Assembly: GCA_048882385.1 (NCBI GenBank) | Contig: JBHLRQ010000001.1 | Location: forward strand, 79,340-141,750 | Direction of reading: 5' to 3' | Length of the DNA stretch: 62,411 bases | DNA from: Candidatus Thorarchaeota archaeon | GTDB taxonomy: Archaea; Asgardarchaeota; Thorarchaeia; Thorarchaeales; Thorarchaeaceae | Shown: piece after piece, positions 1 to 62,411 of the stretch | Position numbering within the stretch: position 1 is the first letter of the stretch | How the letters are laid out: each line of letters begins with the position of its first letter | Translations under genes and position numbers: made by a program | Notes under the pieces: generated by a model | What the model was told of the DNA's origin: nothing | What the model saw: the letters and a program-made list of their open reading frames with translations, nothing else | Databases searched by the model: none

Positions 1-174
1 ATGGGCTGCTTGGTGTCCATGAGCACCTCCTCCAAGAACTACAATAAGTTCGCCTTTGTGTGATTTTAGCTCATTAACAATTCGAGATAGATTTTCATCA
101 TTTATCATAGGCGGTGAAGATCCTTTGTGAGTAATCACAGAGCCGCCTAATTTCACGATAATAGAACTTTCCAA
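1..174 (-). CDS. ipk: Isopentenyl phosphate kinase / amino-acid-kinase family, 5' part only (runs off left edge)
   Basis: Manual translation from TTG 174: [18 protein letters not shown]...[15 protein letters not shown]; KLGGSVIT and GGGxxGH motifs. Not in ORF track. Confidence 0.8.
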
Positions 175-323
175 TTACATCACTCAAATGTTCAATCCCA
201 AGTCTTACTTATGGACATTGCTTTTCTTCTGAGGAGATTGAATGTTTCCTACACAAGACAAGGTTTTTATCCAGTTCACATTTGGGAAACTTCGGACACC
301 TCCTTATGTTGAGGGAATTCTAT

Positions 324-635
324 ATGACTCAGCGAGCAAGAATTAGACTATCAAGCACAAGTACTGAGCACCTAGATGGTGTGTGTAATCAAATTAAGAG
401 GATTACTCGTAAGACAGGTGTCCGGATGGCAGGTCCAATACCACTTCCCACTCGTAGAATGGTTGTTCCTACAAGAAAAACACCTTGCGGACAAGGCTCT
501 GAGTCTTGGGACAAATGGGAGATGAGAGTTCACAAACGTTTGATTGATATTGATGCTGATGAAAGAGCTATTCGACAGATAATGCGAGTTCGAATTCCTG
601 ACTCAGTGTACATAGAAATCGAACTGACTGGCTAA
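324..635 (+). CDS. rps10: 30S ribosomal protein uS10
   Basis: RARIRL...GPIPLPT...[25 protein letters not shown]; ATG 324 preferred over TTG 282. Confidence 0.97.
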
Positions 636-705
636 TTTTCACCGATACAAAGGCTTTTTGCACAATTCTACAAAGGACTTCTACCGTTGATGAGGAATCC
701 TGAAG

Positions 706-2529
706 ATGTGTGGAATAATTGGCGTTGTCCAGAAGCGTGGTGTTGTAGCACCTTTTCTGCATCAGGCATTGAAACGTCTTGAGTATCGAGGTTATGACTC
801 GGTAGGTGTAACTACAATTTCAGGTGATAAACTTCATGTCAAAAAAGACAAAGGCAAAATTGAGGAAGTGCATCGAAGACTAAACCTTGATGAGATGCCC
901 GGGTCTATAGGTATTGGTCATACACGATGGGCTACTCATGGAGTTCCTTCATTTCTAAATTCTCATCCACATTTTGATTGCCAAGATGAAATTGCTGTTG
1001 TTCATAATGGCGTGATAGACAATTTTATGGAACTCAGATTAGAACTAAGTGAAAAGGGACACAAATTCGATTCTGAAACTGATACTGAAATAATTCCGCA
1101 TATGCTTGAGGATTATATGAATGAAGGGCTCGATTTATCCGAGGCATTGAAGAAAGTTACTAGGCGAATAGAAGGAACTTATGCAATAGTTGCTATGTCA
1201 ACAAAAGATAATGGAAAGATAGTATGTACACGTGATGGTAATCCACTTGTAATAGGTACAAAATCTGGGGCATCATACGTGTCTTCAGATATACCAGCCT
1301 TTCTTCCATTGACCAATGATATGATTCTACTTCTAGATGGTGAGATTGCATGCCTAACTACTGATGAAATAAAAATAGAGAAACTCTCAGATGGATCGTC
1401 AGTAAAACGTGATACTATAAAGATAAGCTGGACTGCAGACCAAGCACAGAAAAGTGGATATCCTCATTTCATGTTGAAAGAGATTCATGAGCAGCCAGAA
1501 GCAATTCGGAATACCCTTAGACTTCGTTCTGAGAATATACGAGAAGCTGCTGAGATAATCAAATCATCTGACAAGGTATTCATGTTGGCTATGGGAACCT
1601 CTGGCCATGCTGCAATAGCTGGACGACACATGTTTGCATCACTGGCTGGTGTATTACCCTCATTTGAGTTGGCAAGTGATTTTCAGGATACGGTTTATGA
1701 TGCTTTATCAGAGAATGACTGTATTATTGCTATTACACAATCTGGTGAAACAACAGATACGATAAGTGCTGTAAAATATGCAAAGACATTTGGTACTAAA
1801 ATTGTGGCGATTACAAATGTGGTAGGAAGCTCAATCACTAGACTCGCTGATCACACAATAATCACTCAAGCTGGACCTGAGATTGGAGTTGCAGCAACGA
1901 AGACCTTCATGGTGCAGCTAACTTCACTTGCATTGATTGCTTTGGAGTTGGGTAAGATAACTGGGTTTAATGATGATACAGTCCTTCAGAAAAAACTAGA
2001 ATCTCTACAAAAGATGCCGGAGCTAGTTTCAGATGTAATTTCACGAAATGAGGAGAAAGCAAGAAGTCTAGCAGCTCTCTTCTATAACAAACCAAGTCTT
2101 CTCTTTCTTGGTCGAGGAATTTCGATAGCCACTGCTGAAGAGGGTGCACTCAAGTTGAAAGAGATTGCATACAATCATGCTGAGGCGTATTCAGCAGGTG
2201 AATCAAAACATGGTCCTATTGCACTAGTTCAGGATGGGTATCCAGTTATATTCATAGTTCCAAATGATGATACTAGAAGTAGAATAATTGGTAATATCAT
2301 GGAAATGAAGGCAAGGGGAGCGTCAATCATATCAGTAATTCAGAAAGGTGATGATGACATATCGAGTCTTTCAGATCATTCATTCATAATTCCTAGTGAA
2401 GCAGAACCAGAATTTTCAATACTGCCTTATATCGTTCCCTTGCAACTCTTTAGTTACTATATGGCATTGAGAAAGGGTTATGATCCAGACAAACCTAGAA
2501 ATCTTGCTAAATCCGTAACTGTTCTTTGA
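706..2529 (+). CDS. glmS: Glutamine-fructose-6-phosphate transaminase (isomerizing)
   Basis: N-terminal MCGIIG, LEYRGYDS, GHTRWATHG, two SIS domains, C-terminal PRNLAKSVTV. Confidence 0.98.
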   Translation: MCGIIGVVQKRGVVAPFLHQALKRLEYRGYDSVGVTTISGDKLHVKKDKGKIEEVHRRLNLDEMPGSIGIGHTRWATHGVPSFLNSHPHFDCQDEIAVVHNGVIDNFMELRLELSEKGHKFDSETDTEIIPHMLEDYMNEGLDLSEALKKVTRRIEGTYAIVAMSTKDNGKIVCTRDGNPLVIGTKSGASYVSSDIPAFLPLTNDMILLLDGEIACLTTDEIKIEKLSDGSSVKRDTIKISWTADQAQKSGYPHFMLKEIHEQPEAIRNTLRLRSENIREAAEIIKSSDKVFMLAMGTSGHAAIAGRHMFASLAGVLPSFELASDFQDTVYDALSENDCIIAITQSGETTDTISAVKYAKTFGTKIVAITNVVGSSITRLADHTIITQAGPEIGVAATKTFMVQLTSLALIALELGKITGFNDDTVLQKKLESLQKMPELVSDVISRNEEKARSLAALFYNKPSLLFLGRGISIATAEEGALKLKEIAYNHAEAYSAGESKHGPIALVQDGYPVIFIVPNDDTRSRIIGNIMEMKARGASIISVIQKGDDDISSLSDHSFIIPSEAEPEFSILPYIVPLQLFSYYMALRKGYDPDKPRNLAKSVTVL

Positions 2530-2549
2530 GGTCTTTAAATTCACAATAG

Positions 2550-2822
2550 ATGTTAGATTATTGTGTGAAACCAATGTGGTCATATTCGATTCTAAGCCCA
2601 CTCTCTGATTTTGCAAACCTGATAGCAGTTTACTTCATGGAAATTTGGGATTTCTTGATTTTTATTGGAAACATTTCTGCATTCGTAGTTGTACTTGCAG
2701 GTGCAATACTTTGGTTTACAGGTGTTAATGCAACAAAGGGAAAGGGATTAGTCTTGAGTGGAATCCTTCTTGCAATCATTGTACAATATTTTGTGTTTTA
2801 TCCACCAGTCTTCTCATTATAG
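2550..2822 (+). CDS. Small membrane protein, two hydrophobic helices
   Basis: Hydrophobic segments separated by ATKGKG; start uncertain. Confidence 0.6.
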   Translation: MLDYCVKPMWSYSILSPLSDFANLIAVYFMEIWDFLIFIGNISAFVVVLAGAILWFTGVNATKGKGLVLSGILLAIIVQYFVFYPPVFSL

Positions 2823-4025
2823 TAACTGATCGGATATAATCACAAGTGTGTCTATTAGATGATCAATATCTGACATTGAATTGTATGCATGGATTGATGC
2901 TTGAATAATACCATCAGTTGACATAGCCTGAACCAAGGGATGAGCACAGATGAGACCACTTCTAATAGCTATATTCGATTCATCAAGGAATAATGCAATG
3001 TCGTGACAGTTTACAATTTCTGGACTAAGATTGAAACCAAATATTGTAGTGTTTTCATCAGGTCTGCCATAAATGATAATGTTGTCCAGTTCGATCAACC
3101 GTTTTTGCATATACTTGGATAATGTTTTCAAATGGAGGTCAAACTTTTGGGAATATAGAATTTTGAGATACTCTAAGGATGCATCCAGTCCTGCAATTGC
3201 AGGTACATTCAAGTAACCTGGTTCGAATTTGTCTGGTTGCATGGCTGGTTCAAATGAACCATTTTGAACATCTGAAACTGCAGAACCCCCTAATATTCCT
3301 GGACGATATGTTTCACCCAATGTTTTGTCAATCCATTGAATAGCCAATCCTGGTGGACCCATAAGACCTACATTAGCGGAAAAAATCAGGACATCAGAAC
3401 CTAACGATGTGATAGATTTGTCAAATCCAGCTGAGCGGGTTGCATCTGTTAGTAAAAGTGCATCAGTTTTGTGAACAATTTCTGCTATCTCATCTATCGG
3501 ATTTTTCATTCCAATTCCAGGTGATACATGACCAACTGCTACAAAGCCTGTTTTATCATCAATGGAATCTTCTAGTTTGGAGAGTGACAAAACTCCATCA
3601 CTATCTATGGGTACGATTTCGACTTTCAAGTCAAGTACTTCAGCAGCACGTAATAATGCAACTAGAATAGAGTTCTCTTCACTCTGCGCTATCACGATTT
3701 TGTTCTTATTAGATAATTTCCAGTCATATCCATAAACCAATGATCCGATTGCAGTAGGAATGGATTTTTGGAATGATATCTGTGACTTGTTGCTGCTGAA
3801 AAATTGTGCTAACGAGCTCCGAACATCTTCAACAATTGCACTACCCCTAACTGCAAACTTGTGTGCTCCACGGCGTGCAGATGCTACAACAGAATTTAGG
3901 AAATTGCTTGTTGCAGCCACTGCCGATTTGGGTACAAGTGTAGTGCTTGCAGAATCTAAGTAGACTAGGTTTGGATATTGGTCATAGATGCTGAAGTCTT
4001 GTTTTATGTCAAGTCTGTCAGTCAT
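2817..4025 (-). CDS. SufS/Csd-like class V aminotransferase-fold protein with degenerate PLP site
   Basis: VYLDSASTT, KFEPGYLN, RSGLICAHPL; usual SGHK lysine replaced (FSANVGLMGPPG); ATG 4025 preferred. Confidence 0.85.
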   Translation of the reverse strand: MTDRLDIKQDFSIYDQYPNLVYLDSASTTLVPKSAVAATSNFLNSVVASARRGAHKFAVRGSAIVEDVRSSLAQFFSSNKSQISFQKSIPTAIGSLVYGYDWKLSNKNKIVIAQSEENSILVALLRAAEVLDLKVEIVPIDSDGVLSLSKLEDSIDDKTGFVAVGHVSPGIGMKNPIDEIAEIVHKTDALLLTDATRSAGFDKSITSLGSDVLIFSANVGLMGPPGLAIQWIDKTLGETYRPGILGGSAVSDVQNGSFEPAMQPDKFEPGYLNVPAIAGLDASLEYLKILYSQKFDLHLKTLSKYMQKRLIELDNIIIYGRPDENTTIFGFNLSPEIVNCHDIALFLDESNIAIRSGLICAHPLVQAMSTDGIIQASIHAYNSMSDIDHLIDTLVIISDQLL

Positions 4026-4087
4026 GATTAAGTTAGATGGGACAAGCGGCTTTAATACCATGCTGTACACTGGTCGCTACGATAAAA

Positions 4088-5074
4088 GTGCTTGAGAGTC
4101 CAATAGAAGGATGTTTTATTGTAACTATTGACAATCTCATCTTTGAGGTTAAAGGAGTAGTTCATCCAAAGGATCGGATTATTGCATACCTTCGCTATAT
4201 TCCTTCGATAGATTCGGATAGTGGATTCAGAAAGGTGTACAATCTTGAGGAACGAGAGAACTATCTCAGAGAGAACTATCCAGATTATTTGTGGTACAGC
4301 GAACCTTATGGAAGATTGATACAGTCAGTTTCGATGAATAAGATTGAATCAATTCTTGATCCTGTAGATTATTTAGCTCAGTTGCAGAGCACAGATAAGA
4401 TAACACATCTAGAACAGGTATCTGTTACCCTAGCAAAGAAATTAGTAGAAACTACTGAGATTGATTGGAGAGATATTGGACTAACAGGTTCTCAGCTTAT
4501 TGGTGTGGCAGGTAAAGATTCTGATATTGATTTGGTAATATATGGATCATCAGCTTGTCGAAAATTCTACTCTAATCTCTCAGCAAGAATTAATAGTATT
4601 CTTGAAATCGAGAAATATTCTGGTAAGCTACTGGAAGACCATGTTTCATTTAGATGGGGAGCTCATAATGAATTACGTTCTCTTCTTCTAGAGATTGAGA
4701 GAGATAAATTGTTACAGGGTTTGATTGGTAACTATCATTTCTTCATTAGATTGGTAAAGACGCCAAGTGATCTTGACTATGATTATGGTGATTTGTCTTA
4801 TCAGATGTTGGGTCATCAAAAAGTATCTGGAAAAGTGATTGATAGTAGTGATTCAATATTTACACCCTGTGAATATCAAGTAACATGTGTCAGTAATCCA
4901 AATCTTGAGAAACTTGTAAGCTATCGAGGAAGATTTACAGAACATGTTTCAGCAGAAGATAAGTTTGAAGCATTTGGAAGACTTGAGTTAGTAATAGATC
5001 ACAAAGTTGACAGTCAGTATATGCAACTAGTACTGGGTGAACTTCCTAGTGATTATCTGATTCCTATCAAGTAA
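4088..5074 (+). CDS. Predicted nucleotidyltransferase (Pol-beta superfamily, COG1665-like)
   Basis: GLTGSQLIG...SDIDLVIYG signature; N-terminal FEVKG..HP..RIIAYLRY; GTG 4088 preferred. Confidence 0.75.
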   Translation: MLESPIEGCFIVTIDNLIFEVKGVVHPKDRIIAYLRYIPSIDSDSGFRKVYNLEERENYLRENYPDYLWYSEPYGRLIQSVSMNKIESILDPVDYLAQLQSTDKITHLEQVSVTLAKKLVETTEIDWRDIGLTGSQLIGVAGKDSDIDLVIYGSSACRKFYSNLSARINSILEIEKYSGKLLEDHVSFRWGAHNELRSLLLEIERDKLLQGLIGNYHFFIRLVKTPSDLDYDYGDLSYQMLGHQKVSGKVIDSSDSIFTPCEYQVTCVSNPNLEKLVSYRGRFTEHVSAEDKFEAFGRLELVIDHKVDSQYMQLVLGELPSDYLIPIK

Positions 5075-5092
5075 TCATACATCGATTCTGAA

Positions 5093-5532
5093 TTCACAAT
5101 CTGTTCATGTTTACATAAATTCACACATAGTTAGTGTGAATGGCGCCAATATTGTGAACACTCTGTGAGAAACAGTCATCTTATCGCCTTAAGAATAGAA
5201 TAGAGGTACGATATATGCGGTGATGCCTGTGAATAAGCACACCCCTTCGTTTCCAGTGGAAACAGGTAAGAAGAGATATGAAATGCTTTCATGTTCATTC
5301 ACAAGGTTCATAGATTAGTGAATAATGAAACAAATGGAGAGTCCCGTTTATTTACCAAAAAAAGACCTCATAATCCTTTTTTGTGTTCAAATGGACTTCA
5401 CAGGACGTCAGCACAGTAAATACAGGGTGGACGAGGTCTTTATGTGTACAGACGCACTATGTCGCTCTTATCTTGGTATAGATAATTCACATACTCACAC
5501 TTATTTGCAATATCATTATAGTTGATTGTGAA
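5093..5532. repeat. Cluster of nine TGTGAA/TTCACA boxes
   Basis: Copies start at 5093, 5120, 5135, 5153, 5228, 5298, 5397, 5486, 5527; includes inverted repeat ATTCACAC-N7-GTGTGAAT at 5119-5141. Confidence 0.8.
5241..5263 (-). promoter_or_regulatory. ORB-like element (origin recognition box)
   Basis: Reverse complement reads GTTTCCACTGGAAACGAAGGGGT: TTCCAxTGGAAA dyad plus G-string, as in archaeal ORBs. Confidence 0.75.
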
Positions 5533-5559
5533 TAGTCAATAGTATAGGAGATTCAATAA

Positions 5560-6186
5560 TTGACAGACGACAGGAGTAACTATGTGTATGAATTCACTTA
5601 TAGCTCAGCTCCTGGTCTACGCGAGATCTTTCAGTGTAAGTATGTCCAACCGGATGAGGCTCTCAACAGATTTAGGAAAATACTAGCATTGACCGAATCA
5701 CCCTTTGATTTCAAGATAGTCGTATCAGATGAAACAATGGGAGAAGAATCTAGTTTTCAGGTCAAAGGTGGTAGTATCGAGGAAATGTTTGTCAAGTTTA
5801 AGGTCTTCTTGGAAACAAGTACCGGATATATCTTTGAACCAGTCAGTAAAGAAACCACAGAGGTCGGATTAGAAGATACACGATTTGAATCTATGAGTAA
5901 CTATGACAAGATGCAAGTGATAATCTATGCATCCTTTAAACATGGAAAGTTCTCCTCTCTCGATGTTACTGAAATCTATCAAGACTCTTTCAATGAAGAT
6001 TTGCCTAAGAGTACAGTATCTACCTATCTTGCTAGAATGTGGAATAATGGAAAGGGCCATCTAGAGAGATATGGAAATCGTTCTGGTTATACGTATAGAC
6101 TTCGAACAGAAATTGCAGAAGTCCAGAAAGAAACTGAAAGAGCAGAAGAGCTTTTAGCTGCCATACAAATGCGAGTTGGGGAATGA
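5560..6186 (+). CDS. Hypothetical protein with C-terminal winged helix-turn-helix
   Basis: FSSLDVTEIYQDSFNEDLPKSTVSTYLARM...LERYGNRSGYTYRL fits a wHTH pattern; SD-like AGGAG upstream. Confidence 0.7.
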   Translation: MTDDRSNYVYEFTYSSAPGLREIFQCKYVQPDEALNRFRKILALTESPFDFKIVVSDETMGEESSFQVKGGSIEEMFVKFKVFLETSTGYIFEPVSKETTEVGLEDTRFESMSNYDKMQVIIYASFKHGKFSSLDVTEIYQDSFNEDLPKSTVSTYLARMWNNGKGHLERYGNRSGYTYRLRTEIAEVQKETERAEELLAAIQMRVGE

Positions 6187-6215
6187 AATCAGGTCACTCC
6201 CCATCAATTTGACTG

Positions 6216-7532
6216 TCACAAATCAAAGACTTTTTCGTCCATCTTGATATCAAGAGATTCTAATTCCTCTAGAATAGGTTCATAGATTTCGGGAATAATA
6301 GGTCTATGAACTCCGGTTAAGGAAATCTCACCTTCTAAGATCATCCTGCTTGCTATAGCAACAGGTAGAGCTACAGTTCTTGACATCGAGCTGTCACCAT
6401 TTGGAATACCATAGTCAATGAGAGTTGAAGTGACCTTCTGTTTCTTATCGGGATATTCTACTATGAATTCATGATGCATAACTATCATATCACGCTCTCC
6501 AGGTGCATACTGTAGCTTCTCTTCAAAGAGATTACAGAGAGCGTCTAAGATTGTGTTTATACCTGAAGGAATCTGTTTTTCTTCGAATAGGCCCAACCAT
6601 TCTAGACGCTTGATGATAGGATCATCCTGTTTGATACCACATGTCTTGGCGACTGCAAGTTCAATGTCTAGTTCATCAGTTGATGTTAGCTCTCGCATGA
6701 GACCAGCATATGTTGTTCCATCAAAGGATCTTTCTTCAATATCTAGAAGACCCAGATCAGCAATTTTGTCTAGCGTATCACACCAACCAACATTTCTGAA
6801 TGTCCCACGAAGCATGGTTTTTGTTTCTTGAATGTTGTAGATATCAATGTAAGAAAGACTATCTCGGTTTGGATATCCTTCGAATGTACCTATACCGGGG
6901 ACTTCCATAAGCTCACAGTTCTGAAAGAGATCTGCGCCAGGAATTTTGATTTCTTTTCCATCTCGAAGGAATAGTGCATCATTCCGACCAGCAAGAAGTA
7001 CACCTCGTGGACTCCATGATAATTTGTAGCCGTATGGATTATTGTTAGCGTCAGGAGCTGGAAGTCCACCTGTGAAGGAAGTGAAGCTTACAATCTTACC
7101 ATTGTTATTATGAGCTTCATCAATAATCTTCATTGCACTCATGTGATCAATGCCTGGGTCGACTCCACACTCATTTAGAAGTAATATGCCAGCTTTCTTC
7201 GCATCGTTTTCAAGTGCTTTCATTTCATCGGAAATATATGATGTAGTGCAAAAGTGAGTCTTGTGTTTAATTGCAACTTTCGCGGCCTTGACATGATATG
7301 TGTAAGGTAGTAATGAACAAACAAGGTCAGCTTTCTTAGTGAGCTCTTCAAGTAGTTCATCATTTTCTGCAATATTGAAAGCGACAGCTTCTGTATTCTT
7401 GCATCCCTCGATTAGACGTTCAGCTTTACTCTTTGTACGACTAGCAACAATGACATAGAACCCATTGTCTGAGAGATATTGGATATATGGGCGAGCAACT
7501 AAGCCTGCGCCCAGACACACTATTTTTTTCAT
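6216..7532 (-). CDS. Saccharopine dehydrogenase (glutamate-forming; Lys9/AASS C-terminal type)
   Basis: LGAGLVA Rossmann motif, NECGVDPGIDHM, YKLSWSPRGVL, EGYPNRDS, MSRTVALP. Confidence 0.92.
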   Translation of the reverse strand: MKKIVCLGAGLVARPYIQYLSDNGFYVIVASRTKSKAERLIEGCKNTEAVAFNIAENDELLEELTKKADLVCSLLPYTYHVKAAKVAIKHKTHFCTTSYISDEMKALENDAKKAGILLLNECGVDPGIDHMSAMKIIDEAHNNNGKIVSFTSFTGGLPAPDANNNPYGYKLSWSPRGVLLAGRNDALFLRDGKEIKIPGADLFQNCELMEVPGIGTFEGYPNRDSLSYIDIYNIQETKTMLRGTFRNVGWCDTLDKIADLGLLDIEERSFDGTTYAGLMRELTSTDELDIELAVAKTCGIKQDDPIIKRLEWLGLFEEKQIPSGINTILDALCNLFEEKLQYAPGERDMIVMHHEFIVEYPDKKQKVTSTLIDYGIPNGDSSMSRTVALPVAIASRMILEGEISLTGVHRPIIPEIYEPILEELESLDIKMDEKVFDL

Positions 7533-7543
7533 TCGTTGTTCTC

Positions 7544-8836
7544 CTATTGGATATATTGTGTGAGATATTGATAGTTCTCAGTTAATCTACCCTGGTATAC
7601 GATTATTGCATCTTTGAGCTCTCGGGGTAGATCGAGCTCTGAAAATGGTAAAGTAAAATCTGCTCTTGCCAAAGCAGGAATAAAATCGAGAAGTGTTTCA
7701 CTGAACGACATAGATGATTCTCGTGGAAGTTCAGCTGGAAGATTGTCAACTGCCATCACGACTGGACCATCGCCTTTGACACCCAATTCAGCTCGATCCT
7801 CATCAATAATGTATGTGAATGCGGGTCTGTCTGGCTTTGTACAGTTTAAGGTAAATTCAATCGCACCTTGTACATCACATGATATGTCGCCTACAATCTG
7901 GAGTTTTCGAAAGTCTTGTTTCCAATATTTTTTAATGAACTCCTTAGTAATTAGGCGAGGATACTTATCAGACCAGTAAATGCAATTCATGAGTATAGTA
8001 ATGTGTGGAATATACTTGTGAAATATGCCTACATACTTTGCTTTTCCATTCTTGTAGTAGTCTTGAAGATCAAACTTCTGAGATGGATCTTTGGGTTCAA
8101 CCATATGTTCTTCCTTGAAAACGCATTTGTATATCAAGTCTGATTTTGGAGGCAGTCCGTCAATTTCATCTGGATTAACAACTTTGTGTGGAAGAATATT
8201 GAATATCTCTTGAGCTCCTCTTGATACATTACCATATCCTGCAAAGCCAATTACAAAAGGAGTAAGCTCTTTGGGAAGTCCCTGCTCCTTGATACGAGAA
8301 CCAAGATCAGAGAATTCCTGTTTCAGTTGGTCAATCCCTCCAAGTTCAAGAGTTGGTTTCATTTCTGCAAATGGATTAGGTCTGATACCTTGTGACTTTA
8401 GACGATTACCAAGCATTCGGAAAGTATCTGATATCCCAGCCATTCCTGCCCAGTTTCCAAAGAAGATTAGTCTTCGACCCTTATCATCAACAACACGTTC
8501 GTAATCAATCAGAGTCGCTCCAACATCCATGATTCGTTTAAGCATTGGCATATTGTAATCTTGACCCTTGATAGTGTGACTAAAGAATACATAGACAATG
8601 TTCTTTTCAAAGAAATCGATAGGCATTTCCTTGATTCCTAGTACAACAGGTGTTTTACTACCTTTTAATGGTAAAACTTCTGCCTGATACTCATCTTCTT
8701 TGAATGCTCGTTGATTGCTTGGTTCAAGAACAAATTCAATGTTATGATTTTCATTTAGTAGTTTGACATGATCAGGTATCAATGGGACTCGGGTTTCGAA
8801 TGCTTTCTCTTCTTTCCTAAGTCCAATTCGGTTCAT
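7544..8836 (-). CDS. Lysine-ketoglutarate reductase / saccharopine dehydrogenase (lysine-forming; AASS N-terminal type)
   Basis: ETRVPLIP, FFSHTIKGQ.YNMPML, LIDYE, GYGNVSRGAQEI, DISCD..GAIEF, AVDNLPAELPRESS. Confidence 0.9.
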   Translation of the reverse strand: MNRIGLRKEEKAFETRVPLIPDHVKLLNENHNIEFVLEPSNQRAFKEDEYQAEVLPLKGSKTPVVLGIKEMPIDFFEKNIVYVFFSHTIKGQDYNMPMLKRIMDVGATLIDYERVVDDKGRRLIFFGNWAGMAGISDTFRMLGNRLKSQGIRPNPFAEMKPTLELGGIDQLKQEFSDLGSRIKEQGLPKELTPFVIGFAGYGNVSRGAQEIFNILPHKVVNPDEIDGLPPKSDLIYKCVFKEEHMVEPKDPSQKFDLQDYYKNGKAKYVGIFHKYIPHITILMNCIYWSDKYPRLITKEFIKKYWKQDFRKLQIVGDISCDVQGAIEFTLNCTKPDRPAFTYIIDEDRAELGVKGDGPVVMAVDNLPAELPRESSMSFSETLLDFIPALARADFTLPFSELDLPRELKDAIIVYQGRLTENYQYLTQYIQ

Positions 8837-8966
8837 TGGATAATCTCCTATATCATGTATCAGACAATGTCGACCGCCGTGCTACCTACGCTTTAACTTT
8901 TCCGTGCAGGCTATGTATTACTAGCACTCAAAATCAGAACACGTGTTCCTTAATTGGTCGTTTCAA

Positions 8967-9257
8967 TTGAGTTCATATTTGTATCTCTATGATTGTCGTC
9001 ATGCAAGACGTACTAATGCAAGACGAGTTGCATTTACGAAGGAGCTTTACGGCTATACATATTCTTGGAAAACAAAGTCTGGAGTCAAACAGAAAAGAAA
9101 ACCTGGTCTCTTAGATGAATGTCTAGGAGCTATTGCGGTTGCTGATTCAGCAATATTAGTTCCATCTGAACATCGTATTGTTTTTGATTCTCTCTTTGAA
9201 ATGTATGAAGATATTCTAAAGATTCGGATCTATGAAGTAGTTCAAGAAATCATATAG
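8967..9257 (+). CDS. Small hypothetical protein, possible Cas2/VapD-like ferredoxin fold
   Basis: YLYLYD N-terminal strand, helix RVAFTKELYGY, VADSAILVP; TTG 8967 preferred over GTG 8943. Confidence 0.55.
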   Translation: MSSYLYLYDCRHARRTNARRVAFTKELYGYTYSWKTKSGVKQKRKPGLLDECLGAIAVADSAILVPSEHRIVFDSLFEMYEDILKIRIYEVVQEII

Positions 9258-9343
9258 AACACGTGTTCTATCTGCTAATACTTGTAATACAATGAAATTG
9301 TATCAAAAATAATCTTAGAACATGTGTTCTGAAGACATTCGAA

Positions 9344-9508
9344 CCCCCTTGTTTCCACTAGAAACTATTCAAAAATGTCTAATCGTTAAAATATCCAAAA
9401 ATATTTATAATCGTTTATTCAGCTGCCATTTATCTCCATTTTTTTAATGCATATACATACCCTCGCTGCTTGAATTCTCCATAGATCATTCCACTGGAAA
9501 TCAGGGGG
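9344..9508. promoter_or_regulatory. oriC: Candidate replication origin: two inverted ORB-like boxes flanking an AT-rich spacer
   Basis: 9344-9365 (-) GTTTCTAGTGGAAACAAGGGGG; 9489-9508 (+) TTCCACTGGAAATCAGGGGG; 123-bp AT-rich spacer. Confidence 0.7.
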
Positions 9509-9630
9509 TCTTATCCGAGAAATACTAACTAGAACACGTGTTCGAAATACAAAAAATAAGGGCTAAGACCACAAAACTGATACATCATTCGTATTCCCAC
9601 TCGAAACATCCAAACATGGAGGATTAGAGA

Positions 9631-11523
9631 TTGGCCAAAGCCAACGAACTTCTTGAGGATAAACCAGGAAAAGAAATTCTTCTCCTTGCCAATGAAGCAA
9701 TTGCTCGAGGTGTATTAGAAGCCGGTGTTCGACTTGTCGCTCTCTATCCTGGCACACCAAGTAGTGAAATTGGAAACAATCTGACATCCATGGCACCTCA
9801 CATACCAAACTTCTACTTTGAATTCAGTACAAATGAGAAGGTTGCTCTGGAAGTGGCAGGGGCAGCTGCTGTTGCAGGTGTGAGATCCATGATGGTCTGT
9901 AAAGGTCCAGGTCTCAATGTAGCAGCTGATCCATTCTTTTCACTTACATATGTTGGTGTTCGGGGAGGAATGGTGGTAGTTGTAGCAGATGATCCAAGTA
10001 TGTGGAGTTCTCAAAACGAAAATGACAGTAGATACTATGCGCTCATGGGAAACATGCCAATGATGGAGCCTGCTGATCCAATTGAAGCAAAATCTATGCT
10101 TCTTGAAGCCTATAAGTTCTCAGAGCAACTCGAATTACCAGTACTGTTTCGTACCACTACTCGGGTTAATCATACACGAGCTCCTGTGACGTTCGGAAAA
10201 ATACTACCTCGTCCAGATAAAATCGAGTTTGAAAAGGAACCATTCCGATTCGTCCCTGTTCCATCTGTTGCACGTAAACGACACCCTTGGCTCCTTAAAC
10301 AGATAGAGAAAGCGAAGGAATTGTCTGAAAAAAGTCCCCTGAACTATGTTGAGGGAAAAGGCGACCTTGGGATAATCACTTCTGGCGTTTCATATACATA
10401 TATAATTGAAGCACTTTCCTACATGGAAATCAAAGCTGAGGTTCTGAAGCTTGGAATCACTCATCCAGTTCCTGAGAAAATGATCACAGAATTCTTGCGT
10501 CGTCATAAACAGGTTATGATTGTAGAAGAATTAGAACCATTCCTTGAAACACATGCTAGACGGTTAGCACATTTGAACAAAGTCAATGTCGACATCCTTG
10601 GAAAAGAACAAGGTATCTTCTCTCGTACCTACGAATATAGTCCAAAGATTGTAATGAATGCTCTAAAGGAAATTACTACACGTAATACACCTATTAATTG
10701 GGAGGCCATTGACAAGAAAACAAAGGAACTACCTGAATTACCCCCAAGACCCCCACTTCTATGTGCTGGATGCCCGCACAGAGCAACTTACTATGCAATC
10801 CGAACTGCGACAAGAGGAAAAGCAATCTATCCTTCAGACATTGGTTGCTATACTCTAAGTATTGCACCTCCACTAGAAACAGCTGATATCCTGTTCGATA
10901 TGGGATCTTCAATAACTACTGCATGTGGTCTTGCTGAAGTCACAGACCAAGACGTTGTTGCAACTATTGGTGATAGTACATTCTTTGCATCTGGTCTTCC
11001 AGGCATTGCAAACGCAGTTTATAATCAACATCGAATCTGTGTTGTAATACTTGATAATCGAACCACTGCCATGACAGGTCATCAACCCCATCCTGGTACA
11101 GGAATAACAGGTATGCAAAAAGAAGTTCCACCTCTGGATATTGCAGAAGCATGCAAAGGTCTAGGCGTCAAATATGTCAAGACTGTTGAACCATTCGAAT
11201 CAATGGCAAGTTTGGTTGCTGAAGTACGTGAGATGGTAAAATGGACAAGAGAGAATCATAGTCCTTCAGTACTAGTTTCGATAGAGCCATGTGCACTTCT
11301 CACTGCAGCAGAACGTCGTCGAACAGGAGAATTTCCACCTAGGTACTTTGTAGATCCAGAGATATGTAATGCATGCAAACGTTGTCTCAATCGCCTTTCT
11401 TGTCCTGCAATGTACATGGATTCAGAAACAGAACAAGCTGTGATTGATGAAACTCTGTGTAATCTCTGTGGGACCTGTGTTTCAGTTTGTCCACAAGGCG
11501 CAATAAAACAGGAGGATGCCTAA
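9631..11523 (+). CDS. iorA: Indolepyruvate:ferredoxin oxidoreductase alpha subunit
   Basis: NEAIARG, YPGTPSSEI, NEKVALE, PPRPPLLCAGCPHR, DIGCY, IGDSTF, C-terminal ferredoxin Cys motifs. Confidence 0.95.
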   Translation: MAKANELLEDKPGKEILLLANEAIARGVLEAGVRLVALYPGTPSSEIGNNLTSMAPHIPNFYFEFSTNEKVALEVAGAAAVAGVRSMMVCKGPGLNVAADPFFSLTYVGVRGGMVVVVADDPSMWSSQNENDSRYYALMGNMPMMEPADPIEAKSMLLEAYKFSEQLELPVLFRTTTRVNHTRAPVTFGKILPRPDKIEFEKEPFRFVPVPSVARKRHPWLLKQIEKAKELSEKSPLNYVEGKGDLGIITSGVSYTYIIEALSYMEIKAEVLKLGITHPVPEKMITEFLRRHKQVMIVEELEPFLETHARRLAHLNKVNVDILGKEQGIFSRTYEYSPKIVMNALKEITTRNTPINWEAIDKKTKELPELPPRPPLLCAGCPHRATYYAIRTATRGKAIYPSDIGCYTLSIAPPLETADILFDMGSSITTACGLAEVTDQDVVATIGDSTFFASGLPGIANAVYNQHRICVVILDNRTTAMTGHQPHPGTGITGMQKEVPPLDIAEACKGLGVKYVKTVEPFESMASLVAEVREMVKWTRENHSPSVLVSIEPCALLTAAERRRTGEFPPRYFVDPEICNACKRCLNRLSCPAMYMDSETEQAVIDETLCNLCGTCVSVCPQGAIKQEDA

Positions 11524-12139
11524 AATGTCTGGTAATAATGGTAATACAGTGAATATTGCTATCACTGGAGTAGGAGGCCAAGGAGTTTTGACTCTTGCTG
11601 AAGTACTAGCTAAGGCAGCATTACAATGTGGTTTTAATGTGCGTGTTGGAGAAATTCATGGAATGGCTCAAAGAGGAGGTCATGTCGTTTGTACAGTTCG
11701 TATTGGAGAGAATGCTAAAGGTCCAATTATAGATCCTGGTTCTGCTCATCTTCTCGTTGGCTTCGAACCCATTGAAACCCTAAGAGAAATCCAACTTGTA
11801 AAAGAAGGGGGTTGTGTCCTGATGAGCTCACATGTCCAATATCCAGTTGCAGTTTCAATGGGACAAGCAGAGTATCCTGATCATGATGAAATTATCAAGA
11901 TTATGAAGAAATATACTGATAAGATAGTTGAGTTTGATGCTTTGGAACTTGCAACAAAAGCTGGGAGTACACGAGCGCTCAACATGGTCATGTTGGGAGC
12001 AATCATAGGTACTGGTCTTATTTCAATCACTGAGAAGGTTGCAATGGAAGTTGTCAGTAATGCCTTCCCAAAGAAATTCGAGAAAATCAACACTGCAGCA
12101 GCAAAACTAGGACTCGAACAGGCAAAATCATGTTGCTAA
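11516..12139 (+). CDS. iorB: Indolepyruvate:ferredoxin oxidoreductase beta subunit
   Basis: GVGGQG, EIHGMAQRGG, NMVMLGA; overlaps iorA stop. Confidence 0.95.
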   Translation: MPKMSGNNGNTVNIAITGVGGQGVLTLAEVLAKAALQCGFNVRVGEIHGMAQRGGHVVCTVRIGENAKGPIIDPGSAHLLVGFEPIETLREIQLVKEGGCVLMSSHVQYPVAVSMGQAEYPDHDEIIKIMKKYTDKIVEFDALELATKAGSTRALNMVMLGAIIGTGLISITEKVAMEVVSNAFPKKFEKINTAAAKLGLEQAKSCC

Positions 12140-12153
12140 TACTAGTATTACAA

Positions 12154-14526
12154 TTATGGATCATTTAGATTTGCTGCAGCAACAGCGACTTGTCCGATAG
12201 AGATCCCTCCATCACCAGGAGGGACATCCTTGTGAATGAGAGGTGTCAGTTTTTCCTGAACAACATGATCTATCACAGCTTTTGTGATGACGCTGTTGAG
12301 CGCGACACCTCCAGAAAAACCAACATGTTGTATTTGATTCTCTTTAGCTACCCTACATGCAATATATGCCAATGATGACCCCAAATACCATTGCGCAGCA
12401 TAGGCTATCTCATGCTCGTTAACACCTTTTTCCTTAAGCTCAAGAATATCCATCAAACCTCTAGATGTATCCAGATTCAATCCACCTTTTGTTTTCATGA
12501 ATCGGGGTTTGATTTGTAACTCGGTTGTCTTTGCTAGAGCCTCAAGTTTCATAGGACATTCTCCATCATAAGAGTTCACTGAGCTTACGCCCAGTATCAT
12601 TGCCACTGCATCAAGGAATCTTCCAGCACTTGTACTACTCATTATACTAATCCTACGATCCAGAGAATCAATCAAAATATCCAATGTGTCTGTCGACATT
12701 TTGGTGTCTAGTCCAATAAGTGCTGGACCAATTATACGAAGAATGTCATCCTTTTCAAGTGAGTTACCCAAATAGCTCTTTAGAATTCCAACCACAGATC
12801 TTGCAGCATAGACCGCTGAGAGGTCTCCACCAGGATAATCAATATTCTTGAGACCACCCATTTTCCTAAAATCTTTCAGACCACCAAGTAGTACTTCTCC
12901 TCCCCAACCTTTTCCATCTTGACTAAATCCATAACCATCAGCTGTAATACAAACAATACTTGTATTATAAGGCAATTTATGATCCACAACCATGGAAGCA
13001 AGGTGTGCATGATGATGCTGAACACGAAAGAGAGGAATACTAAATTCATTACTCATCTGTTCTGCGAATTCAGTAGTCAAGAACTCCGGGTGAAGATCAC
13101 ATGCAACTCCATCTAGGTTACTGACATCCAGTAGATGAAGAATATGTTTCATAGCATCAGACAAGAAGTCTAGACTCTCAACTCGGTTGATATCCCCAAT
13201 ATGCTGTGTTGGATAAATCATTCCAGATTTTAGAATTGCTCCTGTAACTTTTTCTTCAGGACCCACACCGACAACTCTGACAGACTTAGGTTCTCGAAAT
13301 TGAAGTGGTTCAGGAACATATCCTCTTGCTCTTCGAATAAAGACTGGCTTGTTCTGACCTACAAATTTGATAACTGAATCATCAGCTCTCTGAAATACTC
13401 TCCGATTATGAACAAGAGAATAATCAACAATATCCTTTAGCTCAGACACTATAACTTTAGGGTCTATATACATCGGAACTCCAGTTGGATTTGCACTAGT
13501 CATTACTAAAGAAGGTTCTTTGGTGTAGCGGAACAAGAGATGATGAACGGGAGCGTATGGAAGCATAACTCCAATTGTATCAAGCCCTGGAGCAATGAAT
13601 TCCAAAACATCTTCAGGTATTACACTTGAATTAGACTTCTCTTTTCTCTGAAGTAGAACAATGGGTCTCTTCCAAGACGTAAGCAATGTTTCCTCTTTGG
13701 AAGTAATTTGAACAATTTCTTTGATAATAGAAAGGTTTCTAACCATTATCGCAAAAGGTCGTTGAGATCTCTTCTTTCTTCTGCGAAGTGTTTCCAATGG
13801 TTCAGCGTCAGTAGTCTTTGTTACAATATGAGTTCCTGCAATTCCTTGTACAGCTACGATATTTCCTTTCTCAACTAGATTTGATACTCGAAGAACTGGA
13901 TTACTAACCTCAATGTTCTTACCAAGAGAGTCTACGAGTTGATAAATCGGTCCACATTTTTCACATGCTGTTGTTTGGGCATGATATCTTCGATCCAAAG
14001 GCGTTGTATAACCTGTATTACAAGTATCACACAAGGGAAAATCAACCATAGTTGTGTTTGGACGGTCGTAAGGCAGGTCTGTAATCGTAGAGAATCTAGG
14101 TCCACATGCTGCACATGAAGTAAACGGATACAAATACCACCTTGAATCTGAATTTGTGAGATCTTCAATACAATCATTGCATATTGCAATATCAGGAGGC
14201 AATACAGGTATAGATCCTTCAGTTCTAGCAATGGTTGATTTGTGTATGGCAAATGATGTGAAAGAGTTGCTTGGATTCTCCCAATCAACATCGAGTGTGT
14301 CTATTCGAGATATTGATGGTGGTTCATTTTCAATCCGATTGATTAACTCTCGAATCTCTTCATCATTGCCTTCTACAATTACCCTAACTCCTGCATCACC
14401 AAGATTCAGTACATAACCTGTGAGTGAAAGTGATTTAGCAATTCGATAAATGAAAGGCCTGAATCCAACTCCTTGGACAATACCAGTCACGTGAATTGTA
14501 GCTCTTTTTTTCACAGGTTTTGACAC
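12154..14526 (-). CDS. hypF: Carbamoyltransferase HypF ([NiFe]-hydrogenase maturation)
   Basis: GIVQGVGFRPF acylphosphatase domain, Zn fingers, DLHP, QHHHAH, PPGDGGISIGQ. Confidence 0.97.
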   Translation of the reverse strand: MSKPVKKRATIHVTGIVQGVGFRPFIYRIAKSLSLTGYVLNLGDAGVRVIVEGNDEEIRELINRIENEPPSISRIDTLDVDWENPSNSFTSFAIHKSTIARTEGSIPVLPPDIAICNDCIEDLTNSDSRWYLYPFTSCAACGPRFSTITDLPYDRPNTTMVDFPLCDTCNTGYTTPLDRRYHAQTTACEKCGPIYQLVDSLGKNIEVSNPVLRVSNLVEKGNIVAVQGIAGTHIVTKTTDAEPLETLRRRKKRSQRPFAIMVRNLSIIKEIVQITSKEETLLTSWKRPIVLLQRKEKSNSSVIPEDVLEFIAPGLDTIGVMLPYAPVHHLLFRYTKEPSLVMTSANPTGVPMYIDPKVIVSELKDIVDYSLVHNRRVFQRADDSVIKFVGQNKPVFIRRARGYVPEPLQFREPKSVRVVGVGPEEKVTGAILKSGMIYPTQHIGDINRVESLDFLSDAMKHILHLLDVSNLDGVACDLHPEFLTTEFAEQMSNEFSIPLFRVQHHHAHLASMVVDHKLPYNTSIVCITADGYGFSQDGKGWGGEVLLGGLKDFRKMGGLKNIDYPGGDLSAVYAARSVVGILKSYLGNSLEKDDILRIIGPALIGLDTKMSTDTLDILIDSLDRRISIMSSTSAGRFLDAVAMILGVSSVNSYDGECPMKLEALAKTTELQIKPRFMKTKGGLNLDTSRGLMDILELKEKGVNEHEIAYAAQWYLGSSLAYIACRVAKENQIQHVGFSGGVALNSVITKAVIDHVVQEKLTPLIHKDVPPGDGGISIGQVAVAAANLNDP

Positions 14527-14663
14527 CTTCGTTGTTCTCGTGGTCGTCTACGATATTAATCCAGTGAAGTGACAAACTATTCAACTACGTGTTGTATTAC
14601 ATTTTCTAACAATTCTTTATAGGACCTCTTAAGGTCTAGGTAGGAGAACAAGATTGAACTGAC

Positions 14664-15074
14664 TTGACAGGCCGTAGTGTACGTACCAGATCACTTGTTC
14701 GTGAACCCGAGGCAACACCATCAATTTTAGCATCTATACCTGAATGTCTTCGGGACGCGCTCAAAGAGGCTATGAATACTAGAGGAAGAAAATCAGTATT
14801 GATCTCAAGTAACAGTCTCACTAATAGATTCATTTTTTCTAGGTGGGGTATACGTCCCTCTCAACGTAGAAGGTACAAGAATCTCTTTGCGTCTGTCAGA
14901 AAACAGAGTCGTATTGTATTCCAACACTATCTTTTACGTGGTCGAGTAGAATGGACTGATGAATCAGGAAGGAATATTTTTGGAGTTTACAAGTTTGATG
15001 AGATTAGAGGGAATCTAATTCTAGGATTTGTCATCATGACACCTAATTCAGAATGGACTCTGTCAAATAGATAA
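14664..15074 (+). CDS. Basic hypothetical protein, possibly nucleic-acid binding
   Basis: 136-aa Arg/Lys-rich ORF filling the gap; flanked by TGTATTACA at 14593 and 15087. Confidence 0.6.
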   Translation: MTGRSVRTRSLVREPEATPSILASIPECLRDALKEAMNTRGRKSVLISSNSLTNRFIFSRWGIRPSQRRRYKNLFASVRKQSRIVFQHYLLRGRVEWTDESGRNIFGVYKFDEIRGNLILGFVIMTPNSEWTLSNR

Positions 15075-15279
15075 TTACTAGTTAATTGTATTACAACTAT
15101 CACAAATATAACCAAAACTGAAATCTACTTAAGCACGAAACTGTTTCTCGTATACAAAACTGTATCCGCCTATGAGGCCTAATAATCAGTGAGATTGAAC
15201 TTTGTAAAAACCTTCTCTATTGCCTCAAAAGCCTATAGATGTCCAATATTTGAATTACACAAAAAGTGAGTGATTTGAC

Positions 15280-15819
15280 TTGAAATCTCAACAGAACGAA
15301 GAAAAGGAAACTGTGAAACGATTGACTTCGAGTGCAAAACAAGTACTAAGAGAACCAATACTAAAACAACTGCAAGAAGGATCAGTACTAAGCAAGGCTC
15401 AGATAGAAACTCTTCTTATTGATTTAGTAGTTGAGGACAGTTATGGTTCACACATTACCTATGAAAACAAGGCATCATACCGTTCAAGAAAAGGAGCCAG
15501 CTCACGAGGCGTTTCTAGAGGAGCATTTAACAGAACATTAAACCAGGCACGAAGAAATCTCACGCGCTGTTTTTACACCATGCTACTCTTGGCATACCTA
15601 GGTCTTTTTGAATTTACAATATTTCGACCATTCGAAGAAGTTGCAGCTCGAATTGGTGATTATCGACGAATTCGTGATATTCTGGCTGGTAAAACTGAAC
15701 TTACAGCTGAAGAACTAGAAAGCGTCAGAGTTACAGAACGGACAATCATGTCCGCACTTGACGAGCTTTCTGCATCTCTTGCTCTGAAGTCAGATATTTC
15801 TAGAAGGAAGTCAGAATAG
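15280..15819 (+). CDS. Hypothetical protein with HTH-like segment
   Basis: LSKAQIETLLID...VSRGAFNRTLNQARRN...YTMLLLAYLG. Confidence 0.7.
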   Translation: MKSQQNEEKETVKRLTSSAKQVLREPILKQLQEGSVLSKAQIETLLIDLVVEDSYGSHITYENKASYRSRKGASSRGVSRGAFNRTLNQARRNLTRCFYTMLLLAYLGLFEFTIFRPFEEVAARIGDYRRIRDILAGKTELTAEELESVRVTERTIMSALDELSASLALKSDISRRKSE

Positions 15820-16238
15820 AGATCACAACAGTCCATAGACAATTACAGAAAATAAACGGCTCGAGCGTGTCGCACTGCAAGGTGTCCAACGTGTGCGAGT
15901 GAAACCTTCTCCATCACTCAGGCAACCATTTGGTCATCCTGGAGGTTTGTTTGAGGAGATAGAGATGACAATGACGAACGCCTGATACGCCGGAGAGATG
16001 TGACTCGTCGACGTCGGCATACTTGCCATTGTACGACACACTCATATTTTACATTGCAACAATTGTACATAGTTCTAATCTTAGAACGACTTTTTTGACT
16101 TGACTCGACTCTAAATTTGGCGCTTTTTCTGTTGATTTGATACATGTAATACAACAAATACAATGATTAGCAATCTGAATAAACCTTAACCACAATCTAT
16201 TGACATTATCCAGACAACCCAGGAAGTTGTGATGTCAT

Positions 16239-17483
16239 TTGACAAAAGACAATAGTCGTGATCGAATTCTCAGGGCAGTCAAACAAAGAGTCAAGGAATC
16301 TAATGAACATGAACGAGTTTCATTAGTTACTGATGCAATTGGAGACCGTCGTGAAAGAGATTTGGTAGACATCCTGGCTCAGGTTGAACAGGATTATGGG
16401 TGGTCCACAGCTCTTGATTATTTGGTGAAAGCTCGCAGTCAGAAGTATACATCACCAATGACTCTAGGGAAGACAAAATCAAATCTCGAGGAGCTGAAGT
16501 ATAGAGAGGAAGTATTCAGTCTTTTATCATGTACTGGTTTAGAACCAGTACCAATAGACACAACCACTTTACTAAAAGAGCTCTACTCTGAAAACTCACT
16601 TGTCGATGCATCTCGTGTGTTTCTAAATAATCTTGAAAACCTAGTTGTTGATCAGATAACAAATGGAGATACCCTATTTTTCAATCTCTCTGAGAATACT
16701 TCAATTTCTCAGCATACCTTGGATATGCTTCAGGAAAACAGAATCAAGAATATTCGAAATATATCGATTGAACGAAACAGAACTAAAATAGACGTCAAAG
16801 CTCTATGGCATTGTGAATATGGACGTTTAGCATTAGCAAAACTGGGAGTCAAAAATAGCATAATAGATTCTGACACCCTGAATCTTGTATTATCTGTAAT
16901 ACAGGAGAAGCCCACTTTGGAAAGTAGTACGATACCATCTTCACTGGATAAGGAAGACATTCTTTCACGTCCTTCAAACAAAGATTATCAAAAACTGCTT
17001 TCCAATATAATGCATCAGGACGTTGATGAACTAAGTCATTTAGGAAGCAAGCATGCTGTTCCAACTCTTAATACTCTTCTTGATGATGTATCATCAGGGT
17101 ACAAAGATGCACCATCGACTGATGGTTTCAAACAGATTTTGAAATGTATCAATGCTCATATTGCTGTGCGATCTCTTGATTCATTAATTGCTCTAGAAAA
17201 AGCCTCTCGAATGAAGGACTCTCGAATAACAACAACCGTAATCTTGTCCATAGGAAATTTCTATCATGAATCTGCGGTATCTACCCTTGTTGATATCTTA
17301 TGTAAAAGTAAGAACCGTGGGATAATTGAAACCACTACACAATCCATTATGAATCTCTACAAGAAATGTCCTGAGGCTGACTTTGTAATCAACAATCGTC
17401 TTGACGAGGAATGCACCAATCGTGGAAAATTGGTCAAGCTTCAAAAGATTCTACGTAAGGGAAGACAAATGTACTACCAGTAA
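16239..17483 (+). CDS. Hypothetical protein with C-terminal HEAT-like repeats
   Basis: 414-aa ORF; helical repeats such as ILSIGNFYHESAVSTLVDIL. Confidence 0.65.
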   Translation: MTKDNSRDRILRAVKQRVKESNEHERVSLVTDAIGDRRERDLVDILAQVEQDYGWSTALDYLVKARSQKYTSPMTLGKTKSNLEELKYREEVFSLLSCTGLEPVPIDTTTLLKELYSENSLVDASRVFLNNLENLVVDQITNGDTLFFNLSENTSISQHTLDMLQENRIKNIRNISIERNRTKIDVKALWHCEYGRLALAKLGVKNSIIDSDTLNLVLSVIQEKPTLESSTIPSSLDKEDILSRPSNKDYQKLLSNIMHQDVDELSHLGSKHAVPTLNTLLDDVSSGYKDAPSTDGFKQILKCINAHIAVRSLDSLIALEKASRMKDSRITTTVILSIGNFYHESAVSTLVDILCKSKNRGIIETTTQSIMNLYKKCPEADFVINNRLDEECTNRGKLVKLQKILRKGRQMYYQ

Positions 17484-17541
17484 TACAATTAACAAGTCCC
17501 ACTCGGCAGACATAAATCGACTTCGCTTTTGGCGTGAACTC

Positions 17542-18930
17542 ATGACAGGTTCTGAGACCAAATTGGTCAAGAGTATGGATCCCTTTTTCAATCCAACACG
17601 AGTAGCTCTAGTGGGAGCGTCTGCAGACTATAGAAAACTAGGTAACTCAATAATGATGAATCTCTTGGCATCAGAGATTGAGGTCTATCCGATCACTCGT
17701 AGTAGAAACCATGTTTTGGGTGTGACTGCATACAAGAGTCTCGCAGACTTACCTGAACCTGTTGATCTTGTTATAGTATCAGTAGCCGCAAAATACTGTG
17801 CTGCATTGATGCCAGAGATAAGAAATGCAGGAGCTAAAAATGCTGTAATCATCTCTGGGGGTTTTAGCGAAACTGGACCTGAGGGTTTGAAACTCGAGAA
17901 AAATCTAGTTCAAGCAGCCAAGAAATCAGGAGTAAGAATTATCGGTCCTAACTGTGTAGGGGTATCCAATAGTCGACTTTTCAATGGTACCTTCACAATG
18001 ATGCCGGAAAGAGGAAACATTGCATTCGTTTCTCAAAGTGGAGCACTTGGTGGCATGACCATATATACAACTAGAGCAAAACGAATTGGAATGAGTAAGT
18101 TTGCTAGTATTGGTAATTCCGCCGATGTGGGTTTTGTCGAAATTATCAATTATTTTCGGGAGGATCCAAAGTCAACCGTTATAGCAGTGTATATTGAAGG
18201 CGTCGATGAAGGGCGTAAATTATTTGAGTCATTATATGCTGCTGCAAAAGAAAAGCCTGTTGTGGTGTTGAAAGGAGGCCAAAGTGAGGCTGGAGGCAAA
18301 GCAGCACAATCACACACAGGATCACTTGCTGGGGCATCGAAAGTATTTGATGGAATGATACGTCAAGCAGGATGTGTAACAGCTCCTACTCTTGACACAC
18401 TATTTGAAGTCTGCAAACTTTTCGATTATCAACCTAAACCCAAAGGTCGACGCGTTGGTATTATTAGTAATACAGGAGGTGCGGGTGTTCTAGCAACTGA
18501 TGCAGTATCAAGACTAAATCTAGAAATTCCTGATTTGGAAACTAGTACACAAGAAGAGCTTCGTCAAGTGCTCCCACCCATGGCTTCATTGAATAACCCA
18601 ATTGATGTTGTAGCAAGTGGCGGGAGGCGAGAGTATAAGATAGCCACAGAGCTGCTACTAAACGACAAGAATGTTGACACTCTACTAGTTATATGCGCAG
18701 TTCCAACATTTGCAGGAATGACACAGACTGAACATGCAGCTGGTACACTTGAGGGAGTACGTTCAGCATCAATCGACAAACCAGTCGTTGGAGTATGGCT
18801 TGCAGGAGATGTTGGCAAACCTGGAAAAGATCTACTTGAAATGAACAAAATACCTTGCTATGATGATCCTGCATTAGCAGCTCTCTGTATATCTAGAATA
18901 ACAGAGTACGCAGAATTTCATTCTCGTTAG
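17542..18930 (+). CDS. acdA: ADP-forming acyl/acetyl-CoA synthetase alpha subunit
   Basis: FFNP..VALVGAS, ISGGFSE, RIIGPNCVG, SQSGALG, SHTGSLAG phospho-His, NPID; ATG 17542 preferred. Confidence 0.9.
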   Translation: MTGSETKLVKSMDPFFNPTRVALVGASADYRKLGNSIMMNLLASEIEVYPITRSRNHVLGVTAYKSLADLPEPVDLVIVSVAAKYCAALMPEIRNAGAKNAVIISGGFSETGPEGLKLEKNLVQAAKKSGVRIIGPNCVGVSNSRLFNGTFTMMPERGNIAFVSQSGALGGMTIYTTRAKRIGMSKFASIGNSADVGFVEIINYFREDPKSTVIAVYIEGVDEGRKLFESLYAAAKEKPVVVLKGGQSEAGGKAAQSHTGSLAGASKVFDGMIRQAGCVTAPTLDTLFEVCKLFDYQPKPKGRRVGIISNTGGAGVLATDAVSRLNLEIPDLETSTQEELRQVLPPMASLNNPIDVVASGGRREYKIATELLLNDKNVDTLLVICAVPTFAGMTQTEHAAGTLEGVRSASIDKPVVGVWLAGDVGKPGKDLLEMNKIPCYDDPALAALCISRITEYAEFHSR

Positions 18931-18971
18931 AGCATACTACATTTGATTCTGGTATTACAGTAGCAGGTCAT

Positions 18972-19271
18972 TCAACCATCAAGAAATTCTTCTGCAATCT
19001 GTGGAAACTCTTGAGCTACTGCCTCCCGAAGCTGTTTCTCTACCCACATACTCAGGTTGATTGCCTTTGTCTTTCGAATTGCTTTAAGGCAAGCCCTAAG
19101 ATCGGTCGGAATAGAGAATGAAACAATAGGACTCTTACGTTCCTTGTTGGGAACCGAAGCTAGTAATTCACTATGTTTTGGAACAGGGTCAGTTTCCCTA
19201 ACTACAGCTCGTGGCTTTGTTTCATCGTCCTCTTTTTCTGCTTCCTTTCGATATTTTCCAAGTAGACTCAT
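18972..19271 (-). CDS. Ribbon-helix-helix DNA-binding protein with charged N-terminal arm
   Basis: IVSFSIP strand, helix TDLRACLKAIRK, turn, helix NLSMWVEKQLREAV; ATG 19271 is separated from the ATPase stop by 1 nt. Confidence 0.75.
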   Translation of the reverse strand: MSLLGKYRKEAEKEDDETKPRAVVRETDPVPKHSELLASVPNKERKSPIVSFSIPTDLRACLKAIRKTKAINLSMWVEKQLREAVAQEFPQIAEEFLDG

Positions 19272-19272
19272 T

Positions 19273-20247
19273 TCATTGGACCTCCCTGAGTAAAGTTGCA
19301 TATGCTTCAGATACAAGTTCAGCAATTTCTTTTGTCACATCTGGATTACCAGAGTTCCTAAGATTTTCAGCTGCTACTTGTTGACATCCTCGTGCCAACA
19401 TCCGTATGTCTCGTGGATTTCCTTTTGCAGCATTGTTGATTACATCTATCGCACTATCTGAAAAGGGATAGATACTGTAATTATCCGGATCAAAGCTGTC
19501 AATCCGGTTTTGAGCATAGGCAATTCGACGACCTATGAACTCTCTTGCTTTTGCATCATTGAGCGGTGGAACATCAAGTGGTTCTGTGCGATCAGCTATC
19601 TGTGGCAAGAATGAAAGCATTGCATTCCAATAAATCAAGGTTCCAGACATCACTAAGGTGAAAATAGGCTCATCAAGAGCTCCTGAATATGCATCAATCA
19701 TTTCTTCAGTAGGTAAATCTGCAAGGAACCTTAGTTTGTGAAATGCTGCTTCTTGATTATCTGCAACATCTTCAATGAATAACGCAGTACGGCTCTTTTC
19801 CTCAAGATACCTTCTAAGACTTTCCTTTGCAACAGCATCAATAATCTGGCTTGACTCCCACGACCTTCGATATTTAATCCTAAGAGAATCAGCAATAGCT
19901 GAAGCCATTTGTTTTTCATAGAGACCTGTCATTCCTACATAGCCAGTGATGAATTTGTTACCCTTGCGATCCGCAAGTGTTGGCAAATCTCTCAGTGCCA
20001 AAAGCATTAGTGTACTCTTCCCCGAACCAACAGGTCCTCTGATGAAGACGTGTCGTTCATTTGTAATAATCAGGTCAACAATGGAATCAAGAAAGTCGCT
20101 ATCTTCTATGTATAGACGGCTATCTGGCATTTTAAAACCACGAAATGGTGAAAACCTAGCACCAATCTTTTCTTCCCAAGCACGTAGAACCTCTTTTCGA
20201 GTATTGAAGTGACGAATCAGTGCGCTCTCATGGATTGCGATCGTCAT
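19273..20247 (-). CDS. ExeA/GspA-like AAA+ ATPase
   Basis: N-terminal SPF motif, Walker A GPVGSGKS, Walker B LFIED, LVMSG, IADR, PFSDSAIDVI...GNPRDI; SD GGAGGT before ATG 20247. Confidence 0.85.
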   Translation of the reverse strand: MTIAIHESALIRHFNTRKEVLRAWEEKIGARFSPFRGFKMPDSRLYIEDSDFLDSIVDLIITNERHVFIRGPVGSGKSTLMLLALRDLPTLADRKGNKFITGYVGMTGLYEKQMASAIADSLRIKYRRSWESSQIIDAVAKESLRRYLEEKSRTALFIEDVADNQEAAFHKLRFLADLPTEEMIDAYSGALDEPIFTLVMSGTLIYWNAMLSFLPQIADRTEPLDVPPLNDAKAREFIGRRIAYAQNRIDSFDPDNYSIYPFSDSAIDVINNAAKGNPRDIRMLARGCQQVAAENLRNSGNPDVTKEIAELVSEAYATLLREVQ

Positions 20248-20425
20248 TTGTGGACCTCCGAAGAGTGGTATCACAAGTACTGCTTGTAATACAATTTTGA
20301 GTAAATCGATTCGGATATAAAATGTGTGGTAAAAATGTCAATCAGACACAACCTTTTTGAAGACAATGAACTGGCTGAAAGCTCAATCTAGCTCTAATTG
20401 AAAAATACCATAGGAGACACATGAA

Positions 20426-20704
20426 ATGGATGTAGAACGAATAACGCACATCATGAACTCACTAATGGTTCTCTCCCTGCTGATTTGTGGCGGTCTTATT
20501 GGAATCATCATGATAACAGATGTGCCACTATCCAATACTACTGTGTCACTACCATTTGCTTTCCTGTTCATATTCATTGTCACCTTCATAACAATGGGTC
20601 AGATTAACGATAGACCAAAACTTACAGCAAAGTATCTTCGTGATTGGTTAATTATCTGTACTATTGGAATAATTATCAGTGCATTATCTTTCACATTCTA
20701 TTGA
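20426..20704 (+). CDS. Small membrane protein, three hydrophobic helices
   Basis: Hydropathy pattern; AGGAG upstream. Confidence 0.7.
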   Translation: MDVERITHIMNSLMVLSLLICGGLIGIIMITDVPLSNTTVSLPFAFLFIFIVTFITMGQINDRPKLTAKYLRDWLIICTIGIIISALSFTFY

Positions 20705-20751
20705 TACGAAACGTAAGAGTTTAGAACAGCAATGATATAGACCAACCCCGT

Positions 20752-21408
20752 TTGACCGATGTGATTGTAATGAGTAAAATCCTGCCTGGTACAAAGACTA
20801 CTCGCATGGAACTTCTTGCTTTGAAGAATCGTATGAGGCTGGCTGAGCGAGGTCATGATCTACTTAGAGAAAAGCGGGATTCTCTCATAATGGAATTCTT
20901 CAATGCTATTGCTGAGATCAAGGAAGCTCGAGAGAAGGTTGACTTGGCTTTATCAGAGGCATTCTCGGCACTAACTCAAGCCAAGATGGTAATGGGTCCA
21001 GCAAGAGTTGTAGAATTTGCATATGCTAGTAAATTTGAGGCTAATCTTAGTATATCCACAAGATCCATGATGGGGGTCCGAGTTCCTGTTCTTTCAGTTG
21101 AACAGAGATCTCCCGATCTTCCATACTCTCTAGCAGACTCTAGTGCTAAATTTGATGTCATGGGTGAAAAATTCAAAGAAGCTCTGAATGCAATAGTACG
21201 CTTGGCAGAGATTGAGTCAACAGTAAAACGCCTTGCTTTAGAAATTGAAAGGACTAAACGACGTGTTTCTGCTCTCGAAACAGTGGTTATCCCTCGTCTT
21301 GATGCTACTGCTCGTTTTGTTAAGCTTGCCCTAGAAGAGCGTGAACGAGAAGACTTTGTCCGACTAAAGATGGTTCGAGACTGGATTACTGCAGAAGAAG
21401 AACAATAG
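20752..21408 (+). CDS. atpD: A/V-type ATP synthase subunit D
   Basis: TRMELLALK.R..LA.RGHDLL.EKRD, IERTKRRV.ALE.V.IP, LEEREREDF.RLK; start may be ATG 20770. Confidence 0.95.
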   Translation: MTDVIVMSKILPGTKTTRMELLALKNRMRLAERGHDLLREKRDSLIMEFFNAIAEIKEAREKVDLALSEAFSALTQAKMVMGPARVVEFAYASKFEANLSISTRSMMGVRVPVLSVEQRSPDLPYSLADSSAKFDVMGEKFKEALNAIVRLAEIESTVKRLALEIERTKRRVSALETVVIPRLDATARFVKLALEEREREDFVRLKMVRDWITAEEEQ

Positions 21409-21433
21409 AACGTATTATCTGTAATACAAGCTT

Positions 21434-21853
21434 TCAATGTCTTAGCTTTAGAATAGCAGCAGCCAAGTCGCCTCCAGTTTCCTCAAGTGCCCGCTTTGCT
21501 ACTTCAATATCGACTCCTGCCTGACTTGCAACTAAAGCTGCATCCTCCATCGGAATCTCCCTCTTCTTTTCTTCCACCACTTCTGAAGTAGTAGTTCCAG
21601 TCTTTACTGGTGAACTTTCACTTAGCCCTCTTTCGTTTTTAGTTCCAGACACCTGAAATGTTTCACTGCCAGCTTGTTTGATCATTGTGACTTGAGCATT
21701 TGAAATGACCCATTCTTTATCATCAAAGCGGATAATGACTTCTCGAACACCATCAATCTCCTTTTGTTCTATACCCATTTTTTTCATCATTCGAGCCATT
21801 TGCTTTGGTGACATTCCTCTGAAACCCATAGAATCACTTCTCTGATTATACAC
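21434..21853 (-). CDS. nac: Nascent polypeptide-associated complex protein
   Basis: MMKKMGI NAC domain; C-terminal UBA-like LVASQAGV...ALEETGGDLAAAIL. Confidence 0.93.
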   Translation of the reverse strand: MYNQRSDSMGFRGMSPKQMARMMKKMGIEQKEIDGVREVIIRFDDKEWVISNAQVTMIKQAGSETFQVSGTKNERGLSESSPVKTGTTTSEVVEEKKREIPMEDAALVASQAGVDIEVAKRALEETGGDLAAAILKLRH

Positions 21854-21892
21854 TTATTCTAATTCAAGTCCCTTTTCCAGTAGATAAAACGA

Positions 21893-22726
21893 TTACGCTT
21901 TGTTTCGTTTTACACAAATATCAAACACGAAGTGTTCAATTCCAGGCGAATAATTTTTGACTCGAAGCACATCTGTTTTAGATTGAAATCCATAGTCGCT
22001 GCATTTCTCATTGATTAGCATTACAGTATGTTCAATTTCCGATTCAGGGATGGATAGGTGCATATGAATTATCCCTCCAGTATCTACAAGAGTATCAAAT
22101 GCAGCTGGTAAATAAGAAATCGTGTCGTGCAAATATCCCATAACAACACGATTTGCCTCTCTGATAGGATGCACATCACAACAATCACCCAATACTGCAG
22201 TTACTCTTTTAGTCAATCTATTCAGTTCAATATTCTTTATCAGAAAATCAAAAGCTTCAGGATTAATTTCTATTGCAGTCACTTTTACGTCAGCAGCTTT
22301 GGCAATATGAAGAGCAAATTGTCCAACACATGAGAACATATCCACCACTTTTTCTCCAGGTGTAACAAGTCTGGCTACACGTATACGTTCTGCTTTGTTT
22401 CCTCCTGAAAAGGTAAGACGAAGTGGATCAAGCTTGAATTTTACTCCACTCTCTATATGTGTAGTAATTGTATTACTATCACCTGCCACTAGTGAATAGC
22501 ATGGTTTTCTTGTTGGTCCTTTTGTTGGTCCTGTTCTTACAGCTACCGACTTAACACGAGAATCATATTCCAGGGTCATAGCTCCAATCTTGTCAGCATA
22601 ATCCATCAATTCAAAATCTAGATGTACTAGGGCAACATGTCCTACGAGATGAAAACCTGATGGCAATGGTAAATTATCTGGAATATCATCAAACAATTGT
22701 GATTTGAGAAAGTTTCTATACCTCAT
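21893..22726 (-). CDS. Trm5/Taw2 (TYW2)-family SAM-dependent tRNA-modifying enzyme
   Basis: FSGGNKAER.R, VVDMFSCVGQF, EINPEA, RVVMGY, VKNYSPG. Confidence 0.85.
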   Translation of the reverse strand: MRYRNFLKSQLFDDIPDNLPLPSGFHLVGHVALVHLDFELMDYADKIGAMTLEYDSRVKSVAVRTGPTKGPTRKPCYSLVAGDSNTITTHIESGVKFKLDPLRLTFSGGNKAERIRVARLVTPGEKVVDMFSCVGQFALHIAKAADVKVTAIEINPEAFDFLIKNIELNRLTKRVTAVLGDCCDVHPIREANRVVMGYLHDTISYLPAAFDTLVDTGGIIHMHLSIPESEIEHTVMLINEKCSDYGFQSKTDVLRVKNYSPGIEHFVFDICVKRNKA

Positions 22727-22751
22727 CGAGGTTCACAAATCTCTAAACAAT

Positions 22752-23954
22752 TTAACAGTAGATACTGCCTGGTGCCTGATCACCAATGCCTCTAGCTTGT
22801 ACCTTAGCTATTGCTTTACGAAAGTCATCTTGAGTGACACAAGTTCGCTTGTCACGAATGGCAAACATTCCTGCTTCTGTACATATGGTTTTGATATCTG
22901 CACCTGTCCGACCTTGAGTAGCCTTGAGGAGTTGATTAAAATCAACTGAAGAATGAACGTTCATGCCACGAGTGTGAATTTTGAATATCTCTCCTCTGCT
23001 CTCATCATCAGGTAGAGGAAATTCAATGATTCTATCGAATCTTCCGGGTCTGAGTAATGCTGGATCTAAAATATCTGGACGATTTGTAGCGCCCAAAACA
23101 GCAACTTGGCCACGGGTTTCAAAACCATCTAGTTCACTCAGAAGCTGCATTAATGTACGCTGTACTTCTCTATCACCCGAGGTAGCAATATCTAGTCTGT
23201 GCGATCCGACTGCATCTAGCTCATCAACAAAGATGATTGCAGGAGCCTTTTCTTTCGCTAACATGAAAATTTCACGAACAAGTCGTGCGCCTTCTCCTAT
23301 GAATTTCTGAACAAGCTCTGAACCAATCACTCGAATAAATGTGGCATTTGTTTCATGAGCAACTGCTCTAGCACAAAGAGTCTTTCCGGTGCCTGGTAAT
23401 CCTGTAAGAAGTACTCCTTTTGGTGGTTCAATACCAACTTTCTCAAATAGCTCTGGGTGCAGAAGGGGATCCTCAACTGTTTCTCTAATCTCTCTAATTT
23501 GATCATGGAGTCCACCAATCTCTAAGTAAGAAACAGTTGGAGCCTCTTCAATCTCCATTGCACGTATTATGGGATCACGAGATGGAGGTAACTCCTGAGT
23601 GATTGCAAATGATCTCTGATTGAGTGCTACTAATGCACCAGGTTGTAGTTTGTCTTTGGGAATCGATGATGCTACGTGCACTACAAAATTAGGTCCTGTG
23701 GAGCTCTTTACAATAGCTCTACCATCTTCAAGCATTTCTGTTATTGTGGCAGTAATCAATGGAGACTGTCTTAATTTTTCAAGTTCGGTTCTCAGAGTCT
23801 GAGTTTCTTTCTCAAGTCGACTGCGCTCAGCTTGTAGAATCTGTTTCTCCGTTTCCAGTGCACGAAGTCTTCGTTCCAGATGCCTAGTGTAGCTTTGTGA
23901 GTAAGCCGAGTCATCGACGCTACCTTCGTCTTTCGCATCTGTAGTACCTGGCAC
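22752..23954 (-). CDS. pan: Proteasome-activating nucleotidase
   Basis: Coiled coil + [31 protein letters not shown]-terminal HbYX (IYC). Confidence 0.96.
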
Positions 23955-24130
23955 TAGATAGCACCTCAGGACTTCATCAACTGCAGATGTTTTAAGGATT
24001 GCTTTGTCGGAGCAGATACGATTTTGTAAAACCTTGATAATACATTCATATCTTCACCCACTAGCAATATGTCTAGTCGGTAATCTTTATCTGCACCCCG
24101 AGAATCAATAACAAAAAGAGGGAATCTGGT

Positions 24131-24712
24131 GTGCCAAGTTGTGAGCTTTGTGGCAGAGGCATGAAAGGTAGTGGCCGAAATGTTGTCATCGAAGGCGCGT
24201 CGATGATTGTCTGTCCACAATGCGCTGCAAGGTTTGGAAAACAGCCTACATCGTCCGTACCAAAATCATCATCTCAACCAAAAATGCGTCATTCATGGAT
24301 TGGCGGTCCAGAAAGATCTACACCATCACCACAGAAGAGAGTATTCACATCAAAACCAAAACCAAAGCCAAAATCTGGTGGAGTCCTACTTGATGATATG
24401 GAACTGATAGAAGATTATGCTAATACTATACGTAATGCAAGGCAGAAGAAGAACATGTCTCAAGAAGAACTTGCTCAAAAAATAGGTGAACGTATTTCAA
24501 CATTGCAATCCATTGAATCAGGACGATTAAAACCCACGGGTAAGACAATCAGAGGTCTTGAAAGAGAACTCGAGATATCACTTCTGGAAGCTGTGGGAAC
24601 TGTTCCAATAAAAGCAAGTAAGGGCGGTTCAGGTGCTGGACCAACTCTTGGTGATAGAGTCGTTGTAAAAAAGAAGATGTCTCAGAAAGCGCGCCAAGAA
24701 GATAATGATTGA
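24131..24712 (+). CDS. mbf1: Archaeal multiprotein bridging factor aMBF1
   Basis: Zn ribbon CELCG...VCPQC, Cro-type HTH, TLGD motif. Confidence 0.92.
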   Translation: MPSCELCGRGMKGSGRNVVIEGASMIVCPQCAARFGKQPTSSVPKSSSQPKMRHSWIGGPERSTPSPQKRVFTSKPKPKPKSGGVLLDDMELIEDYANTIRNARQKKNMSQEELAQKIGERISTLQSIESGRLKPTGKTIRGLERELEISLLEAVGTVPIKASKGGSGAGPTLGDRVVVKKKMSQKARQEDND

Positions 24713-24860
24713 ATTTAATGTCTGATTACATTCAGCCTAAGAACAGCTCTTATATACTATTTAGTCGTATAATACTACAGGTGTAAATTTCCAACTGCGG
24801 ATGTTTTCGCTATTGTAAAATTCAGTCGATTAGTCAACTAACTATCTATTATTTACCTAG

Positions 24861-25394
24861 GTGATTTCGTCAATGGTGCATACTAACTTCAATCACGACC
24901 TCTTTCGACTTGTTGTAGAAGAAATAGCAGGGAAAGAAGGGGTTGATGTATCGACCGTATTAGTAAATGCAGAAGAAACTACTGACGAAGAAATTGCTAC
25001 TAAGACTGATCTCAAACTGAATATTGTCCGAAGAATTCTATACAAGCTTCATGATAATCACCTTGCATCATATAGAAGAATCCGAGACGCAAATACAGGG
25101 TGGTTCCTTTATTATTGGCGAATTGACCCGAAAAAAGCGCAAGCTCTGGTGAACAGAAAGAAAAGAATGGTACTCAATCTGCTTGAACAACGGTTAGAGC
25201 ATGAAAGCAACAATGATCTCTATACCTGCATAAATCGCGATTCCTCACCCGTACCATTCGAAGAGGCTATGAATCTCTCTTTCCGATGTCCAACATGTAA
25301 TGGTCAGCTTGAATTCGTTGACAATGAAAGAGCAATCTCATTCTTGAGAAAACGTGTAGAAGAGCTCAAAGCCGATTTAGAGGCATCCTCCTAG
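24861..25394 (+). CDS. tfe: Transcription factor E alpha
   Basis: TDEEIA...VRRILYKL, GWFLYYW, FEEAM...FRCPTC. Confidence 0.95.
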   Translation: MISSMVHTNFNHDLFRLVVEEIAGKEGVDVSTVLVNAEETTDEEIATKTDLKLNIVRRILYKLHDNHLASYRRIRDANTGWFLYYWRIDPKKAQALVNRKKRMVLNLLEQRLEHESNNDLYTCINRDSSPVPFEEAMNLSFRCPTCNGQLEFVDNERAISFLRKRVEELKADLEASS

Positions 25395-25466
25395 TTCATC
25401 TCATTTTCAAAGGCTGCTACAAAAGGTACTTAGCAGATTTATTGGAGTCACGTCAGAGGGTTCCAC

Positions 25467-26228
25467 TTGAAGATTACACTACTTACAAAGGCATATGGGG
25501 CATATCGAGGAAGACTACTAGAAACTATCAGGTCTGAAATCTCCATAATGATTACAGAGCTTGATGCTACCTTGATCAGCATTGGTACTGATAGAAAGAA
25601 CCGAATTGTGGTGAATATTGAAGGTGAGGATGAGGAATTTGTTTCTAATGCGCTTGCCAAAGAATATGGGAAGTCCTTACTCTCAGATGATCTAAGTCCA
25701 AATACGGTATATCCCGGACGTTTTGTAGATGTTGGAAAAGTTGGATACGGATTATATGTTGACATTGGGGTCATCGATTCACCAAAAATGGATGCACTAG
25801 TTCCACTTCATAAAATACGGGAACAACTCAATCTTCTCGCTCCCTTGAAGTCAATCACTGAGGCATTTGTATTAGCAGATTATCTCCCTGTTGAAGTCAT
25901 ATTAACAAATATCGACCTGTACAATAATCGAATAGAAGCGGAATTTGATCAGAAAGTAATAGCACGTGTAAAAGAATGGCTGCATGATGACCATGAAAGA
26001 CTCTTAGTATTTGGCGCCAATCAAAGACAAATTGAAGGTAAGTTGAAGAAATCTGGCCATAGAGAAGATATCTATGAAATTGAACAATTAGGGAAGTTCG
26101 AATTCTCATTAAGATGCAAAAGAAGTACACGTGCATCAGGAATACTTGCCGCAATAGGTCCCAGACTTAGAGGAGTCCCAATGCATTTATTCATACCAAA
26201 AGAACTCTTGGCGATGCAAAATGCCTAG
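25467..26228 (+). CDS. DUF2110-family protein
   Basis: GKVGYGLYVDIG motif; usual position after tfe. Confidence 0.75.
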   Translation: MKITLLTKAYGAYRGRLLETIRSEISIMITELDATLISIGTDRKNRIVVNIEGEDEEFVSNALAKEYGKSLLSDDLSPNTVYPGRFVDVGKVGYGLYVDIGVIDSPKMDALVPLHKIREQLNLLAPLKSITEAFVLADYLPVEVILTNIDLYNNRIEAEFDQKVIARVKEWLHDDHERLLVFGANQRQIEGKLKKSGHREDIYEIEQLGKFEFSLRCKRSTRASGILAAIGPRLRGVPMHLFIPKELLAMQNA

Positions 26229-26901
26229 GCTTGATGTCTGGCTTGTAAAAACAGAGCAATTCTCTTCTCGCCAAGCTGCAAAACGAGCTATCAATGATGG
26301 TCTAGTCATTGTTAATGGAGAAAAATGTAAGCCATCAAAACAAGTTTCTGAAAAAGATACAATCGAAATTATGAGTCATGATTCTGATTTTCCAATTGGT
26401 TTCAAAAAACTGAAGGAAATTGATGAAAGACTAAATGGAAATCTGTTCAAGCTTCCATGTTTGGCTCTTGATATTGGTAGTTCTGCTGGAGGTTTTCTCA
26501 CGTACTTGGCAAAAAAAGGGGTGGAAGCTGTAGGAATAGAGGTTTCAAATAGATTTACTGAAAATTTGCATTCAATAATAGAGGAATATCCTCGGATTTC
26601 AGTAATTATTGCTGATGCTTTTGAGATGGATCCAACTATCATAACTAAACCAGGAAGCCTTGATGTTTTACTTGTAGATGTTACAACAGATCCAGAGGGA
26701 ACATTAACTCTGATTGATAGATTCAGTAATCTTCTCAAAAAAGAGGGATGGATGCTAGCAGCTTTCAAGGTCAATCCTAGTGATGTAGAAGTTATTACAG
26801 GTTTCAAGAAATCAATCTTCCAAATGGGTTATGAAAGAATTCATGAGATTTGCCTTGATACAACACGTCAAGAAGTCCACATTGTTGCAAGTCGTACGTA
26901 A
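26221..26901 (+). CDS. S4-domain RNA methyltransferase (TlyA/FtsJ-like)
   Basis: RLDVWL...SRQAA...I..G.V.VNG S4 domain; LDIGSSAGGF. Confidence 0.85.
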   Translation: MPRLDVWLVKTEQFSSRQAAKRAINDGLVIVNGEKCKPSKQVSEKDTIEIMSHDSDFPIGFKKLKEIDERLNGNLFKLPCLALDIGSSAGGFLTYLAKKGVEAVGIEVSNRFTENLHSIIEEYPRISVIIADAFEMDPTIITKPGSLDVLLVDVTTDPEGTLTLIDRFSNLLKKEGWMLAAFKVNPSDVEVITGFKKSIFQMGYERIHEICLDTTRQEVHIVASRT

Positions 26902-26938
26902 GCAACTTTTTATTTGAATTAACAACGCCACTTGTTCA

Positions 26939-27048
26939 GGGCCGCTAGTCTAGCCCGGCTATGATGTCTCGTTTACACCGAGAATCCAATCAAGCTTTGT
27001 GCTTGTAGGTATCGAAGGTCGCTGGTTCAAATCCGGCGCGGCCCACCA
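26939..27048 (+). tRNA. tRNA-Val(TAC) with about 32-nt non-canonical intron at the anticodon-stem/variable-loop junction
   Basis: Acceptor GGGCCGC/GCGGCCC-ACCA; anticodon arm TCTCG-TT-TAC-AC-CGAGA; T arm GCTGG-TTCAAAT-CCGGC. Confidence 0.9.
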
Positions 27049-27152
27049 CTATTCATCTCAACGCCAAAGAGATGAAGAGTGAATAAAATGGGAAGAAAAT
27101 ATGCGGTGAGTTCCTACAAGAAGAGTGGGATGACTACAACCTTTCTGGTAAC

Positions 27153-27274
27153 GCGGGAGTAGCCAAGCCAGGTCAAAGGCGGTGGACTTAAGATCGCACT
27201 AAGACATGGGGTCAAGTGGATAAGATATCCACTCTCGTAGGAGTTCGTGGGTTCGAACCCCACCTCCCGCACCA
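27153..27274 (+). tRNA. tRNA-Leu(TAA) with 34-nt intron at about 37/38
   Basis: GCGGGAG/CTCCCGC-ACCA; GTGGA-CT-TAA-G[intron]A-TCCAC; long variable arm. Confidence 0.92.
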
Positions 27275-27331
27275 TTTTTCTCATGGTACATATACCAACT
27301 TCTAAAACAAATCTACAAGGAACCTTTCGAT

Positions 27332-27895
27332 ATGCCTATCCAAACACTAGTTTCAGCCACAGGTCTAGTCTTATTGATGGAACTTGGTGATAAGACAATG
27401 CTCACAACAGTTTGTCTTAGTGCTCAATATAGACGCCCTTGGTTAGTACTTCTTGCTACAATAGCTGCTCTTGCAACTTCTTCAATCATCGCAGTCATTA
27501 TTGGATTCATTCTCTCAGCAACACTCCCTATCGAAATCATAGCTTATGTTTCAGGTATTCTTTTCATTACTCTAGGTTTGTATACACTAACAACATCAAA
27601 TTCAGACGTTCCTGATACATGTGATAATCCTGGAACAATGTTTGGAATGTTTTCACTTGTACTAATGTCTGAACTTGGTGACAAAAGTCAGATTACTATT
27701 CTTGCACTAGCCGCACAAACTCCTTTTGCTATCATGGTGTTTATAGGATCCATCATTGGGTTTCTTATTGTGAATGCAATAGGTGCTTGGGCTGGAGACC
27801 GTGTAGCTACACGCATACCACTAAACATTGTGAAGAAAGTAGTTGGAATCATATTCATTCTGTTTGGCGTACTCATAGTCATGGGAATCCTCTAA
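27332..27895 (+). CDS. TMEM165/GDT1 (UPF0016) cation transporter
   Basis: Two ELGDK(T/S) motifs, about 6 TM segments. Confidence 0.93.
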   Translation: MPIQTLVSATGLVLLMELGDKTMLTTVCLSAQYRRPWLVLLATIAALATSSIIAVIIGFILSATLPIEIIAYVSGILFITLGLYTLTTSNSDVPDTCDNPGTMFGMFSLVLMSELGDKSQITILALAAQTPFAIMVFIGSIIGFLIVNAIGAWAGDRVATRIPLNIVKKVVGIIFILFGVLIVMGIL

Positions 27896-27923
27896 TTGCA
27901 ATATTCTATATGACGAAGCCTTT

Positions 27924-29321
27924 ATGTCCCAAATAGCATCGTTGAGTTCGAACTCGAAGGTGAGGATATCATTGAGTCTTGATGGTTCGGGTTATAGTGG
28001 TCTTGCCTTAGAAAAGCTCTCCAATTCTAAAGTAAAAGTTGGAGATACAATCAGAATTACACAGAATGGTGAGGAGCAAGTTGGAGTGCTTATGCCCCGA
28101 AGCCAAGTTGGGAGCGATACATTTCATGTTATTATAAAGCTCGACAGTGGATACAATATCGGAATTAGGTTGAGCCAAGAAACCACGATCCGGAAAATCA
28201 GAGCTGGGAAAAGAAAACAAGTGATTGAAACTGAGTCTAAAACGGAGAAAAAGAATTTGCCAACAGTATCAATTCTAAGTACAGGAGGTACAATTGCAAG
28301 TAAAGTTGACTATCGTACAGGTGCAGTCAATCCTGCTTTAACAGCTCAAGATCTATACGATACAGTTCCAGAACTCAAAAACTATGCCAATATCCAAGCA
28401 GAGGTCATTATGAGTGTTCTTTCAGAGAATATTCGATCCAAGGACTGGACAAAGATTGCCAATAGTGTGGCTTCTGAAATCAAAAAAGGCACAGATGGAA
28501 TAGTCATTGCACATGGTACCGATACACTAGCAGTCACATCTGCTGCACTATCCTTTGCTCTTCAGAACCTTCCAGTTCCTGTGGTTCTTGTAGGATCACA
28601 AAGGTCCTCAGATAGGCCATCCTCAGATGCCGCTATGAACCTTATCGGTGCGACAACCTTAGCTGCAAAAGCTGATGCAGCTGAAGTATTTGTTTCAATG
28701 CACGCAGAAACTAGTGATAACTATCTACATGCTCATCGAGGTACAAGAGTTCGTAAGCTCCATACCAGCCGTCGTGATGCTTTCCAATCAGTAAATGATT
28801 ATCCAATATTCAAAGTAGTTGGAACTGAAGTAAAAGAACTCCGCACACCATTACTACGTAGAGATAAAGACCGGAAATTTGTATTGAAGCCAAAATTCGA
28901 GGAAAAGGTGGCTCTTTTCAAGACCAGTCCAACGGTTGATGGAGTGCAAATTGAGCACCTGATAGAAACAGGATATCGAGGAATTGTAATCGAAGGTACA
29001 GGTCTCGGACATGCTCCAGATCGATTACAACCATCAATAAAGAAAGCAATTGATGAGGGGATTATTGTTGCTATGACAAGCCAGTGTCTATTTGGCAGGA
29101 TAGACATGAATGTCTATCGTTCCGGAGTGGAGCTGCTTGATATTGGAGTTGTTTCATGTGAAGACATGCTACCAGAAACTAGTCTTGTCAAGCTCATGTG
29201 GGTAATAGCAAATACCAAATCACCAGAGAGTGCCAAAGAACTGCTATTGAAACCGCTTGCTGGTGAAATCGACCTGCGTAGCGAGGAGTCTGAGTATAGC
29301 TCAAACCTCGGAGGGAATTGA
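27924..29321 (+). CDS. gatD: Glu-tRNA(Gln) amidotransferase subunit D
   Basis: IKLDSGYNIG, TGGTIASKVDYRTGAV, HGTDT, GSQRSSDRPSSD; start may be slightly downstream. Confidence 0.97.
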   Translation: MSQIASLSSNSKVRISLSLDGSGYSGLALEKLSNSKVKVGDTIRITQNGEEQVGVLMPRSQVGSDTFHVIIKLDSGYNIGIRLSQETTIRKIRAGKRKQVIETESKTEKKNLPTVSILSTGGTIASKVDYRTGAVNPALTAQDLYDTVPELKNYANIQAEVIMSVLSENIRSKDWTKIANSVASEIKKGTDGIVIAHGTDTLAVTSAALSFALQNLPVPVVLVGSQRSSDRPSSDAAMNLIGATTLAAKADAAEVFVSMHAETSDNYLHAHRGTRVRKLHTSRRDAFQSVNDYPIFKVVGTEVKELRTPLLRRDKDRKFVLKPKFEEKVALFKTSPTVDGVQIEHLIETGYRGIVIEGTGLGHAPDRLQPSIKKAIDEGIIVAMTSQCLFGRIDMNVYRSGVELLDIGVVSCEDMLPETSLVKLMWVIANTKSPESAKELLLKPLAGEIDLRSEESEYSSNLGGN

Positions 29322-31236
29322 GCTGGTTGAGGACAAATATAGAAAACTTGGACTTATGGTTGGTCTTGAACTTCACCAACAGTTAGACACGTCGAGAAAA
29401 TTGTTTTGTCACTGTGCAACTGTAGTTCGAGATGATGAACCGGATGGGAGTTTCATCAGAAGGCTACGTCCTACTCAAAGTGAAATGGGAGAAATCGATC
29501 CTGCTGCCTTGTTTGAATTTCAAAGACAAAAACGGTTTTGCTACGAATACTACAATGATACGACATGTTTAGTAGAAGCCGACGAAGAGCCTCCACATGA
29601 CCTATGCGAAGAAGCCATAGACATCTGTTTAACAATGGCCACATTTCTCAAATCAAAACCAGTCGATGAAATACATCCTATGCGTAAGATTGTGATTGAT
29701 GGTTCTAATACTACTGGTTTTCAGCGTACTACAATTATTGCAAACGGTGGAGAAGTAATTGTAGGGGACAAAACAATTGGTATCCAAACTATTTGCCTCG
29801 AGGAGGATGCAGCAAGAAAGATATCTGATGATGATAAGAACAACATGCGAATATACAGACTTGATCGCCTTGGAATCCCGCTCATTGAAGTGGCAACTGA
29901 CCCTGACATACGCACACCTGACGAAGCACAAGAAGTGGCACTAGCTTTAGGCCTACTTCTCAGATCAACAGGAGAGGTCAAGAGAGGTCTGGGCACAATT
30001 CGGCAAGACGTCAATGTATCCATTAAAGACGGTGCCATTATAGAAATCAAGGGGTTTCAACAACTGGATATGTTATCAGAACTTGTAGAATTTGAAGTAC
30101 AAAGACAAGAAACTCTGCTTAAAATCCGTGATGAACTAAAGGCTCGAGGAGTCAAACCAAAGGATATCAAGAAACGAATCGTAGATGTAACGGATATTTT
30201 CACAAAAAGTGAATCTAAAGTCATCAAAACCGCAGTGAAATCAGGTGGCGTCGTTTATGCAGTCATACTTCCTGGTTTTGCAGGTCTTATAGGAATGGAA
30301 CTCCAACCTGAGCGCCGACTTGGCACTGAATTTTCGGACTATGCTAAATTCTGGGGTAGTGTTGGAGGCATATTTCACACAGACGAACTACCAAAGTATG
30401 GAATATCTGAAACAGACGTATCAATGATGCGGAAGACCCTCAACGCTGCGGAGCAAGATGCAATCGTACTTGTTGCAGCTTCAAAGGATAGATGTAAGGA
30501 TGCTTTGAATGCAGTAATTGATCGAGCGAAAGTAGCTGCAAAGGGAGTACCAGCTGAAACCAGAACACCTCTTCCTAATGGTGCTTCAAAATACGCCCGG
30601 CCTCGACCTGGTTCATCACGCATGTATCCGGAAACTGATGTGAGACCGGTACAAATCACAGACTCACGTTTGAAGAGAATCAAGAAGAATATGCCTGAAA
30701 CAATCGAGGCCAGAGAAAACCGGTTCATCAAAGAATATGGACTTAGTACCGATCTGTCATACCAAATCACACGTTCAATCAATCTTAGCCTCTTTGAACA
30801 GATTATCAATGAAATAGATGTATCACCAACTCTTGTGGCTGCAACTTTAGAAAACACAATAGTCAGTCTCCACAGAGACCAAGTTCCTACAGATAATCTT
30901 CGAGATGATCATTTTCTTGGTTTATTCCAGTCAATATCCAGAAATGAGATATCTTCTGAAGCTATTCCCGAAGTACTGACATACCTTGCCAGCAATCCAA
31001 AGGCAGATACCCAAAAAGCAATTGAAGCAACTGGTCTGGGAATTGTAAGCAGTGAAGAAGTTGAAGATATAATCAAGAACCTTGTCAAAGAGCGTGAATC
31101 TTTCATTCGAACACAGGGTGAGCGGTCGATTGGTACACTAATGGGTGCAGCAATGAAGGAGCTCCGTGGAAAGGCTGATGGTAAAACAGTCAATGAATTA
31201 CTCAGAAAAGAGATCCAGAAACTTCTCAGTTCGTGA
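29257..31236 (+). CDS. gatE: Glu-tRNA(Gln) amidotransferase subunit E
   Basis: GLELHQQL, RKIVIDGSNTTGFQRT, LDRLGIPL.E, RMYPETD; true start probably near 29323. Confidence 0.97.
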   Translation: MLVKSTCVARSLSIAQTSEGIELVEDKYRKLGLMVGLELHQQLDTSRKLFCHCATVVRDDEPDGSFIRRLRPTQSEMGEIDPAALFEFQRQKRFCYEYYNDTTCLVEADEEPPHDLCEEAIDICLTMATFLKSKPVDEIHPMRKIVIDGSNTTGFQRTTIIANGGEVIVGDKTIGIQTICLEEDAARKISDDDKNNMRIYRLDRLGIPLIEVATDPDIRTPDEAQEVALALGLLLRSTGEVKRGLGTIRQDVNVSIKDGAIIEIKGFQQLDMLSELVEFEVQRQETLLKIRDELKARGVKPKDIKKRIVDVTDIFTKSESKVIKTAVKSGGVVYAVILPGFAGLIGMELQPERRLGTEFSDYAKFWGSVGGIFHTDELPKYGISETDVSMMRKTLNAAEQDAIVLVAASKDRCKDALNAVIDRAKVAAKGVPAETRTPLPNGASKYARPRPGSSRMYPETDVRPVQITDSRLKRIKKNMPETIEARENRFIKEYGLSTDLSYQITRSINLSLFEQIINEIDVSPTLVAATLENTIVSLHRDQVPTDNLRDDHFLGLFQSISRNEISSEAIPEVLTYLASNPKADTQKAIEATGLGIVSSEEVEDIIKNLVKERESFIRTQGERSIGTLMGAAMKELRGKADGKTVNELLRKEIQKLLSS

Positions 31237-31304
31237 ATCAAGGATAAGGTTAATTAGAGGAGTCCAAAGTGCACGTTTGCCAGACTTCATTATGAGTACA
31301 ACCC

Positions 31305-31447
31305 GCCGCAGTGGCCTAGCCTGGTTAGGGCGCGAGACTCATAATCTGGCCGGAATATCCGGTTGACAATGGGGTCATAAAGATTAGATGAGCGCCATGA
31401 GATGAGACATCTCGAAGTCGAGGGCTCGAATCCCTCCTGCGGCACCA
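31305..31447 (+). tRNA. tRNA-Met(CAT), probably elongator, with 65-nt intron at 37/38
   Basis: GCCGCAG/CTGCGGC-ACCA; CGAGA-CT-CAT-A[intron]A-TCTCG; BHB-compatible junctions. Ile2(CAT) not fully excluded. Confidence 0.88.
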
Positions 31448-31508
31448 CCACACTAGTATTTCATTTTTGACTTAACGGGGTTATTAGGAATAATCAATAC
31501 AAAAAACC

Positions 31509-31721
31509 ATGAAGATTGAGAAATGGAAATTGGTAGGAGGCCGCGTCTATAGACTCGCTGAAGTCTTTGACAATATTACTGACGCAGCAACAAGAGCGCG
31601 AGAGCTCAAGCAAGACAATCGAGTATTTTTATCAAAAACAAATGGTCCTCATTGGGCAGTGTATTACCGACCAAAGGACCCAGAAATCAAATGCACTCCT
31701 AAGTATTTCAATGTGGTTTAA
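31509..31721 (+). CDS. Small hypothetical protein, paralog of 35798-36001
   Basis: Shares W.LV.G.VYRL..V, WAVY.RPK, C and terminal VV with paralog. Confidence 0.8.
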   Translation: MKIEKWKLVGGRVYRLAEVFDNITDAATRARELKQDNRVFLSKTNGPHWAVYYRPKDPEIKCTPKYFNVV

Positions 31722-31771
31722 AACCAAGTATCTCTATGGGTGCTTAATAGAGTGCACATAGATATAGAGAT

Positions 31772-32083
31772 ATGAAACTCGACCCATTCTATAACGAAAC
31801 TGAACTCGATGAAAAACTAATCAGAGTGCAAACATTGGGTCGTATTATTTCTAGGATAAACAGAGTTCAGTTTGAACAACTTATCCGTATGTCTATCAAA
31901 TCTGGAGTTGTTGATGTTACAGGATGGACAGTTGAAGGTGTGAAAGCATTACTAACAGTTTGTGCAGAGGATAATCTTCGAATTACTCTAAAAGATGATA
32001 CGCGCTATTTCATGCCAGTCCGTTATCCAAAAGGTCCATTGATGGAATCTCTTGCCGCTGCAATAGTGACCGGAGAATGGTAA
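31772..32083 (-). CDS. Hypothetical protein
   Basis: 103-aa ORF filling the gap between convergent and divergent neighbours. Confidence 0.55.
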
Positions 32084-32140
32084 GTCTTCTTCGTTAACTT
32101 CTTTACTGGAATAGTTTCTTGTCATCTCTGGAGATGGAGC

Positions 32141-33352
32141 ATGAATCTTTCATTCAAAACACTTGACGATATTGACTACAAAGGAAAACGTGTCTTGGTT
32201 CGTGTTGACATGAACTGCTCGGTGGATCCTGTGACAAATCAAATCACAGACACATCTCGGATTGAAGCTATACAACAAACATTGCGTGAGTTGTCGAATT
32301 GTAAAGTTGTTGTAACAGCACATCAAGGTAGTCCAGGAAGTGATGATTTCATCTCTCTTGAACAACATTCTGAGATACTAAAAGACCTTGGATTCAACGT
32401 TAGTTTTGTTGATGACATATTTGGTGAAAAGGCAAAGAAAGCGATACATCAAGTCAAAGATGGTGAAATTCTAGTCCTTCAAAATGTACGGTACTTTGAA
32501 GGAGAACTCAAGAAAGCTCCGCCTCAAGAAGTAGCTCAAGAACCAATTGTTCAAGAACTCTATCCATTATTCGATTTCTTTGTGAATGATGCTTTTGGAG
32601 CTGCACATCGATCTCAAGCATCAATAGTTGGATTTACAACCGTATTGCCCTCCGTGGCAGGAAGATTAGTTGAAAAAGAAATTCGTACTTTGACTTCGGC
32701 TACTGATACTGAGCAACATCCATGGACTTTGGTTCTGGGTGGTAGTAAGGTGGCGGACAAAGTACAGATCCTCCAAAGACTCTTGGCTACCGATAGAGTA
32801 GATCATGCAGTACTTGGAGGTCTTGTCGGTACACTATTTTTGATTGCCGCAGAAAAAATACCTGAATCCTATTCAAAACCCATCAAAGGGTTTGAGTCAG
32901 CAATAGTTACAGCAAGAGAGCTTTTAGAGAACTATCCTGACCTGTTAGTCCTTCCAGAGGATGCAGCAGTTGAACATGATAGCATAAGAAGAAATTGTAC
33001 ATTCGAAGATATGGATAATGAACCATTTCTAGATATTGGACAACAAACCATTGAAAAATATCTCAAAATCATCAATAATTCTGCTGTTGTTTTTGCAAAT
33101 GGTCCAATGGGTTATTTCGAGAAAGAAGAGTTTGCAAAGGGCACCGCAGATGTACTGAATGCAATAGCAGATTGTCAAGGAATTACCGTTGTTGGCGGTG
33201 GACATATGGGTGCAATGGCAAAGAAACTATCCCTTGAAGATCGCATTACACATATCAGTACTGGTGGTGGGGCCACAATCAACTTCCTGACAGGAAAAAA
33301 ACTAGATCTTGTGGCTGCTTTGGAAGCCGCAGCAAAAAGGATGGACAGATAG
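32141..33352 (+). CDS. pgk: Phosphoglycerate kinase
   Basis: KRVLVRVDMN, AHQG, NDAFGAAHR, LGGSKV.DK, NGPMG.FE, HISTGGGA. Confidence 0.96.
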   Translation: MNLSFKTLDDIDYKGKRVLVRVDMNCSVDPVTNQITDTSRIEAIQQTLRELSNCKVVVTAHQGSPGSDDFISLEQHSEILKDLGFNVSFVDDIFGEKAKKAIHQVKDGEILVLQNVRYFEGELKKAPPQEVAQEPIVQELYPLFDFFVNDAFGAAHRSQASIVGFTTVLPSVAGRLVEKEIRTLTSATDTEQHPWTLVLGGSKVADKVQILQRLLATDRVDHAVLGGLVGTLFLIAAEKIPESYSKPIKGFESAIVTARELLENYPDLLVLPEDAAVEHDSIRRNCTFEDMDNEPFLDIGQQTIEKYLKIINNSAVVFANGPMGYFEKEEFAKGTADVLNAIADCQGITVVGGGHMGAMAKKLSLEDRITHISTGGGATINFLTGKKLDLVAALEAAAKRMDR

Positions 33353-33689
33353 TATGCAACTCCTTCAGGACCTTGTTATCCTACTCAGTCAATATCCAAT
33401 TGTTTGGATTACAGCAGGATATCTGATTGTAATCAATTTTCTAGCTATCTTCACAATGTGGTGGGACAAGAGAAGAGCTAGAAATGACGGTTGGCGAGTC
33501 AGTGAAGCAACTCTTCTCGTTTTTGCTTTCATCGGTGGAGCTATTGGTCTTATAGTTGGAATGTTTAGCTTTCGTCACAAAACAAGAAAGATGGTTTTTC
33601 AGCTCTTTGTAGTAATTGGTCTTTTTGTATCGCTTCTTTATTATTGGCTTGAATGGCAAGCAATATTCTGGCATCTGTATTTCATGTAA
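33353..33689 (+). CDS. DUF1294-family membrane protein
   Basis: DKRRA...WRVSEATL...GGAIG...FRHKTRK; ATG 33353. Confidence 0.9.
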
Positions 33690-33715
33690 TACAGAAATGT
33701 AAAACCAGATGAAGA

Positions 33716-33822
33716 TGGAGCCCCAGGCGAGATTTGAACTCGCGACCTGCTGATTACAAGTCAGCCGCTTTGGCCGGATCTCTAGATTCTTAGAGATACT
33801 ATAGCCTCTAAGCCACTGGGGC
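33716..33822 (-). tRNA. tRNA-Thr(TGT) with about 30-nt D-loop intron
   Basis: GCCCCAG/CTGGGGC-TCCA; GCTGA-CT-TGT-AA-TCAGC; insert with hairpin ATCTCTA..TAGAGAT in D loop. Confidence 0.9.
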
Positions 33823-33877
33823 ACGGATTGCACGACACCCTTGAATATATTATAGAGTTTTCGTAGTAGCAGCTAGC

Positions 33878-34420
33878 TCACTTGTCATGATACACATTGT
33901 CTATGATGATTGCGTATGCAAGTAACATCATTCTAGGTGCCATTGGATCTACAATGTGAATGACGTATCTGTCTTTGAAGTTGAACATTGGTGCGAATAT
34001 ATCTCTAAACTTATCCCCTTTCTCAATTACTGCATAGACTCTGTTCTTGTCCTGTGGATCAGTTATTCTAAAGTTCCATTTCATAACGCCGCCCTGCGCC
34101 TTGTATATCATTCTCTCTTCGGGATCATACATATCAATAGAACCTCTAAAGGCAATCATTGGTCTTTTTCCACGACCAATTAGGACCCCATCAGGAGTCT
34201 TTACATCATAGATCGGACGAGCGCTCATCAGCTTCTTGTTGATTATACAAATAATGGATTCATCAGGATTTCTAAGCTCAATCTCAGCGCGCATTGAGAT
34301 TAGTTTTCTTCTCATCGATCCTATCTTTTCACCCTGTGGATTGTAGATATCACCACCACCAAATTTCCATGCTTTTTCATGCATTACATAATACTCAATT
34401 GATGGATCTATAAGGCTCAT
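33878..34420 (-). CDS. LURP-one/Tubby-C/scramblase-like protein
   Basis: Repeated beta-hairpin units (IYNPQGEKIG, VKTPDGVLIG), FKDRYVIHI and terminal helix LLAYAIIID. Confidence 0.8.
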   Translation of the reverse strand: MSLIDPSIEYYVMHEKAWKFGGGDIYNPQGEKIGSMRRKLISMRAEIELRNPDESIICIINKKLMSARPIYDVKTPDGVLIGRGKRPMIAFRGSIDMYDPEERMIYKAQGGVMKWNFRITDPQDKNRVYAVIEKGDKFRDIFAPMFNFKDRYVIHIVDPMAPRMMLLAYAIIIDNVYHDK

Positions 34421-34693
34421 AGTTCGTCACCTTGAATCTAACTATAGTCTGTTTAAACCCAATTAAGACAAATTGGGTTGAATTCAAGTAATTAATTCAC
34501 CAGCAAAAGAACCAAATTGGTAAAAAAAATTGAATCAGTCAAGGACATGTTTATGAGTACCTGTGTGTAAGTAACTAGCAAGGACCGTATCTTTAAGAGA
34601 TGAATCCTTGTCACACACATGTCTTACAAACCCTAATCCTTACTAGAAAAGTAAAATAAGACTCAGAGACGCATCAGGACGACGTACCAGTAG

Positions 34694-35695
34694 GTGAACC
34701 AATTGCAATCGATATATCAAGACTTCACATCGTTCATATTCAATCTATTTCAAGGGCTATCAGATGCCCTGATTCCATTGGGTATTCCTTTTGGACCAAT
34801 AGCATGGTTTTTCATCATCACAATAACGCCAATGTTCCTAATAATAGTCCTACTGGTTGTACGTGGACGACGTGGTTCTACGTCAAGTGACGTAAGTGAG
34901 GCAGTAAGAAAAATCCTCGCATCAACAGGCGATGTTTCGGGTGGAATGGCTGGTGCCAAGAAACTAAAGTTTCTAAAAACTCCTGCACAAGCACTCGCTT
35001 TTCTTAAGGTTGAAGAAAATGCAATTCAACAAGCCTTGTCTGCAATTGACTATTATCATCAACAAGGCGACATTGATGAGGCTGTAAAGGACAAACTTGC
35101 TAGTGCCTATCAAGATCGTCTATCAACAGTCAAAGATGCTCTTGCGAAGGATGAACAACTAAAGCAGATTGTAGATACATCATCTGCGGTTGACAGAGCC
35201 CGATCTGACTATCTAGCCAAACTTGCAGCAATGTCTGGAACTGCAGTAGAAGATGATGCTGCTGAAGCTGGGCCCACAAGTGTTGGAATGCCTGACAAAG
35301 TTACAACAGCTCCCCCAAGTGGCGAAGCTCCAAGCGGTGCTCCTCCCAGTGGTGGTCCTCCAGGTGGCGGTCCTCCGGGTGGTGGACCTCCTAGTGGCGC
35401 TCCTCCAGGTGGTGCTCCCCCAGGCGGTGGACCCCCTAGTGGCGGTCCTCCGGGTGGTGCTCCTCCAAGCGGTCCGGCTCCAAGTGACGAACCTCCAAGT
35501 AGTGAACCCCCTAGTGGCGGTCCTCCGGGTGGTGCTCCTCCAGGTGGGCTTCCGGGTGGCGAAGCTCCAAGCGGCCCCCCAGGTGGTACAGCTCCTGATG
35601 GTACTCCTCCAAAAACAGCTGGTGGAAAGAGTTCACTGCAGTCTGAAATGCTTGCAGAGATGGAACGTCTCAAGGCTCTAATGGGTGGAGATTGA
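34694..35695 (+). CDS. Membrane-anchored protein with helical domain, Pro/Gly-rich linker and C-terminal amphipathic helix
   Basis: TM segment near aa 33-56, repeats of (S/G)G(G/A)PP, tail SSLQSEMLAEMERLKALM. Confidence 0.85.
   Translation: MNQLQSIYQDFTSFIFNLFQGLSDALIPLGIPFGPIAWFFIITITPMFLIIVLLVVRGRRGSTSSDVSEAVRKILASTGDVSGGMAGAKKLKFLKTPAQALAFLKVEENAIQQALSAIDYYHQQGDIDEAVKDKLASAYQDRLSTVKDALAKDEQLKQIVDTSSAVDRARSDYLAKLAAMSGTAVEDDAAEAGPTSVGMPDKVTTAPPSGEAPSGAPPSGGPPGGGPPGGGPPSGAPPGGAPPGGGPPSGGPPGGAPPSGPAPSDEPPSSEPPSGGPPGGAPPGGLPGGEAPSGPPGGTAPDGTPPKTAGGKSSLQSEMLAEMERLKALMGGD
35310..35610 (+). repeat. Imperfect 15-bp coding tandem repeat (GGxPP pentapeptides)
   Basis: Units such as GGTGGTCCTCCAGGT / GGCGGTCCTCCGGGT. 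Confidence 0.85.
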
Positions 35696-35797
35696 GGATC
35701 ACCTTTAGGACAATTGATAGATTTTTTCAATCCTAAGTGATACTATCGACCAAAATTACCATTCCATCATTATTAGGCAGCAGCTAGACATCACTAC

Positions 35798-36001
35798 ATG
35801 ATGAAGCTTTCAAGATGGCAACTGGTAGACGGACAAGTATATCGTCTTGTGGATGTGCTTCATAGCAAGAGAAATGCCGAAATCCTGGCAAAATCTCTAG
35901 AGGATAATTGTGCTATTGCTATAATATCTACCGAAGACGGTAGATGGGCTGTATATTGGAGACCAAAAACAGGAACTCTCTGTCCGTATGGTGTTGTATA
36001 G
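35798..36001 (+). CDS. Small hypothetical protein, paralog of 31509-31721
   Basis: WQLVDGQVYRL...WAVYWRPK...CPYGVV. Confidence 0.8.
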   Translation: MMKLSRWQLVDGQVYRLVDVLHSKRNAEILAKSLEDNCAIAIISTEDGRWAVYWRPKTGTLCPYGVV

Positions 36002-36068
36002 ACATCTCTCGGAAGGCTTTTGGGAAGCTTAGTGTACTAGTCATTCACACACCAGTGGAGACCATGAT

Positions 36069-36752
36069 ATGTCAACAATGAAGCTAAATGCTGCCAAAAG
36101 TGCATTAGAAAAGATACCCAAGAAAGGTCCAATTGGTCTTGGTAGTGGATCCACAGTAGCTATTTTTGCAGAAGAACTTGGTCAATTGATTTCAGCAGGA
36201 ACAAATGACATCTGTGTTGTACCTAGCTCCTACCAAGCCTACCAACTAGCAATCAGGCATCATATACCACTCACAAATCTTGATCTTAATCCAGAACTAG
36301 TTTTGACAGTAGATGGTGCTGATGAGGTCGACAAGAATCTCAATTTGACCAAAGGCGGAGGTGGTGCACTATTTCAAGAGAAGGTAGTTGCCTCAGCCTC
36401 AAAGAAGTTGATAATAATCATTGATGAATCCAAGCTTGTTGATAAACTAGCCTCTAAATTTCTGATTCCCATAGAAATACTTCCATTCTCACTCGGTGTA
36501 GTTCAGAGAAAAATCGTAAACATGGGTATCGAACCTATTTTGCGACAAGCTGAGAAGAAAATGGGTCCAGTGGTGACAGACAATGGTAATTTCATTATAG
36601 ACCTTAAATTTTCAAAACCAATAGAAGAACCTGAGAAAATAGCCACTGACCTAAAGATGATTCCTGGTGTTGTGGAAACCGGACTATTCATTGGAATGAC
36701 GGATGAAGTGCATGTGGGACAGGAGGACAAGGCCTACATTATCACAAAGTGA
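36069..36752 (+). CDS. rpiA: Ribose-5-phosphate isomerase A
   Basis: GLGSGST, DGADEVD, KGGGGAL.QEK, TDNGN, PGVVETGLF. Confidence 0.97.
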   Translation: MSTMKLNAAKSALEKIPKKGPIGLGSGSTVAIFAEELGQLISAGTNDICVVPSSYQAYQLAIRHHIPLTNLDLNPELVLTVDGADEVDKNLNLTKGGGGALFQEKVVASASKKLIIIIDESKLVDKLASKFLIPIEILPFSLGVVQRKIVNMGIEPILRQAEKKMGPVVTDNGNFIIDLKFSKPIEEPEKIATDLKMIPGVVETGLFIGMTDEVHVGQEDKAYIITK

Positions 36753-36755
36753 TTT

Positions 36756-37862
36756 TCACTGGTACATTGACCAGAATCTCCGGAATTTGTCTGTGTATGA
36801 TAATATATCCGTAGAGTCAACATATTGATTGATTCCACCCAAGTACTTCGGCAGCTGTCTGACTTCTTCATCCTTTATTTTTGCATATATTGCATCTGCA
36901 AAATTGTCTGCATGAATTACCATGAAGGGACGATTGTGGAACTGTGAGACCTTAGTAGTCAAAGAGTCAGTGATTCCCAAATCGTTATGCAAATTAGCTA
37001 TATACTCGTATGCTTTTGTTAGATAGCCCTGTCTCTCATGCCAATTATCAGCATCCATAATCTGAATGAATAATGGTGTAAGGGATTTTGCGTTTTTTAG
37101 CTTGGAAAAAGCAGACCCAAACCATTTGATGTAAGGTGCATACTTTCGTTCTACTAAGAAACATAGCATCATCATATCCCGAACTAATCGTGTAGCAATT
37201 ATGCGAGAGCCTAGCTCATCTCCAACCTGGGCAGATCTACCCACGAAGGCCTCCTCTTGAGCTATCCTTCTCCACTGATTTGATAACAGATACAACCACA
37301 GGTCATGAGGATAGTATTCCAATTTGCTCACTATTGATTCTAGTTTCTCCAAGCCGTCATGAAAAACTCTCCCGTTCGCAATGCTCTGGAGCATCTGCTG
37401 TGGGAGCACTAACCAGTCAATGATACGCAAATCTTCTGTTGGATTGAAACCAAGATATTCGATAAAGAATCCACTGACTGTATTAACCTCTACACCATGG
37501 TTGATAGGTCCATTGTTAATGGGATGCATCCTCGTAGAACCATCATCATGACGACCAAAGTTAGTTGGAAATCCACGTATCTCGTATGGAAGGTTCTCAC
37601 GAAGGACGTCATCTATCTTCTCTTTTATCGCACCATAGTCTGAATCGTTCAAGAAAATCTGCAGCTTTGGCCCCCAATCATGATCCATTGACTGTGCGGT
37701 ATCATAACCCAGTACATCAGACCCCCGACCTATGCGAGCAGCCGAATAAACGAGATCAGGGAAATGTTCGTCGATGATGTGTTTCACGGCTTCTCGATAG
37801 AAAGCCTCACTCAGGTCCAACCCCGGTAAGAAATCATAGGGCGGGTGATCTTCATCACTCAT
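36756..37862 (-). CDS. DUF4037-domain nucleotidyltransferase-like protein
   Basis: GRGSDVLGYD..S.DHDWGP, G.VFHDG, YAPY.KW. Confidence 0.85.
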   Translation of the reverse strand: MSDEDHPPYDFLPGLDLSEAFYREAVKHIIDEHFPDLVYSAARIGRGSDVLGYDTAQSMDHDWGPKLQIFLNDSDYGAIKEKIDDVLRENLPYEIRGFPTNFGRHDDGSTRMHPINNGPINHGVEVNTVSGFFIEYLGFNPTEDLRIIDWLVLPQQMLQSIANGRVFHDGLEKLESIVSKLEYYPHDLWLYLLSNQWRRIAQEEAFVGRSAQVGDELGSRIIATRLVRDMMMLCFLVERKYAPYIKWFGSAFSKLKNAKSLTPLFIQIMDADNWHERQGYLTKAYEYIANLHNDLGITDSLTTKVSQFHNRPFMVIHADNFADAIYAKIKDEEVRQLPKYLGGINQYVDSTDILSYTDKFRRFWSMYQ

Positions 37863-37927
37863 CCAATTATCTCCATATTTGACAATAGCACAGCTGAATT
37901 TGGATATTGCGGCTTAGTATTAAGAAG

Positions 37928-38034
37928 TGGCGGGCCCGCCCGGATTTGAACCGGGGATTACTAACTTAGGAGGCTAGTGCCCTATTAACCTCCAACGAGT
38001 TGTTTCTCATTGGTCCAGGCTAGGCCACGGGCCC
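37928..38034 (-). tRNA. tRNA-Arg(CCT) with about 29-nt D-loop intron
   Basis: GGGCCCG/CGGGCCC-GCCA; CTAGC-CT-CCT-AA-GTTAG; insert CCAATGAG..CTCGTTGG hairpin in D loop. Confidence 0.9.
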
Positions 38035-38087
38035 TTGGATTTCTGCGTGTGAGATGTCAGTTGTTAAAGCTTTTGTAGAGTCTTGGT

Positions 38088-39365
38088 TTATTCAGCAATC
38101 TTTGCAGTAATATTGGCTCCCTCTTCCATTGCGTCAACAAGCATACTCCCTTGTCGTGTCCTGATGCGAATTGAACTTTCTCCATTTCTTCCGACAACTG
38201 TAGTAAACAGATACAAGTCCCCCGCAAATATCTCGATTCTCTGCTTGGAATATTTTCTTCCAGTATAGATTGTGACCTTCTTCTTGCTATAACTTACCGA
38301 AACTGGCACAGTTTCTCCAGGGACGCCTCGATCCTTAGGTTCACGTCTTTCACCTCTCAGTGTGGGTGCAACTGTTCCTCTTACTGGCACAACAACTTTC
38401 TCTCCACCGAAAGTGAACATCTCATATTCCAACATGCCTCTTTCAAAATCACGTACTTCTACCACAGGTCGAGCAAGATCTCTCTGTGTACCACCCATAC
38501 CAGTAGGAAGTTTCACTTTTAGCGATAGAGACGAAACCTTGGACACAAGACCGTCTTCAATATGAACTATAGTATCAACAGTGCTTGGTACCTGTCCCAA
38601 TTCCACTCGTCCACCAAGCAATAATCTTTGAAGTGCATCAATAGCTGAACCTGCATGTACAACTCCTACCATTCCGACTCCTGCAGAGCGAAGGTCTGAA
38701 TAGGCTTGGAAATCTGAGTTCTTTCGAAGTTCATCATAGATGACAAAGTCTGGGCGAACAAGAAGTAGGATATCTGCAGCCTTCTCCATACTCCCGTCAA
38801 GAGGTGAATACTGCACGATTGCTTCTTCCACTTGGAGGTCTCTTGGTTGTTCGAGTGTCTTTACTACGTTTCCTTTACTTCCATAGAATTCAGCTAACGC
38901 AGCTGCAAATGTACTCTTACCAGAACCTGGAGACCCAGAAACTAAGATTCCCTCAGCTCGTGACTCAAGTCGTTTCATCAGTTTTGGACTTAGATTATAA
39001 TCATCAAGATTCAGCTTCACGATTGGACGGATTGCAGAAATCTCCATCTTGTCAGCAAAGGGGCGTCTAGCAATTGCAATTCTCAGATTCCTGAGTTGTA
39101 CAACTGCTGCACCGTGTTCTTCAATCTCTATGAATGAATTAGCATCATTTTCTGCAGTTTCCAGAATGGCCTCTGCAAGTACATCCAGTTCCTCATAGGT
39201 AAGAAGTCGATCTGAAAGTTCAACAAGCTCCCAATTCCCAGGTTCACCTCTTTTTGCACGAGGTGGATTGTTCTCTACAAGATGTACACTCATTGTATGT
39301 TCATCAAAAAACGCTTTGAGAGTCAGAAGTTCTTCACTGTCTTCATAATTCACCATTCTGTCCAC
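38088..39365 (-). CDS. PINA-family (PilT/VirB11-like) ATPase lacking the N-terminal PIN domain
   Basis: FFDEHTMSVHL, GSPGSGKSTFA, KTLEQPRDL, LLLVRPD...DELR, GVGMVGVVH, DLARPVVEVRDF. Confidence 0.85.
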   Translation of the reverse strand: MDRMVNYEDSEELLTLKAFFDEHTMSVHLVENNPPRAKRGEPGNWELVELSDRLLTYEELDVLAEAILETAENDANSFIEIEEHGAAVVQLRNLRIAIARRPFADKMEISAIRPIVKLNLDDYNLSPKLMKRLESRAEGILVSGSPGSGKSTFAAALAEFYGSKGNVVKTLEQPRDLQVEEAIVQYSPLDGSMEKAADILLLVRPDFVIYDELRKNSDFQAYSDLRSAGVGMVGVVHAGSAIDALQRLLLGGRVELGQVPSTVDTIVHIEDGLVSKVSSLSLKVKLPTGMGGTQRDLARPVVEVRDFERGMLEYEMFTFGGEKVVVPVRGTVAPTLRGERREPKDRGVPGETVPVSVSYSKKKVTIYTGRKYSKQRIEIFAGDLYLFTTVVGRNGESSIRIRTRQGSMLVDAMEEGANITAKIAE

Positions 39366-40044
39366 TTCCTAGGTTCTTTAATGTCGCTTGAGCAACTTGA
39401 TAGAAATTAACCTCTCCGTTCTGGTCCACAAGTGCGAATACGAGGTTCTTTCTAGAACCAGACGCTGTTTGTGTCACCATGTCCAAATCACTGAGAGAGA
39501 TAGGCACTCCTTCTTTTAGTACATATACTAGTTGGTCAGCACTTGAAGCACCTGGTCTGTCACCTCTTGCGTATACTCTGAACCCGATTCCACTCCCAAA
39601 GCCCTGCCGTACTGCATATCCTCTACTTCGTAAATCCCTGAATACTAGATAATGAGTCCAGAGGTCTGAATCATCGTCAAGTAGTTCTGTCACGATATGG
39701 TCTGAATCAACATCTTTTCCATCAGGTGTCTTAACAATCACTCTTTTCCGCTCGATAAGATGCAATAGTTCTATAGGCTCCAATTCAAGTCGGTTCCCGT
39801 CAATACGATTTCCGTAGAATCCTTGCTGTGATATTCTATCAGAGTCTTCACTTGTAACATACCCTTTTCCGTTCTCAAAAATTACATTTGCTGGTTCTTC
39901 TTCTATCACTTCATCATCTATTTCAGCATCTTCCGTGCTTTCGATTGAATCTTGGTCAGGAAACTCACCATCTTCATTAAACAACTGAATATCGCCTACT
40001 TGCCTAGCCTTGTCATTATTGTGAAAAACCCTTCGACCAGCCAC
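39343..40044 (-). CDS. endA: tRNA-splicing endonuclease subunit, probably structural
   Basis: YLVFRDLRSRGY, FRVY, RK.LVFALVD..G.V.FY; no obvious catalytic His. Confidence 0.85.
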   Translation of the reverse strand: MAGRRVFHNNDKARQVGDIQLFNEDGEFPDQDSIESTEDAEIDDEVIEEEPANVIFENGKGYVTSEDSDRISQQGFYGNRIDGNRLELEPIELLHLIERKRVIVKTPDGKDVDSDHIVTELLDDDSDLWTHYLVFRDLRSRGYAVRQGFGSGIGFRVYARGDRPGASSADQLVYVLKEGVPISLSDLDMVTQTASGSRKNLVFALVDQNGEVNFYQVAQATLKNLGSGQNGEL

Positions 40045-40079
40045 AAGAACTATAGCCAGTTCAAAATGAACACCATGAT

Positions 40080-40583
40080 GTGATACACATCGAAGAAGAA
40101 CTGAGAAACTTCATTGCTGGTGCTGAGAAGATAGCAGTTCTTGGAATTGGTAATGATCTGAGGACAGATGATGGACTTGGTCTATTCGTTATTGAACATC
40201 TCAAAATAGATGATCCTAGAATCATGATAGAAAATGTAGGATCTGTTCCTGAAGGCTTTGCTAAAAATCTAGCAAGCTTTGGAGCTGAGAGAGTAATCAT
40301 GGTTGATGCAGCTGACATGTTAAAGTCCCCAGGTCATGTTGAACTTATTACAAAGGACAGAATTGGTGGTATCGCTATCAGTACACATAGAATGCCTTTG
40401 TCATTTTTAATGACGTATCTTGAGCAAGAAACGGGTGGTAAGACTTTACTGATAGGAATCCAACCAAAGAGTGTACAGTTCGGTGAAAGACTGACTCCCG
40501 AGATACAGGAAGTCGTGGACAAGACGATCGTCAGTCTAGAAAAAGTACTGAAAGAACACCTGCGAGGAAAAATAGATGTTTAG
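40080..40583 (+). CDS. hycI: Hydrogenase maturation protease (HycI type)
   Basis: LGIGNDLRTDDGLG, VPE, VDAA, STH.MPL, IGIQP. Confidence 0.9.
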   Translation: MIHIEEELRNFIAGAEKIAVLGIGNDLRTDDGLGLFVIEHLKIDDPRIMIENVGSVPEGFAKNLASFGAERVIMVDAADMLKSPGHVELITKDRIGGIAISTHRMPLSFLMTYLEQETGGKTLLIGIQPKSVQFGERLTPEIQEVVDKTIVSLEKVLKEHLRGKIDV

Positions 40584-41625
40584 AACTATTGAATGGTTAG
40601 ATGACACATCAGAGGTCCGATTGGTGGACCAGACAAAACTTCCGTTGACTTTGGAACATGTCGTGACAAAGAGTCACGAACGCATTGCAAAATCAATCAA
40701 AATCATGGAAATCAGGGGTGCTCCTGCAATTGGAGCAGCAGCAGGAATGGGTATGGCGCTTGCTGCAATTGAGAGTAAAGCCCGAACAGTAGGAGACCTG
40801 ATGGAGTATCTTCAGAAGGCTGCTGACACCTTAAACACGCGACCAACTGCAGTCAATCTCACATGGGCCACAGCACGAATGTTGGACGTTGCAAAGACGA
40901 CCATCGAGTCAACTGGAAACATCGATGAGGTAGTTCAGAAACTAATTGACGAAGCAAAGGAAATTGCTGAAGAAGATGTCCGGATGAGCAGAAATATGGG
41001 TGAACAGGCACTCCAGCTCATAAAACCAGGTTATACGATTCAGACGATATGTAACGCTGGTTCACTGGCCACAGTCCACCTCGGTACTGTTGGTGCAGTT
41101 GTTAGAGTTGCTCATGAGAAGTATGGTGGTGACATCAAGGTCTACGCAGCTGAAACTAGACCAAGACAACAAGGTGCAAAACTAACCGTCTTCGAGTTTA
41201 TGGAGGACAACATCGATACGACTCTAATAACCGATGGAATGATTGGCACTGTATTTCGCGAAGGTCGAGTTGACTGCTGTGTGGTGGGTGCAGACAGGAT
41301 ACTCCGGACAGGTCATGTTATCAACAAGATTGGAACCTACACCATGGCAATCACTGCACGATACCACAAGATACCATTCTATTCTGTAGTTCCCATCTCA
41401 ACTATTGACATGGAAACCGACCCTGAGGATGTGGTCATTGAAGAGCGTGATCCTGACGAAATTCGCATCATCAATGGAGAATATGTAACAGTTCCTGATG
41501 CAAAGGTGTACAATCCTGCATTTGACATGACTCCTCCAGAGTTAATAGACGCGATAATAACTGACAGAGGTGTCGTCAAGAATCCTACGGAAGAAAAGAT
41601 GAGGAAACTTTTCGAACAGGACTAG
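40576..41625 (+). CDS. mtnA: Methylthioribose-1-phosphate isomerase (eIF2B-related family)
   Basis: DQTKLP, IRGAPAIG, RPTAVNL, CNAGSLAT, ETRP..QG, GADRI, NKIGTY, NPAFD.TP. Confidence 0.93.
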   Translation: MFRTIEWLDDTSEVRLVDQTKLPLTLEHVVTKSHERIAKSIKIMEIRGAPAIGAAAGMGMALAAIESKARTVGDLMEYLQKAADTLNTRPTAVNLTWATARMLDVAKTTIESTGNIDEVVQKLIDEAKEIAEEDVRMSRNMGEQALQLIKPGYTIQTICNAGSLATVHLGTVGAVVRVAHEKYGGDIKVYAAETRPRQQGAKLTVFEFMEDNIDTTLITDGMIGTVFREGRVDCCVVGADRILRTGHVINKIGTYTMAITARYHKIPFYSVVPISTIDMETDPEDVVIEERDPDEIRIINGEYVTVPDAKVYNPAFDMTPPELIDAIITDRGVVKNPTEEKMRKLFEQD

Positions 41626-41639
41626 CATAGGAGATCGCG

Positions 41640-42173
41640 ATGACAAATTACGTCTATATAGCAACGAGTCTTGATGGCTTTATCGCTACAGGCGACGGAG
41701 GTCTGGATTGGCTCAATGAGATTCCCAATTCAGAAAAAAGCGACTTTGGATACGCAGAATTCATGAGAGGCATAGATGCAATAGTGATGGGGCGAAAAAC
41801 CTTCGAAAAAATCCTGGCTTTTGATGCTTGGCCATATGATATTCCCGTCTATGTACTGAGTAAGAGAAGAATTAGCATACCAGATGAGTTAGATGATAAA
41901 GTCGAAATCATCACTGGGAACCCAAAGAAAGTAGTTGATCAACTAAACGAATTGGGACATCAGAACCTGTACATCGATGGTGGCATAACGATTCAAGGTT
42001 TTCTTGAGGAAGATCTAGTAGACAAGATGATAATCACAAGAGTCCCGGTTCTCCTTGGAGAAGGTATTCCCCTTTTTGGCAAACTCACCCAGAGGTTGTA
42101 TTTCAAACATGAGAAGACTGAATTTCTTAATGAGATTCTATCAAAAAGCTATTACACACGAATCAGGAAGTGA
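41640..42173 (+). CDS. Dihydrofolate reductase / RibD C-terminal family protein
   Basis: YIATSLDGFIA, MGRKTFE, YIDGG, PVLLGEGIPLF. Confidence 0.9.
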   Translation: MTNYVYIATSLDGFIATGDGGLDWLNEIPNSEKSDFGYAEFMRGIDAIVMGRKTFEKILAFDAWPYDIPVYVLSKRRISIPDELDDKVEIITGNPKKVVDQLNELGHQNLYIDGGITIQGFLEEDLVDKMIITRVPVLLGEGIPLFGKLTQRLYFKHEKTEFLNEILSKSYYTRIRK

Positions 42174-42270
42174 GTATAGCTAATAGATTGCGGGCTCATC
42201 TAAGAGAATTTATCAAAATGAAAGCTAGCATCATGGAAGGCCTTAAGAGTGAAAACGTCGTCAGGCGGCC

Positions 42271-42345
42271 GGGCACGTAGTCTAGTATGGATAGGGCGCT
42301 TGCCTTCGGAGCAAGATGTCGCAGGTTCGAATCCTGCCGTGCCCG
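42271..42345 (+). tRNA. tRNA-Arg(TCG), intronless, CCA not encoded
   Basis: GGGCACG/CGTGCCC-G; CTTGC-CT-TCG-GA-GCAAG; followed by CTA. Confidence 0.93.
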
Positions 42346-42352
42346 CTACTCG

Positions 42353-42583
42353 TTAATTATTTTCTAATAAATCACCAAAGACAGCTAGAAAACCGATGAG
42401 GAACAAAAGCCCCAATGGGGCGGAGATAATCAGAAAACCCATTGGATCAATCACCCAGATTGGTTCACCGATACCAAGCTCAGGATGTATGTCTATCACA
42501 TACCAAAATAGAAATGAAGTAGCCAAGCGCCATACAATAATACTACTTACCATTAACAATAGTCCTTTATGCCACTGTTTCAA
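42353..42583 (-). CDS. Small membrane protein
   Basis: Two hydrophobic segments. Confidence 0.55.
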   Translation of the reverse strand: MKQWHKGLLLMVSSIIVWRLATSFLFWYVIDIHPELGIGEPIWVIDPMGFLIISAPLGLLFLIGFLAVFGDLLENN

Positions 42584-42912
42584 GCAGACAAACCCAATAA
42601 TACTTTGAAAATCTCAATACTAAACCTATTGTATAAGCATCCAAATGTACTATTGAAATCTTGATTTTTGTATTGTGACTCAACAATATTGGACTCTAAA
42701 AATCCCAAAGATCTTTTGCTTGAATGAATATTCCTGATTTAGATTAAGACCAAGCTTTCGTTCCAAAATATGAGATGTCAACAACTCTGACTGCAGAGAA
42801 ACCAGTTTGTTTTGTAGATTCGAGAATTTTATCAATGATCTAATCATATAAAACCCATAAGATTATAAAGAAATTAACAATAGTTAATATCAAGGATGCT
42901 GGTGGTGACAAA

Positions 42913-43362
42913 ATGAAGAGATACAAATATGCTGTGTTTTTAGGAATAGTGGGCCTATTTCTAACACTAATGGTACCAACAGCGGCAGCGGCACGTGCAA
43001 CGCGAGCCGAAGAAGCATTACTAGCTGATGGCACCGCCTGGGACACTATACTAACATCAGCCACATTCAAACCCCCGAATAACTTGAAATCGGTTGATAA
43101 ATTATTCGTGTTTACCAACCTTGGTGGGCAAAGACCTGTAGCTGAAGCAGCTCCCTATGAGAAAGACTACAATGGTGGTCGCTGGTGGGTTCATGAAGTG
43201 ACATTTACTGAACTAGGTCTATCAGTTCATGATCCCGATGGTGATGGTATAGCAAACTTTGAATTAACTAGTGATGATGCTGTTCTTCATCATATGATGT
43301 TAGGACATTTGACAATCACGCCAACTGAAACATTCTTTGAGTGTCCACTTCTACGCGCATAG
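42913..43362 (+). CDS. Secreted hypothetical protein
   Basis: Signal peptide MKRYK + hydrophobic + AAA; SD GGTGG; YNGGRW and FECPL motifs. Confidence 0.8.
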   Translation: MKRYKYAVFLGIVGLFLTLMVPTAAAARATRAEEALLADGTAWDTILTSATFKPPNNLKSVDKLFVFTNLGGQRPVAEAAPYEKDYNGGRWWVHEVTFTELGLSVHDPDGDGIANFELTSDDAVLHHMMLGHLTITPTETFFECPLLRA

Positions 43363-43407
43363 GGTTTAGTAAGGGTTTATTTCCTACTAAACCCCTCCCC
43401 CTTTTTT
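43361..43407 (+). terminator. Hairpin plus pyrimidine/T-tract terminator
   Basis: GGGTTTAGTAAG...CCTACTAAACCC followed by TCCCCCTTTTTT. Confidence 0.7.
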
Positions 43408-43461
43408 CCACACACACAAATTATAACATCTTGATAAGTACTGAATCTATTGCATCAAAGA

Positions 43462-43680
43462 CTACTTCTTTCCGAGCTTCTGATTCCAGACATCCAGAAA
43501 GTACTCAAGAGACCTATCATAGGTTCTTTCTGCTTCAGGAGGGAACAAACAACCTGGTAGTTCTTTATGTTTCCAATGATAACGCAAACAATCACAACAG
43601 TAGCCCTGCCTAGAGCATCCTGGATATGTGCATCCACATCCTTCCCTGTTTTTTTCCACATTACAAATTCTACCGGTCAT
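43462..43680 (-). CDS. Small Cys-rich protein (DUF6485-like)
   Basis: C.CTYPGCSR.G.CCDCLRYH....ELPGC.FP..AE.TYDRS. Confidence 0.85.
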   Translation of the reverse strand: MTGRICNVEKNREGCGCTYPGCSRQGYCCDCLRYHWKHKELPGCLFPPEAERTYDRSLEYFLDVWNQKLGKK

Positions 43681-43762
43681 ATCGTAAGAATTTTAGCTTG
43701 AGGCGTTAAAACATGATTGGTCCGGTCGGTATCCTAATAGCAATGAAATGTGGTCAATAGTA

Positions 43763-45904
43763 CTATAAACCCCTCAACAAATCATCAATTTTCTCAAGTG
43801 CATTCTCCGGATCTATTATTTCTCCTTTTTCAGTTACTTTTGGATAGTATTTGCAGTAGAGTTCAAGAGATTTTCCAAGAATCATGACAATGATATCTTC
43901 TCGGGACGGTGTTTCGCCTTCTCTCTCCAGATGTTTGACCATCAAAGATACTGATTGGCTTATTGAGTTCCTAATTGCTCTCCATGATTTCGGAGAAGCC
44001 TCTACTTCCCTACGCTTTCGGCAGACAAGAATCATATCATAGACTATGTTCTCCAAATCATGAAGATGTGTTGAGGCTTTCATCTCACTTCTGACTGGGT
44101 ACGTAGTCACAATAAAAAATCCTGAATCTATAATAGTCCGAAGTAGTGCCGCCCAAGCTTCTTTCTTTTTGTGATGAAAAGTAAAAACCATGATTCCTTC
44201 ATCTGACAGAATCCGATAGCTCTCGGTGAATACTTTGGTCAGACCTGATACAAACTCTTCCTTTCCCTTTCCTTGATACCGATTCTTGATAACTTCTCTT
44301 TCGTGTGGAACAAACTTGGCTTCAAAAAAGCTGTATCGAGCCTTCAGCGCAATCCTCAACCATACGTAGAAGAAGTTCGAGAGTTCTGAGTACATCACAT
44401 TTCCATAGTAGGGTGGATCAGTAACAACAGCATCTGCAACTTTATCTGGAACATCTATTTTCTCTGACGACCCACATTTCAAAAGGACATCAGCATTTTT
44501 CATCAGTTTTTGAAACGTTTTTGCAATTTTTCTTGGTTTTTGCTTTCCAAGTGATATCTTTTGCATTGATGTTCCATCATGTACTCTTTCAAAGGGAGTT
44601 CTAGAGTATTCTTTTCCTTCAATCACCAGGTTGACAAATGCTGTGAAAGCACCTCTTCCCTTTGAAGTGTCATAGCAGTTTGCTTCAACCGGGGACATCG
44701 ATGGTGAAAATGAGTGCGTTCGAAAGATATCAGTGATAAAACCCCTTGTTGCATTGTACTTTGCAAACATGTTATTGTATTTGAGACTGTTTGAGAATGC
44801 CAAAAGAAGGAACTCTTTGATGTTCCAATCATCCACCCTCAATATCCAACGATAGATCTTTCCCAGATTCAAAAGCTGTCTTTGACTGAACATGTCACTG
44901 AATCTCTCATACCCATGATTCAAAGCACGCTTAGTTTCCACTCCCAATGGAATCTCAGAGTCGGGAATAGGTAATTCTCTACAAATTTTCTCATATTCCC
45001 TACACGCTTGATCCAGTATTTTTTGGTCCTTTTCATCTACTGCCTTGTAACCTCTCCCCTTTGCTAATCGTGAGTTTCCAGAAATATCGCAATCCTTGCA
45101 ATAGAACTCGATTGCATACATTTTCTCTTGAAATCTACCCGATCTTTGAACAGAGTGAACTATCTTGTTTCTGTGGCCGCATTTGGAATCTGTGCACACG
45201 TATCTTCGACCTTTGGAAAATGAAACCTCTGTAGGGATGAAATCATGGCCACATTTCTTACATTTTGACGATTTTCGAGCGTTCTTTGCTCGAAAAACAT
45301 CCCAACACTGTGGGCAAACCACATAGTCACCCTTTTCTCCTGGACTCTTTGCCAGGAAGAAATTGCGCATTAAGGGTATTTCTTTTGCGCATTTTGAGCA
45401 TACTCCAACTTTGTAATAGAAATAGTATATGGCTTCAGCAGGACTACTGCACTCTGGGCATGAAGTTTGATAATACTGACGCAGTTCAGGTCCAAGATCT
45501 CTCTCCAGCTCAGCAAGTGAGTTTCGAAGAAGGTCCGGGTCAATATCCTCAATCTGCTTCTTCACGATGAACCAAGAAACCGGGTTTATGTCTCCACCAA
45601 TTACTTTGCATCCAAGTTTTAGCGCTTCAATGACAGTTGTTCCTCCACCCATCATAGGGTCTAAAACAATCTTTCCTCCCAAATCCACATTTTTCGAATA
45701 TTGTTTCCAGAGAATACTTGGATGTGTGTTATCAGAAAGAGAGTAAAGTAGAATTGATCTGAACACTGAACCCAGTCGTCGCGCCCACCATTTATGCATG
45801 ACATAGACTGGTCTATAGTGTCTTCTTCCAAAACCAGTTGATTCCTTCTCAGCAATTTTGTTTACCTGTGAAACTGGGAATGTAGCCTCAATCGGACGCT
45901 TCAG
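43763..45904 (-). CDS. Amino-DNA methyltransferase with Zn ribbons (DUF1156/COG1743-like)
   Basis: HKWWARR, LDPMMGGGTT, several CxxC, TDPPYY; frame stays open 35 codons upstream of ATG 45799 to a CTG behind SD GGAGGT. Confidence 0.9.
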   Translation of the reverse strand: MKRPIEATFPVSQVNKIAEKESTGFGRRHYRPVYVMHKWWARRLGSVFRSILLYSLSDNTHPSILWKQYSKNVDLGGKIVLDPMMGGGTTVIEALKLGCKVIGGDINPVSWFIVKKQIEDIDPDLLRNSLAELERDLGPELRQYYQTSCPECSSPAEAIYYFYYKVGVCSKCAKEIPLMRNFFLAKSPGEKGDYVVCPQCWDVFRAKNARKSSKCKKCGHDFIPTEVSFSKGRRYVCTDSKCGHRNKIVHSVQRSGRFQEKMYAIEFYCKDCDISGNSRLAKGRGYKAVDEKDQKILDQACREYEKICRELPIPDSEIPLGVETKRALNHGYERFSDMFSQRQLLNLGKIYRWILRVDDWNIKEFLLLAFSNSLKYNNMFAKYNATRGFITDIFRTHSFSPSMSPVEANCYDTSKGRGAFTAFVNLVIEGKEYSRTPFERVHDGTSMQKISLGKQKPRKIAKTFQKLMKNADVLLKCGSSEKIDVPDKVADAVVTDPPYYGNVMYSELSNFFYVWLRIALKARYSFFEAKFVPHEREVIKNRYQGKGKEEFVSGLTKVFTESYRILSDEGIMVFTFHHKKKEAWAALLRTIIDSGFFIVTTYPVRSEMKASTHLHDLENIVYDMILVCRKRREVEASPKSWRAIRNSISQSVSLMVKHLEREGETPSREDIIVMILGKSLELYCKYYPKVTEKGEIIDPENALEKIDDLLRGL

Positions 45905-46108
45905 TGGAGTAAAACCTCCAATGGTACCAGATGTAATACAGCCCTTTCAACATTACTGAGTAAATTTCTTTTCCATGAAGAATCTTAGAACTGTATAACC
46001 AAGGGATTAAGAGCTTAGAGCTCACCTTTTCACACTACAGATATCAACAAAACAAATAGGAACACTGAGTAATCCTTTTATTGTTTCCAGAGATGCAATC
46101 GACTCGCA

Positions 46109-46185
46109 CGGGACGTAGCTCAATCTGGCAGAGCAATGGACTGTAGATCCATCGGTTGCCGGTTCAAATCCGGCCGTCCCGACCA
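46109..46185 (+). tRNA. tRNA-Tyr(GTA), intronless
   Basis: C1:G72 acceptor CGGGACG/CGTCCCG-ACCA; ATGGA-CT-GTA-GA-TCCAT. Confidence 0.95.
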
Positions 46186-46199
46186 ATCTCATTTTTCCA

Positions 46200-48041
46200 A
46201 TGTCTACTTTCAAACACAAACAACCTCTTATCAAAGATACGCGAGTAAACACCAGATTCTCTCAGAGGATGTTGGTTGTGGAGGAAAGAGAAGGCATCAT
46301 CATTGCATCGATTTTAGTCATACTTCTCTTGACTGGGACAGTTGTCATCAACATTCTACAAGACACTGATTTGAATGATGAAGATAATTCAGATGATAAT
46401 CCAATACCATCTCCGCCACCAGACACCTCTCAACCTCCTATCTTGATTGATTCAAATGATGATTTTTCATCTCGAGGATATCCTGGAAGCGGAACTGAGA
46501 ATGACCCATATGTAATTTCAAATCTCATAATTACAAACGGCTCATGCATCAAAATTCAATATGTGGATGTCTTCTTCATAATCCGCAATTGTTCTTTCCT
46601 TTACTCTCCACTTCACGGAACTTGTACATACGGTGTTTACTTCTCCAATGTTGTTTCCGGAACAATCGAATCCTGTACATTTGTATCAGCGGGACGTTTC
46701 AGCAACATCGCTATGTATGGTTCTACTAACTGTTCTATCAACAACAACCAAATAGTTGGTAAATACATAGTTCTGAGTGGAGTTTACAATTGCATTGTCG
46801 CGAACAACACCTTAGTAGGAACTGGAATTAGAATATCCAAATCAAAGAATTGTAGCTTCATAAACAACAAATTCACTGATTCAGGTTTTGACATCTATGG
46901 TGAAAACAAAACCTATTGGAAACACAGATTCCTTAACAACACTATTGATGGGAAAGAAGTCGCTTATTTTGAGAATCAGTACAATCAGATCATAGATTTG
47001 ACCAACCATTCTCAGGTATTTGCGATGTCTTGTTCAAATCTGACGCTCGACAACGCAAATCTTACCAACCTTTCAACGCCAATCAACGTGGCATTCAGTT
47101 CAAACTGTATAATAGAGAATGCTGTGATCTCGAAGGTGAATGATGGAGTACTGGTCGTTAATTCAAACAACATAGTAATCAAAAACAGTATCATAAGAGA
47201 TTCTTCATGGTCCGGCATTCGTTTTCGTGACTCAGCATATTGCAGCTCGGTTTCAAATATGATAGTTTCATCAACGGAGTCTATCGTAATTTATTCATCT
47301 CAGTACACAACAGTTCAGTCTTGTGTCATAGCTGATGGTGAGTGGGGTGCCTTTGTTTGGTACTCTGAGGACTGTTTGTTTGATAACAACACTATATCAG
47401 GCAGTCTTGAATCTGGGATAATGGTCTACCACTCTCCAAGATGTCAAATCATTGAAAATAATCTATACAACAATAATGACGGTATTCATGTTACATCTTC
47501 AAATTCATACACAATCTTGAACACTAATTGTTCAAACAATAAAGACTCTGGATTGGACATCTTTCTTTCTGACTCAGGCACTATAAACAACAGTATCTTT
47601 CTATACAATCATCATTATGGAATTCAAGTAGACACCTCAGACTACACTGTTATTCATAACAACACAGTTCAACAAAATGATAGAGATGGAATCGAACTAA
47701 CAGGTGTGACTTTTACCACGGTAGTTGGCAACAATATCTCACACAATACAGGTTCTGGATTATATGCTCTCTACTCCGCTGATTGTTTTGTGCTCAATAA
47801 TACTGTTTACCACAATGAGGATTATGGGATAAAACTTGATGATCTGTGTTCAGGATTTGCCTCATATTACAACAGAAACGGCTGGAATACTGTATTCAAT
47901 GCTTTTGATAATGGCACCGGTAATTCATGGGATGATGGTGCAAGTTTAGGCAATTTTTGGAGTGATTATTCTGGTGCTGGAGTATATCTGATTGCAGGAA
48001 CTGCTGGTAGTATAGACCAATTTCCAGCACTACTTTCATGA
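46200..48041 (+). CDS. Membrane-anchored right-handed beta-helix (NosD/CASH-repeat) surface protein
   Basis: TM anchor, G.GT..DPYVI, repeated N.I..N..GI, GNFWSDY; true start probably downstream of 46200. Confidence 0.85.
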   Translation: MSTFKHKQPLIKDTRVNTRFSQRMLVVEEREGIIIASILVILLLTGTVVINILQDTDLNDEDNSDDNPIPSPPPDTSQPPILIDSNDDFSSRGYPGSGTENDPYVISNLIITNGSCIKIQYVDVFFIIRNCSFLYSPLHGTCTYGVYFSNVVSGTIESCTFVSAGRFSNIAMYGSTNCSINNNQIVGKYIVLSGVYNCIVANNTLVGTGIRISKSKNCSFINNKFTDSGFDIYGENKTYWKHRFLNNTIDGKEVAYFENQYNQIIDLTNHSQVFAMSCSNLTLDNANLTNLSTPINVAFSSNCIIENAVISKVNDGVLVVNSNNIVIKNSIIRDSSWSGIRFRDSAYCSSVSNMIVSSTESIVIYSSQYTTVQSCVIADGEWGAFVWYSEDCLFDNNTISGSLESGIMVYHSPRCQIIENNLYNNNDGIHVTSSNSYTILNTNCSNNKDSGLDIFLSDSGTINNSIFLYNHHYGIQVDTSDYTVIHNNTVQQNDRDGIELTGVTFTTVVGNNISHNTGSGLYALYSADCFVLNNTVYHNEDYGIKLDDLCSGFASYYNRNGWNTVFNAFDNGTGNSWDDGASLGNFWSDYSGAGVYLIAGTAGSIDQFPALLS

Positions 48042-48069
48042 AGTCGAGCGCTTATCATCTCCTAATCAG

Positions 48070-48113
48070 TGTAAATCCATCGGTTGCCGGTTCAAATCCG
48101 GCCGTCCCGACCA
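48070..48113 (+). repeat. att-like copy 1 of tRNA-Tyr 3' half
   Basis: 43/44 identical to 46142-46185; 48075-48113 exact. Confidence 0.95.
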
Positions 48114-48246
48114 CTTATTCTTAAGCTCATAAAGGGCTAGTGTTCAATGAAAGATAGGATTTTTTCGGCAAATGTCGATTTTCGTAAATCTAATAAAACC
48201 ATTCTCCAATGATAGAGCGGAAGATACTATTCAATAGAATAACAAG

Positions 48247-48345
48247 GGTGAGCCATACCGCTTGGTCATATTGGACAATGGTGGTCACACTTAGGGTGTA
48301 TTTGTTCACCAAGACCACCAGCTTTGACCAACTTTGCGGGTTACC
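48247..48345 (+). ncRNA. Candidate structured 5' leader (long interrupted hairpin)
   Basis: Nested pairs GGTGA/TTACC, CCGC/GCGG, TTGGTCA/TGACCAA, TGGTGGTC/GACCACCA, GGTG/CACC. Confidence 0.55.
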
Positions 48346-48363
48346 TATATAGCCGTGATATTC

Positions 48364-49548
48364 ATGTCATGGAGCGCATCAGAGAACGACGCAGTAGACT
48401 CAATCAGGATTGCAGTACTAGGTGCTGGACACGCAGGCAGAGGACTCGCTGGTTATCTCTCTATTCAAGGATTTGATGTTTCTCTCTATAATCGCACAAT
48501 TGCAAATGTCAAGAAAATATCGAAAAGAGGAGGAATCAAGGTTCAGGGTCTCTATGATTCATTCGCCTATCTCCCCCTGGTCACAGATGACATAGCCAAG
48601 GCTATTGAAGACCGTGATATACTGATTGTTGTTGTCCCTGCACAGGCACACACCTTTTTTGCAAAGTCTATTTCTCCTCATCTAAAATCAGGACAGGCAA
48701 TACTTCTGATGCCAGGTAGGACTGGCGGTGCACTTGAGTTTGCCCAAATCTTAAGGTCACAATCTCATACTAGTCGAATTTTGTTAGGTGAGGCTCAAAC
48801 ATTCAGCTTCGTATCACGGATTACTGGAACAGACTCTGTGCTGATTTCCAAGGTTAAGAACAGTACTAGGGTAAGTGCTTTTCCAGCATCTCGCAACCAC
48901 CAATTTCTAAGGAGTCTAAGACGACTTCCAATTACGTTCAGTATGGCTGATGATGTTATGGAAACCAGCCTTGATAATGTCGGTGCGATGCTACATCCAA
49001 CACCCACAATTCTCTGTGCAGGTCTATTAGAGTCTAAAGAAGGTGGATACAACCACTATCATGATGCTATTTCTGAATCAGTAGGACGACTAATAGAACG
49101 AATGGATGCTGAAAGGATCAATGTTTCTCGTGAGTATGTTTCTCATCCTGTTTCTCTTCTGGAATGGTTGAGGACCACCTATGATGCTGAAGGAACTACA
49201 CTTTGTGATTGTATTCAAAGTATTGATGCCTATGATGATGTGGGCAGCCCTTCGTCACTGAATCATCGTTACGTTTTAGAAGATGTACCCACAGGTCTCG
49301 TACCCCTCTCCCATCTTGGAAAATTAGCCGGAGTTGAAACTCCTGCAATAGATGCAGTAATCAACATGGCCTGTCAGCTTTATGACTGTGACTTCTGGAA
49401 CACCGGAAGGAATCTTGAAAACATGGGTGTTGAGGGACTGAATCCGTACGAAGTACGGGAATATGCCAGAACTGGAGTCATGCCGGATCAATATCCCGAA
49501 TGGCATGAGTTTTCTGACTTTTTTGGATTGGAGGTGGATGATATTTGA
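48364..49548 (+). CDS. NAD/NADP octopine/nopaline (opine) dehydrogenase family protein
   Basis: AVLGAGHAG, LMPGRTGGALEF, ETSLDNVGAMLHP, HRYVLEDVPTGLVP; ATG 48364 preferred. Confidence 0.88.
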   Translation: MSWSASENDAVDSIRIAVLGAGHAGRGLAGYLSIQGFDVSLYNRTIANVKKISKRGGIKVQGLYDSFAYLPLVTDDIAKAIEDRDILIVVVPAQAHTFFAKSISPHLKSGQAILLMPGRTGGALEFAQILRSQSHTSRILLGEAQTFSFVSRITGTDSVLISKVKNSTRVSAFPASRNHQFLRSLRRLPITFSMADDVMETSLDNVGAMLHPTPTILCAGLLESKEGGYNHYHDAISESVGRLIERMDAERINVSREYVSHPVSLLEWLRTTYDAEGTTLCDCIQSIDAYDDVGSPSSLNHRYVLEDVPTGLVPLSHLGKLAGVETPAIDAVINMACQLYDCDFWNTGRNLENMGVEGLNPYEVREYARTGVMPDQYPEWHEFSDFFGLEVDDI

Positions 49549-51203
49549 GAATCTTGGGAGCTGCTATAGGAAGTTGCGTCCATGTGGCTGGTGTTCTCAG
49601 ATTTCTCACACTCGCGGAGGAAGAGGGACATGAAACAATCTTCTTGGGACCAGCAGTTTCTATAGATGAATTGATAGTGAAAGCAAAGGAACACAATCCT
49701 GATGTTATCGGTGTGAGTTATAGACTTACAGCGATTAGCGCGGAAAAGCTTCTTGAAGACTTGAAGAGCGCTGCAGAAGAATCAGGTTTAGAGAAGAAAC
49801 GATGGGTGCTTGGTTGTACTGCGCCAGTCAAACCTATCGCAGAGCGAACCATGTTTTTTGAGGAGATATTCACCGGTTTCTCGACTGATGAGGACTCAAT
49901 CAATTTTCTACGTGGTCGTACACACATGCCGCTAGAAGAAAAGTATCCTCAAGACTTGATGACAAGAATGACTATGAAGAGTCCAATTCCAATCATAAGG
50001 CACCACTTTGGTTTACCTACAATTGAAGAAACTGTACATGGTGTCCAAAGAATTGCAGAGGCATCTGTCCTAGATATTATCTCTATTGGACCTGATCAGA
50101 ACGCTCAAGAATCATTCTTTCAGCCATCTAAGATGAACGAAAACCTTGACGGCGATGGAGGCGTCCCGCTTAGAGAATCCAAAGACTTGCAGCGAATTTT
50201 TGAAGCCTCACGAAGAGGTAACTACCCACTCCTGAGATGTTATAGTGGTACTCGTGATTTGTTATCTTGGGCACAGCTGCTAAAGAACACCATCAACAAC
50301 GCGTGGTGTGCAACACCTCTGTTATGGTATAGTGAGCTTGATGGAAGAAGCAAGAGACCTCTTGAGAAAGCCATAATGGAGAATCAAGAGAATCACCGAT
50401 GGCATACAAAAAATGACATTCCTGTAGAAATCAATGAGTCACATCACTGGAGCTTGAGATGTGCTCATGACACAATCGCAGTTACCATGGCATATCTTTC
50501 TGCATACAACGCAAAGAAATCTGGTGTAAGACACTACATTGCACAATACATGCTAAACACACCCCTTGGAACTTCTCCAAAGATGGATCTTGCCAAGATG
50601 CTTGCAAAAATCGAACTTATCGAGTCACTTCATGATCACAATTTTGTATCTCTAAGACAAGTACGTCCTGGTCTTTATTCCTATCCTCCCGATCTAGACA
50701 TGGGTAAGGGTCAACTTGCATCATCAATTTACACCGGAATGATGCTGAAACCACATATCGTGCATGTCGTTGGCTTCTGTGAGGCCAATCATGCTGCAAC
50801 TGCAGACGACATCATTGAGAGTTGCAAAATTGTACGAAGAATCATTCATGACTGTCTTCTTGGAATCCCGAACCTGTTAAACGACAAGGAAGTGGTGATG
50901 CGCAAGAATGAGCTTGTCAAAGAAACCCGACTACTCACCGCTACAATACAATCTCTGGGGGATGAGTCTTCAAAAGACCCACTCATTGAACCTGTAACAT
51001 ATGTACACGCAGTAAAAGAGGGAGTTCTAGATGCACCACATCTGAGAAACAATCCCATTGCCAAGGGACTACTCAGGACCAAGATGATTGATGGTGCTTG
51101 TTTGGCAATAAATCCAGACACAGGCAATCCAATTGATGAAAGCACAAGATTAAGGAAACTAGGTATAGAAATAGCATCCACGCACTCTCTATCTAGCAAA
51201 TAG
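49545..51203 (+). CDS. Cobalamin-binding domain protein with large uncharacterised catalytic domain
   Basis: N-terminal GSCVHVAG (DxHxxG-like), FLGPAV, IGVSYRL; overlaps upstream stop. Confidence 0.8.
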   Translation: MRILGAAIGSCVHVAGVLRFLTLAEEEGHETIFLGPAVSIDELIVKAKEHNPDVIGVSYRLTAISAEKLLEDLKSAAEESGLEKKRWVLGCTAPVKPIAERTMFFEEIFTGFSTDEDSINFLRGRTHMPLEEKYPQDLMTRMTMKSPIPIIRHHFGLPTIEETVHGVQRIAEASVLDIISIGPDQNAQESFFQPSKMNENLDGDGGVPLRESKDLQRIFEASRRGNYPLLRCYSGTRDLLSWAQLLKNTINNAWCATPLLWYSELDGRSKRPLEKAIMENQENHRWHTKNDIPVEINESHHWSLRCAHDTIAVTMAYLSAYNAKKSGVRHYIAQYMLNTPLGTSPKMDLAKMLAKIELIESLHDHNFVSLRQVRPGLYSYPPDLDMGKGQLASSIYTGMMLKPHIVHVVGFCEANHAATADDIIESCKIVRRIIHDCLLGIPNLLNDKEVVMRKNELVKETRLLTATIQSLGDESSKDPLIEPVTYVHAVKEGVLDAPHLRNNPIAKGLLRTKMIDGACLAINPDTGNPIDESTRLRKLGIEIASTHSLSSK

Positions 51204-51210
51204 TTCCCAA

Positions 51211-51257
51211 GACTGTAGAATCATCGGTTGTCAGTTCAAATCCAGCCGTCCCAACCA
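51211..51257 (+). repeat. att-like copy 2 (degenerate) of tRNA-Tyr 3' half
   Basis: 41/47 identical to 46139-46185. Confidence 0.9.
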
Positions 51258-51327
51258 TTTCTTTTCCTACAATCTTAGAACCACCAAACTACAAATCCAA
51301 GCAATGCTATACTGGAGGACAATCCTA

Positions 51328-52299
51328 TCACGAATTGGGATTGATTGAGATTCCAAGAACACGGACAAGTTCCTTGTAGCGATTACGAATTGTGACCTCT
51401 GTGACTCGTGAAATTGCAGCTATTTCCCTTTGAGTGCGTCTATCATCTTCAAGTATTCCAGCAATATAGAGCGCAGCTCCTGCGATTCCTCCAGGATCCT
51501 TTCCCATGGTTATGTATCTCTCTTTTGCTTCCTTGATTATTTCAGTCGCCCTCTTCACAGTTCTTCCTTCTAATACAAGATCGGAGGACAATCTTGGTAT
51601 CAAGTCTTGTGCGGAAGCAAGTGGTACATTAGTATCGGTTCGAGAAACAATCAGACGAACTGACTGACCAATCTGTTTCCTATCCAAGTTTGTTTCAGTC
51701 ACAATTTCGTCCAGTCGTCTTGGAATTCTATGAATCCGACAAGCAAGGTAAATTGATGCTGCAACTACTGATTCAATACTTCTTCCCCTCACAAGTCTAT
51801 TTGCCAGAGCCTTTCGATATATCAAAGCCGCAGATTCTCTGATATCACGTGGAACTCCGAGTTGTGAAGAGAGTCTCTCCATCTCACTCATTGCAATACT
51901 GAGATTCCTGTGTTCTGAAGTATGGAGCCTGCTTCTGATATGCCATTTTCGCATTCTGTAAATAGCGGCACGAGTACTACCTGTGAGTGCCTTTCCACTT
52001 GCATCCCTATTTCTCCAATCAATCATGGTTGCTAGGCCTTTATCAGCTATAGTGAAAGTACTTGGCGCACCTGTTCTTGCTCTTGAGTTCCTCTCTTCTG
52101 TGGTAAATGCTCTCCATTCAGGACCAGTATCAGCAATACGCTCAGATACAACAAGCCCACATACCGTACAGGTATTCTCTCCTCGAGAATAGTCTTCTGT
52201 GAAAAGACTTTGTCCGCAACCCATACACACCCTTCTCTTTCTTGAATTTGCCACTTTGACTTCTGCGGAGTCTTTCATGCTCAGTGCCTCTTTTGCCAT
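51328..52299 (-). CDS. tfb: Transcription initiation factor B
   Basis: Zn ribbon, DTGPEWRAF B-reader, two cyclin repeats, VTEVTIRNRYKEL. Confidence 0.96.
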   Translation of the reverse strand: MAKEALSMKDSAEVKVANSRKRRVCMGCGQSLFTEDYSRGENTCTVCGLVVSERIADTGPEWRAFTTEERNSRARTGAPSTFTIADKGLATMIDWRNRDASGKALTGSTRAAIYRMRKWHIRSRLHTSEHRNLSIAMSEMERLSSQLGVPRDIRESAALIYRKALANRLVRGRSIESVVAASIYLACRIHRIPRRLDEIVTETNLDRKQIGQSVRLIVSRTDTNVPLASAQDLIPRLSSDLVLEGRTVKRATEIIKEAKERYITMGKDPGGIAGAALYIAGILEDDRRTQREIAAISRVTEVTIRNRYKELVRVLGISINPNS

Positions 52300-52653
52300 T
52301 CTTTTTCACTTCATGATTGTAGCTCAGATCTAAAGTAGGACTTTTCGGGATTCGTACAAATAGACTATCAACACATTCTATCTGCCTAATCGGCTATTAT
52401 ACGGGAATACGACGAAATTAACTCTCTACTTATTCTCTCAATCAATACATCATGTTAATACTTGCTTATAAGTGGGTTCTTTTAGTAATCAATCCAATTC
52501 CAATTGTCCCAATCATCATCCAGATTTGTGAAAATCATCCCCGACTGAATGAGCTTTGATCTTGTAGATGCGGCACACCCCAGTCCTTATTAACAATGGT
52601 TAACAATCTATATTCGCCGAAATACGGTGAATAAGGGATAGTGAGGTAACAAT

Positions 52654-53592
52654 ATGGCAATCAGTAAGAGCAATCAATTCGATGTAGCAATTATCGGTGG
52701 AGGTCCAGCCGGACTGTCTGCTGGCATCATAGCGGCATATAAGGGACTCAAGGCAGCTATATTCGAAGGTGGTACATGGGGCGGTCTCTTATCGACAATA
52801 TATCCATACAAACATGTCTTCAATTATCCGGGCACACCGAAAATAATGGCTTCTCACTTAGTTGCTGAATGGGTTCGCCAAGCTGCAGATTTGGGAGTTC
52901 GTTTGATTAAGGAGCGAGTCACAGAAATAACAAGTGAAAAATCTGTAATTACCACTGAAGATGAATACAAAGCTCAAGTAGTCATTATCGCGACAGGGAT
53001 GCGTCCAAATACGCTTGGAATACCCGGTGAAATTGAATTCAGCAAGAAGGATCGCGGTGTCTTTCCATATGTGACTGACCCTGAGTTGTTTCGTGACAAG
53101 AAAGTACTGGTAGTTGGAGGAGGGGACACAGCTATAGATGCAGTCATTGATGCTCATAATGTGACCCATGAAATTTGGGTTGCACATAGGAAGGATGAAT
53201 TTCGGGCTGCAGAAACAAGGGTAGATATGATATTGAAGGAGAAGATGGCTGAGCCTCTATATAATACAGAACTTGTGGAAATTAGAGGAAAATCAGAGGT
53301 TGAAGAAGTCACACTTCATAATAATCAGACCAAAGAGAATTTGACTTTGGAAGTTGATCGTGTGATAATTGCTGTTGGATTAGTTCCCAACATAGAGGTT
53401 TTTGATCACTTGGGTCTCAAAATGAATGGACGGTTCATTGTCGTGGATGCTGAGATGAGGACCAATATCGAAGGTGTCTTTGCTGCTGGAGACATTATTT
53501 CAGTATATCAGTTGGCTTCAGTGGCTGCAGCCCAAGGAGCTCTTGCTGCACATAATGCCTACAAGTATATCAGAAAACCATACTGGGCATAA
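52654..53592 (+). CDS. Thioredoxin-reductase-like flavoprotein without CxxC (FNR-type)
   Basis: IIGGGPAG, VVGGGDTA, TNIEGVFAAGD; VFPYVTD at the usual CxxCD position. Confidence 0.85.
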   Translation: MAISKSNQFDVAIIGGGPAGLSAGIIAAYKGLKAAIFEGGTWGGLLSTIYPYKHVFNYPGTPKIMASHLVAEWVRQAADLGVRLIKERVTEITSEKSVITTEDEYKAQVVIIATGMRPNTLGIPGEIEFSKKDRGVFPYVTDPELFRDKKVLVVGGGDTAIDAVIDAHNVTHEIWVAHRKDEFRAAETRVDMILKEKMAEPLYNTELVEIRGKSEVEEVTLHNNQTKENLTLEVDRVIIAVGLVPNIEVFDHLGLKMNGRFIVVDAEMRTNIEGVFAAGDIISVYQLASVAAAQGALAAHNAYKYIRKPYWA

Positions 53593-53742
53593 TAACCCAA
53601 TTTAGTTCTCTGATCATTGCACTTCATATCAGAAGATAATTATACCTTTTATTTGGAATTAATTTTCAAAGTATTTGTTAATGAAGACTCTGAATGCTCT
53701 TCAACAAAAACACATTACCTTTTGAAAACGAGTGAATAACTC

Positions 53743-54624
53743 ATGACACTGTCAGTAAAAATAGATACATCATTTATCGTGCCATTACTCCATTATCTTT
53801 CAAAGCCCAGCAAAGAACTACTTATTGAGATAACCAGTCACGATGCTGCTATTAAGACACATTCACACGCTCTTAGATTTCGAAATACTACAAAGAGCAT
53901 TGGTCATTTCTGGAAAGGCATTCTGAAACAGCTATCAGAGGATGATACTTTGATAGATTCTGTAAAAAGCAACTTGACCTATATCTACAATGAAACTGAC
54001 ATATTCAATGAACTCCTCACAGATTTATGGAAGTACTTTCCAGACGGTACATACCTGAGAAGCGTTCTGTATACGATTCTGGGATACGATATTGGAATTG
54101 TATCCGAAGGCTATGCACTCATCAACTTGGGACACCACGATTTTCACAGAGATCCACGCGAAATTCTCTATATGGCAATGCATGAACTACATCATGTAGT
54201 CTTCACTGCCTATAATCCCATTTTTGACCTCTCCCAAATTCATCGTACTGATCAATTGTTCGATGTCGTGAAATATTGTACTCATATGGAGGGTCTTGCT
54301 GTATATTCCATATTGGAACAAAGAAAAGCTGCGAATGCACTGAATAATCGTGACTACAAGTTACTCCTTGATGACAGAGCTACGACAAAACGAGTATCAG
54401 AATATTTCGACATTCTTACGGATTTAGAGATTCGAGCTGATAGTCCTCTCCGTGAAGAAGACTGGAGGATTCTCGATAGAATGAGTGACAGAGATAGACT
54501 CTGGTATGTAGCAGGGGCTCACATGGCTCAAATGATTGAAAAGAATCTGGGACGTGAAACACTGATTGAAACCATGAGATTAGGTCCGGATGACTTCTTC
54601 AAGACATATCACGAGTCGTTTTGA
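53743..54624 (+). CDS. Putative Zn-dependent protease (DUF5700-like)
   Basis: HELHH...EGLA, WYVAG..MA. Confidence 0.7.
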   Translation: MTLSVKIDTSFIVPLLHYLSKPSKELLIEITSHDAAIKTHSHALRFRNTTKSIGHFWKGILKQLSEDDTLIDSVKSNLTYIYNETDIFNELLTDLWKYFPDGTYLRSVLYTILGYDIGIVSEGYALINLGHHDFHRDPREILYMAMHELHHVVFTAYNPIFDLSQIHRTDQLFDVVKYCTHMEGLAVYSILEQRKAANALNNRDYKLLLDDRATTKRVSEYFDILTDLEIRADSPLREEDWRILDRMSDRDRLWYVAGAHMAQMIEKNLGRETLIETMRLGPDDFFKTYHESF

Positions 54625-54631
54625 TGATTAT

Positions 54632-55135
54632 TTACTCAAGTCCAGTATCTGAATCAATAAGATATGATATGAAATTGATAAGGCGGTCACGATGACTCTG
54701 ATCTATTGCTGATAGCTCCAATGTAGGTAATCTTGTCATTTTTTCAATTCGCCTTTTGGTGAATCTGTCTTTCAAGTCCTGTTTGTTTGCTATTATTGCC
54801 AATCGGGTATTTGGAAAAACCTGTCTCATGAACTTCAAAGAGTACTTAATTCTATTAACGTCCTCTCTGGAACTATCTGAAACAATAATGACGTAGCGGT
54901 TGAATTTTGGACTTATTTCTAAAAAAGAAGCCGCGAAAACTCCGAGTCGCTCTGGTTCAAAGCTGGATGTCTGAAGCTCCCAAATAGTGTATGAAGTATC
55001 TTCAGCTTTGAGTTGATATGTAGTACCTCTGCTTTCAGCTCCTCTATCTAATAGTTTCACAATTGCTGTTTTTCCCACTTGCGAATCACCAATTAAAGCG
55101 AGGGAAATTTGGTTCTTAATCTCTATATCAAACAC
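54632..55135 (-). CDS. Divergent small GTPase-like protein
   Basis: G1 GDSQVGKT, G4 ANKQD, G5 LSA; G3 DxxG replaced by WELQ. Confidence 0.75.
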   Translation of the reverse strand: MFDIEIKNQISLALIGDSQVGKTAIVKLLDRGAESRGTTYQLKAEDTSYTIWELQTSSFEPERLGVFAASFLEISPKFNRYVIIVSDSSREDVNRIKYSLKFMRQVFPNTRLAIIANKQDLKDRFTKRRIEKMTRLPTLELSAIDQSHRDRLINFISYLIDSDTGLE

Positions 55136-55223
55136 CTACAAAATCACATGTTTCATCATTTGTTGAATTGCTCACTAAAGCAAGCTACACAGATAGAGGA
55201 CTTTCCAATGATCTGAATCAGGT

Positions 55224-55907
55224 CTATTTCAGATTTAATCTGTCCTTGACATCTTTTACTCCAACTGTGTTGTATGCACATTCTAGGGCTGTTTCGTAAG
55301 CTGCACGATTAGAAAGTTCTCCAGAGATTGTAACAACTCCATCTTTAACTTTGATATCTACTTCATCTGCATTTACTGCATAGCTTCTGTCAACCGCGTT
55401 CATTATCTCCGTGGCAATGACCTGGTCCGTTACTTTCGCTGTAGGCACAACTGTCAGTTTATTCTCAATATCAATAACACCTATCACATCTGAAGCAATT
55501 TGCTGTGCACGGAAAGTCTTCCAATATGCATCGACATGTCCTTCAAGTGATACTTCTCCTTTCTTTACTCTAACCTGAATGTTCTCCTTACTGGTACTGT
55601 CATTCCATTTTAGCTGCTTTTCGATACTTTCCTTGATTTGTGAATCAGTCAGTATCTTTGCTGTGGAAGGAAACCTGACAAAGGAGTTATTGTTTACCTT
55701 CTTGACTCCTGGAACTTTCCAAGCTGTGAAAAGAGCGGCTTCCTTTATACCATAACTAGGAACAGTGCCTCTTAGAGTTACAACCCCATCTGTAACTTCA
55801 ACATGAATATCTGAGGCGTCAACACGATTGTCCCAGTATAACATATCTACAACTGCTTTCTTGATTTGTTCATCTTTTGATTTCATTATTTTCTTATCCT
55901 TATACAT
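55224..55907 (-). CDS. Triple BON-domain protein
   Basis: Three repeats D..I...V....I.V.V..G.V.L.G...A..V.GV..V.N.L. Confidence 0.92.
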   Translation of the reverse strand: MYKDKKIMKSKDEQIKKAVVDMLYWDNRVDASDIHVEVTDGVVTLRGTVPSYGIKEAALFTAWKVPGVKKVNNNSFVRFPSTAKILTDSQIKESIEKQLKWNDSTSKENIQVRVKKGEVSLEGHVDAYWKTFRAQQIASDVIGVIDIENKLTVVPTAKVTDQVIATEIMNAVDRSYAVNADEVDIKVKDGVVTISGELSNRAAYETALECAYNTVGVKDVKDRLNLK

Positions 55908-56014
55908 TATATATACAATAGAGGTTTAATAAGTGTTATGATAGAGACAAATTTAAGATAAAATAAAAGTCATTTATTGAACACATTTATAAGAACAAAT
56001 AATAAAAGAACATT

Positions 56015-56272
56015 ATGGAAATTAATGAAATAAGAACTAAATCAGAGAAAAATTTGAGATACCGTAGGGGAAGAACAAGAAACTACCCACGTTTCAAGAA
56101 AGTTCTGGAAAAATATAGAAAAACTGGTGATCCACTCAATCTTGATGATGTCGTGAAATTTATGGGTGTTTCTCATCATAGTCTTAGAAACTATGCAAAA
56201 GAATTGAACCTTCGGATGATTGTTATGACTGATGAAGAGGGAATTCGATGGGTAGCTTTCAAGGAACTGTAG
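56015..56272 (+). CDS. Small basic hypothetical protein, possible HTH
   Basis: LNLDDVVKFMGVSHHSLRNYA; AT-rich upstream region. Confidence 0.55.
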   Translation: MEINEIRTKSEKNLRYRRGRTRNYPRFKKVLEKYRKTGDPLNLDDVVKFMGVSHHSLRNYAKELNLRMIVMTDEEGIRWVAFKEL

Positions 56273-56831
56273 AATATTTGTCGTCCTGACTATATCTTTT
56301 TCCAAGTGCGCTTGCAAAATCCTCAATCTCTCTTTGATTCTGAAGAATATACACATTCTTACTTTCTCTCAGTCTATTCAAGAATCTGAGGATTACTGGT
56401 TTTCGTGTCCGAGGATAATCCCAGATCCAACGAATGAAATCCAAGTCAATCTTCTCAGGACACCCTTCAGTTACATCTGGTCGTGTCTTTCCCCGGTTTC
56501 TTAGGTATCTAGAGAACACACGGAAGTACGATAATCTACGTGTCATATCTAAGAAAATTAGAGTATCTGCGGCTTTTGCACGCATCTTCAGCGTTGATGT
56601 ATAGTTCCCGTCCATAACCCAAGTTTCCGAAGCAATCAATTCTTTGACCTTGTCTATCCATTCGTCCTTAGGAGTTTCCACCCAGTTTGGTTTCCAGTAA
56701 TGCATGTCCAGATGGACTGATGGAATACCAAGAATTCTACTAATTCTTCCTCCAACTGTAGACTTTCCTGACCCGCTTGGACCTAGAATCAATATTCTTC
56801 TGGGAGGAGAATTCGGAAACACTGGTTGCAT
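56259..56831 (-). CDS. Adenylate-kinase-like / FlaR topology modulation protein family
   Basis: GPSGSGKST, HLD..YW.PNW, WVMDGNY, GCPEK. Confidence 0.85.
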   Translation of the reverse strand: MQPVFPNSPPRRILILGPSGSGKSTVGGRISRILGIPSVHLDMHYWKPNWVETPKDEWIDKVKELIASETWVMDGNYTSTLKMRAKAADTLIFLDMTRRLSYFRVFSRYLRNRGKTRPDVTEGCPEKIDLDFIRWIWDYPRTRKPVILRFLNRLRESKNVYILQNQREIEDFASALGKRYSQDDKYSTVP

Positions 56832-56975
56832 GTCAATTAGAAATGAACCGAATCATCCTTTCTTACTTTTTGGTCTGATTAGTAGTAATTCAATATCAGG
56901 TCTTCTCCAACTTTGCCATTTTTGTAGATTCTGATACTTTGTCGTCCCTTGATTACATCATCAATGTCCATCAGA

Positions 56976-57962
56976 TTACTGAACATCTTCTGGGAGCTGA
57001 ATTACGAAACTACACTCGATATCTCCCTTCAATGCAGATTTCACCATCTCATACTCAAGTGGCCGATCTAGTGCAGCCTCCCAAGGCATCTTTGTAAAGC
57101 CTCCGCTACAATGACAGAAATTTACAGAAACATCAACATTGTCATCCAGTATTGACTCACGAGCCCACGCACAGTGACATGCATAGTATCTCTTCTTCTT
57201 CTCATCCTTTTCATTAAGAAACTCCTGTACCATGTATGGAATTTTGGTATGGTAGATTGTGTTTCCTCTTCTCTCGCCACTTAAGACATCAGGGCGACTT
57301 TTCACATAATCAACGACAGCATCAGTAATGTATTGATTGTAAAACAGTGTACCTTCATCCCTATGTTTCTCTAGTTCTGCGATTGCATCCTCTCGTTTCT
57401 GTTTCAGATATTCATCAATACTTCCAGCTTTTAGGAACTTTTCACGCTCCCCTTTTCTGAAGTCGCGTGGCAGACCATGAGCTACATCGGCTAAGATTTT
57501 CTTACAATCAGATGGCTCCAGTATTTTCTCCATCTTTTCTACCACTTCTCGAGTGACCATCATTTTGTCTGTGTCAGGCATACCTAAATGAGGTAGCTTC
57601 TCTTCTGGTAGAATCTCATCACGTTTCTTTTCACCAACATGTTCACCAAGCCGTTCGCGGAGGACATTCATTACTTCTCCCCCATCGAATATCGCCAGAA
57701 CTGGCAGATACAGATCCATGTTTTGCAAAAAGTATGCATACCGAGAAATTGCAGCATAGTTGAGATATGTGTTCAATCCTTCATCAATCAAAACCCTAGA
57801 GAAGTTGTTGAATTCATCCTCTCTAGCAGTTTCTAAAGTCCTGTCAAACTGTTTCAGAAACTTCTCGAATCTTTCTACCATCTTTATGTTTTCAACAATC
57901 TGTTCCTCCTGAACAGGCTGATCCCTGTCCGTCAAGTACTTTCGAAATCCATCCTTGTCCAT
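56976..57962 (-). CDS. Hypothetical Cys-motif protein (DUF6144-like)
   Basis: YYACHCAW, FCHCSGGF, S.LKGD..C.F. Confidence 0.7.
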   Translation of the reverse strand: MDKDGFRKYLTDRDQPVQEEQIVENIKMVERFEKFLKQFDRTLETAREDEFNNFSRVLIDEGLNTYLNYAAISRYAYFLQNMDLYLPVLAIFDGGEVMNVLRERLGEHVGEKKRDEILPEEKLPHLGMPDTDKMMVTREVVEKMEKILEPSDCKKILADVAHGLPRDFRKGEREKFLKAGSIDEYLKQKREDAIAELEKHRDEGTLFYNQYITDAVVDYVKSRPDVLSGERRGNTIYHTKIPYMVQEFLNEKDEKKKRYYACHCAWARESILDDNVDVSVNFCHCSGGFTKMPWEAALDRPLEYEMVKSALKGDIECSFVIQLPEDVQ

Positions 57963-58148
57963 CTTTTACACACCCGTTCAATCTTCCCGATATATACTAA
58001 TGAAACGAAGGATGAACGCAAGAAAAGAGATGATAAGAAGCTCACTCGGAAATCATGAGAACCATTTTGGCGCCATTTGTGAGTATTACCTAGTTAATAC
58101 AGGTGCTTAACTATCCCAGTAAGTACGAATGATTGGTGTATTCGAGTA

Positions 58149-58436
58149 ATGAAAGCAATAGAAGCCAAGATTAAGCACGCTCTAGCGAACAAAGGTATCA
58201 AGTGTCAATCTGTTTACCAGATGCCTGACCTAGATGATACTCGTGTGCTTATCGCTTTCAATTCCAAGGACAACAGAAACCTATCAATTCGAAAGATTGA
58301 GAATGCTTTAGCAAATCTGAATGTTGGCGAGTTTAAAGTGCCCAGAGATTTCCAACGTCTCAGTTCAGCGTTTCTACATCTTGAGGTGACTCTTGGAGCA
58401 AGGACTGAGAAACCTATTTTCCCTGCATCTACGTAG
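58149..58436 (+). CDS. Hypothetical protein
   Basis: 95-aa ORF with SD-like GGTG upstream. Confidence 0.6.
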   Translation: MKAIEAKIKHALANKGIKCQSVYQMPDLDDTRVLIAFNSKDNRNLSIRKIENALANLNVGEFKVPRDFQRLSSAFLHLEVTLGARTEKPIFPAST

Positions 58437-58475
58437 GCCGTGTTTCTTATCAGAGTCTTTGAACCTAGATAGATT

Positions 58476-59231
58476 ATGGATCTCGATCTAGTAGACCGTA
58501 CCTTTCTTGTTACTGCAGCCTCTCGGGGCTTAGGCTTCAGTGTAGCCAAGTCACTTGCAGATGAGGGTGCTGAAGTGTTGATTTGCGGTCGAAATGAAGA
58601 ATCACTGAAGAATGCAACGTCAGCTCTTGGTGAGAAGGCTCAATACTTCGTAGCTGATGTTTCAAAGCAAGAGGACATCAAACGATTAGTGAATGACATA
58701 GGTTCACAGATGTTGCATATAGATGGTCTCTTTGTAAATGCTGGTGGACCGCCTCCAGGAACATTCTCTGACCTAACAGACGATGACTGGAGAAAAGCCA
58801 TTGATCTCACGTTGATGAGTGCAGTGTGGTTGACACGAGAAACACGTCATCTTCTGAAGATGTCAGATTCTCCTTCGATTCTCTACAGTACATCAATTTC
58901 AGTAAAGCAACCCATCAATAATCTGCTGCTGTCAAATACAATTCGTCCAGCAGTGATTGGTATGATGCGCACACTTGCTACTGAACTAGTATCTGACCAT
59001 ATTCGTGTGAACGCCGTCTGTCCTGGATACATCTATACAGAACGAGTAGAAGAACTCATGGCTGCCTCCGGATCGGCAGAAGAGAGTATCAATACAAGAA
59101 TACCTCTGGGTCGAATGGGAAGACCAGAGGAGTTTGGACCTGTTTGTGCCTTTCTTCTTAGTCCAGTTTCTAGTTATATTCACGGAGCTCTGTTGTTGAT
59201 AGATGGTGGCCTCTATCAAGGAATGATGTAG
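58476..59231 (+). CDS. Short-chain dehydrogenase/reductase
   Basis: TAASRGLG, NAGGPPPG, RVNAVCPG, IPLGRMG.PEE. Confidence 0.92.
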   Translation: MDLDLVDRTFLVTAASRGLGFSVAKSLADEGAEVLICGRNEESLKNATSALGEKAQYFVADVSKQEDIKRLVNDIGSQMLHIDGLFVNAGGPPPGTFSDLTDDDWRKAIDLTLMSAVWLTRETRHLLKMSDSPSILYSTSISVKQPINNLLLSNTIRPAVIGMMRTLATELVSDHIRVNAVCPGYIYTERVEELMAASGSAEESINTRIPLGRMGRPEEFGPVCAFLLSPVSSYIHGALLLIDGGLYQGMM

Positions 59232-59237
59232 TCAGTA

Positions 59238-60188
59238 TCAAATCTGAAGGTCGGTAGGATCAATACCTCCACTTCTGACAAGTGCAACCTGAGCGTAATA
59301 ACGGACTTGGTCATCATCATAATCCAAAAGGTCTTTCAGTGCTGCAACTGCAGGAGGATATGGTGAAACTCCAATCGCCCAGGCCGCCGTTCGAAGCACT
59401 TCAACATCTTCTGAGTCTAATAGTTCAGTTATCGCTCTGAGGATGATTTCAGACTTCTTTTCCACTACTAATCTTATCATTCTGACTTGTTCTTTTGAAG
59501 ACACTTTTGATAATACATCTGCCAAACCTTGCAGTGCTCTGGCATCATCCATATCTCTTAGTCCCCGAATAGCCCAATCTCGTACTTTTTCGGATTCATC
59601 TTCAAGCGCTGAGAGAAGGCAGTTGATGGACTCAGGATTGCTCATATTACTCAATGCCCATGCACCAGACTCCCTCATTTCCACATTGGGGTCTCCCAGA
59701 ATGGCACAAAGTGTACCAAGTGTTTCGCCATCAGCTACTTTTGTAAGAGCAAAGACAGCTTCTTTCCTGAGATTCACATCCTCCTTACCATCCCGTGCTA
59801 TTCTCCTTAATATTCTGCCATAGCTTTTGGGATCAGTACTCCCCAAGATGTGAACAGCCCACTTTCTAACTTCGAACTCTTCTTTCCTGTCACCAAGAAT
59901 CTCAACAAGCTGTTGGTTGATTGAATCTACCCTGATCCTATAAGCTGCTTGTAATCCTCTGACACGAATTCGTGAATCCTCATCAGCAACCACATTCTCA
60001 ATGACTGACACAGCAAGTTTTGCACTCAGCAAATCTATGATATCAATAATGGACTCTTTGTAGTTTGTATATTCTTCCGATTCGAGTAGTGAAATAAACT
60101 CGTTTGGATGCGAATTGATATACTCTGCTGCTTCTTTACGATTGTCTACAGATTTGATATCGGTCAAGAACTCAAACACGTTGGCCAC
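59238..60188 (-). CDS. HEAT/PBS-lyase repeat protein
   Basis: Repeated VR..A..AL units. Confidence 0.88.
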   Translation of the reverse strand: MANVFEFLTDIKSVDNRKEAAEYINSHPNEFISLLESEEYTNYKESIIDIIDLLSAKLAVSVIENVVADEDSRIRVRGLQAAYRIRVDSINQQLVEILGDRKEEFEVRKWAVHILGSTDPKSYGRILRRIARDGKEDVNLRKEAVFALTKVADGETLGTLCAILGDPNVEMRESGAWALSNMSNPESINCLLSALEDESEKVRDWAIRGLRDMDDARALQGLADVLSKVSSKEQVRMIRLVVEKKSEIILRAITELLDSEDVEVLRTAAWAIGVSPYPPAVAALKDLLDYDDDQVRYYAQVALVRSGGIDPTDLQI

Positions 60189-60236
60189 ACTTCCAGCTTT
60201 AATTATCCCCTTAGTTACCTTTTCCCCCAGAGCAAT

Positions 60237-61238
60237 TTAGTATATTTTGAAGGCTTCTGCGTGTGGTAGTTTGAATGAATCTTTCTCCGGATTGAATTTG
60301 AGAACTGTATAGTATGAGGCCAACTGTAGTGCTATCACATTGGGAATGGCTTGTACAAGTGATGTATTCAGACCTAATTTGATATCTGTATAGAGATGAT
60401 ATGCCCGCATTTGGAGAGTGCTAGTGAGTACCTTCATGTATGCGTCGTCTGATGAGCCAATAGGACTATTGGAAATCAGTACTGCACACTCACCATCATT
60501 GACTGAAATATTGTAGTGGTGACAGAATTCTTCTCTAATTGTTGCTATACCTTTCAGAATAGAGAACTCGTTGAACTTCATCATTCCAATCTGCGCTGCA
60601 ACATGATTCGGTCCTTCAGAGATGAGATAGATGGGAACATTGGGACTTGTGAGTTCAGAGATGTTTTCTCCCTCCTTTTCAGCCCAAGCCATCATTTCAT
60701 TTCCAATATTTTTCAGTTTTTCAATGTCTTTAACCAATTTTTCATTATTTTCTCTAAATTTGGATGAAACTCCAAGAAGATATGCCATTGCAGCAGTTGT
60801 GGGAGCGGATGGACTTGTATTATATGTTCTCACGCCAGACCTCGTGACCCAGACATGATCAGCTTCTTTTGAAGCAGTGCCATCTGCATTGTCTGTAAGG
60901 ACAATAATCTCTGAACCCTGTCTCTTAGCTTTTTGAAGTGCGTCTATTGTTGCAAGACTTCTCCCAGATGCCGTAATTCCAATAACAACAGAGTCCTGAT
61001 CCAGTCTGAAGTGTTTGATTTCGTCAGGGGACACACACTGGACATTTAATCCAGAGTTGATAAAAGCCCATCTACCATAGTCTGCAGCAGCATACGAGTC
61101 TCCACATCCCATCAACAAAATCTGTTTCTTCCCTTCGAGAACAGAAGCAGACGTATTATCCACCTTTGCGAATGTCTGAGGTATCGACTTTTCTTGTAAT
61201 CTTATTGCATTATAACAAATGTCTAGGAACTCGGTCAT
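60237..61238 (-). CDS. Double-SIS-domain sugar isomerase/deaminase family protein
   Basis: GCGDSY, ITASG, MKFNE, EEFCH. Confidence 0.85.
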   Translation of the reverse strand: MTEFLDICYNAIRLQEKSIPQTFAKVDNTSASVLEGKKQILLMGCGDSYAAADYGRWAFINSGLNVQCVSPDEIKHFRLDQDSVVIGITASGRSLATIDALQKAKRQGSEIIVLTDNADGTASKEADHVWVTRSGVRTYNTSPSAPTTAAMAYLLGVSSKFRENNEKLVKDIEKLKNIGNEMMAWAEKEGENISELTSPNVPIYLISEGPNHVAAQIGMMKFNEFSILKGIATIREEFCHHYNISVNDGECAVLISNSPIGSSDDAYMKVLTSTLQMRAYHLYTDIKLGLNTSLVQAIPNVIALQLASYYTVLKFNPEKDSFKLPHAEAFKIY

Positions 61239-61255
61239 CTGGTTTCATCTCCAAA

Positions 61256-61720
61256 CTATAACATATTGACATCTGGAGGTTCTAACCCCTTCTGTCTAAT
61301 CAACCCTATCAAAAATCCACGATGGTGTGTTTCGTGAGTTGTCACATGAAGTAGAGCCTTAGCTATGGTAAAACTGATTGTCTGATCTCCTGATTTTATA
61401 CTCTTGACATGATGGAGTTGGTCTTCTGGAAGGTTTCTGATGAATTCCTCTGTTTCCACAGAAACTCTTGACCATTCATTTCTGATACTCTGAATATCTT
61501 GAAAGTCCTCTGGCTTACTCATCTGATATTTGGCTTCTGAAAGAAATGCTATCCAAAACTTTTCTGCATTCATGATATGCACCAAGATATCCCGTACCGA
61601 TCCTTTCCCCGCACCAGTCGGTTTCAAGAATTCTTTCAAGCCAAGTTTTTCCAGAGTCTGAAACAATGGCTCCCTACAAACCAAATTGTGATTGATTAGC
61701 ATCTCGATGATGGTCATCAT
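61256..61720 (-). CDS. DinB family protein
   Basis: SVRDILVHI..AE..W and H...HETHHRG. Confidence 0.9.
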   Translation of the reverse strand: MMTIIEMLINHNLVCREPLFQTLEKLGLKEFLKPTGAGKGSVRDILVHIMNAEKFWIAFLSEAKYQMSKPEDFQDIQSIRNEWSRVSVETEEFIRNLPEDQLHHVKSIKSGDQTISFTIAKALLHVTTHETHHRGFLIGLIRQKGLEPPDVNML

Positions 61721-61851
61721 GGTTTAGTGTCTGATGATTCACCCTTATTTTAGTCGTGATAGCTGAATTATTTCTAGAGCTACAATGGTTCTTGCGTTCT
61801 CTGACACTCTTATTAATTCTAAAGTCTTGAGCCTCACTTACGTGGTTTTGA

Positions 61852-62411
61852 ATGAAATTTGTCAGAACTGGAAAGTATAGAGAAGATACACTCGAGCGCT
61901 CAGTCGAAATCAATTCCCTGGATGAAGCAAGAGGACGGTTCAAAAGAATGAACTACTTGCTTGGATTTGTTAAAGTACAAAAACCAGAAGATTTTCCAGA
62001 ATACGTATTAAATCTCATATCCAAATATGATAGTCTACTAAAGGATGAAAGAAAGATATCAAATCCATTAGACCTAGATGAACTAGTTTCTGATAATCCA
62101 AATCTGAAAGAGCATCTTGAACTTGCAATAGTAGTTTTGAATTATTTTCGACAAATACTTCAATTACCCACTGAATCCAAACTTGGAAAAATAGAAGTTG
62201 TAAACAGAAACTACTTTCGATCCTTCTCACACATCAGCTATCCCAATCTACTAGTATTGACTGAAACTATTGGAAGAGATGAGGCTATTTCATTATACAA
62301 GAGATTTGTAACTCATTATACTCTTGAAAACAGGGATCCGAATAGAGAAACCATAGACGATTTAGAAACCCTCTTTGCTAAGAGAACTGAACCCAAAGAA
62401 GTTCCATCCGA
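61852..62411 (+). CDS. Hypothetical protein, 5' part only (runs off right edge); possibly ATC-hydrolase-like family
   Basis: Open frame from ATG 61852: MKFVRTGKYREDTLERSVEIN...LTETIGRDEAISLYK; not in ORF track. Confidence 0.65.
   Translation, partial: MKFVRTGKYREDTLERSVEINSLDEARGRFKRMNYLLGFVKVQKPEDFPEYVLNLISKYDSLLKDERKISNPLDLDELVSDNPNLKEHLELAIVVLNYFRQILQLPTESKLGKIEVVNRNYFRSFSHISYPNLLVLTETIGRDEAISLYKRFVTHYTLENRDPNRETIDDLETLFAKRTEPKEVPS

Follow-up and report, generated by a model that had tools for sequence, protein, structure and literature searches.

The locus described in this study has its closest analogues in the second ORB cluster of the Thermococcales and in the ucm/UBP system of Sulfolobus (ORB, the Orc1/Cdc6 origin recognition box). 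According to Matsunaga et al. (2007, PMC1904270), the Thermococcales carry ORB3 and mini-ORBs in dp1 which, together with oriC, flank cdc6/orc1. The ucm motif of Sulfolobus oriC1 is read by a non-initiator protein, UBP, described by Dhanaraju et al. (2025, PMC12141716) as a beta-rich protein of 111 aa limited to the Sulfolobales and Desulfurococcales. The unwinding element contains one ucm, and the genome has hundreds of further ucm sites; the same account names WhiP as the winged-helix protein which defines Sulfolobus oriC3 (PMC12141716).

In the Thermococcales, a conserved gene lies between two ORB sites separated by a few kb, in the sole initiator-bound region of the chromosome, and this arrangement is kept across the order (PMC1904270). 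The Thorarchaeota locus is similar: an ORB at 5.2 kb and an ORB pair at 9.3 kb bracket a winged-helix gene, with initiator binding being predicted. The bracketed gene is cdc6/orc1 in the published description of the Thermococcales, whereas here it is an uncharacterised winged-helix gene, with orc1 more than 6 kb away. Moreover, the second Thermococcales cluster is placed there within a coding sequence and is composed of ORB-type repeats only, whereas the accessory arm found here contains an unrelated class of repeats (TGTGAAT). As in the ucm/UBP system, a second conserved element accompanies the ORBs, and a non-initiator protein is here a candidate reader. However, this candidate is a winged-helix protein, and the box array, a cluster without a second copy in the genome, is placed outside the unwinding element. 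The fold matches listed for the 208-aa protein encoded at the locus did not include UBP. The 208-aa protein resembles WhiP in being a winged-helix protein encoded beside an archaeal origin, but WhiP defines an origin without Orc1, whereas here a full ORB lies within the box array and an ORB-DUE-ORB core is found nearby.

The window examined (the whole stretch of DNA that was analysed) comprises 62,411 bases of a Thorarchaeota chromosome, from a genome of 3.7 Mb; all coordinates given below refer to it. The spacer of interest (485 bp, 5075-5559) is bounded by the stop codon of the preceding ORF (4037-5074) and by the TTG codon with which the 208-aa ORF (5560-6186, plus strand) starts. It contains nine exact matches to TGTGAA/TTCACA, in both orientations, at positions 5093, 5120, 5135, 5153, 5228, 5298, 5397, 5486 and 5527, and seven of these are extended to TGTGAAT. 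The number of TGTGAA matches in the whole window (60, compared with a shuffle mean of 63) is ordinary, and it is therefore the clustering alone which is unusual: 9 of the 60 fall within the spacer, where about 0.4 would be expected. At the genome density of 0.85 per kb, 0.38 matches are expected per 450 bp, and the Poisson estimate for the number of windows with at least nine matches is about 3e-6 for the entire genome. The spacer is the densest cluster of the 3.7-Mb genome; the runner-up (C4:2415), with six matches, is located inside a long coding frame and was dismissed as a chance occurrence.

A full ORB is present at 5241-5263 (minus strand). Its dyad (5249-5263) includes a core of the TTCC-N-GGAAAC type, the 13-mer TTCCAGTGGAAAC, which is exact at 5251-5263 and has eight matches at up to two mismatches, against 1.8 expected. 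The same core appears in the Pyrococcus ORB oligonucleotides given in PMC1904270. A run of four C residues (5241-5244) is placed 4 bp to the left of the core, and the element is therefore read as a full-length ORB on the minus strand. The CCCC run is retained in the aligned Thorarchaeota sequences, and the three central bases differ among relatives. All of the intergenic full ORBs of the assembly are confined to 4.3 kb of this window, and none was found in intergenic DNA elsewhere. Another ORB-like match (C4:52038) falls inside a long coding frame and was attributed to chance. The preliminary description of this DNA had reported nine boxes in the intergenic region with a chance expectation below one, a near-consensus ORB at 5241-5263 and a winged helix-turn-helix gene directly downstream, and all of these features are borne out: every box was recovered, the cluster is the top one of the genome, the ORB has both its exact core and its C-run, and the adjacent 208-aa ORF ends in a winged helix-turn-helix in an AlphaFold2 model.

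The remaining elements of this non-coding platform (predicted accessory Orc1 site, TGTGAA(T) array and promoter of the winged-helix gene, 5075-5559, no strand assigned) form conserved blocks common to 17 and 15 aligned Thorarchaeota sequences. Box 1 (TGTGAA, 5093-5098, minus strand) is moderately conserved. Box 2 (TGTGAAT, 5119-5125, minus) forms an inverted pair with box 3, which is joined to a GGCGCC element (TGTGAATGGCGCC, 5135-5147, plus). This 13-mer occurs once in the genome; box 3 and GGCG are invariant in 17 of 17 aligned sequences, and the final CC is altered by one base in a single sequence. It is followed by the invariant box 4 (TGTGAA, 5153-5158, plus) and by box 5 (TGTGAAT, 5228-5234, plus), situated 6 bp from the C-run of the ORB. 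On the other side of the ORB, box 6 (TGTGAAT, 5297-5303, minus) is invariant, and a degenerate tenth box, AGTGAAT (5316-5322, plus), has an invariant GTGAA and reads TGTGAAT in some relatives. The TGTGAA box at 5397-5402 (minus) is retained in close relatives only. A near-invariant block at 5484-5507 (plus) combines box 8 (5485-5491, minus) with a TTATTT stretch, and may be a TATA-like promoter. Box 9 (TGTGAAT, 5527-5533, plus), also invariant, lies about 25 bp past the TTATTT stretch and therefore near the presumed transcription start.

Strong sequence conservation and an ATG-started ORF of 66 codons (5325-5525) might point to a small RNA or a peptide of 66 aa encoded in the spacer, but this explanation is exceedingly improbable. 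No Rfam match was obtained in 4900-9700 at E up to 1, and compensatory changes were seen in 0 of 32 RNAalifold pairs, most of which join invariant inverted boxes. The ORF was rejected as coding: its mismatch rates by codon position (0.37/0.37/0.33) show no third-position bias, compared with 0.14/0.11/0.55 in the winged-helix gene, and the frame is broken in 39 of 43 relatives. The spacer is non-coding and is not an RNA gene.

We fetched 44 Thorarchaeota loci, 43 of them with upstream DNA. In all 43, an ORB is found 304-343 bp before the winged-helix gene, accompanied by 8-12 boxes. Eight boxes, the GGCGCC element and the promoter-like block are invariant or nearly so in the 17 and 15 aligned sequences. 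One Thorarchaeota genome (G236, 86% complete) has neither the gene nor an ORB in the 40 kb examined, for which loss and an assembly gap are both possible reasons. Short boxes in both orientations, adjoining the gene of a winged-helix DNA-binding protein, are also a feature of iteron/Rep plasmid origins. The Thorarchaeota locus shares this layout, but it is chromosomal, its synteny is fixed in 42-43 of 44 loci, and it contains Orc1-type boxes. No mobile-element neighbours were identified among the window ORFs examined.

About 4 kb from the spacer, an inverted ORB pair surrounds an AT-rich element (9344-9509, no strand assigned). This canonical origin core consists of an ORB (9344-9365), an AT-rich spacer (9366-9488) and an inverted ORB (9489-9509), with the G/C runs directed outward. 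It is flanked by a conserved 104-aa ORF (8943-9257, plus) without a Pfam family, which is bracketed by GAACACGTGTTC palindromes at 8937, 9257, 9318 (one change) and 9532. Two genes of the saccharopine-dehydrogenase type (lysine genes, identified with Pfam; 6216-7532 and 7544-8836, both minus) separate the two ORB loci, and were found in this position in 43 and 42 of the 44 Thorarchaeota loci. The orc1 gene was located within 6 kb in none of these 44 loci; a Thorarchaeota Orc1 is encoded at about 20.6-21.9 kb of G000:C1. In a sister family (L077) the order is contiguous: orc1, ORB and boxes, winged-helix gene, small ORF, ORB-DUE-ORB and iorA, and the lysine genes are absent from the equivalent position. 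The 5.2-kb and 9.3-kb loci are therefore two arms of one ancestral origin neighbourhood. The preliminary description had suggested a bipartite origin split by the lysine genes and had proposed comparing relatives that lack them; the sister-family layout, with orc1 on the other side, agrees with that suggestion. Compared with this layout, the Thorarchaeota have gained the two lysine genes between the arms and no longer have orc1 next to the platform. In the 141-kb contig, GC skew follows gene strand and has no usable inflection, and the likely oriC of the Thorarchaeota is placed here by comparison.

These data bear on a further explanation, namely that the spacer is an independent second origin with the winged-helix protein as its dedicated initiator, like WhiP at Sulfolobus oriC3. 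PMC12141716 presents WhiP as a case in which a winged-helix protein can define an archaeal origin, and in the Thorarchaeota repeated boxes do adjoin the gene of a DNA-binding protein, which has weak fold matches, among many tied, to the winged helices of the Cdt1 C-terminal domain and Cdc6. However, the spacer has a single ORB without an inverted partner and no obvious AT-rich unwinding element, and thus departs from the canonical ORB-DUE-ORB form; such a canonical core is present at a distance of 4 kb, and in the sister family the two are contiguous. The protein itself has one winged helix, of the generic PadR/BlaI/MarR type, and no Pfam family, and its Cdt1 and Cdc6 matches are tied with dozens of repressors. 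The WhiP-like initiator envisaged in the preliminary description is not supported, and we consider a separate origin highly unlikely.

The 208-aa protein gene (5560-6186, plus) has a TTG start which is aligned with ATG, GTG or TTG in relatives and is preceded by GGAG 8 nt upstream. The AlphaFold2 model of the protein (pLDDT 81) is composed of an N-terminal two-layer alpha/beta domain (residues 8-88), a disordered linker (95-107), a winged helix-turn-helix (107-181) and a C-terminal helix (186-206), and the succession of a winged helix and a C-terminal helix is a feature of the PadR/BlaI type. The C-terminal half (107-206) superposes on repressors of the PadR, BlaI-MecI and MarR families with Z scores of 8-9 (Foldseek E of about 3e-3 to 1e-2). 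The best superpositions were obtained with the circadian clock-associated Pex (Z 8.9, rmsd 3.2, 91 aligned residues) and S. mutans smu.1704 (Z 8.8, rmsd 4.0, 92 aligned residues), and PadR-family chains gave Z values of 7.8-8.4. In fold searches, the C-terminal half matched generic winged-helix regulators only: the Cdt1 C-terminal domain, at Foldseek rank 7 (E 6.8e-3), is tied with many repressors, and the winged helices of Cdc6, Cdt1 and ORC are weak matches tied among dozens of generic ones. WhiP is a Cdt1-like protein with tandem winged helices, whereas the model of the 208-aa protein has one.

The best structural match of the N-terminal domain is a designed protein (Z 6.1), with ERH and p19 matched weakly, and function cannot be read from the fold matches of this domain or of the C-terminal half. 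At E up to 0.01, the protein has no match in Pfam; the cut-off of PF03965 (Penicillinase_R, 22.6 bits) is passed by distant relatives (P0131, 28.1; L097, 26.9) and marginally by P0132 (22.8). When PDB sequences were searched with a profile (E up to 1), four weak, unrelated chains were found, similarity to solved chains being limited to generic winged-helix regulators, and the ESM Atlas matches were to unnamed clusters only. The modelled winged-helix fold is of a generic kind, and would suit a transcription factor as well as a replication factor. Unlike the PadR, BlaI-MecI and MarR repressors, however, the protein has an N-terminal domain without a clear structural relative (best Z 6.1) and without a Pfam match, and its gene lies beside replication-origin elements in the majority of sampled Asgard loci.

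The latter association was examined in 40 loci from Asgard families other than Thorarchaeota. A strict ORB dyad is present within 1.6 kb of the gene in 26 of them (22 with a C/G run), and an upstream box cluster in 25; TGTGAA density is 5.8 per kb upstream, compared with 0.57 per kb in the rest. A clear box cluster is absent from 15 of the 40 and a strict nearby ORB dyad from 14 (e.g. in families f17 and f25). An Orc1 ortholog is encoded within about 3 kb of the gene in 22 loci, and in many families orc1 and the winged-helix gene, divergent or in tandem, have the platform in common. A GGCGC element about 105 bp from the ORB, flanked by boxes, recurs in six Asgard families (the flanking boxes are degenerate in f8 and at one f12 locus). 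In two loci of the Nitrososphaerales, the homolog is divergent from orc1, with ORBs in between. Homologues present in single copy were matched in 224 of the 301 Asgard genomes sampled, including 42 of family f9. The f9 matches (re-examined in five genomes) are weak, about 300 aa long and located on contigs other than that of orc1, and are therefore probably not orthologs; without them, the number of genomes with a homologue is probably about 180 of 301. Family f9 has orc1, but lacks a strict ORB as well as an ortholog of the gene, and the module is therefore not universal in the phylum.

Three indirect observations suggest that the 208-aa protein may bind the TGTGAA boxes. Genome G012 has kept orc1 and the ORBs and lacks both the gene and the boxes, while a genome of the same genus (G034) and one of the same family (G023) keep both; this paired absence counts as a single event. 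The form of the box also follows the protein: residues 151/152 are S, T or N followed by T in all 11 families with TGTGAA boxes, whereas three families with TGTTAAC(A) boxes differ at residue 151 or 152, where the recognition helix begins (SV, AT and QT in f7, f12 and f16; boxes of the f7 and f12 loci, TGTTAACA), a correlation which was defined post hoc and concerns three lineages that may not be independent. There are exceptions: a mixed locus in f16, and a locus in f12 at which the residue is changed but a TGTTAA cluster is missing. In family f5, finally, 8 wide loci from 7 genomes have the box cluster at the ORB, with the gene 1.5-5 kb distant. Since these boxes stay with the ORB and not with the gene, they belong to the origin and not merely to a promoter; the upstream region of the f5 gene itself is devoid of boxes, and autoregulation therefore cannot be universal.

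Alternatively, the boxes might be bound by another factor, such as a nucleoid-associated protein or the second Orc1/Cdc6 paralogue, and the winged-helix gene would then be a conserved neighbour of the origin only. Each of the genomes examined carries 2-4 Cdc6-type genes, the f5 boxes track the ORB instead of the gene, and Sulfolobus provides a precedent for a second origin motif bound by a protein encoded elsewhere (PMC12141716). Against this stand the absence of both gene and boxes from G012, with orc1 and the ORBs retained, and a box variant that goes along with changes where the recognition helix of the 208-aa protein begins; moreover, gene and boxes are no more than about 5 kb apart in the seven f5 genomes sampled with wide windows, and lie side by side in most other sampled families. 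We regard binding by another factor as possible but rather unlikely.

It could also be argued that the spacer is a promoter only, at which Orc1 and the winged-helix protein regulate transcription of the winged-helix gene (and, ancestrally, of orc1) without taking part directly in the firing of an origin. This fits the position of the platform directly upstream of the gene, the near-invariant TTATTT block with a box near the presumed start, the region shared by divergent or tandem orc1 and winged-helix genes in many families, and a fold like that of the PadR, BlaI and MarR repressors. On the other hand, the f5 cluster of ORB and boxes is kept, though it is not obviously upstream of the gene or of orc1, and the ORB is rigidly kept in the Thorarchaeota, though orc1 is within 6 kb in 0 of 44 loci. 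A purely promoter role is therefore unlikely.

We favour the view, with a probability of roughly 0.55, that the spacer is both an accessory arm of the replication-origin neighbourhood and the control region of the winged-helix gene, whose product most likely binds the boxes. On this reading of the comparative data, the ORB would be occupied by Orc1/Cdc6, and the approximately nine TGTGAA(T) boxes by the 208-aa protein. A box over the presumed transcription start would then be occupied by the winged-helix protein, which would therefore regulate its own gene, and the assembly may tune expression of this gene and/or firing of the nearby origin. The Asgard ancestor would have possessed a platform between orc1 and the winged-helix gene, adjoining the ORB-DUE-ORB core; in the Thorarchaeota, the two lysine genes would have been inserted between the arms, with orc1 now at least 6 kb away.

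A full-text literature search found no description of Asgard ORBs, of the TGTGAA box or of the 208-aa protein, and an ORB with a box array in front of a winged-helix gene is a combination pointing to an undescribed origin-associated factor. It singles out two specific partners for further work, namely a short box and a small protein whose homologues were matched in 224 of the 301 Asgard genomes (probably about 180 without f9). The 2025 study of Sulfolobus oriC1 raises the question of analogous accessory proteins that bind origins in other lineages of archaea (PMC12141716), and the pair identified here is a candidate answer. In a more speculative extension, to which we attach little weight, the 208-aa protein would act as an accessory replication factor with sequence specificity at the origins of Asgard archaea and some Nitrososphaerales, coating the array beside ORB-bound Orc1 and helping to load, position or release the MCM helicase. 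If this were true, such a factor would be a lineage-wide winged-helix counterpart of the Sulfolobus UBP, and might hint at the way in which additional winged-helix origin factors came about in the lineage leading to eukaryotes.

We showed that the gene-free 485 bp at 5075-5559, which extend from the stop codon of a nucleotidyltransferase-domain gene (4037-5074) to the TTG start of a 208-codon ORF (5560-6186), carry a full-length origin recognition box (ORB) and the top-ranked TGTGAA cluster of this Thorarchaeota (Asgard) genome (3.7 Mb, 256 contigs, 95% complete; the window lies on contig C1). The ORB is considered full-length because an exact core, TTCCAGTGGAAAC (5251-5263, minus-strand reading), is flanked by a run of four C residues (5241-5244). 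Nine of the 60 TGTGAA/TTCACA hexamers of the window fall within this spacer; the total is ordinary (shuffle mean 63) and only the clustering is unusual. Hexamers occur at 0.85 per kb genome-wide, the second-ranked cluster holds six boxes and lies within a 1013-codon frame, and the Poisson expectation for nine boxes in 450 bp, as found here, is about 3e-6 for the entire genome. The ORB and nine-box cluster reported in the preliminary description are therefore real and far from chance.

The preliminary description had also made its reading depend on conservation of this cluster upstream of homologs, and such conservation is now evident. A search of 5.8 billion proteins with the 208-aa sequence yielded 307 relatives at E up to 1e-3; among the 120 matches listed, identity is 85-100% and the named organisms are Thorarchaeota or Promethearchaeota/Sifarchaeia MAGs. 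We fetched 44 Thorarchaeota loci, 43 of which had sufficient upstream DNA, and in all 43 an ORB core is located 304-343 bp ahead of the match start, with 8-12 TGTGAA boxes in the upstream 700 bp. Alignments of Thorarchaeota sequences revealed a series of invariant or nearly invariant blocks: TGTGAATGGCGCC followed by 5 bases and TTGTGAA; a box 6 bp off the ORB C-run; the ORB itself, variable in its central three bases; ATTCACA and then GTGAAT; a 24-bp block with one box and a TTATTT stretch; and, approximately 25 bp past the latter, a final TGTGAAT. The TTG start at 5560 has GGAG 8 nt upstream, and relatives show ATG, GTG or TTG at the aligned position; conservation does not extend to the in-frame GTG at 5584.

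Two other readings of the spacer were rejected. As an RNA gene, it could claim the 32 pairs predicted by RNAalifold in 15 Thorarchaeota sequences, but these are mostly formed between the invariant inverted boxes, none of the 32 shows compensatory changes, and an Rfam search of 4900-9700 (E up to 1) gave no match. As coding DNA, it contains a 66-codon ORF (5325-5525) whose mismatch rates by codon position (0.37/0.37/0.33) lack the third-position excess of the first 140 bases of the downstream gene (0.14/0.11/0.55), and whose frame is disrupted in 39 of 43 relatives.

The AlphaFold2 model of the 208-aa protein (pLDDT 81) comprises an N-domain of beta-beta-alpha-beta-beta-alpha topology (residues 8-88), a disordered linker (95-107), a winged helix-turn-helix (107-181) and a long C-terminal helix thereafter. 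No Pfam family was assigned to the protein, and the N-domain folded alone (pLDDT 78) found no convincing relative (top match Z 6.1). Structural matches to the C-terminal half include Pex, a clock-associated protein of cyanobacteria, and the PadR, MarR and BlaI regulators. In this structure search, of the kind called for in the preliminary description, Cdt1, Cdc6 and ORC winged helices match the C-terminal half as well as these proteins do, all within one Z unit. The predicted fold is compatible with a sequence-specific DNA binder and does not distinguish a regulator from a replication factor.

The likeliest reading, to which we assign a probability only slightly above one half (about 0.55), is that the boxes are bound by the adjacent winged-helix protein, and three comparative observations point to it. 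In genome G012, which is syntenic with G023 at both flanks and retains orc1 together with three ORB-like sites, no homolog was detected and 8 kb contain only two TGTGAA; G034, of the same genus, has the gene along with 8 boxes and two ORBs. The joint absence of gene and boxes is a single event. Secondly, the box type differs in families f7 and f12 (palindrome TGTTAACA) and f16 (TGTTAA), where residues 151-152, at the start of the recognition helix, are SV, AT and QT, respectively, compared with S/T/N followed by T in all 11 TGTGAA-cluster families; this contrast was drawn post hoc from three lineages that may not be independent, and has exceptions (one mixed f16 locus and one f12 locus without a TGTTAA cluster). 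The third observation concerns family f5 (8 wide loci, 7 genomes), in which 7-9 boxes are placed on the ORB, between the gene and orc1 and 1.5-5 kb from the gene, and the gene's own upstream region is box-free. The boxes are therefore part of the origin region and more than a promoter feature, and the box-free upstream region is evidence against universal autoregulation.

In the complete genome G012 (L099, 3007-5375), the gene and boxes seen in G034 (L107) and G023 (L090) are replaced by about 2 kb of unrelated sequence, with a 122-codon ORF lacking similarity to the winged-helix family. The palindromic box of f7 (L118, L119) and f12 (L120, L121) is 8 bp long and symmetric, whereas TGTGAAT is asymmetric, which implies a different binding geometry within the same protein family.

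The other ORB locus of the window is an ORB-DUE-ORB core (9344-9509), in which two inverted ORBs, their G/C runs pointing outward, enclose about 120 bp of AT-rich DNA. Across the assembly, the full-ORB pattern was found only at the two window loci and once on contig C4, inside a 445-codon frame; it misses the third ORB of the window, which has a TAG centre. Between the two arms lie two adjacent saccharopine-dehydrogenase-type ("lysine") genes (6216-8836; Sacchrp_dh and AlaDh_PNT domains), which occupy this position at 43 and 42 of the 44 Thorarchaeota loci, the exceptions being truncated. It had been proposed that these genes split a once contiguous origin, and a relative without them between the arms favours this view. 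In L077, from a sister family of the same order, a divergent orc1 is followed by an ORB with nine TGTGAA boxes, the winged-helix gene, a 97-aa ORF (41% identity to the window's 104-aa ORF), a palindrome, a degenerate ORB, an AT-rich stretch, an ORB, another palindrome, and iorA (54% identity to 9631-11523). Judged by this gene order, the 5.2-kb and 9.3-kb loci form one ancestral unit.

The 104-codon ORF (8943-9257), which has no Pfam family, is found in 37 of 44 Thorarchaeota loci. Four GAACACGTGTTC-type palindromes (8937, 9257, 9318 and 9532) bracket it and the core, and three of the nine exact genomic sites are at this locus; ORF and palindromes may constitute a second origin-flanking protein/site pair. 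In the most divergent Thorarchaeota locus (L043, 60% protein identity), the palindromes, small ORF and iorA are upstream of the box-bearing spacer, not downstream, which indicates at least one rearrangement of the origin neighbourhood within the family.

The genome has two Cdc6-type genes, both on the same contig and approximately 63 kb and 20 kb upstream (C1 coordinates 20.6-21.9 kb and 63-66 kb; L001 and L002), and no Orc1 ortholog lies within 6 kb in any of the 44 Thorarchaeota loci. Such a separation is not typical of archaeal origins of the ORB type. In a Thorarchaeota genome that consists of one contig, the Cdc6-type gene with the best score is about 1 Mb away.

Of 301 Asgard genomes sampled, 224 gave a match to the family profile, nearly always just one. 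Family f9 accounts for 42 of these matches, which are probably not orthologous: in five genomes re-examined the matching proteins are about 300 aa long and are not encoded on the orc1 contig, none of the five carries an ortholog on the orc1 contig, and the strict full-ORB pattern was absent from all three f9 genomes searched. Origins in f9, a large and highly complete family with an Orc1 ortholog (G008, G065, G204, G228, G279), may use different recognition elements.

Homologs outside Thorarchaeota are 140-180 aa long and lack the first beta-beta-alpha unit. In 26 of 40 loci of other Asgard families, a strict ORB dyad lies no more than 1.6 kb from the gene (rough chance estimate about 0.03 per locus), 22 of these with a C/G run; 25 of the 40 have an upstream box cluster (5.82 TGTGAA per kb upstream versus 0.57 elsewhere), and in 22 of the 40 an Orc1 ortholog, tandem or divergent, is located no farther than about 3 kb away. 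In complete genomes this neighbouring Cdc6 gene is the best-scoring one. Loci with neither dyad nor cluster include those of f17 and f25 and some of f20 and f3; other loci of the latter two families have an ORB. A GGCGC(C) element at a constant spacing of about 105 bp to the C-run of the ORB (window 5142-5147; L078, L080, L084, L085, L087, L089, L091) recurs in six Asgard families, flanked by boxes (degenerate in f8 and one f12 locus). In two Nitrososphaerales loci the homolog is divergent from orc1, with ORBs between them.

Our literature searches found no published description of an ORB, box and winged-helix module. For an accessory ORB site at a distance of a few kb from oriC, the closest parallel is in Thermococcales, where cdc6/orc1 is flanked by two ORB clusters, each Cdc6-bound in vivo (PMC1904270). 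According to PMC12141716, Sulfolobus oriC1 requires a second motif, ucm, to which UBP, a protein other than the initiator, binds, and oriC3 is defined by WhiP; UBP is described there as restricted to Sulfolobales and Desulfurococcales, and the existence of analogues in other lineages is posed as a question. The module described here differs from all of these in protein family, box and array layout. It would function in the manner of an accessory element at the origin, read by a dedicated protein, for which the initiator role once proposed is unlikely. To conclude, comparative sequence evidence identifies the spacer as a putative accessory arm of the origin neighbourhood in Thorarchaeota, which would also act as the regulatory region for a winged-helix gene associated with the origin.

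Follow-up and report, generated by a model that had tools for sequence, protein, structure and literature searches.

An intergenic region of a Thorarchaeota (Asgard) genome is likely to hold a functional chromosomal replication origin of the oriC1 type, as predicted from two inverted ORBs that flank an AT-rich spacer, a third ORB at a distance, and the conservation of this arrangement among relatives. The locus very probably represents the canonical archaeal origin architecture, newly placed in Thorarchaeota, with the exception that the initiator gene has moved away in Thorarchaeaceae. The window analyzed here, a stretch of 62,411 nucleotides (C1:79340-141750), belongs to a draft genome of 3,698,314 bp (3.70 Mb; G000; 256 contigs, 95.3% complete). 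The left ORB of the pair (9344-9365, minus strand) reads CCCCCTTGTTTCCACTAGAAAC on the plus strand and GTTTCTAGTGGAAACAAGGGGG on the minus strand, with its G-string running leftward, away from the spacer. The right ORB (9489-9508, plus strand; TTCCACTGGAAATCAGGGGG) carries its G-string rightward, and both boxes are conserved in the genus alignment. A third ORB (5241-5266, minus strand; GTTTCCACTGGAAACGAAGGGG) lies 294 nt upstream of a winged-helix (wH) gene. A sequence-only reading of the window had picked out the inverted pair, the 123-bp spacer and palindromes 14 and 23 bp outside the boxes as an ORB-DUE-ORB origin candidate. Its coordinates and sequences were verified, and the candidate is supported by its uniqueness in the genome and its conservation; a lack of conservation in relatives, which that reading had named as evidence against an origin, is not what was found, as the boxes are conserved across both genus and family. 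The third ORB, two additional palindromes (8937-8948 and 9257-9268) and the recognition that the ORF at 8967-9257 is a real gene were absent from it.

The 12-nt ORB core by itself was not significant (15 matches with ≤2 mismatches, against 8.3 expected). When the core (TTCCA[CG]T[GA]GAAA, ≤1 mismatch) was required to have GGGG within 12 nt, only four sites were registered genome-wide, three of them at the origin locus and the fourth (C4:52038) inside a 444-aa coding ORF, and the origin locus is the sole ORB cluster in the genome. An ORB-type origin is recognized by two or more ORBs with a dyad core and G-string, of which there are three here, and by inverted ORBs flanking an AT-rich, easily melted spacer, which is the arrangement of the pair. 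The spacer (9366-9488; 123 bp), a candidate duplex-unwinding element, has an A+T content of 71.5% compared to a mean of 59.4% for 123-nt windows, which places it in the top 0.8%. A helical-stability calculation on this segment, proposed in the sequence-only reading, returned low stability: the least stable 60-mer of the locus (9359-9418) is, among the non-overlapping 60-mers of the window, the fifth from the unstable end. Near the middle of the spacer lies a 15-bp motif, TTTATCTCCATTTTT (9429-9443, plus strand), which occurs once in the 3.7-Mb genome.

The pair lies within a 794-bp intergenic region (8837-9630) separating two divergent operons, with an LOR/saccharopine-dehydrogenase-like (LOR/SDH-like) gene pair to the left (6216-8836, minus strand), iorA-iorB to the right (9631-12139, plus strand) and hypF beyond these operons. 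A scan of 5000-9700 against Rfam gave no match at E ≤ 0.1. Of 24 same-genus genomes, 19 returned the intergenic region with E < 1e-30 and an identity of 69-81%; the remaining five, all 71-92% complete, gave three weak short matches and two blanks. Gene order was constant in the 20 genus loci compared, and the ORBs were ordered minus then plus in all 16 genus loci in which two ORBs were detected. A strict module pattern (palindrome, 14 nt, ORB, 123-126 nt, ORB, 23 or 57 nt, palindrome) fitted 17 of the 20 genus loci as well as the window, giving 18 aligned modules; outside the alignment are L012, truncated at its end, and two loci that did not fit the pattern, L025 and L027. Across the 18 modules the ORB cores are near-invariant, the spacer length stays within 123-126 bp and TTTATCTCCATTTTT is identical in every module, while the spacer around it varies. 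Variants of the motif (≤2 mismatches) were also found between or beside the ORBs in loci from other genera of the family (L029 to L033 and L040).

The orientation of the module is not fixed relative to its neighbors. The side with the tightly spaced palindrome faces the 96-aa gene at 8967-9257 in 12 loci (the window, L009 to L018 and L028) and faces iorA in nine (L019 to L027). On our own reading of these loci, the segment between the outer palindromes (9257-9543: ORB, spacer, ORB, inner palindrome) is inverted in 9 of 21 loci, the change having occurred during diversification of the genus, which suggests recombination between palindrome copies. Such indifference to the direction of the neighboring genes is consistent with a bidirectional origin and not with a promoter element. 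One species (G006, L021:3395-4723) carries an inserted ORF of 442 aa that separates the origin module from the 96-aa gene. At locus L101, from a Thorarchaeota isolate whose wH protein is 60% identical, the ORB pair lies ∼3 kb upstream of the third ORB and not downstream of the wH gene.

The sequence-only reading took G-strings pointing away from the spacer to be opposite to characterized origins, a view that phylum-wide and haloarchaeal comparisons contradict. In a scan of 121 genomes of the phylum, the pattern TCCASTGGAAAN{2,6}GGGG was matched in 66 genomes, whereas the reversed pattern, used as a control, gave two hits in total. Wherever two ORBs on opposite strands lay close together (17 genomes), the order was minus then plus (17/17), with the G-strings outward, and these pairs include those directly upstream of orc1 in other families. 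The same geometry is found at oriC1 of Haloarcula hispanica, where, on the printed strand, CCCCCC forms the left G-string and GGGGGGGG the right (Fig. 5 legend in PMC3936714). In pHH400, as read from its sequence, inverted 27-nt repeats upstream of the single Orc1 gene flank an AT-rich stretch of 312 nt with their G-rich ends outward; on our own reading these repeats (L184) would be the ORBs of oriP. The published account names oriP-cdc6K as the only origin of pHH400; it could not be deleted, and marker-frequency analysis supports it. H. hispanica oriC1 and the pHH400 oriP region, both genetically validated, thus resemble the present locus in having inverted ORBs around an AT-rich region with the G-strings outermost, although the core of the pHH400 repeats differs from that of the ORBs here, and these haloarchaeal origins, unlike the present one, adjoin and depend on their own cdc6 gene. 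A G-rich inverted repeat near the ORBs of H. hispanica oriC1 acts as an enhancer that modulates activity (PMC3936714), to which the extra repeats close by would be the counterpart here; the additional G-rich repeat of H. hispanica is described as lying “inside” the ORBs (PMC3936714), whereas the palindromes of the present locus lie outside them.

Outward G-strings are also the geometry to be expected, because the winged helix sits on the dyad and MCM is recruited to the DUE (PMC12141716). The G-string is recognized and contacted by the AAA+ domain (PMC3936714), and ORB2 and ORB3 direct MCM to the DUE between them (PMC12141716). An explicit statement of G-string orientation for Sulfolobus, Aeropyrum or Pyrococcus was not found in the literature text searched, and the polarity used here in comparisons with Sulfolobus and Pyrococcus origins was deduced from text and not from sequences. 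The polarity at the present locus is the one found at validated origins, as seen in H. hispanica oriC1 and the pHH400 oriP region.

An adjacent orc1/cdc6 gene, usual but not obligatory at ORB-type origins, is lacking. Its absence, already remarked upon in the sequence-only reading, holds for the 62-kb window but has to be qualified, as two Orc1 paralogs lie on the same contig: genome matches to TIGR02928 were found at C1:20669-21784 (Orc1-1-like; 422 bits; 67 kb from the ORB pair), at C1:64544-65635 (Orc1-2-like; 297 bits; 23 kb from the pair) and on other contigs. These two are the only full Orc1/Cdc6 genes of the genome, both outside the window, and no ORBs or repeat clusters were found beside either. 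A divergent third Orc1/Cdc6-like gene (G000:C102:6556-7500) scored 78 bits, below the family cutoff, and has counterparts of 73-80 bits in other genomes of the family.

The separation is not peculiar to this assembly. In the 11 family genomes with ORBs and paralog on one contig, an Orc1 paralog of 285-304 bits lies 12-42 kb from the ORBs; a paralog of 410-428 bits shares the ORB contig in 7 of the 11, at 54-157 kb, and in none of the 11 does either come within 10 kb. (The 1-Mb distance between orc1-1 and the ORBs in G140, the record behind L068, was not used, this being a scaffold with N runs in which long-range distances are unreliable.) Among the named loci, none of the 63 Thorarchaeota-like ones has orc1 within 6 kb, whereas all 11 distant ones do. 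Separation of orc1 from the origin is a trait of the whole family Thorarchaeaceae.

In other families, the outward pair lies upstream of the top-scoring Orc1 gene, at ≤3.6 kb in 32 of 34 genomes; the exceptions are G051 and G099, where the two are 10.3 kb apart. This count covers genomes with both features on one contig; in 17 further genomes they are on different contigs or orc1 was not listed. In G026, G029, G035, G068 and G124, the best Orc1 match (420-454 bits) has the pair 1.2-1.6 kb upstream, and in G029, G068 and G124 a third ORB hit lies ∼300 nt from that match. The same pair is the sole ORB cluster beside orc1-1 in the other families. These orc1-adjacent Asgard origins (G025, G026, G029, G035, G068 and G124; Hermod-, Odin- and Promethearchaeota loci L104 to L114) share with the present locus the ORB consensus, the outward polarity and a wH gene between the third ORB and the pair, with the 96-aa gene present in some families. 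They differ in having orc1 ∼0.3-1.6 kb away, in their longer spacers (190-400 bp versus 123 bp) and in lacking both the palindromes and TTTATCTCCATTTTT. In G025, which belongs to the same order but another family, the sequence of elements is orc1, ORB, wH gene, 96-aa gene, ORB, iorA, and this is probably the ancestral arrangement. In Thorarchaeaceae, the LOR/SDH-like genes separate the wH gene from the 96-aa gene, and orc1 is elsewhere.

Four copies of the palindrome GAACAYGTGTTC surround the ORB pair. One (GAACATGTGTTC, 9318-9329) lies 14 bp outside the left ORB, a gap kept at 14 nt in 18/18 modules. A second (GAACACGTGTTC, 9532-9543) follows the right ORB at a distance of 23 bp and precedes the iorA start by 88 nt; on this side, the 18 aligned modules divide into 3 with a 23-nt gap and 15 with a 57-nt gap. 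The third (9257-9268) overlaps the stop codon of the 96-aa gene, and the fourth (8937-8948) lies 19 nt upstream of the start of that gene and ∼100 nt upstream of the divergent LOR/SDH-like operon. These four sites (8 strand-matches) compare to 0.85 expected in the window, and none of 100 shuffles reached 8; all fall within 8937-9543. The genome holds 12 sites in total, and of the eight elsewhere six are intergenic near gene starts and two coding. Promoter-like single palindromes stand beside varied genes (G000:C157:2201, C1:54898, C29:26449, C87:1596, C137:437 and C143:4863). From the first residues of the ORFs, we take one of the genes beside the other sites to be deacetylase-like and another to be beta-keto-acid-cleavage-like. 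The exact palindrome was found in 17/17 sampled family genomes at 1-15 sites each (reversed control, 0) and was absent from the origin loci of other families (L034 to L039).

Operators are expected to be palindromic sites that recur near several promoters and are conserved in relatives, as GAACAYGTGTTC does and is, and the palindromes are most likely candidate operators of a Thorarchaeaceae-specific dimeric transcription factor. The targets of such a factor at this locus would be the 96-aa gene and the two neighboring operons (LOR/SDH-like and iorAB). The rigid 14-nt spacing to one G-string and the position of palindromes at the borders of the invertible segment nevertheless leave some scope for the origin itself to be directly affected. 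On that basis the palindromes could be an integral part of the origin and not ordinary operators, binding a second protein of initiator or accessory type (such as the wH, the 96-aa or the Orc1-2-like protein) that sets the boundaries of Orc1 and MCM or licenses firing. We regard this as rather doubtful. The clustering of four copies at a single locus would suit it, and there is a precedent in UBP and ucm, a sequence-specific protein with many sites that is essential at the origin (PMC12141716). However, most of the other sites are single, promoter-proximal and next to unrelated genes, and a perfect palindrome of 12-16 bp suggests a dimeric HTH factor, while Orc1 binds as a monomer. Nor are the wH and 96-aa proteins likely to bind the palindrome, because the origin loci of other families encode wH (together with the 96-aa protein in L034, L038 and L039) and lack it.

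Two small genes accompany the origin. The wH gene (5560-6186, plus strand) encodes 208 aa with a C-terminal winged-helix-turn-helix domain. Its protein is homologous (blastp 1e-10 to 1e-29, plus alignment A2) to that of a 150-166-aa gene whose position, in all the other families examined, is between the third ORB or orc1 and the ORB pair. Among 74 named related loci, the closest wH relatives reach 96% identity (e.g., Thorarchaeota isolates SMTZ1-45 and AB_25), and the distant ones belong to Hermod-, Odin- and Promethearchaeota. A Pfam scan of the wH family gave nothing above threshold, the best being Penicillinase_R (0.0024) in one member. A specific fold could not be assigned, as PadR/MarR-type proteins (Z 8-9) and Cdc6/Orc1 winged helices (Z 7.6-8.4) were tied, indicating a generic wHTH; Foldseek matches to Cdt1 C-terminal domains (E 0.004-0.009) were likewise tied with other wH matches.

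The 96-aa gene (8967-9257, plus strand; likely start TTG at 8967 from alignment A1) lies next to the ORB pair, and tblastn detected homologues at 29 of the 32 origin loci, those of distant families (L034, L038 and L039) among them. Its protein has 229 database homologues; among the 120 listed, none has a Pfam domain and those that are named are named only “hypothetical protein.” The Pfam scan of this family gave no match. The predicted fold is ferredoxin-like (AF2 pLDDT 92.8), and a Foldseek search returned nothing at E ≤ 0.001. The best VIA-align score was Z 7.9 to TM1266, followed by Cas2 chains (Z 6.1-6.5) and VapD (6.0). A Cas2-like identity was considered and is kept as a lead only, the scores lying within the generic ferredoxin-like background.

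The linkage of the wH and 96-aa genes to the origin is an observation and no proof of a role in replication. Speculatively, the third ORB, the small wH protein, the 96-aa ferredoxin-like protein and the ORB pair might form a conserved Asgard origin module, with both proteins as lineage-specific accessory factors of initiation, one of them perhaps reading the mid-spacer motif and the wH protein perhaps similar to Cdt1 or WhiP. On this view, the module would have lost its link to orc1 in Thorarchaeaceae and come to lie between operons of amino-acid catabolism, governed by a family-specific regulator that binds the palindromes. We hold this extended proposal to be improbable as a whole; if it were true, origin firing would be tied to nutritional state.

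The likeness of the locus to oriC1-type origins (Sulfolobus/Saccharolobus, Aeropyrum and Pyrococcus) extends from the inverted ORBs with dyad core and G-string and a ∼125-bp AT-rich spacer to a third ORB at a distance, and one departure is the initiator gene, which is not adjacent but 23 and 67 kb off. By analogy with oriC1 of Sulfolobus and Aeropyrum, one Orc1-1-type monomer would occupy each ORB, with its winged helix on the dyad beside the spacer and its AAA+ domain and ISM touching the G-string on the far side. Two inverted Orc1 molecules would then recruit MCM onto the 123-bp AT-rich spacer, and unwinding would start in its least stable left half. Orc1 binding, MCM loading and firing are predicted by analogy; observed are the architecture and its uniqueness, conservation and synteny. 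The invariant 15-bp mid-spacer motif is a probable site for an accessory factor. As a conserved motif midway between two ORBs it is placed like ucm of Sulfolobus (PMC12141716); its sequence differs from the 11-bp ucm (as taken from oligonucleotides printed in PMC12141716), and neither the ucm sequence nor many further genomic sites go with it, the motif being unique in its genome compared to >300 sites for UBP. In Thorarchaeaceae, Orc1 would have to act in trans, because orc1 is no longer adjacent, and the third ORB in the promoter region of the wH gene is probably a remnant of an ancestral order of orc1, ORB, wH gene, 96-aa gene and ORB pair.

Skew analysis, the check placed first in the sequence-only reading, speaks neither for nor against an origin at this locus. 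Over the 141.7 kb of contig C1, the cumulative GC skew is weak; it reaches its minimum at 18-20 kb by the orc1-1-like gene and only flattens near the ORB pair, and neither GC nor AT skew gave a decisive signal on this contig. The minimum (C1:18000-20000) is just upstream of the orc1-1-like gene and may reflect a gene-strand switch. In G140, skew was flat and wandering with no switch at the ORB locus; although titled “chromosome,” this record is a scaffold, nearly every one of the 69 sampled 20-kb windows containing N runs of at least 100. In one paper on the closed Odinarchaeum genome, the origin was chosen by skew alone. Because the present genome is a 256-contig draft, ∼95% complete, further origins outside the ORB locus could be missing from the assembly or be of a non-ORB type.

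A conserved ORB site need not be the site used, since Thermococcus kodakarensis reportedly replicates without Cdc6 or an origin. It is conceivable that the ORBs are kept as transcriptional control sites, bound by an Orc1 paralog, for the 96-aa gene, the wH gene and iorAB, and that replication starts elsewhere or by recombination. An ORB does lie ≤700 nt upstream of the wH homologue, in its promoter region, in 73 of the 74 named loci (in the other one the sequence breaks off at the gene), the orc1-2-like paralog stays at its 12-42-kb distance from the locus in all 11 family genomes, and the skew minimum on C1 is near orc1-1 and not at the ORB pair. Orc1-2 of Sulfolobales is described as a non-initiator regulator (PMC9738581). 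Control sites, however, would not account for retention of the full architecture, with an inverted pair, an invariant mid-spacer motif and an AT-rich spacer of fixed length; inversion relative to the flanking genes, as seen here, would be incompatible with a promoter element; and in other families the only ORB cluster beside orc1-1 is this same pair. We consider regulation without replication unlikely. Archaeal origins can be captured from extrachromosomal elements, an idea cited in PMC4010727, but a plasmid or viral origin, integrated here and distinct from that of the chromosome, is highly improbable given the synteny of the locus with core metabolic genes (LOR/SDH-like, iorAB and hypF) in every genus and family locus examined, the lack of any integrase or repeat borders seen there, and its standing as the only ORB cluster in the genome.

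Read as a chromosomal origin, the locus gives a precise, testable candidate for Thorarchaeota and, together with its relatives, evidence that ORB grammar and polarity are conserved across the phylum. Its points of interest are the family-wide uncoupling from orc1, the invariant mid-spacer motif, the bracketing palindromes and the two unannotated genes linked to the origin. The two small genes stay with the origin from family to family and are candidate genes for new initiation factors. The split of the origin from its initiator gene in a whole family would be a natural case arguing that Orc1 acts freely in trans.

Follow-up and report, generated by a model that had tools for sequence, protein, structure and literature searches.

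A probable replication origin of the oriC1 kind, with distant initiator genes, in a Thorarchaeota-type Asgard archaeon

The window examined here is the whole 62,411-nucleotide stretch of Candidatus Thorarchaeota archaeon DNA, which forms the last 62 kb of a 142-kb contig (C1) in a 256-contig assembly (G000). Two full origin recognition boxes (ORBs) lie in this window in inverted orientation: ORB-L at 9344-9364, which reads TTCTAGTGGAAA-CAAG-GGGG on the minus strand, and ORB-R at 9489-9508 on the plus strand (TTCCACTGGAAA-TCAG-GGGG). As an inverted repeat of 21 nt, the two boxes are 81% complementary, with the G-runs on the outer sides and each G-string pointing away from the spacer. An initial annotation of this DNA had proposed two inverted ORB-like boxes at this place, and the sequence confirmed them. 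A third full ORB (ORB3; TTCCACTGGAAA-CGAA-GGGG, minus strand) stands alone at 5242-5261, at a distance of 4.1-4.2 kb from the pair; the gene for P0122 starts about 290-300 bp farther on. All three boxes were found in the register of dyad, 4 nt and GGGG. The 124 bp between ORB-L and ORB-R (9365-9488), the presumed duplex unwinding element (DUE), contain a TATA-like A/T block (9398-9410) and a conserved motif, TTATCTCCATTT (9430-9441). This spacer had been described as AT-rich, and its 123 bases at 9366-9488 are 71.5% AT as compared with 59.4% for the whole window, with the left half (9366-9420) reaching 82%. A helical-stability calculation on the same bases, proposed as a check at the time of the annotation and made here with nearest-neighbour energies, placed the spacer region among the least stable stretches of the 62 kb, where it included the fifth least stable 60-step segment and the third least stable 100-step segment.

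Beside the ORB pair is a conserved small ORF (8967-9257, plus strand) encoding P0001, a basic protein of 96 amino acids. The genes on either side are both transcribed away from the putative origin: an alanine dehydrogenase/PNT-like gene on the left (7544-8836, minus strand) and an iorA-like gene with TPP and 4Fe-4S domains on the right (9631-11523, plus strand). ORB3 is separated from the pair by two metabolic genes, and the nearby P0122 gene (5560-6186, plus strand) encodes a 208-amino-acid protein in which an alpha/beta domain occupies the N terminus and a winged helix-turn-helix the C-terminal part, with a long helix at the end. Housekeeping genes are also found in the window, including those for ribosomal protein S10, a glmS-like protein and the ATP synthase D subunit.

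Four palindromes were identified at the locus. Palindrome 1 (GAACACGTGTTC, 8937-8948), which is invariant in all nine aligned genomes of the genus, is situated 19 bp upstream of the start of the small ORF, and palindrome 2 (9257-9268) overlaps its stop codon, so that the two bracket this ORF. Palindrome 3 (GAACATGTGTTC, 9318-9329) lies 14 bp outside ORB-L, and palindrome 4 (9532-9543) is placed between ORB-R, 23 bp away, and iorA, which begins about 90 bp farther on. The latter two had been recognized initially, at distances that proved correct; those at 8937 and 9257 are additional. The palindromes share the core GAACAYGTGTTC and are perfect over 12-18 bp. The core gave 8 strand matches in the window against 0.85 expected, a count reached in none of 100 shuffles. 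The whole assembly contains 12 sites, 4 of them at the ORB locus; of the other 8, 7 are intergenic (some at 3' ends of genes) and 1 is inside an ORF. Palindrome 4 was present in eight of the nine aligned rows, the row of genome G018 stopping before that point, near where its locus (L010) ends, and the gap of about 14-15 bp between palindrome 3 and its ORB recurred in G042 and G053. The 14-mer TAGAACACGTGTTC was detected in 17/17 genomes of the family, with 3-18 strand matches in each and none for a control pattern, as compared with 2 of 82 genomes of the phylum outside the family. One of these two was G065, in which a single exact palindrome and a copy with one mismatch flank the small ORF of the origin module, as in the window; G020 and G025 differ in that the exact palindrome is absent while the small-ORF and P0122 genes are present. 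By its distribution, the palindrome appears to be confined almost entirely to the window's family, Thorarchaeaceae.

The ORB motifs were scarce elsewhere in the genome. A relaxed ORB pattern detected six sites in the 3.7-Mb assembly, three of them within one 4.3-kb stretch at this locus, and no second ORB cluster; a reversed control pattern gave no match in any genome searched. An ORB-like site on contig C4 was in-gene with a 5-nt linker and was treated as a probable chance occurrence. An exact scan of public genomes for the dyad, 1-8 nt and GGGG returned at least 122 loci, 80 of them with titles. Among these 80 titled matches listed, the 20-nt form with the 4-nt linker accounted for 38 of the 40 archaeal loci, which came from many phyla, versus 1 of the 40 bacterial loci. 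The spacer motif TTATCTCCATTT has a single occurrence in the window and two in the genome (0.93 expected) and is kept in four genera.

The locus might be no replication element at all and instead a chance cluster of motifs, the ends of a small mobile element that carries the small ORF, or a gene for a non-coding RNA, and such readings could appeal to the TATA-like block in the spacer and to a 35-nt imperfect inverted repeat, 74% complementary, on either side of the small ORF. However, the motifs occur far above chance, and nothing suggests a mobile element, since the module stands next to the same genes across four families. The spacer gave no Rfam match (E up to 1) and no RNA-folding signal (z of +0.18 and +0.40), and the non-coding RNA reading was therefore dropped. 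We regard explanations of this class as scarcely credible.

To relatives of the same genus, the locus was strongly conserved: a 741-bp region was matched in 17 of the 18 other genus genomes (15 strongly and 2 weakly, with no match in 1). In an alignment of nine genomes, the palindromes, much of the spacer and both ORBs, whose conservation in relatives had been put forward as a test, were invariant, more so than the adjoining coding DNA, which varies at codon third positions. The same layout was found in three other genera of the family (G042, G053 and G044), and a third ORB 4.1-4.2 kb from the pair was likewise present in these genomes and in G036, G050, G058 and G059.

Homologous modules were also identified in three other families, represented by G020, G025 and G065. 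In each, the small ORF abuts an outward-facing ORB pair, as it does in the window, and a homologue of the winged-helix gene for P0122 lies nearby, between orc1 and the ORBs; in G065, an ORB is found 289 bp upstream of this homologue. The best orc1 match in these genomes is only 1-2 kb from the module, and its neighbour is a gene that reads, by its first residues, like the DNA polymerase D small subunit. In the window's family, by contrast, these genes are 63-78 kb away, and the two metabolic genes are interposed between ORB3 and the pair.

A search with TIGR02928 returned two matches above cut-off in the window's genome, C1:20669-21784 (422 bits) and C1:64544-65635 (297 bits), and a weak third match on another contig. 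The first is the Orc1-1 orthologue and the second a further paralogue, and they lie 67 kb and 23 kb, respectively, from the ORB pair (C1:88.7 kb). The 62-kb window itself contains no Orc1/Cdc6 gene, as the initial annotation had correctly stated, and no ORB-like repeats were found beside the two full orc1 genes. This separation extends to relatives: the nearest orc1, the second paralogue, is 19-24 kb from the ORBs in 8/8 family genomes, which span 7 genera, while the first paralogue is 63-78 kb away in four of these genomes and on another contig in the remaining four. In archaea, one core orc1 copy normally lies beside a predicted origin (PMC5333045). An adjacent orc1/cdc6 gene was thus found at the homologous modules of G020, G025 and G065 but not here, and the distance of the orc1 genes means that the usual linkage between origin and initiator gene is broken in the window's family. 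Judged from these gene maps, the family appears to be an exception to the rule that places the origin next to its initiator, and the separation is a conserved trait. The putative origin has retained both the small ORF and the winged-helix gene beside it and would have lost orc1 and the polymerase-like gene. For origins of the ORB-DUE-ORB type, an adjacent orc1/cdc6 gene is usual without being obligatory.

The orientation of the boxes was compared with that of other archaeal ORB pairs. The initial annotation had held that outward-facing G-strings are opposite to those of characterized origins. This was not borne out: inverted pairs among the 122 public loci listed comprised 18 with outward and 3 with inward G-strings, a count that leaves out 2 overlapping self-matches and 7 tandem direct pairs. 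The 18 outward pairs among these matches had gaps of 133-254 bp that were usually AT-rich, and the orc1-adjacent pairs of G020, G025 and G065 were outward as well. Outward G-strings therefore seem to be the usual archaeal layout, at 18 of the 21 pairs sampled. In published accounts of Orc1 on DNA, the winged-helix domain, which binds the dyad part of the ORB, gives protection to the conserved mini-ORB, next to which the AAA+ ISM binds (PMC3089459), and at opposed ORBs the winged-helix domains and lids face each other across the DUE (PMC6742236). From these accounts, we infer that the ISM side corresponds to the G-string.

Strand composition was examined using GC skew corrected for coding-strand bias gene by gene, with a resolution set by the midpoint of the neighbouring gene. 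The raw cumulative GC skew of G020 was noisy, with its maximum at 1.28 Mb, as was the raw skew of G065, which made the gene-strand correction necessary. The extreme of the corrected cumulative GC skew was 1.2 kb from the ORB pair in the window's contig (G000:C1, where it is an extreme within the contig), G042:C7 and G053:C33, and the global maximum of G020, a complete genome of 1.42 Mb, was 3.6 kb from its pair. None of 1000 gene-order permutations reached the observed amplitude in any one of these four. The skew analysis proposed at the outset thus yielded a switch within 4 kb of the ORB pair in 4/6 contigs, although the four family contigs studied are homologous and amount, with G020, to about one observation plus one. 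In the other two, G044:C2 and G065, the corrected GC extremes were 29 kb and 45 kb from the pair. Other measures fell closer in several cases. The cumulative MK disparity of the window's contig reached its global minimum at C1:88581, within 100 bp of the cluster of palindromes and ORBs. In the 592-kb contig G044:C2, raw MK disparity rose steadily over 378 kb and fell over 214 kb, with a peak 0.2 kb from the pair, and the corrected AT-skew extreme was 1.2 kb off; the raw MK minimum of G065 was 31 kb away.

Gene orientation changed at the same place. The share of coding sequence on the plus strand, left versus right of the pair, was 32% versus 57% in G000, 35% versus 54% in G053, 46% versus 52% in G042, 47% versus 59% in G044, and 46% versus 61% in G020 (400 kb). 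In G020, the cumulative gene-strand curve turned at 575 kb (minimum) and at 1304 kb (maximum), with the pair at 623 kb. Genes that point away from a site mark it as an origin, as against a terminus, and this evidence is independent of any skew convention.

The polarity of the skew is open to another reading. The corrected cumulative GC skew was at a maximum at the site in all six contigs, and by the bacterial skew convention the locus would then be a replication terminus or another landmark of strand switching. In line with that convention, an Asgard genome paper took the cumulative-skew minimum as the putative origin (PMC9246712). However, the site bears full ORBs in origin layout around an AT-rich spacer, orc1 and the presumed DNA polymerase D small subunit gene adjoin its counterparts in three other families, and the genes on both sides point away from it. 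Inverted polarity has moreover been documented in haloarchaea, in which experimentally mapped origins lie at the peak of GC disparity and the leading strand is C-rich (PMC1868953). A terminus at this place is therefore, in our judgment, very improbable. With an origin here, a corrected GC-skew maximum would imply a C-rich leading strand, contrary to the bacterial rule, and the data suggest that skew polarity in these Asgard genomes is opposite to that rule. Replichores and a terminus have elsewhere been predicted for Asgard archaea from skew with the iRep script, in a description that, in the part available, does not state which extreme was used (PMC11291895). If the polarity seen here is general, published skew-based calls of Asgard origins and termini deserve a second look.

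Collectively, the ORB motifs, their conservation, the homology to orc1-adjacent modules, the strand-composition switch, the diverging genes and the AT-rich spacer suggest that 9344-9508 is probably, and in our view with good confidence, the core of an active chromosomal replication origin of the archaeal oriC1 kind in a Thorarchaeota-type Asgard archaeon. The candidate oriC of the initial annotation is in this way retained and has gained conservation, orc1-adjacent homologues, a composition switch and gene orientation in its favour, while the argument from G-string polarity has fallen away. As far as sequence can tell, this origin would be a variant one, marked by distant initiators, lineage-specific palindromes, conserved accessory genes of its own and inverted skew polarity.

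The core of this putative origin has been inverted in some relatives. In G003 and G017, the flanks run in the same direction as in the window and the spacer motif is on the opposite strand; the distinctive ORB that has a palindrome 14 bp away has changed sides. In these genomes the left gap is now 57 bp, the sum of the 23-bp gap and a 34-bp insert that relatives carry, which is the product expected of an exchange between palindromes 2 and 4. Strand flips in BLAST matches indicated the same state in G006, G007 and G015, for a total of 5 flipped genomes among the 13 core-matched genomes of the genus. In a tree of the flanking 1.7 kb, the three flipped genomes included fell on one side of a branch with 100/100 support; thus, one event suffices within the genus, and a single flip speaks against frequent switching. 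In another genus, G044 was flipped relative to the small ORF, while G042 and G053 were unflipped, so that, if the genera are monophyletic, the core has flipped at least twice. These patterns look like a rare evolutionary inversion at the palindromes, rather than a switch. Logan contigs from four runs contained no strand-changing joint, a result that is uninformative either way because such contigs drop rare variants; one contig of 1152 nt had the arrangement of the window. Two low-depth skip joints and several loose ends were also seen in these contigs, probably from related strains.

The two genes that accompany the ORBs were analyzed for likely function. P0001 has 173 homologues; the ones listed with source names are hypothetical proteins from 'Candidatus Thorarchaeota archaeon'. 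Relatives use TTG, GTG or ATG as its start codon, and its conservation follows codon positions. The protein has a pI of 8.9, with 12 K/R and 1 D/E in residues 10-47, and is predicted to adopt a ferredoxin-like fold (pLDDT 92). No Pfam or NCBIfam match was found, and its profile detected no PDB chain at E up to 10. Fold searches with Foldseek (E 0.04 or worse) and VIA (generic ferredoxin-like folds, best Z 7.9; Cas2 chains, Z 6.0-6.4) pointed to no specific family. P0001 homologues abut the ORB pair in G020, G025, G065 and G044. In the 122 public loci listed, the P0001 profile had no match in the 300-400 bp next to the ORBs, which is weak evidence given such short flanks; across these loci and the Asgard genomes, the gene was paired with the origin in Asgard genomes only.

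For P0122, matches in Pfam and NCBIfam were sub-threshold only. Its model (pLDDT 80) matched PadR, MarR, BlaI, MecI and RosR winged-helix regulators in Foldseek with a probability of about 1.0 and E of 0.003-0.02, and the predicted winged helix and long helix resemble those of the dimeric regulators PadR, MarR and BlaI. A human OCCM chain ranked fifth (E 0.005, probability 0.82) and the C-terminal domain of Cdt1 ranked 43rd (E 0.015), in each case among many PadR, MarR and BlaI proteins with equal or better scores; the fold search thus identified a generic winged helix only. From their recurrence next to the ORBs, the genes for the small basic protein and the winged-helix protein appear to be two conserved origin-linked genes. 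The symmetry of the palindromes, which are perfect over 12-18 bp, suggests a symmetric dimer as the putative binder, and the four palindromes are most likely where a dimeric DNA-binding protein would attach. The foremost candidate for this binder is P0122, although that assignment is a guess. Such a protein could, by a similar guess, act on the two promoters at the flanks, regulate access to the origin, or do both.

The arrangement closely resembles that of Sulfolobus oriC1, in which ORB3-DUE-ORB2 (130 bp) is accompanied by ORB1, Orc1-1 binds, and a ucm motif is bound by UBP (PMC12141716). At both loci, two inverted ORBs enclose an AT-rich spacer (about 125-130 bp) that contains a short conserved motif, and a third ORB is found at a greater distance. 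The likeness of the putative element TTATCTCCATTT to ucm is one of position alone, and no sequence relation between P0001 and UBP was seen, the P0001 profile having matched no PDB chain. The two origins differ in that orc1-1 is immediately adjacent in Sulfolobus and 67 kb away here, and flanking palindromes are not mentioned in the available portion of the Sulfolobus account (PMC12141716). The origins of Haloferax volcanii and its relatives share with this one ORBs with G-strings around a DUE and the inverted GC-skew polarity (PMC1868953); haloarchaeal oriC1 has been proven by ARS assays, whereas the origin here is predicted from sequence. Sulfolobus origins additionally carry extra paralogue sites, C2 and C3 (PMC3089459), and Orc1-2 acts as a regulator (PMC9738581). 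They offer a parallel for extra conserved protein-binding sites beside ORBs and a precedent for a factor that acts at both origins and promoters. The element described here differs in being a perfect palindrome of 12-18 bp, without a link to an Orc1 paralogue.

By analogy with Sulfolobus oriC1, where Orc1 monomers sit on the ORBs in a fixed polarity (PMC12141716), we infer a sequence of Orc1 binding, unwinding and firing at this site. Each ORB would be occupied by a single Orc1 monomer, whose winged-helix domain would contact the dyad beside the spacer and whose AAA+ part would rest on the outer G-string. Bound in inverted orientation, the pair of monomers would then load MCM onto the 124-bp spacer, and forks would leave both ways, with ORB3 (5242-5261) possibly serving as an accessory site. 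The initiator would be supplied from a distant gene, the Orc1-1 orthologue lying 67 kb away and the second paralogue 23 kb away.

A different use of the same sites has to be weighed. Some archaea live without using their origins (PMC12993045), so that conservation of an origin does not by itself make it the principal place where replication starts. The locus could be an origin that has been retained but is dormant or accessory; alternatively, its Orc1 sites could now serve mainly to control the small ORF, iorAB and the winged-helix gene. In either case, most replication would start elsewhere or by recombination. The initiator genes are indeed unlinked, and the ORBs and palindromes occupy promoter-sized gaps beside genes. 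Dormant origins are known in haloarchaea (PMC4595724), and Sulfolobus Orc1 paralogues can regulate transcription and leave footprints at origins (PMC9738581, PMC6742236). Against this stand the switches in composition and gene orientation, which centre here in several genomes and imply a long-term start of forks, and the lack of another ORB cluster in the genome or of any beside the orc1 genes. We consider a dormant or purely regulatory role improbable, and the reading as an active origin is the one retained.

A broader model can be framed around this active origin, one that we think rather unlikely in its entirety. Asgard archaea would possess a conserved origin cassette, composed of ORB3 with the winged-helix gene, the small basic-protein gene, the palindromes and the ORB-DUE-ORB core. 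The palindromes would be operators for a dimer of the winged-helix protein or for the small protein, and this protein would gate the access of Orc1 and MCM and, in Thorarchaeaceae, would also control some 5-10 other loci. The palindromes would in addition be the breakpoints of the flips, at least two in number; origins of Asgard archaea called at the skew minimum would in fact be termini. If this model were true, the origin would have a dedicated regulator that also commands a regulon.

Among known prokaryotes, Asgard archaea are the closest relatives of eukaryotes. Among the three papers found to contain both 'Asgard' and 'origin recognition box', none dealt by title with Asgard origins, and such origins had, as far as the two accounts reach, been guessed only from base skew (PMC9246712, PMC11291895). 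The locus described here would provide a concrete, conserved Asgard origin sequence with three ORBs, and would indicate that the pan-archaeal oriC1 design reaches into the Asgard group. Within Thorarchaeaceae, the rule that the origin lies beside its initiator gene appears to be broken in a whole family, and the origin-linked genes, together with the bracketing palindromes, point to accessory origin factors that may be as yet undescribed.

The window encodes a 333-aa P-loop ATPase (19273-20274, minus strand) with weak matches to AAA_16, AAA_22 and NB-ARC. When this protein was compared with the Orc1/Cdc6 model, the match covered only 63 residues (E 0.016), and it was rejected as a candidate initiator on the basis of these domain matches. 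Two tRNA matches, of 119 nt (27153-27271) and 140 nt (31305-31444), lie far above plain tRNA length and thus probably contain introns; two ordinary tRNAs are found at 42271 and 46109. The GC content of the window rises to 0.50 at 35001-36000, compared with about 0.40 in the surroundings, and a search of this stretch for an RNA family found none.

ORB-like boxes were also detected outside the inverted pair of the predicted origin. In the other-genus genome G044, 127 bp of AT-rich DNA separates a lone ORB-like box from a full palindrome (C2:107810-107967, locus L206), 270 kb away from the origin of that genome. This is possibly a minor second site for Orc1. Within the genome under study, a 444-aa ORF contains an ORB-like box whose linker is 5 nt long (G000:C4:52038-52058; L022:4039-4059); this box is probably a chance match. 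In the alignment of the origin region (A1, columns about 440-500), two genus members, G008 and G002, have extra sequence inserted between palindrome 2 and palindrome 3, and this insert includes an additional mini-ORB-like TTTCCACTGGAAC.

The small ORF beside the ORB pair is flanked by an imperfect inverted repeat of 35 nt (8914-8948 and 9257-9291; 74% complementary), and each arm consists of a conserved TGTATTAC-type element and a palindrome. The arms could represent two promoter/operator units facing each other. The genome also carries a variant of the palindrome beyond the window, at G000:C1:54898, which is 34 kb from the origin. It precedes by 36 bp an ORF whose product, as read from the sequence, resembles a histone-deacetylase-type enzyme. 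Since palindrome sites occur at similar distances from the origin in G042, G047, G057 and G045, this variant is suggested to mark a conserved regulated promoter. In G025, of another Asgard family, the palindrome recurs as a half-degenerate copy, ATACACGTGTTC, which overlaps an ORB at its inner edge (L019:4395-4429), with TTC common to both. This overlap hints that palindrome binding and ORB binding might compete in the G025 lineage.

Follow-up and report, generated by a model that had tools for sequence, protein, structure and literature searches.

Integrase-free gene modules bounded by tRNA-Tyr 3'-half repeats at a putative genus-wide hotspot in Asgard archaea

Two gene modules lie in tandem on the 3' side of an intact tRNA-Tyr gene in this Thorarchaeota-like Asgard archaeon, each closed by a copy of the 3' part of the tRNA, and sequence comparison points to the locus as a genus-wide hotspot. 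The explanation we favor, with about even confidence, is serial Campbell-type insertion at tRNA-Tyr of DNA bearing its own tRNA segment, probably catalyzed in trans and followed by reshuffling through host recombination. The window analyzed is the whole 62,411-nucleotide stretch of DNA; G000 denotes this genome, G044 a closed outgroup chromosome, and other G numbers relatives. The features of the locus are as follows.

43763 to 45799, minus strand: DNA methyltransferase, 678 amino acids (aa) (Pfam N6_N4_Mtase, 1e-15); left-flank backbone gene, 5' of tRNA-Tyr
46109 to 46185, plus strand: tRNA-Tyr(GTA), intact and intron-less (ARAGORN; Rfam RF00005, 71.6 bits); putative attL and insertion point
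46186 to 48069, plus strand: module 1, 1,884 bp, with a single, NosD-like gene
46200 to 48041, plus strand: NosD/parallel beta-helix protein, 613 aa (Pfam Beta_helix, 1e-39, and NosD, 1.8e-34; NCBIfam para_beta_helix)
48070 to 48113, plus strand: repeat 2, a copy of tRNA-Tyr positions 34 to 77 (43/44); putative attR scar of module 1
48114 to 51210, plus strand: module 2 (ODH-B12 module), 3.1 kb, two genes and a conserved 220-nt spacer
48334 to 49548, plus strand: octopine/nopaline-DH-like gene, 404 aa (Pfam Octopine_DH, 4.9e-41)
49545 to 51203, plus strand: B12-binding and MutE-like fusion, 552 aa (B12-binding, 2.3e-9; Met_asp_mut_E, 0.0023, under the curated cutoff)
51211 to 51257, plus strand: repeat 3, a decayed copy of tRNA-Tyr positions 31 to 77 (41/47); putative attR scar of module 2
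51258 to 56975, no strand assigned: distal part of the island, without recognizable repeats, containing the next seven features (Pfam)
51328 to 52299, minus strand: TFB/TFIIB
52654 to 53592, plus strand: thioredoxin-reductase-like (TrxR)
53743 to 54624, plus strand: DUF5700
54632 to 55135, minus strand: Arf-like GTPase
55224 to 55907, minus strand: BON protein
56015 to 56272, plus strand: small ORF
56259 to 56831, minus strand: AAA_18 P-loop protein
56976 to 57962, minus strand: f1, 328 aa, weakly DUF6144-like; first right-flank backbone gene, followed by unk5-SDR-HEAT-SIS-DinB

The tRNA-Tyr gene is 77 nt long, with CCA encoded in the gene (ARAGORN), and its sequence is 100% identical in G008, G016, G018, G022, and G044. 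A repeat finder returned one direct family of three copies, at 46142 to 46185 (the reference), 48070 to 48113 (98%, 43/44), and 51214 to 51257 (86%, 38/44), with spacings of 1,928 and 3,144; blastn-short lengthened the third copy to 51211 to 51257 (87% over 47 nt). Against the full 3.7-Mb genome the E values were 4e-16 for repeat 2 and 8e-5 for repeat 3, and the whole-genome search confined copies of the tRNA-Tyr 3' part to this locus. Both copies start in the anticodon loop or stem, at tRNA positions 31 to 34, and end exactly at CCA, with a T-rich terminator-like tract 3' of each. The cargo is closely packed: 14 nt separate the tRNA end from the first ATG of the NosD-like ORF (46200), 28 nt separate its stop codon (48041) from repeat 2, and 7 nt separate the B12/MutE stop codon (51203) from repeat 3. 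The first-pass annotation, made from the sequence alone, had described this intact tRNA, the one-gene and then two-gene intervals, and the 43/44 and 41/47 copies, and ARAGORN, Rfam, the repeat search, and blastn-short bear it out; its statements that the repeats begin at the anticodon loop and lie within about 30 bp of the cargo stop codons agree with the positions and distances measured here. A split tRNA gene (3' half) was considered and rejected: tRNA-Tyr is intact, its copies occur only at this locus, and Rfam finds no further tRNA.

At least one repeat beyond tRNA-Tyr is present in 13 of the 18 genus genomes examined. The repeat-bounded intervals number 27, with a median of 1,296 bp and a range of 180 to 17,699 bp; 24 are no longer than 3.2 kb, and the 17.7-kb interval belongs to G022. 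An empty site, which the first-pass annotation had proposed to look for, is seen in closed G044, where the methylase and tRNA-Tyr are followed about 33 bp past the tRNA end by f1-unk5-SDR-HEAT-SIS-DinB. The methyltransferase also lies 5' of tRNA-Tyr in nine genus loci, the same f1-to-DinB order is found 3' of arrays across the genus, and all genes of the distal part (51258 to 56975) are missing between tRNA-Tyr and f1 in G044. Judged from that empty site, window positions 46186 to 56975, about 10.8 kb, constitute an island. The same architecture is carried by tRNA-Phe, with a 567-bp module in this genome and modules in several relatives; stacks at other tRNAs, which the first-pass annotation had proposed to look for, thus do occur in smaller form. 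The relatives are metagenome-assembled genomes, and assemblies may hide or scramble elements; G016 has tRNA-Tyr at two loci, which may come from separate strains.

Aligned against relatives, the repeats are true module boundaries. In comparisons with G014, G016, G024, and G007, whose upstream neighbors differ, homology sets in exactly at repeat 2 and takes in the ODH-B12 module; in comparison with G008, whose downstream neighbor differs, it stops about 19 bp past repeat 3. The content of the locus varies among relatives, as had been anticipated, and so does the order: ODH-B12 precedes TFIIB in this genome, and TFIIB precedes ODH-B12 in G011, yet the two TFIIBs are sisters in the tree (97/96); in G008 the TFIIB block is likewise proximal to ODH-B12. 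In other genus genomes, repeats enclose the TFIIB and TrxR blocks, and the array of G023 carries the defense-type genes Mrr, NucS-like, and TIR.

Module 1 is the newest, lineage-specific arrival in this genome. Its NosD-like protein, which has a hydrophobic segment at the N terminus, has no ortholog among the 27 other genus genomes (best match, 32% identity), and its GC content is 0.37 to 0.39, versus 0.43 to 0.44 for module 2. The ODH-B12 module, present in single copy here, occurs in nine genus genomes with 79 to 91% protein identity, similar to that of backbone genes, and is found directly 3' of the tRNA in a relative that is about 69% identical. By these comparisons it is an old resident, mostly vertically inherited, and not a recent capture. 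The ODH and B12 identities track those of the backbone, and therefore ancient events with vertical descent can explain most of the array, with little ongoing mobility. The sequential capture of cassettes proposed in the first-pass annotation is partly supported: it fits the module boundaries and variable content, and ODH-B12 does not support it as a recent event. The fall in repeat identity with distance from the tRNA holds in this array but is no rule, since 10 genus arrays comprise five that are monotonic, four that are not, and one that is tied.

Pfam detected no recombinase in the three cargo proteins of modules 1 and 2, and a six-frame search of the whole genome gave no match to PF00589, in keeping with the original observation that no integrase or fragment is recognizable; PF00239, PF16795, and PF01797 also had no match in this genome. 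PF00589 was without a match in G044 and in 20 of 28 genus genomes, its matches in the other eight never fall on an array contig, and PF07508 matched none of the 28. No Pfam recombinase was found in the ORF families searched, namely, 95 of 106 from the genus loci (one representative each) and 19 from the metagenome loci; the sole mobile-element match among them was TnpB, 5' of the tRNA. The unannotated array ORFs unk23, unk25, unk39, and fam72 were examined by sequence-profile and atlas look-ups, and one of them may be an integrase of an unrecognized family. Free elements bearing a matching attP were not found (a 32-mer had 0 matches in viral contigs), no tRNA-like sequence lies within about 1.5 kb of the integrases at 20 genus integrase loci, and no autonomous element sharing both att and integrase was found in viral contigs, in the metagenome loci, or near the same 20 integrases. 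Because there is neither a matching attP element nor a tRNA-like sequence near these integrases, a trans-acting integrase is something we purely infer. The contigs searched for a joint spanning a cassette are k-mer unitigs, which are interrupted at the 44-nt repeat, and none contained one; neither circular junctions, empty-site reads, nor excision joints were seen.

Each module might instead be the residue of a larger integrase-bearing virus or plasmid at tRNA-Tyr, with the integrase and replication genes later lost. Islands linked to tRNAs usually end this way; islands with partial tRNAs and fragmented integrases are described in Prochlorococcus (10.1101/2020.12.28.424599), and integrase-bearing Asgard elements at tRNAs are among those reported in PMC8813620. 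The 17.7-kb interval of G022 would suit such an origin, as would the contigs of five relatives that break right at the tRNA. We consider this account unlikely nonetheless. None of the intervals (0/27) contains an integrase, no array contig in the genus carries a six-frame PF00589 remnant, and ordinary host-type genes form much of the cargo. With gaps of only 14 and 28 nt around NosD and 7 nt after B12-MutE, deletions would repeatedly and independently have ended within a few nucleotides of att. Large integrase-bearing elements at this site, the finding that would have spoken for deletion remnants, were not seen in 18 genus genomes or in 43 metagenome loci (those with 2 kb on either side of the match), all of the latter in chromosomal contexts. 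The contigs of the five relatives stop at or within about 260 bp past the tRNA, and large elements could be hidden there.

How modules entered is indicated by the relatives in which proximal and distal tRNA copies differ. In G022 a full intron-less tRNA is followed, 688 bp on, by a copy of positions 7 to 77 with a host-type intron, and long copies of the same kind are present in L112 and G011; these sequences indicate that the incoming DNA carried a tRNA segment. Duplication of a target site by a casposase/Cas1-like enzyme or a transposase cutting with a stagger of about 44 nt, at the anticodon loop and 3' end, would after fill-in give the same layout of full tRNA, insert, and half tRNA, with polar addition at the tRNA end. 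Such duplication cannot produce the intron-bearing long copies, which differ from their proximal partners in extent as well, and the module ends show no apparent terminal inverted repeats. An assembly artifact is contradicted by the same architecture in many independent assemblies and by a contig from an independent study that matches 46156 to 48104 with 0 differences. We regard these two explanations as extremely improbable. A casposon proper, with a target-site duplication of 14 to 15 bp and terminal inverted repeats, was rejected; the repeat here is 44 to 71 nt, its copies may differ in intron content, and no such inverted repeats are evident.

Host homologous recombination could also account for much of the array by itself: a few ancient integrations would have seeded the repeats, and modules would pop out as circles or pass between related cells and re-enter by RadA-type recombination over the 44 to 77 nt of tRNA or longer flanking homology, without a site-specific recombinase, with NosD arriving by allelic replacement from the array of a relative. 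The genomes without a recombinase (G000, 20 of 28 genus genomes, and G044) are consistent with this. Duplicated segments also reach well past the core: a 250-nt piece comprising part of the "unk18" segment and the core is duplicated beside TFIIB, with five copies 87% identical over about 200 nt, and some duplications run at least 200 nt past the tRNA core. Native backbone genes (FDP, TrxR, and unk25) occur as repeat-bounded modules, the FDP-TrxR "module" of G008 being orthologous (FDP, 84 to 86%) to backbone genes of G017, G006, and G012, and long copies (7/8 to 77) differing in intron status fit a crossover of two tRNA-Tyr alleles. Against recombination alone, the repeats of at least five independent modules (NosD, DUF3800, unk25, TIR, and TFIIB) all begin inside a 3-nt span, positions 32 to 34, and stop exactly at CCA, a pattern that marks an anticodon-loop att core and is not that of random homologous crossovers. 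The first joining of a new gene to a tRNA fragment is left unexplained, and no donor array with NosD was found. We think it unlikely that host recombination was the only agent. Repeat extents vary by event (7/8 to 77 versus 31-34 to 77), which together with the duplications past the core points to events of more than one kind, with homologous recombination in addition, and not to one integron-like machine.

Integrons hold ordered, compact cassettes of variable order, each ending in a copy of the recombination site, and the first-pass annotation had likened the array to one. A dedicated platform of this kind would use one recombinase encoded elsewhere to capture and reshuffle promoter-less cassettes at tRNA-Tyr as attI, the first being read from the tRNA promoter. 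Here the cassettes are compact, att follows the stop codon directly, and the NosD ATG lies 14 nt past the tRNA; cassette content and order vary between related genomes, and defense-type cargo occurs in G023. Nevertheless, no conserved recombinase is found in the genus, and no intI lies beside the array (PF00589 is absent from G000, all genus array contigs, and G044), the upstream neighbor being the DNA methylase. The repeats are tRNA 3' halves, with no attC-type site; the orthologs of repeat 3 behind B12-MutE are decayed or truncated differently in G000, G022, G014, G016, and G008, and therefore the sites are not maintained as attC sites are. A T-rich tract backs each repeat, many modules have their own upstream region (the 220-nt ODH spacer) or lie on the opposite strand (TFIIB), nothing indicates a shared promoter, and vertical inheritance is seen for the ODH-B12 module. 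With sites that decay by lineage, extents that vary, and duplications that exceed the core, the integron comparison fails, and we judge a dedicated platform highly unlikely.

Serial insertion, the reading we prefer, would make the locus a long-lived insertion hotspot common to the genus, an accretion island 3' of tRNA-Tyr. A module would enter by a Campbell-type single crossover between chromosomal tRNA-Tyr and incoming, probably circular, DNA carrying its own tRNA 3' copy, usually the roughly 44 nt from the anticodon loop through CCA, in some cases positions 7/8 to 77. The crossover would rebuild the tRNA beside the newcomer and leave the displaced 3' part distal to the cargo as an attR scar, and later arrivals would push older modules outward. 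The modules are non-autonomous, with one to three genes and no recombinase; tyrosine integrases of transient elements outside these genomes probably catalyzed the crossover in trans, and host homologous recombination between repeats would account for a share of events, deleting, duplicating, and re-ordering modules, native chromosomal genes included. In this genome NosD-like is newest and ODH-B12 ancient, with its scar decaying; because no recombinase is encoded, the array is probably static now. An integrase-poor cassette economy, in which minimal circles of one to three genes and one tRNA 3' half leave and re-enter tRNA-Tyr, and on a smaller scale tRNA-Phe and other tRNAs, through a recombinase in trans or of an unrecognized family, would be an archaeal analogue of the integron with a tRNA gene as attI, and would as a side effect turn intron-containing tRNA genes intron-less; we consider this unlikely.

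Islands linked to tRNA genes and tandem integration are textbook. Williams in 2002 reportedly described an anticodon-loop class of tRNA-targeting tyrosine integrases, whose elements resemble the array in a direct repeat from the anticodon loop to the tRNA 3' end (about 44 nt), an intact, restored tRNA at one end, and site re-use that yields arrays; they carry a defining integrase gene, and no integrase lies by att here. CIMEs of streptococcal ICE families are flanked by att sites, lack their own integrase, stack in tandem at a single site, and are mobilizable by the integrase of a related element. The modules share the attL and attR flanks and the lack of recombination genes. They differ in being archaeal, based on a tRNA, and far smaller; no autonomous partner element sharing their att was found, and their mobilization is putative. 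Gene capture of the SSV type at archaeal tRNA genes was reportedly described by She in 2001; it too leaves archaeal elements trapped at tRNA genes, with the tRNA 3' part directly repeated on either side. An SSV-type element was rejected: it leaves Int(N) and Int(C) halves at the ends, neither was found, PF16795 and PF00589 give no signal, and the 14 and 28 nt of noncoding sequence at the module 1 ends leave no room for them. Gene capture by such "suicidal" integrases is described in Sulfolobales and Thermococcales (PMC7253208). Archaeal att sites of 29 to 69 bp (She et al. 2002, quoted in PMC6563490) are known, and the smallest thaumarchaeal cryptic element reported in that source, 2.6 kb, still encodes an integrase (PMC6563490). 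The mini-Yucahu-i of Atabeyarchaeia is a 2.6-kb integrase-less Asgard element for which a few reads are reported as evidence of circularization (PMC11529989); as presented there, it lies inside a larger integrase-bearing element and is neither tRNA-linked nor in an array, unlike the modules here. Also close are the tycheposon-driven islands of Prochlorococcus (10.1101/2020.12.28.424599), described as lying beside specific tRNAs, with older material pushed outward, scattered partial tRNAs, niche and defense cargo, and some island genes no longer within a functional element. That report counts 937 integrase-carrying elements along with fragmented integrases (10.1101/2020.12.28.424599), in contrast to none in any array here, and the present modules are much smaller (median, 1.3 kb) and belong to an Asgard archaeon.

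Less familiar is a genus-wide array at one tRNA, with 27 intervals lacking an integrase and most genomes, including a closed chromosome, lacking a tyrosine recombinase. If the modules are fossils, they provide a clean, datable record of serial insertions, framed by conserved backbone genes and with an empty site known for comparison. If they are still mobile, they would point to an unknown or trans-acting recombinase, and the closest prokaryotic relatives of eukaryotes would have in them a simple means of acquiring and shuffling genes. The arrangements in G022 and G011 also provide a concrete mechanism by which a tRNA can lose its intron, through recombination with an intron-less tRNA segment borne by an element.

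A repeat search of the window returned one direct family only, with three copies, at a tRNA-Tyr gene. The features of the locus are as follows.

46109-46185, + strand: tRNA-Tyr(GTA), short variable arm, 77 nt, CCA encoded (ARAGORN; confirmed by Rfam)
46142-46185, + strand: reference copy, the last 44 nt of tRNA-Tyr (repeat search)
46200-48041: parallel beta-helix/NosD-like ORF (Pfam, 1e-39)
48070-48113, + strand: repeat 2, 43/44 identical to the tRNA-Tyr end (repeat search)
48334-49548: octopine-DH family ORF, ODH (Pfam, 5e-41)
49545-51203: B12-binding domain ORF (Pfam, 2e-9) with a weak, sub-threshold MutE match, B12-MutE
51214-51257, + strand: repeat 3, 38/44; extended by blastn-short to 51211-51257, 41/47

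The NosD-like ORF (module 1) starts 14 nt past tRNA-Tyr and stops 28 nt ahead of repeat 2; in module 2, which consists of ODH and B12-MutE, the stop codon of the latter lies 7 nt ahead of repeat 3. Pfam identified no recombinase among these three cargo proteins. The tRNA, repeats, and module layout drawn in the first-pass annotation proved accurate by ARAGORN, repeat search, blastn-short, and Pfam. Both copies of the tRNA-Tyr end are confined to this locus in the whole 3.70-Mb assembly (E values of 4e-16 and 8e-5), which comprises 256 contigs, is 95.3% complete and 4.94% contaminated, and has the window as the final 62 kb of its contig C1. The 220-nt spacer from repeat 2 to the ODH start (48114-48333) is about as well conserved between species as coding sequence and presumably carries module 2's own promoter or regulatory element.

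tRNA-Tyr matched 22 of the 24 other genus genomes drawn, often repeatedly per contig, and 20 stretches with the locus, retrieved from 17 of these genomes, were mapped for tRNA copies and ORFs. A variable array lies between tRNA-Tyr, whose conserved left backbone comprises an ECF transporter and a DNA methylase pointing away from it, and a conserved right backbone of AAA_18, nitroreductase, f1 (a flank gene), unk5 (an unannotated family), SDR, HEAT, SIS, and DinB. An nhmmer repeat profile delimited 27 intervals between consecutive same-strand copies, at 14 loci in 13 of 18 genomes including G000, the genome of the window; their median size is 1296 bp (range, 180-17699 bp), and 24 are 3.2 kb or less. 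TFIIB stands alone in five intervals and beside one small unnamed ORF in another, ODH and B12-MutE form a clean pair in four, and other contents are FDP with TrxR, hemerythrin, DUF3800, Mrr, a NucS-like nuclease with a TIR protein, a SAM methyltransferase, and several unknowns. Further module combinations came from 43 metagenome loci with the same core (the 44-nt 3' part of the tRNA): ODH-B12 directly follows tRNA-Tyr in loci L082 and L120, as does FDP-TrxR in L117, and L101, without ODH-B12, TFIIB, or FDP-TrxR, has a sole 99-aa unannotated ORF between tRNA-Tyr and the unk5-SDR-HEAT backbone. Contents and order differ among relatives, a variability looked for from the first-pass reading of the locus as stacked cassettes.

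Two neighbouring repeat-bounded modules in the relative G023 (stretch L039, 5241-8102) are of defence type, the first with the Mrr restriction endonuclease and the second with the NucS-like nuclease and TIR-domain protein. Many relatives have a long TnpB-like gene (~520-557 aa, Cas12f1-like TNB domain) ~200 bp upstream of tRNA-Tyr, in the same orientation, where G000 has the methylase (L039 of G023, 3246-4895; L049 of G012, 7096-8745; L088, L100, L112, L114, and others). The G016 MAG has two tRNA-Tyr loci (contigs C86 and C52), an intron-less one with an upstream methylase and an intron-bearing one with a three-module array; this bin is probably a mix of two strains (contamination, ~6%).

The TFIIB gene beside the locus, tRNA-SeC, and many intron-bearing tRNAs in G000, with the Arf/Roc-type GTPases and PCI-domain proteins encoded in relatives' arrays (Pfam), mark an Asgard archaeon, and the exact tRNA-Tyr 3' part is shared by public Thorarchaeota, Promethearchaeota, and Hermodarchaeota MAGs. 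G000 has six TFB/TFIIB paralogs, 48-67% identical (window 51328-52299, minus strand; contigs C4, C58, and C89); the gene in the island forms a repeat-bounded module of its own in five or more other genus genomes, with up to three TFIIB genes per array (G022). An intron-containing tRNA-like gene at window ~37925-38035 (5' GGGCCCGTGG ... 3' GGGCGGGCCCGCCA on the minus strand) escaped ARAGORN, both in default mode and in a genome-wide run with -i, as well as Rfam (E ≤0.1), and was spotted solely via T-arm similarity to tRNA-Pro.

We compared the G000 ODH-B12 module and its flanks with seven other genomes. Against G014, G016, G024, and G007, similarity starts at, or a few nucleotides from, the first base of repeat 2, and the upstream neighbours there differ (DUF3800, unk25, TFIIB, and fam88, where unk25 and fam88 are unannotated families); against G008, it stops ~19 bp past repeat 3, where the downstream neighbour is FDP, not TFIIB. 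The tRNA-derived repeats are the module boundaries. Order varies as well: TFIIB is distal to ODH-B12 in G000 and proximal in G011, the two TFIIBs being sister (97/96 support), and a block of TFIIB, DUF5700, BON, unk9, and rSAM that is proximal to ODH-B12 in G008 has its orthologs distal in G000.

ODH and B12-MutE share 79-91% identity with orthologs in eight genomes, a range like that of f1 and SDR from the backbone of those genomes (63-91%), and ODH-B12 already adjoins tRNA-Tyr in a relative ~69% identical at the DNA level; the module is therefore ancient and mostly vertically inherited. Its distal att scar, the displaced duplicate of the tRNA-Tyr 3' part, is orthologous in five genomes in differing states (41/47 in G000, 89% in G022, 98% in G008, 5' part gone in G014, and deletion-cut to 25 nt in G016), and is therefore not maintained. 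No ortholog of the NosD-like gene was found in 27 other genus genomes, the best match being 32% identical and within a large paralogous family, and its GC content is 0.37-0.39 versus 0.43-0.44 for module 2; it is a lineage-specific arrival, probably a recent one. Copy identity, proposed to fall away from the tRNA, does so monotonically in 5 of 10 genus arrays and not in 4.

In G044, a closed 3.16-Mb Thorarchaeota chromosome, tRNA-Tyr is identical to that of the window, and the order is methylase, tRNA-Tyr, ~33 bp, and f1-unk5-SDR-HEAT-SIS-DinB, with no repeat; G044 serves as outgroup, because its backbone proteins are 48-69% identical to the homologs in genus relatives. Given this empty site, window 46186-56975 is an island of 10.8 kb and ten genes relative to the G044 state, with recognisable scars left behind only its first two modules. 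G003 is almost empty, with tRNA-Tyr, a small conserved segment (unk18), and then f1. A conspecific empty site was sought in metagenomes, where the best contig is 92% identical, and hence none is of the same species.

In G022, an intron-less full tRNA-Tyr and a hemerythrin gene are followed by a copy of positions 7-77 that has the intron usual in tRNA-Tyr of relatives. The 6-77 copy in L112 and its proximal gene differ in intron pattern, and G011 has an 8-77 copy behind unk23, an unannotated ORF. Such long copies, differing in intron status in G022 and L112, show that the incoming DNA brought a tRNA-Tyr segment of its own, which recombined with the host gene by crossover. An origin of the copies by fill-in of staggered cuts was rejected, since it cannot yield displaced copies with different intron content. 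Scar boundaries in at least five independent modules (NosD, DUF3800, unk25, NucS-TIR, and TFIIB) fall at positions 32-34 on the 5' side and exactly at CCA on the other, which is the layout of anticodon-loop att sites. The anticodon-loop class of tRNA att sites was reportedly distinguished by Williams in 2002. Archaeal att lengths are put at 29-69 bp in a passage of PMC6563490 that quotes She 2002. Short copies from positions 49-54 were considered as T-loop-class att events; the G016 copy behind B12-MutE is orthologous to a longer copy and was shortened by a deletion, and because at least one short copy arose in this way, we do not rely on a second att class.

tRNA-Tyr of the genus has 0, 1, or 2 introns per species, at ~positions 15/16, 23/24, and 38/39 (L032 of G022, 4596-5403; L038 of G011, 1-1402; L112, 1926-3442). 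The functional intron-less copy in G022, proximal to the displaced 7-77 copy that keeps its intron, suggests tRNA intron loss via recombination with an element-borne intron-less segment.

Among the 106 ORF families of the genus loci and window, 95 were run through Pfam by one representative each (the remaining 11 representatives are window ORFs), as were 19 further representatives from metagenome loci, and no match to an integrase, resolvase, or DDE/HUH transposase resulted; mobile elements were represented by TnpB alone, upstream of tRNA-Tyr in G012 and G023. Sequence profiles (NCBIfam, PHROGs) revealed no hidden recombinase among 10 unannotated array ORFs, and a protein atlas gave none for unk23 (scores ≤0.80). 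The 16 ORFs new in L133-L140 and 30 in G044 were screened by six-frame PF00589 search only. In such searches, PF00589 had no match in G000 or in closed G044, where no XerA-type dimer-resolution enzyme is therefore detectable; PF00239, PF16795, and PF01797 had none in G000, and PF07508 had none in 28 of 28 genus genomes. PF00589 matches occurred in 8 of these 28, all on non-array contigs, mostly 2-3.5 kb long, and 7 of the 13 array-bearing genomes had none. No tRNA gene or tRNA 3' end was present at any of the 20 genus integrase loci. These integrase negatives carry the caveats that mobile elements are under-represented in MAGs and that five relatives' contigs end at tRNA-Tyr or within ~260 bp past it. 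The first-pass statement that no integrase is recognisable at the array holds for the window cargo, for G000 with PF00589, and for the 27 intervals. As a separate observation, tyrosine recombinases of PF00589 are wholly missing from 20 of the 28 genus genomes.

A 32-mer used to search for a free attP had 0 matches in viral contigs. A looser 25-mer gave seven viral loci, all rejected: five are tRNA-Pro genes inside phage tRNA clusters, and two are tRNA-end fragments of bacterial type, high in GC and unlike the core in their variable region. Contigs of four of the 20 sequencing runs (X5, X6, X11, and X13), whose unitigs break at the repeat, contained no cassette-spanning join and no listed circle joint; because of this breakage, an X5 contig spans exactly 46156-48104. 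NosD depth was zero in X6, with ~66% of the run read and 0.93 of sampled words present, a value not readable as absence.

If the modules were deletion remnants of larger elements, that origin would have to be squared with 27 intervals devoid of any integrase trace and with modules that leave only a few nucleotides to the att copy at either end, and the model is strained for these reasons. The integron-like array proposed in the first-pass annotation, as a dedicated system, is unlikely, because the arrays have no conserved recombinase alongside them, their sites decay, a T-rich, terminator-like tract follows every copy, and many modules either bring upstream regions of their own or are encoded on the opposite strand.

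A ~550-nt conserved segment with the small gene unk18 lies between tRNA-Tyr and the next copy in G024, G015, G007, and several metagenome contigs, and a 250-nt piece of it (the 3' part plus core) is duplicated beside TFIIB, five copies being 87% identical over ~200 nt. Genes that belong to the backbone in G017, G006, and G012 are the orthologs of the FDP-TrxR module of G008 (FDP, 84-86%; TrxR, 77-81%). Homology extending past the core therefore served in some rearrangements, which also relocated native genes. The unk18 ORF (106 aa) has no family match, and its segment occurs beside tRNA-Tyr or its copies in many genomes (for example, L033, 6942-8800; L035, 5661-6625; L046, 5568-6057).

Similar stacks at other tRNAs, also raised by the first-pass annotation, were found at tRNA-Phe. 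On G000 contig C125 (28-703), tRNA-Phe precedes a 567-bp module with a single reverse-strand ORF, behind which 32 nt of the tRNA 3' end are repeated (positions 46-77, 31/32), and downstream copies also occur in G042, G013, and G019 and possibly in G011 and G024. tRNA-Tyr is thus the main hotspot and not the sole one.

The data fit a course in which DNA bearing a tRNA-Tyr segment would insert serially at the tRNA by Campbell-type events, after which old scars would decay and recombination between copies would reshuffle the modules. Because core boundaries are uniform, we tentatively favour events seeded by an integrase, which may have acted in trans, over host recombination as the source of the insertions. 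The closest described system is island building in Prochlorococcus (10.1101/2020.12.28.424599), where integrases and their fragments are abundant. CIMEs and integrons are further systems of comparison. Among archaea, three articles describe Asgard elements that integrate at tRNAs and carry integrases (PMC8813620), a 2.6-kb integrase-less circularising mini-element within a larger Atabeyarchaeia element (PMC11529989), and tRNA fragments as attR scars of 9-23 kb elements (PMC9897764). No description of integrase-free, tRNA-anchored module arrays in archaea was found in literature full text. We conclude that the feature is real and reproducible and is a tRNA-anchored accretion island, a known kind, for which the small size of the modules, their number, and the absence of integrases are unusual.
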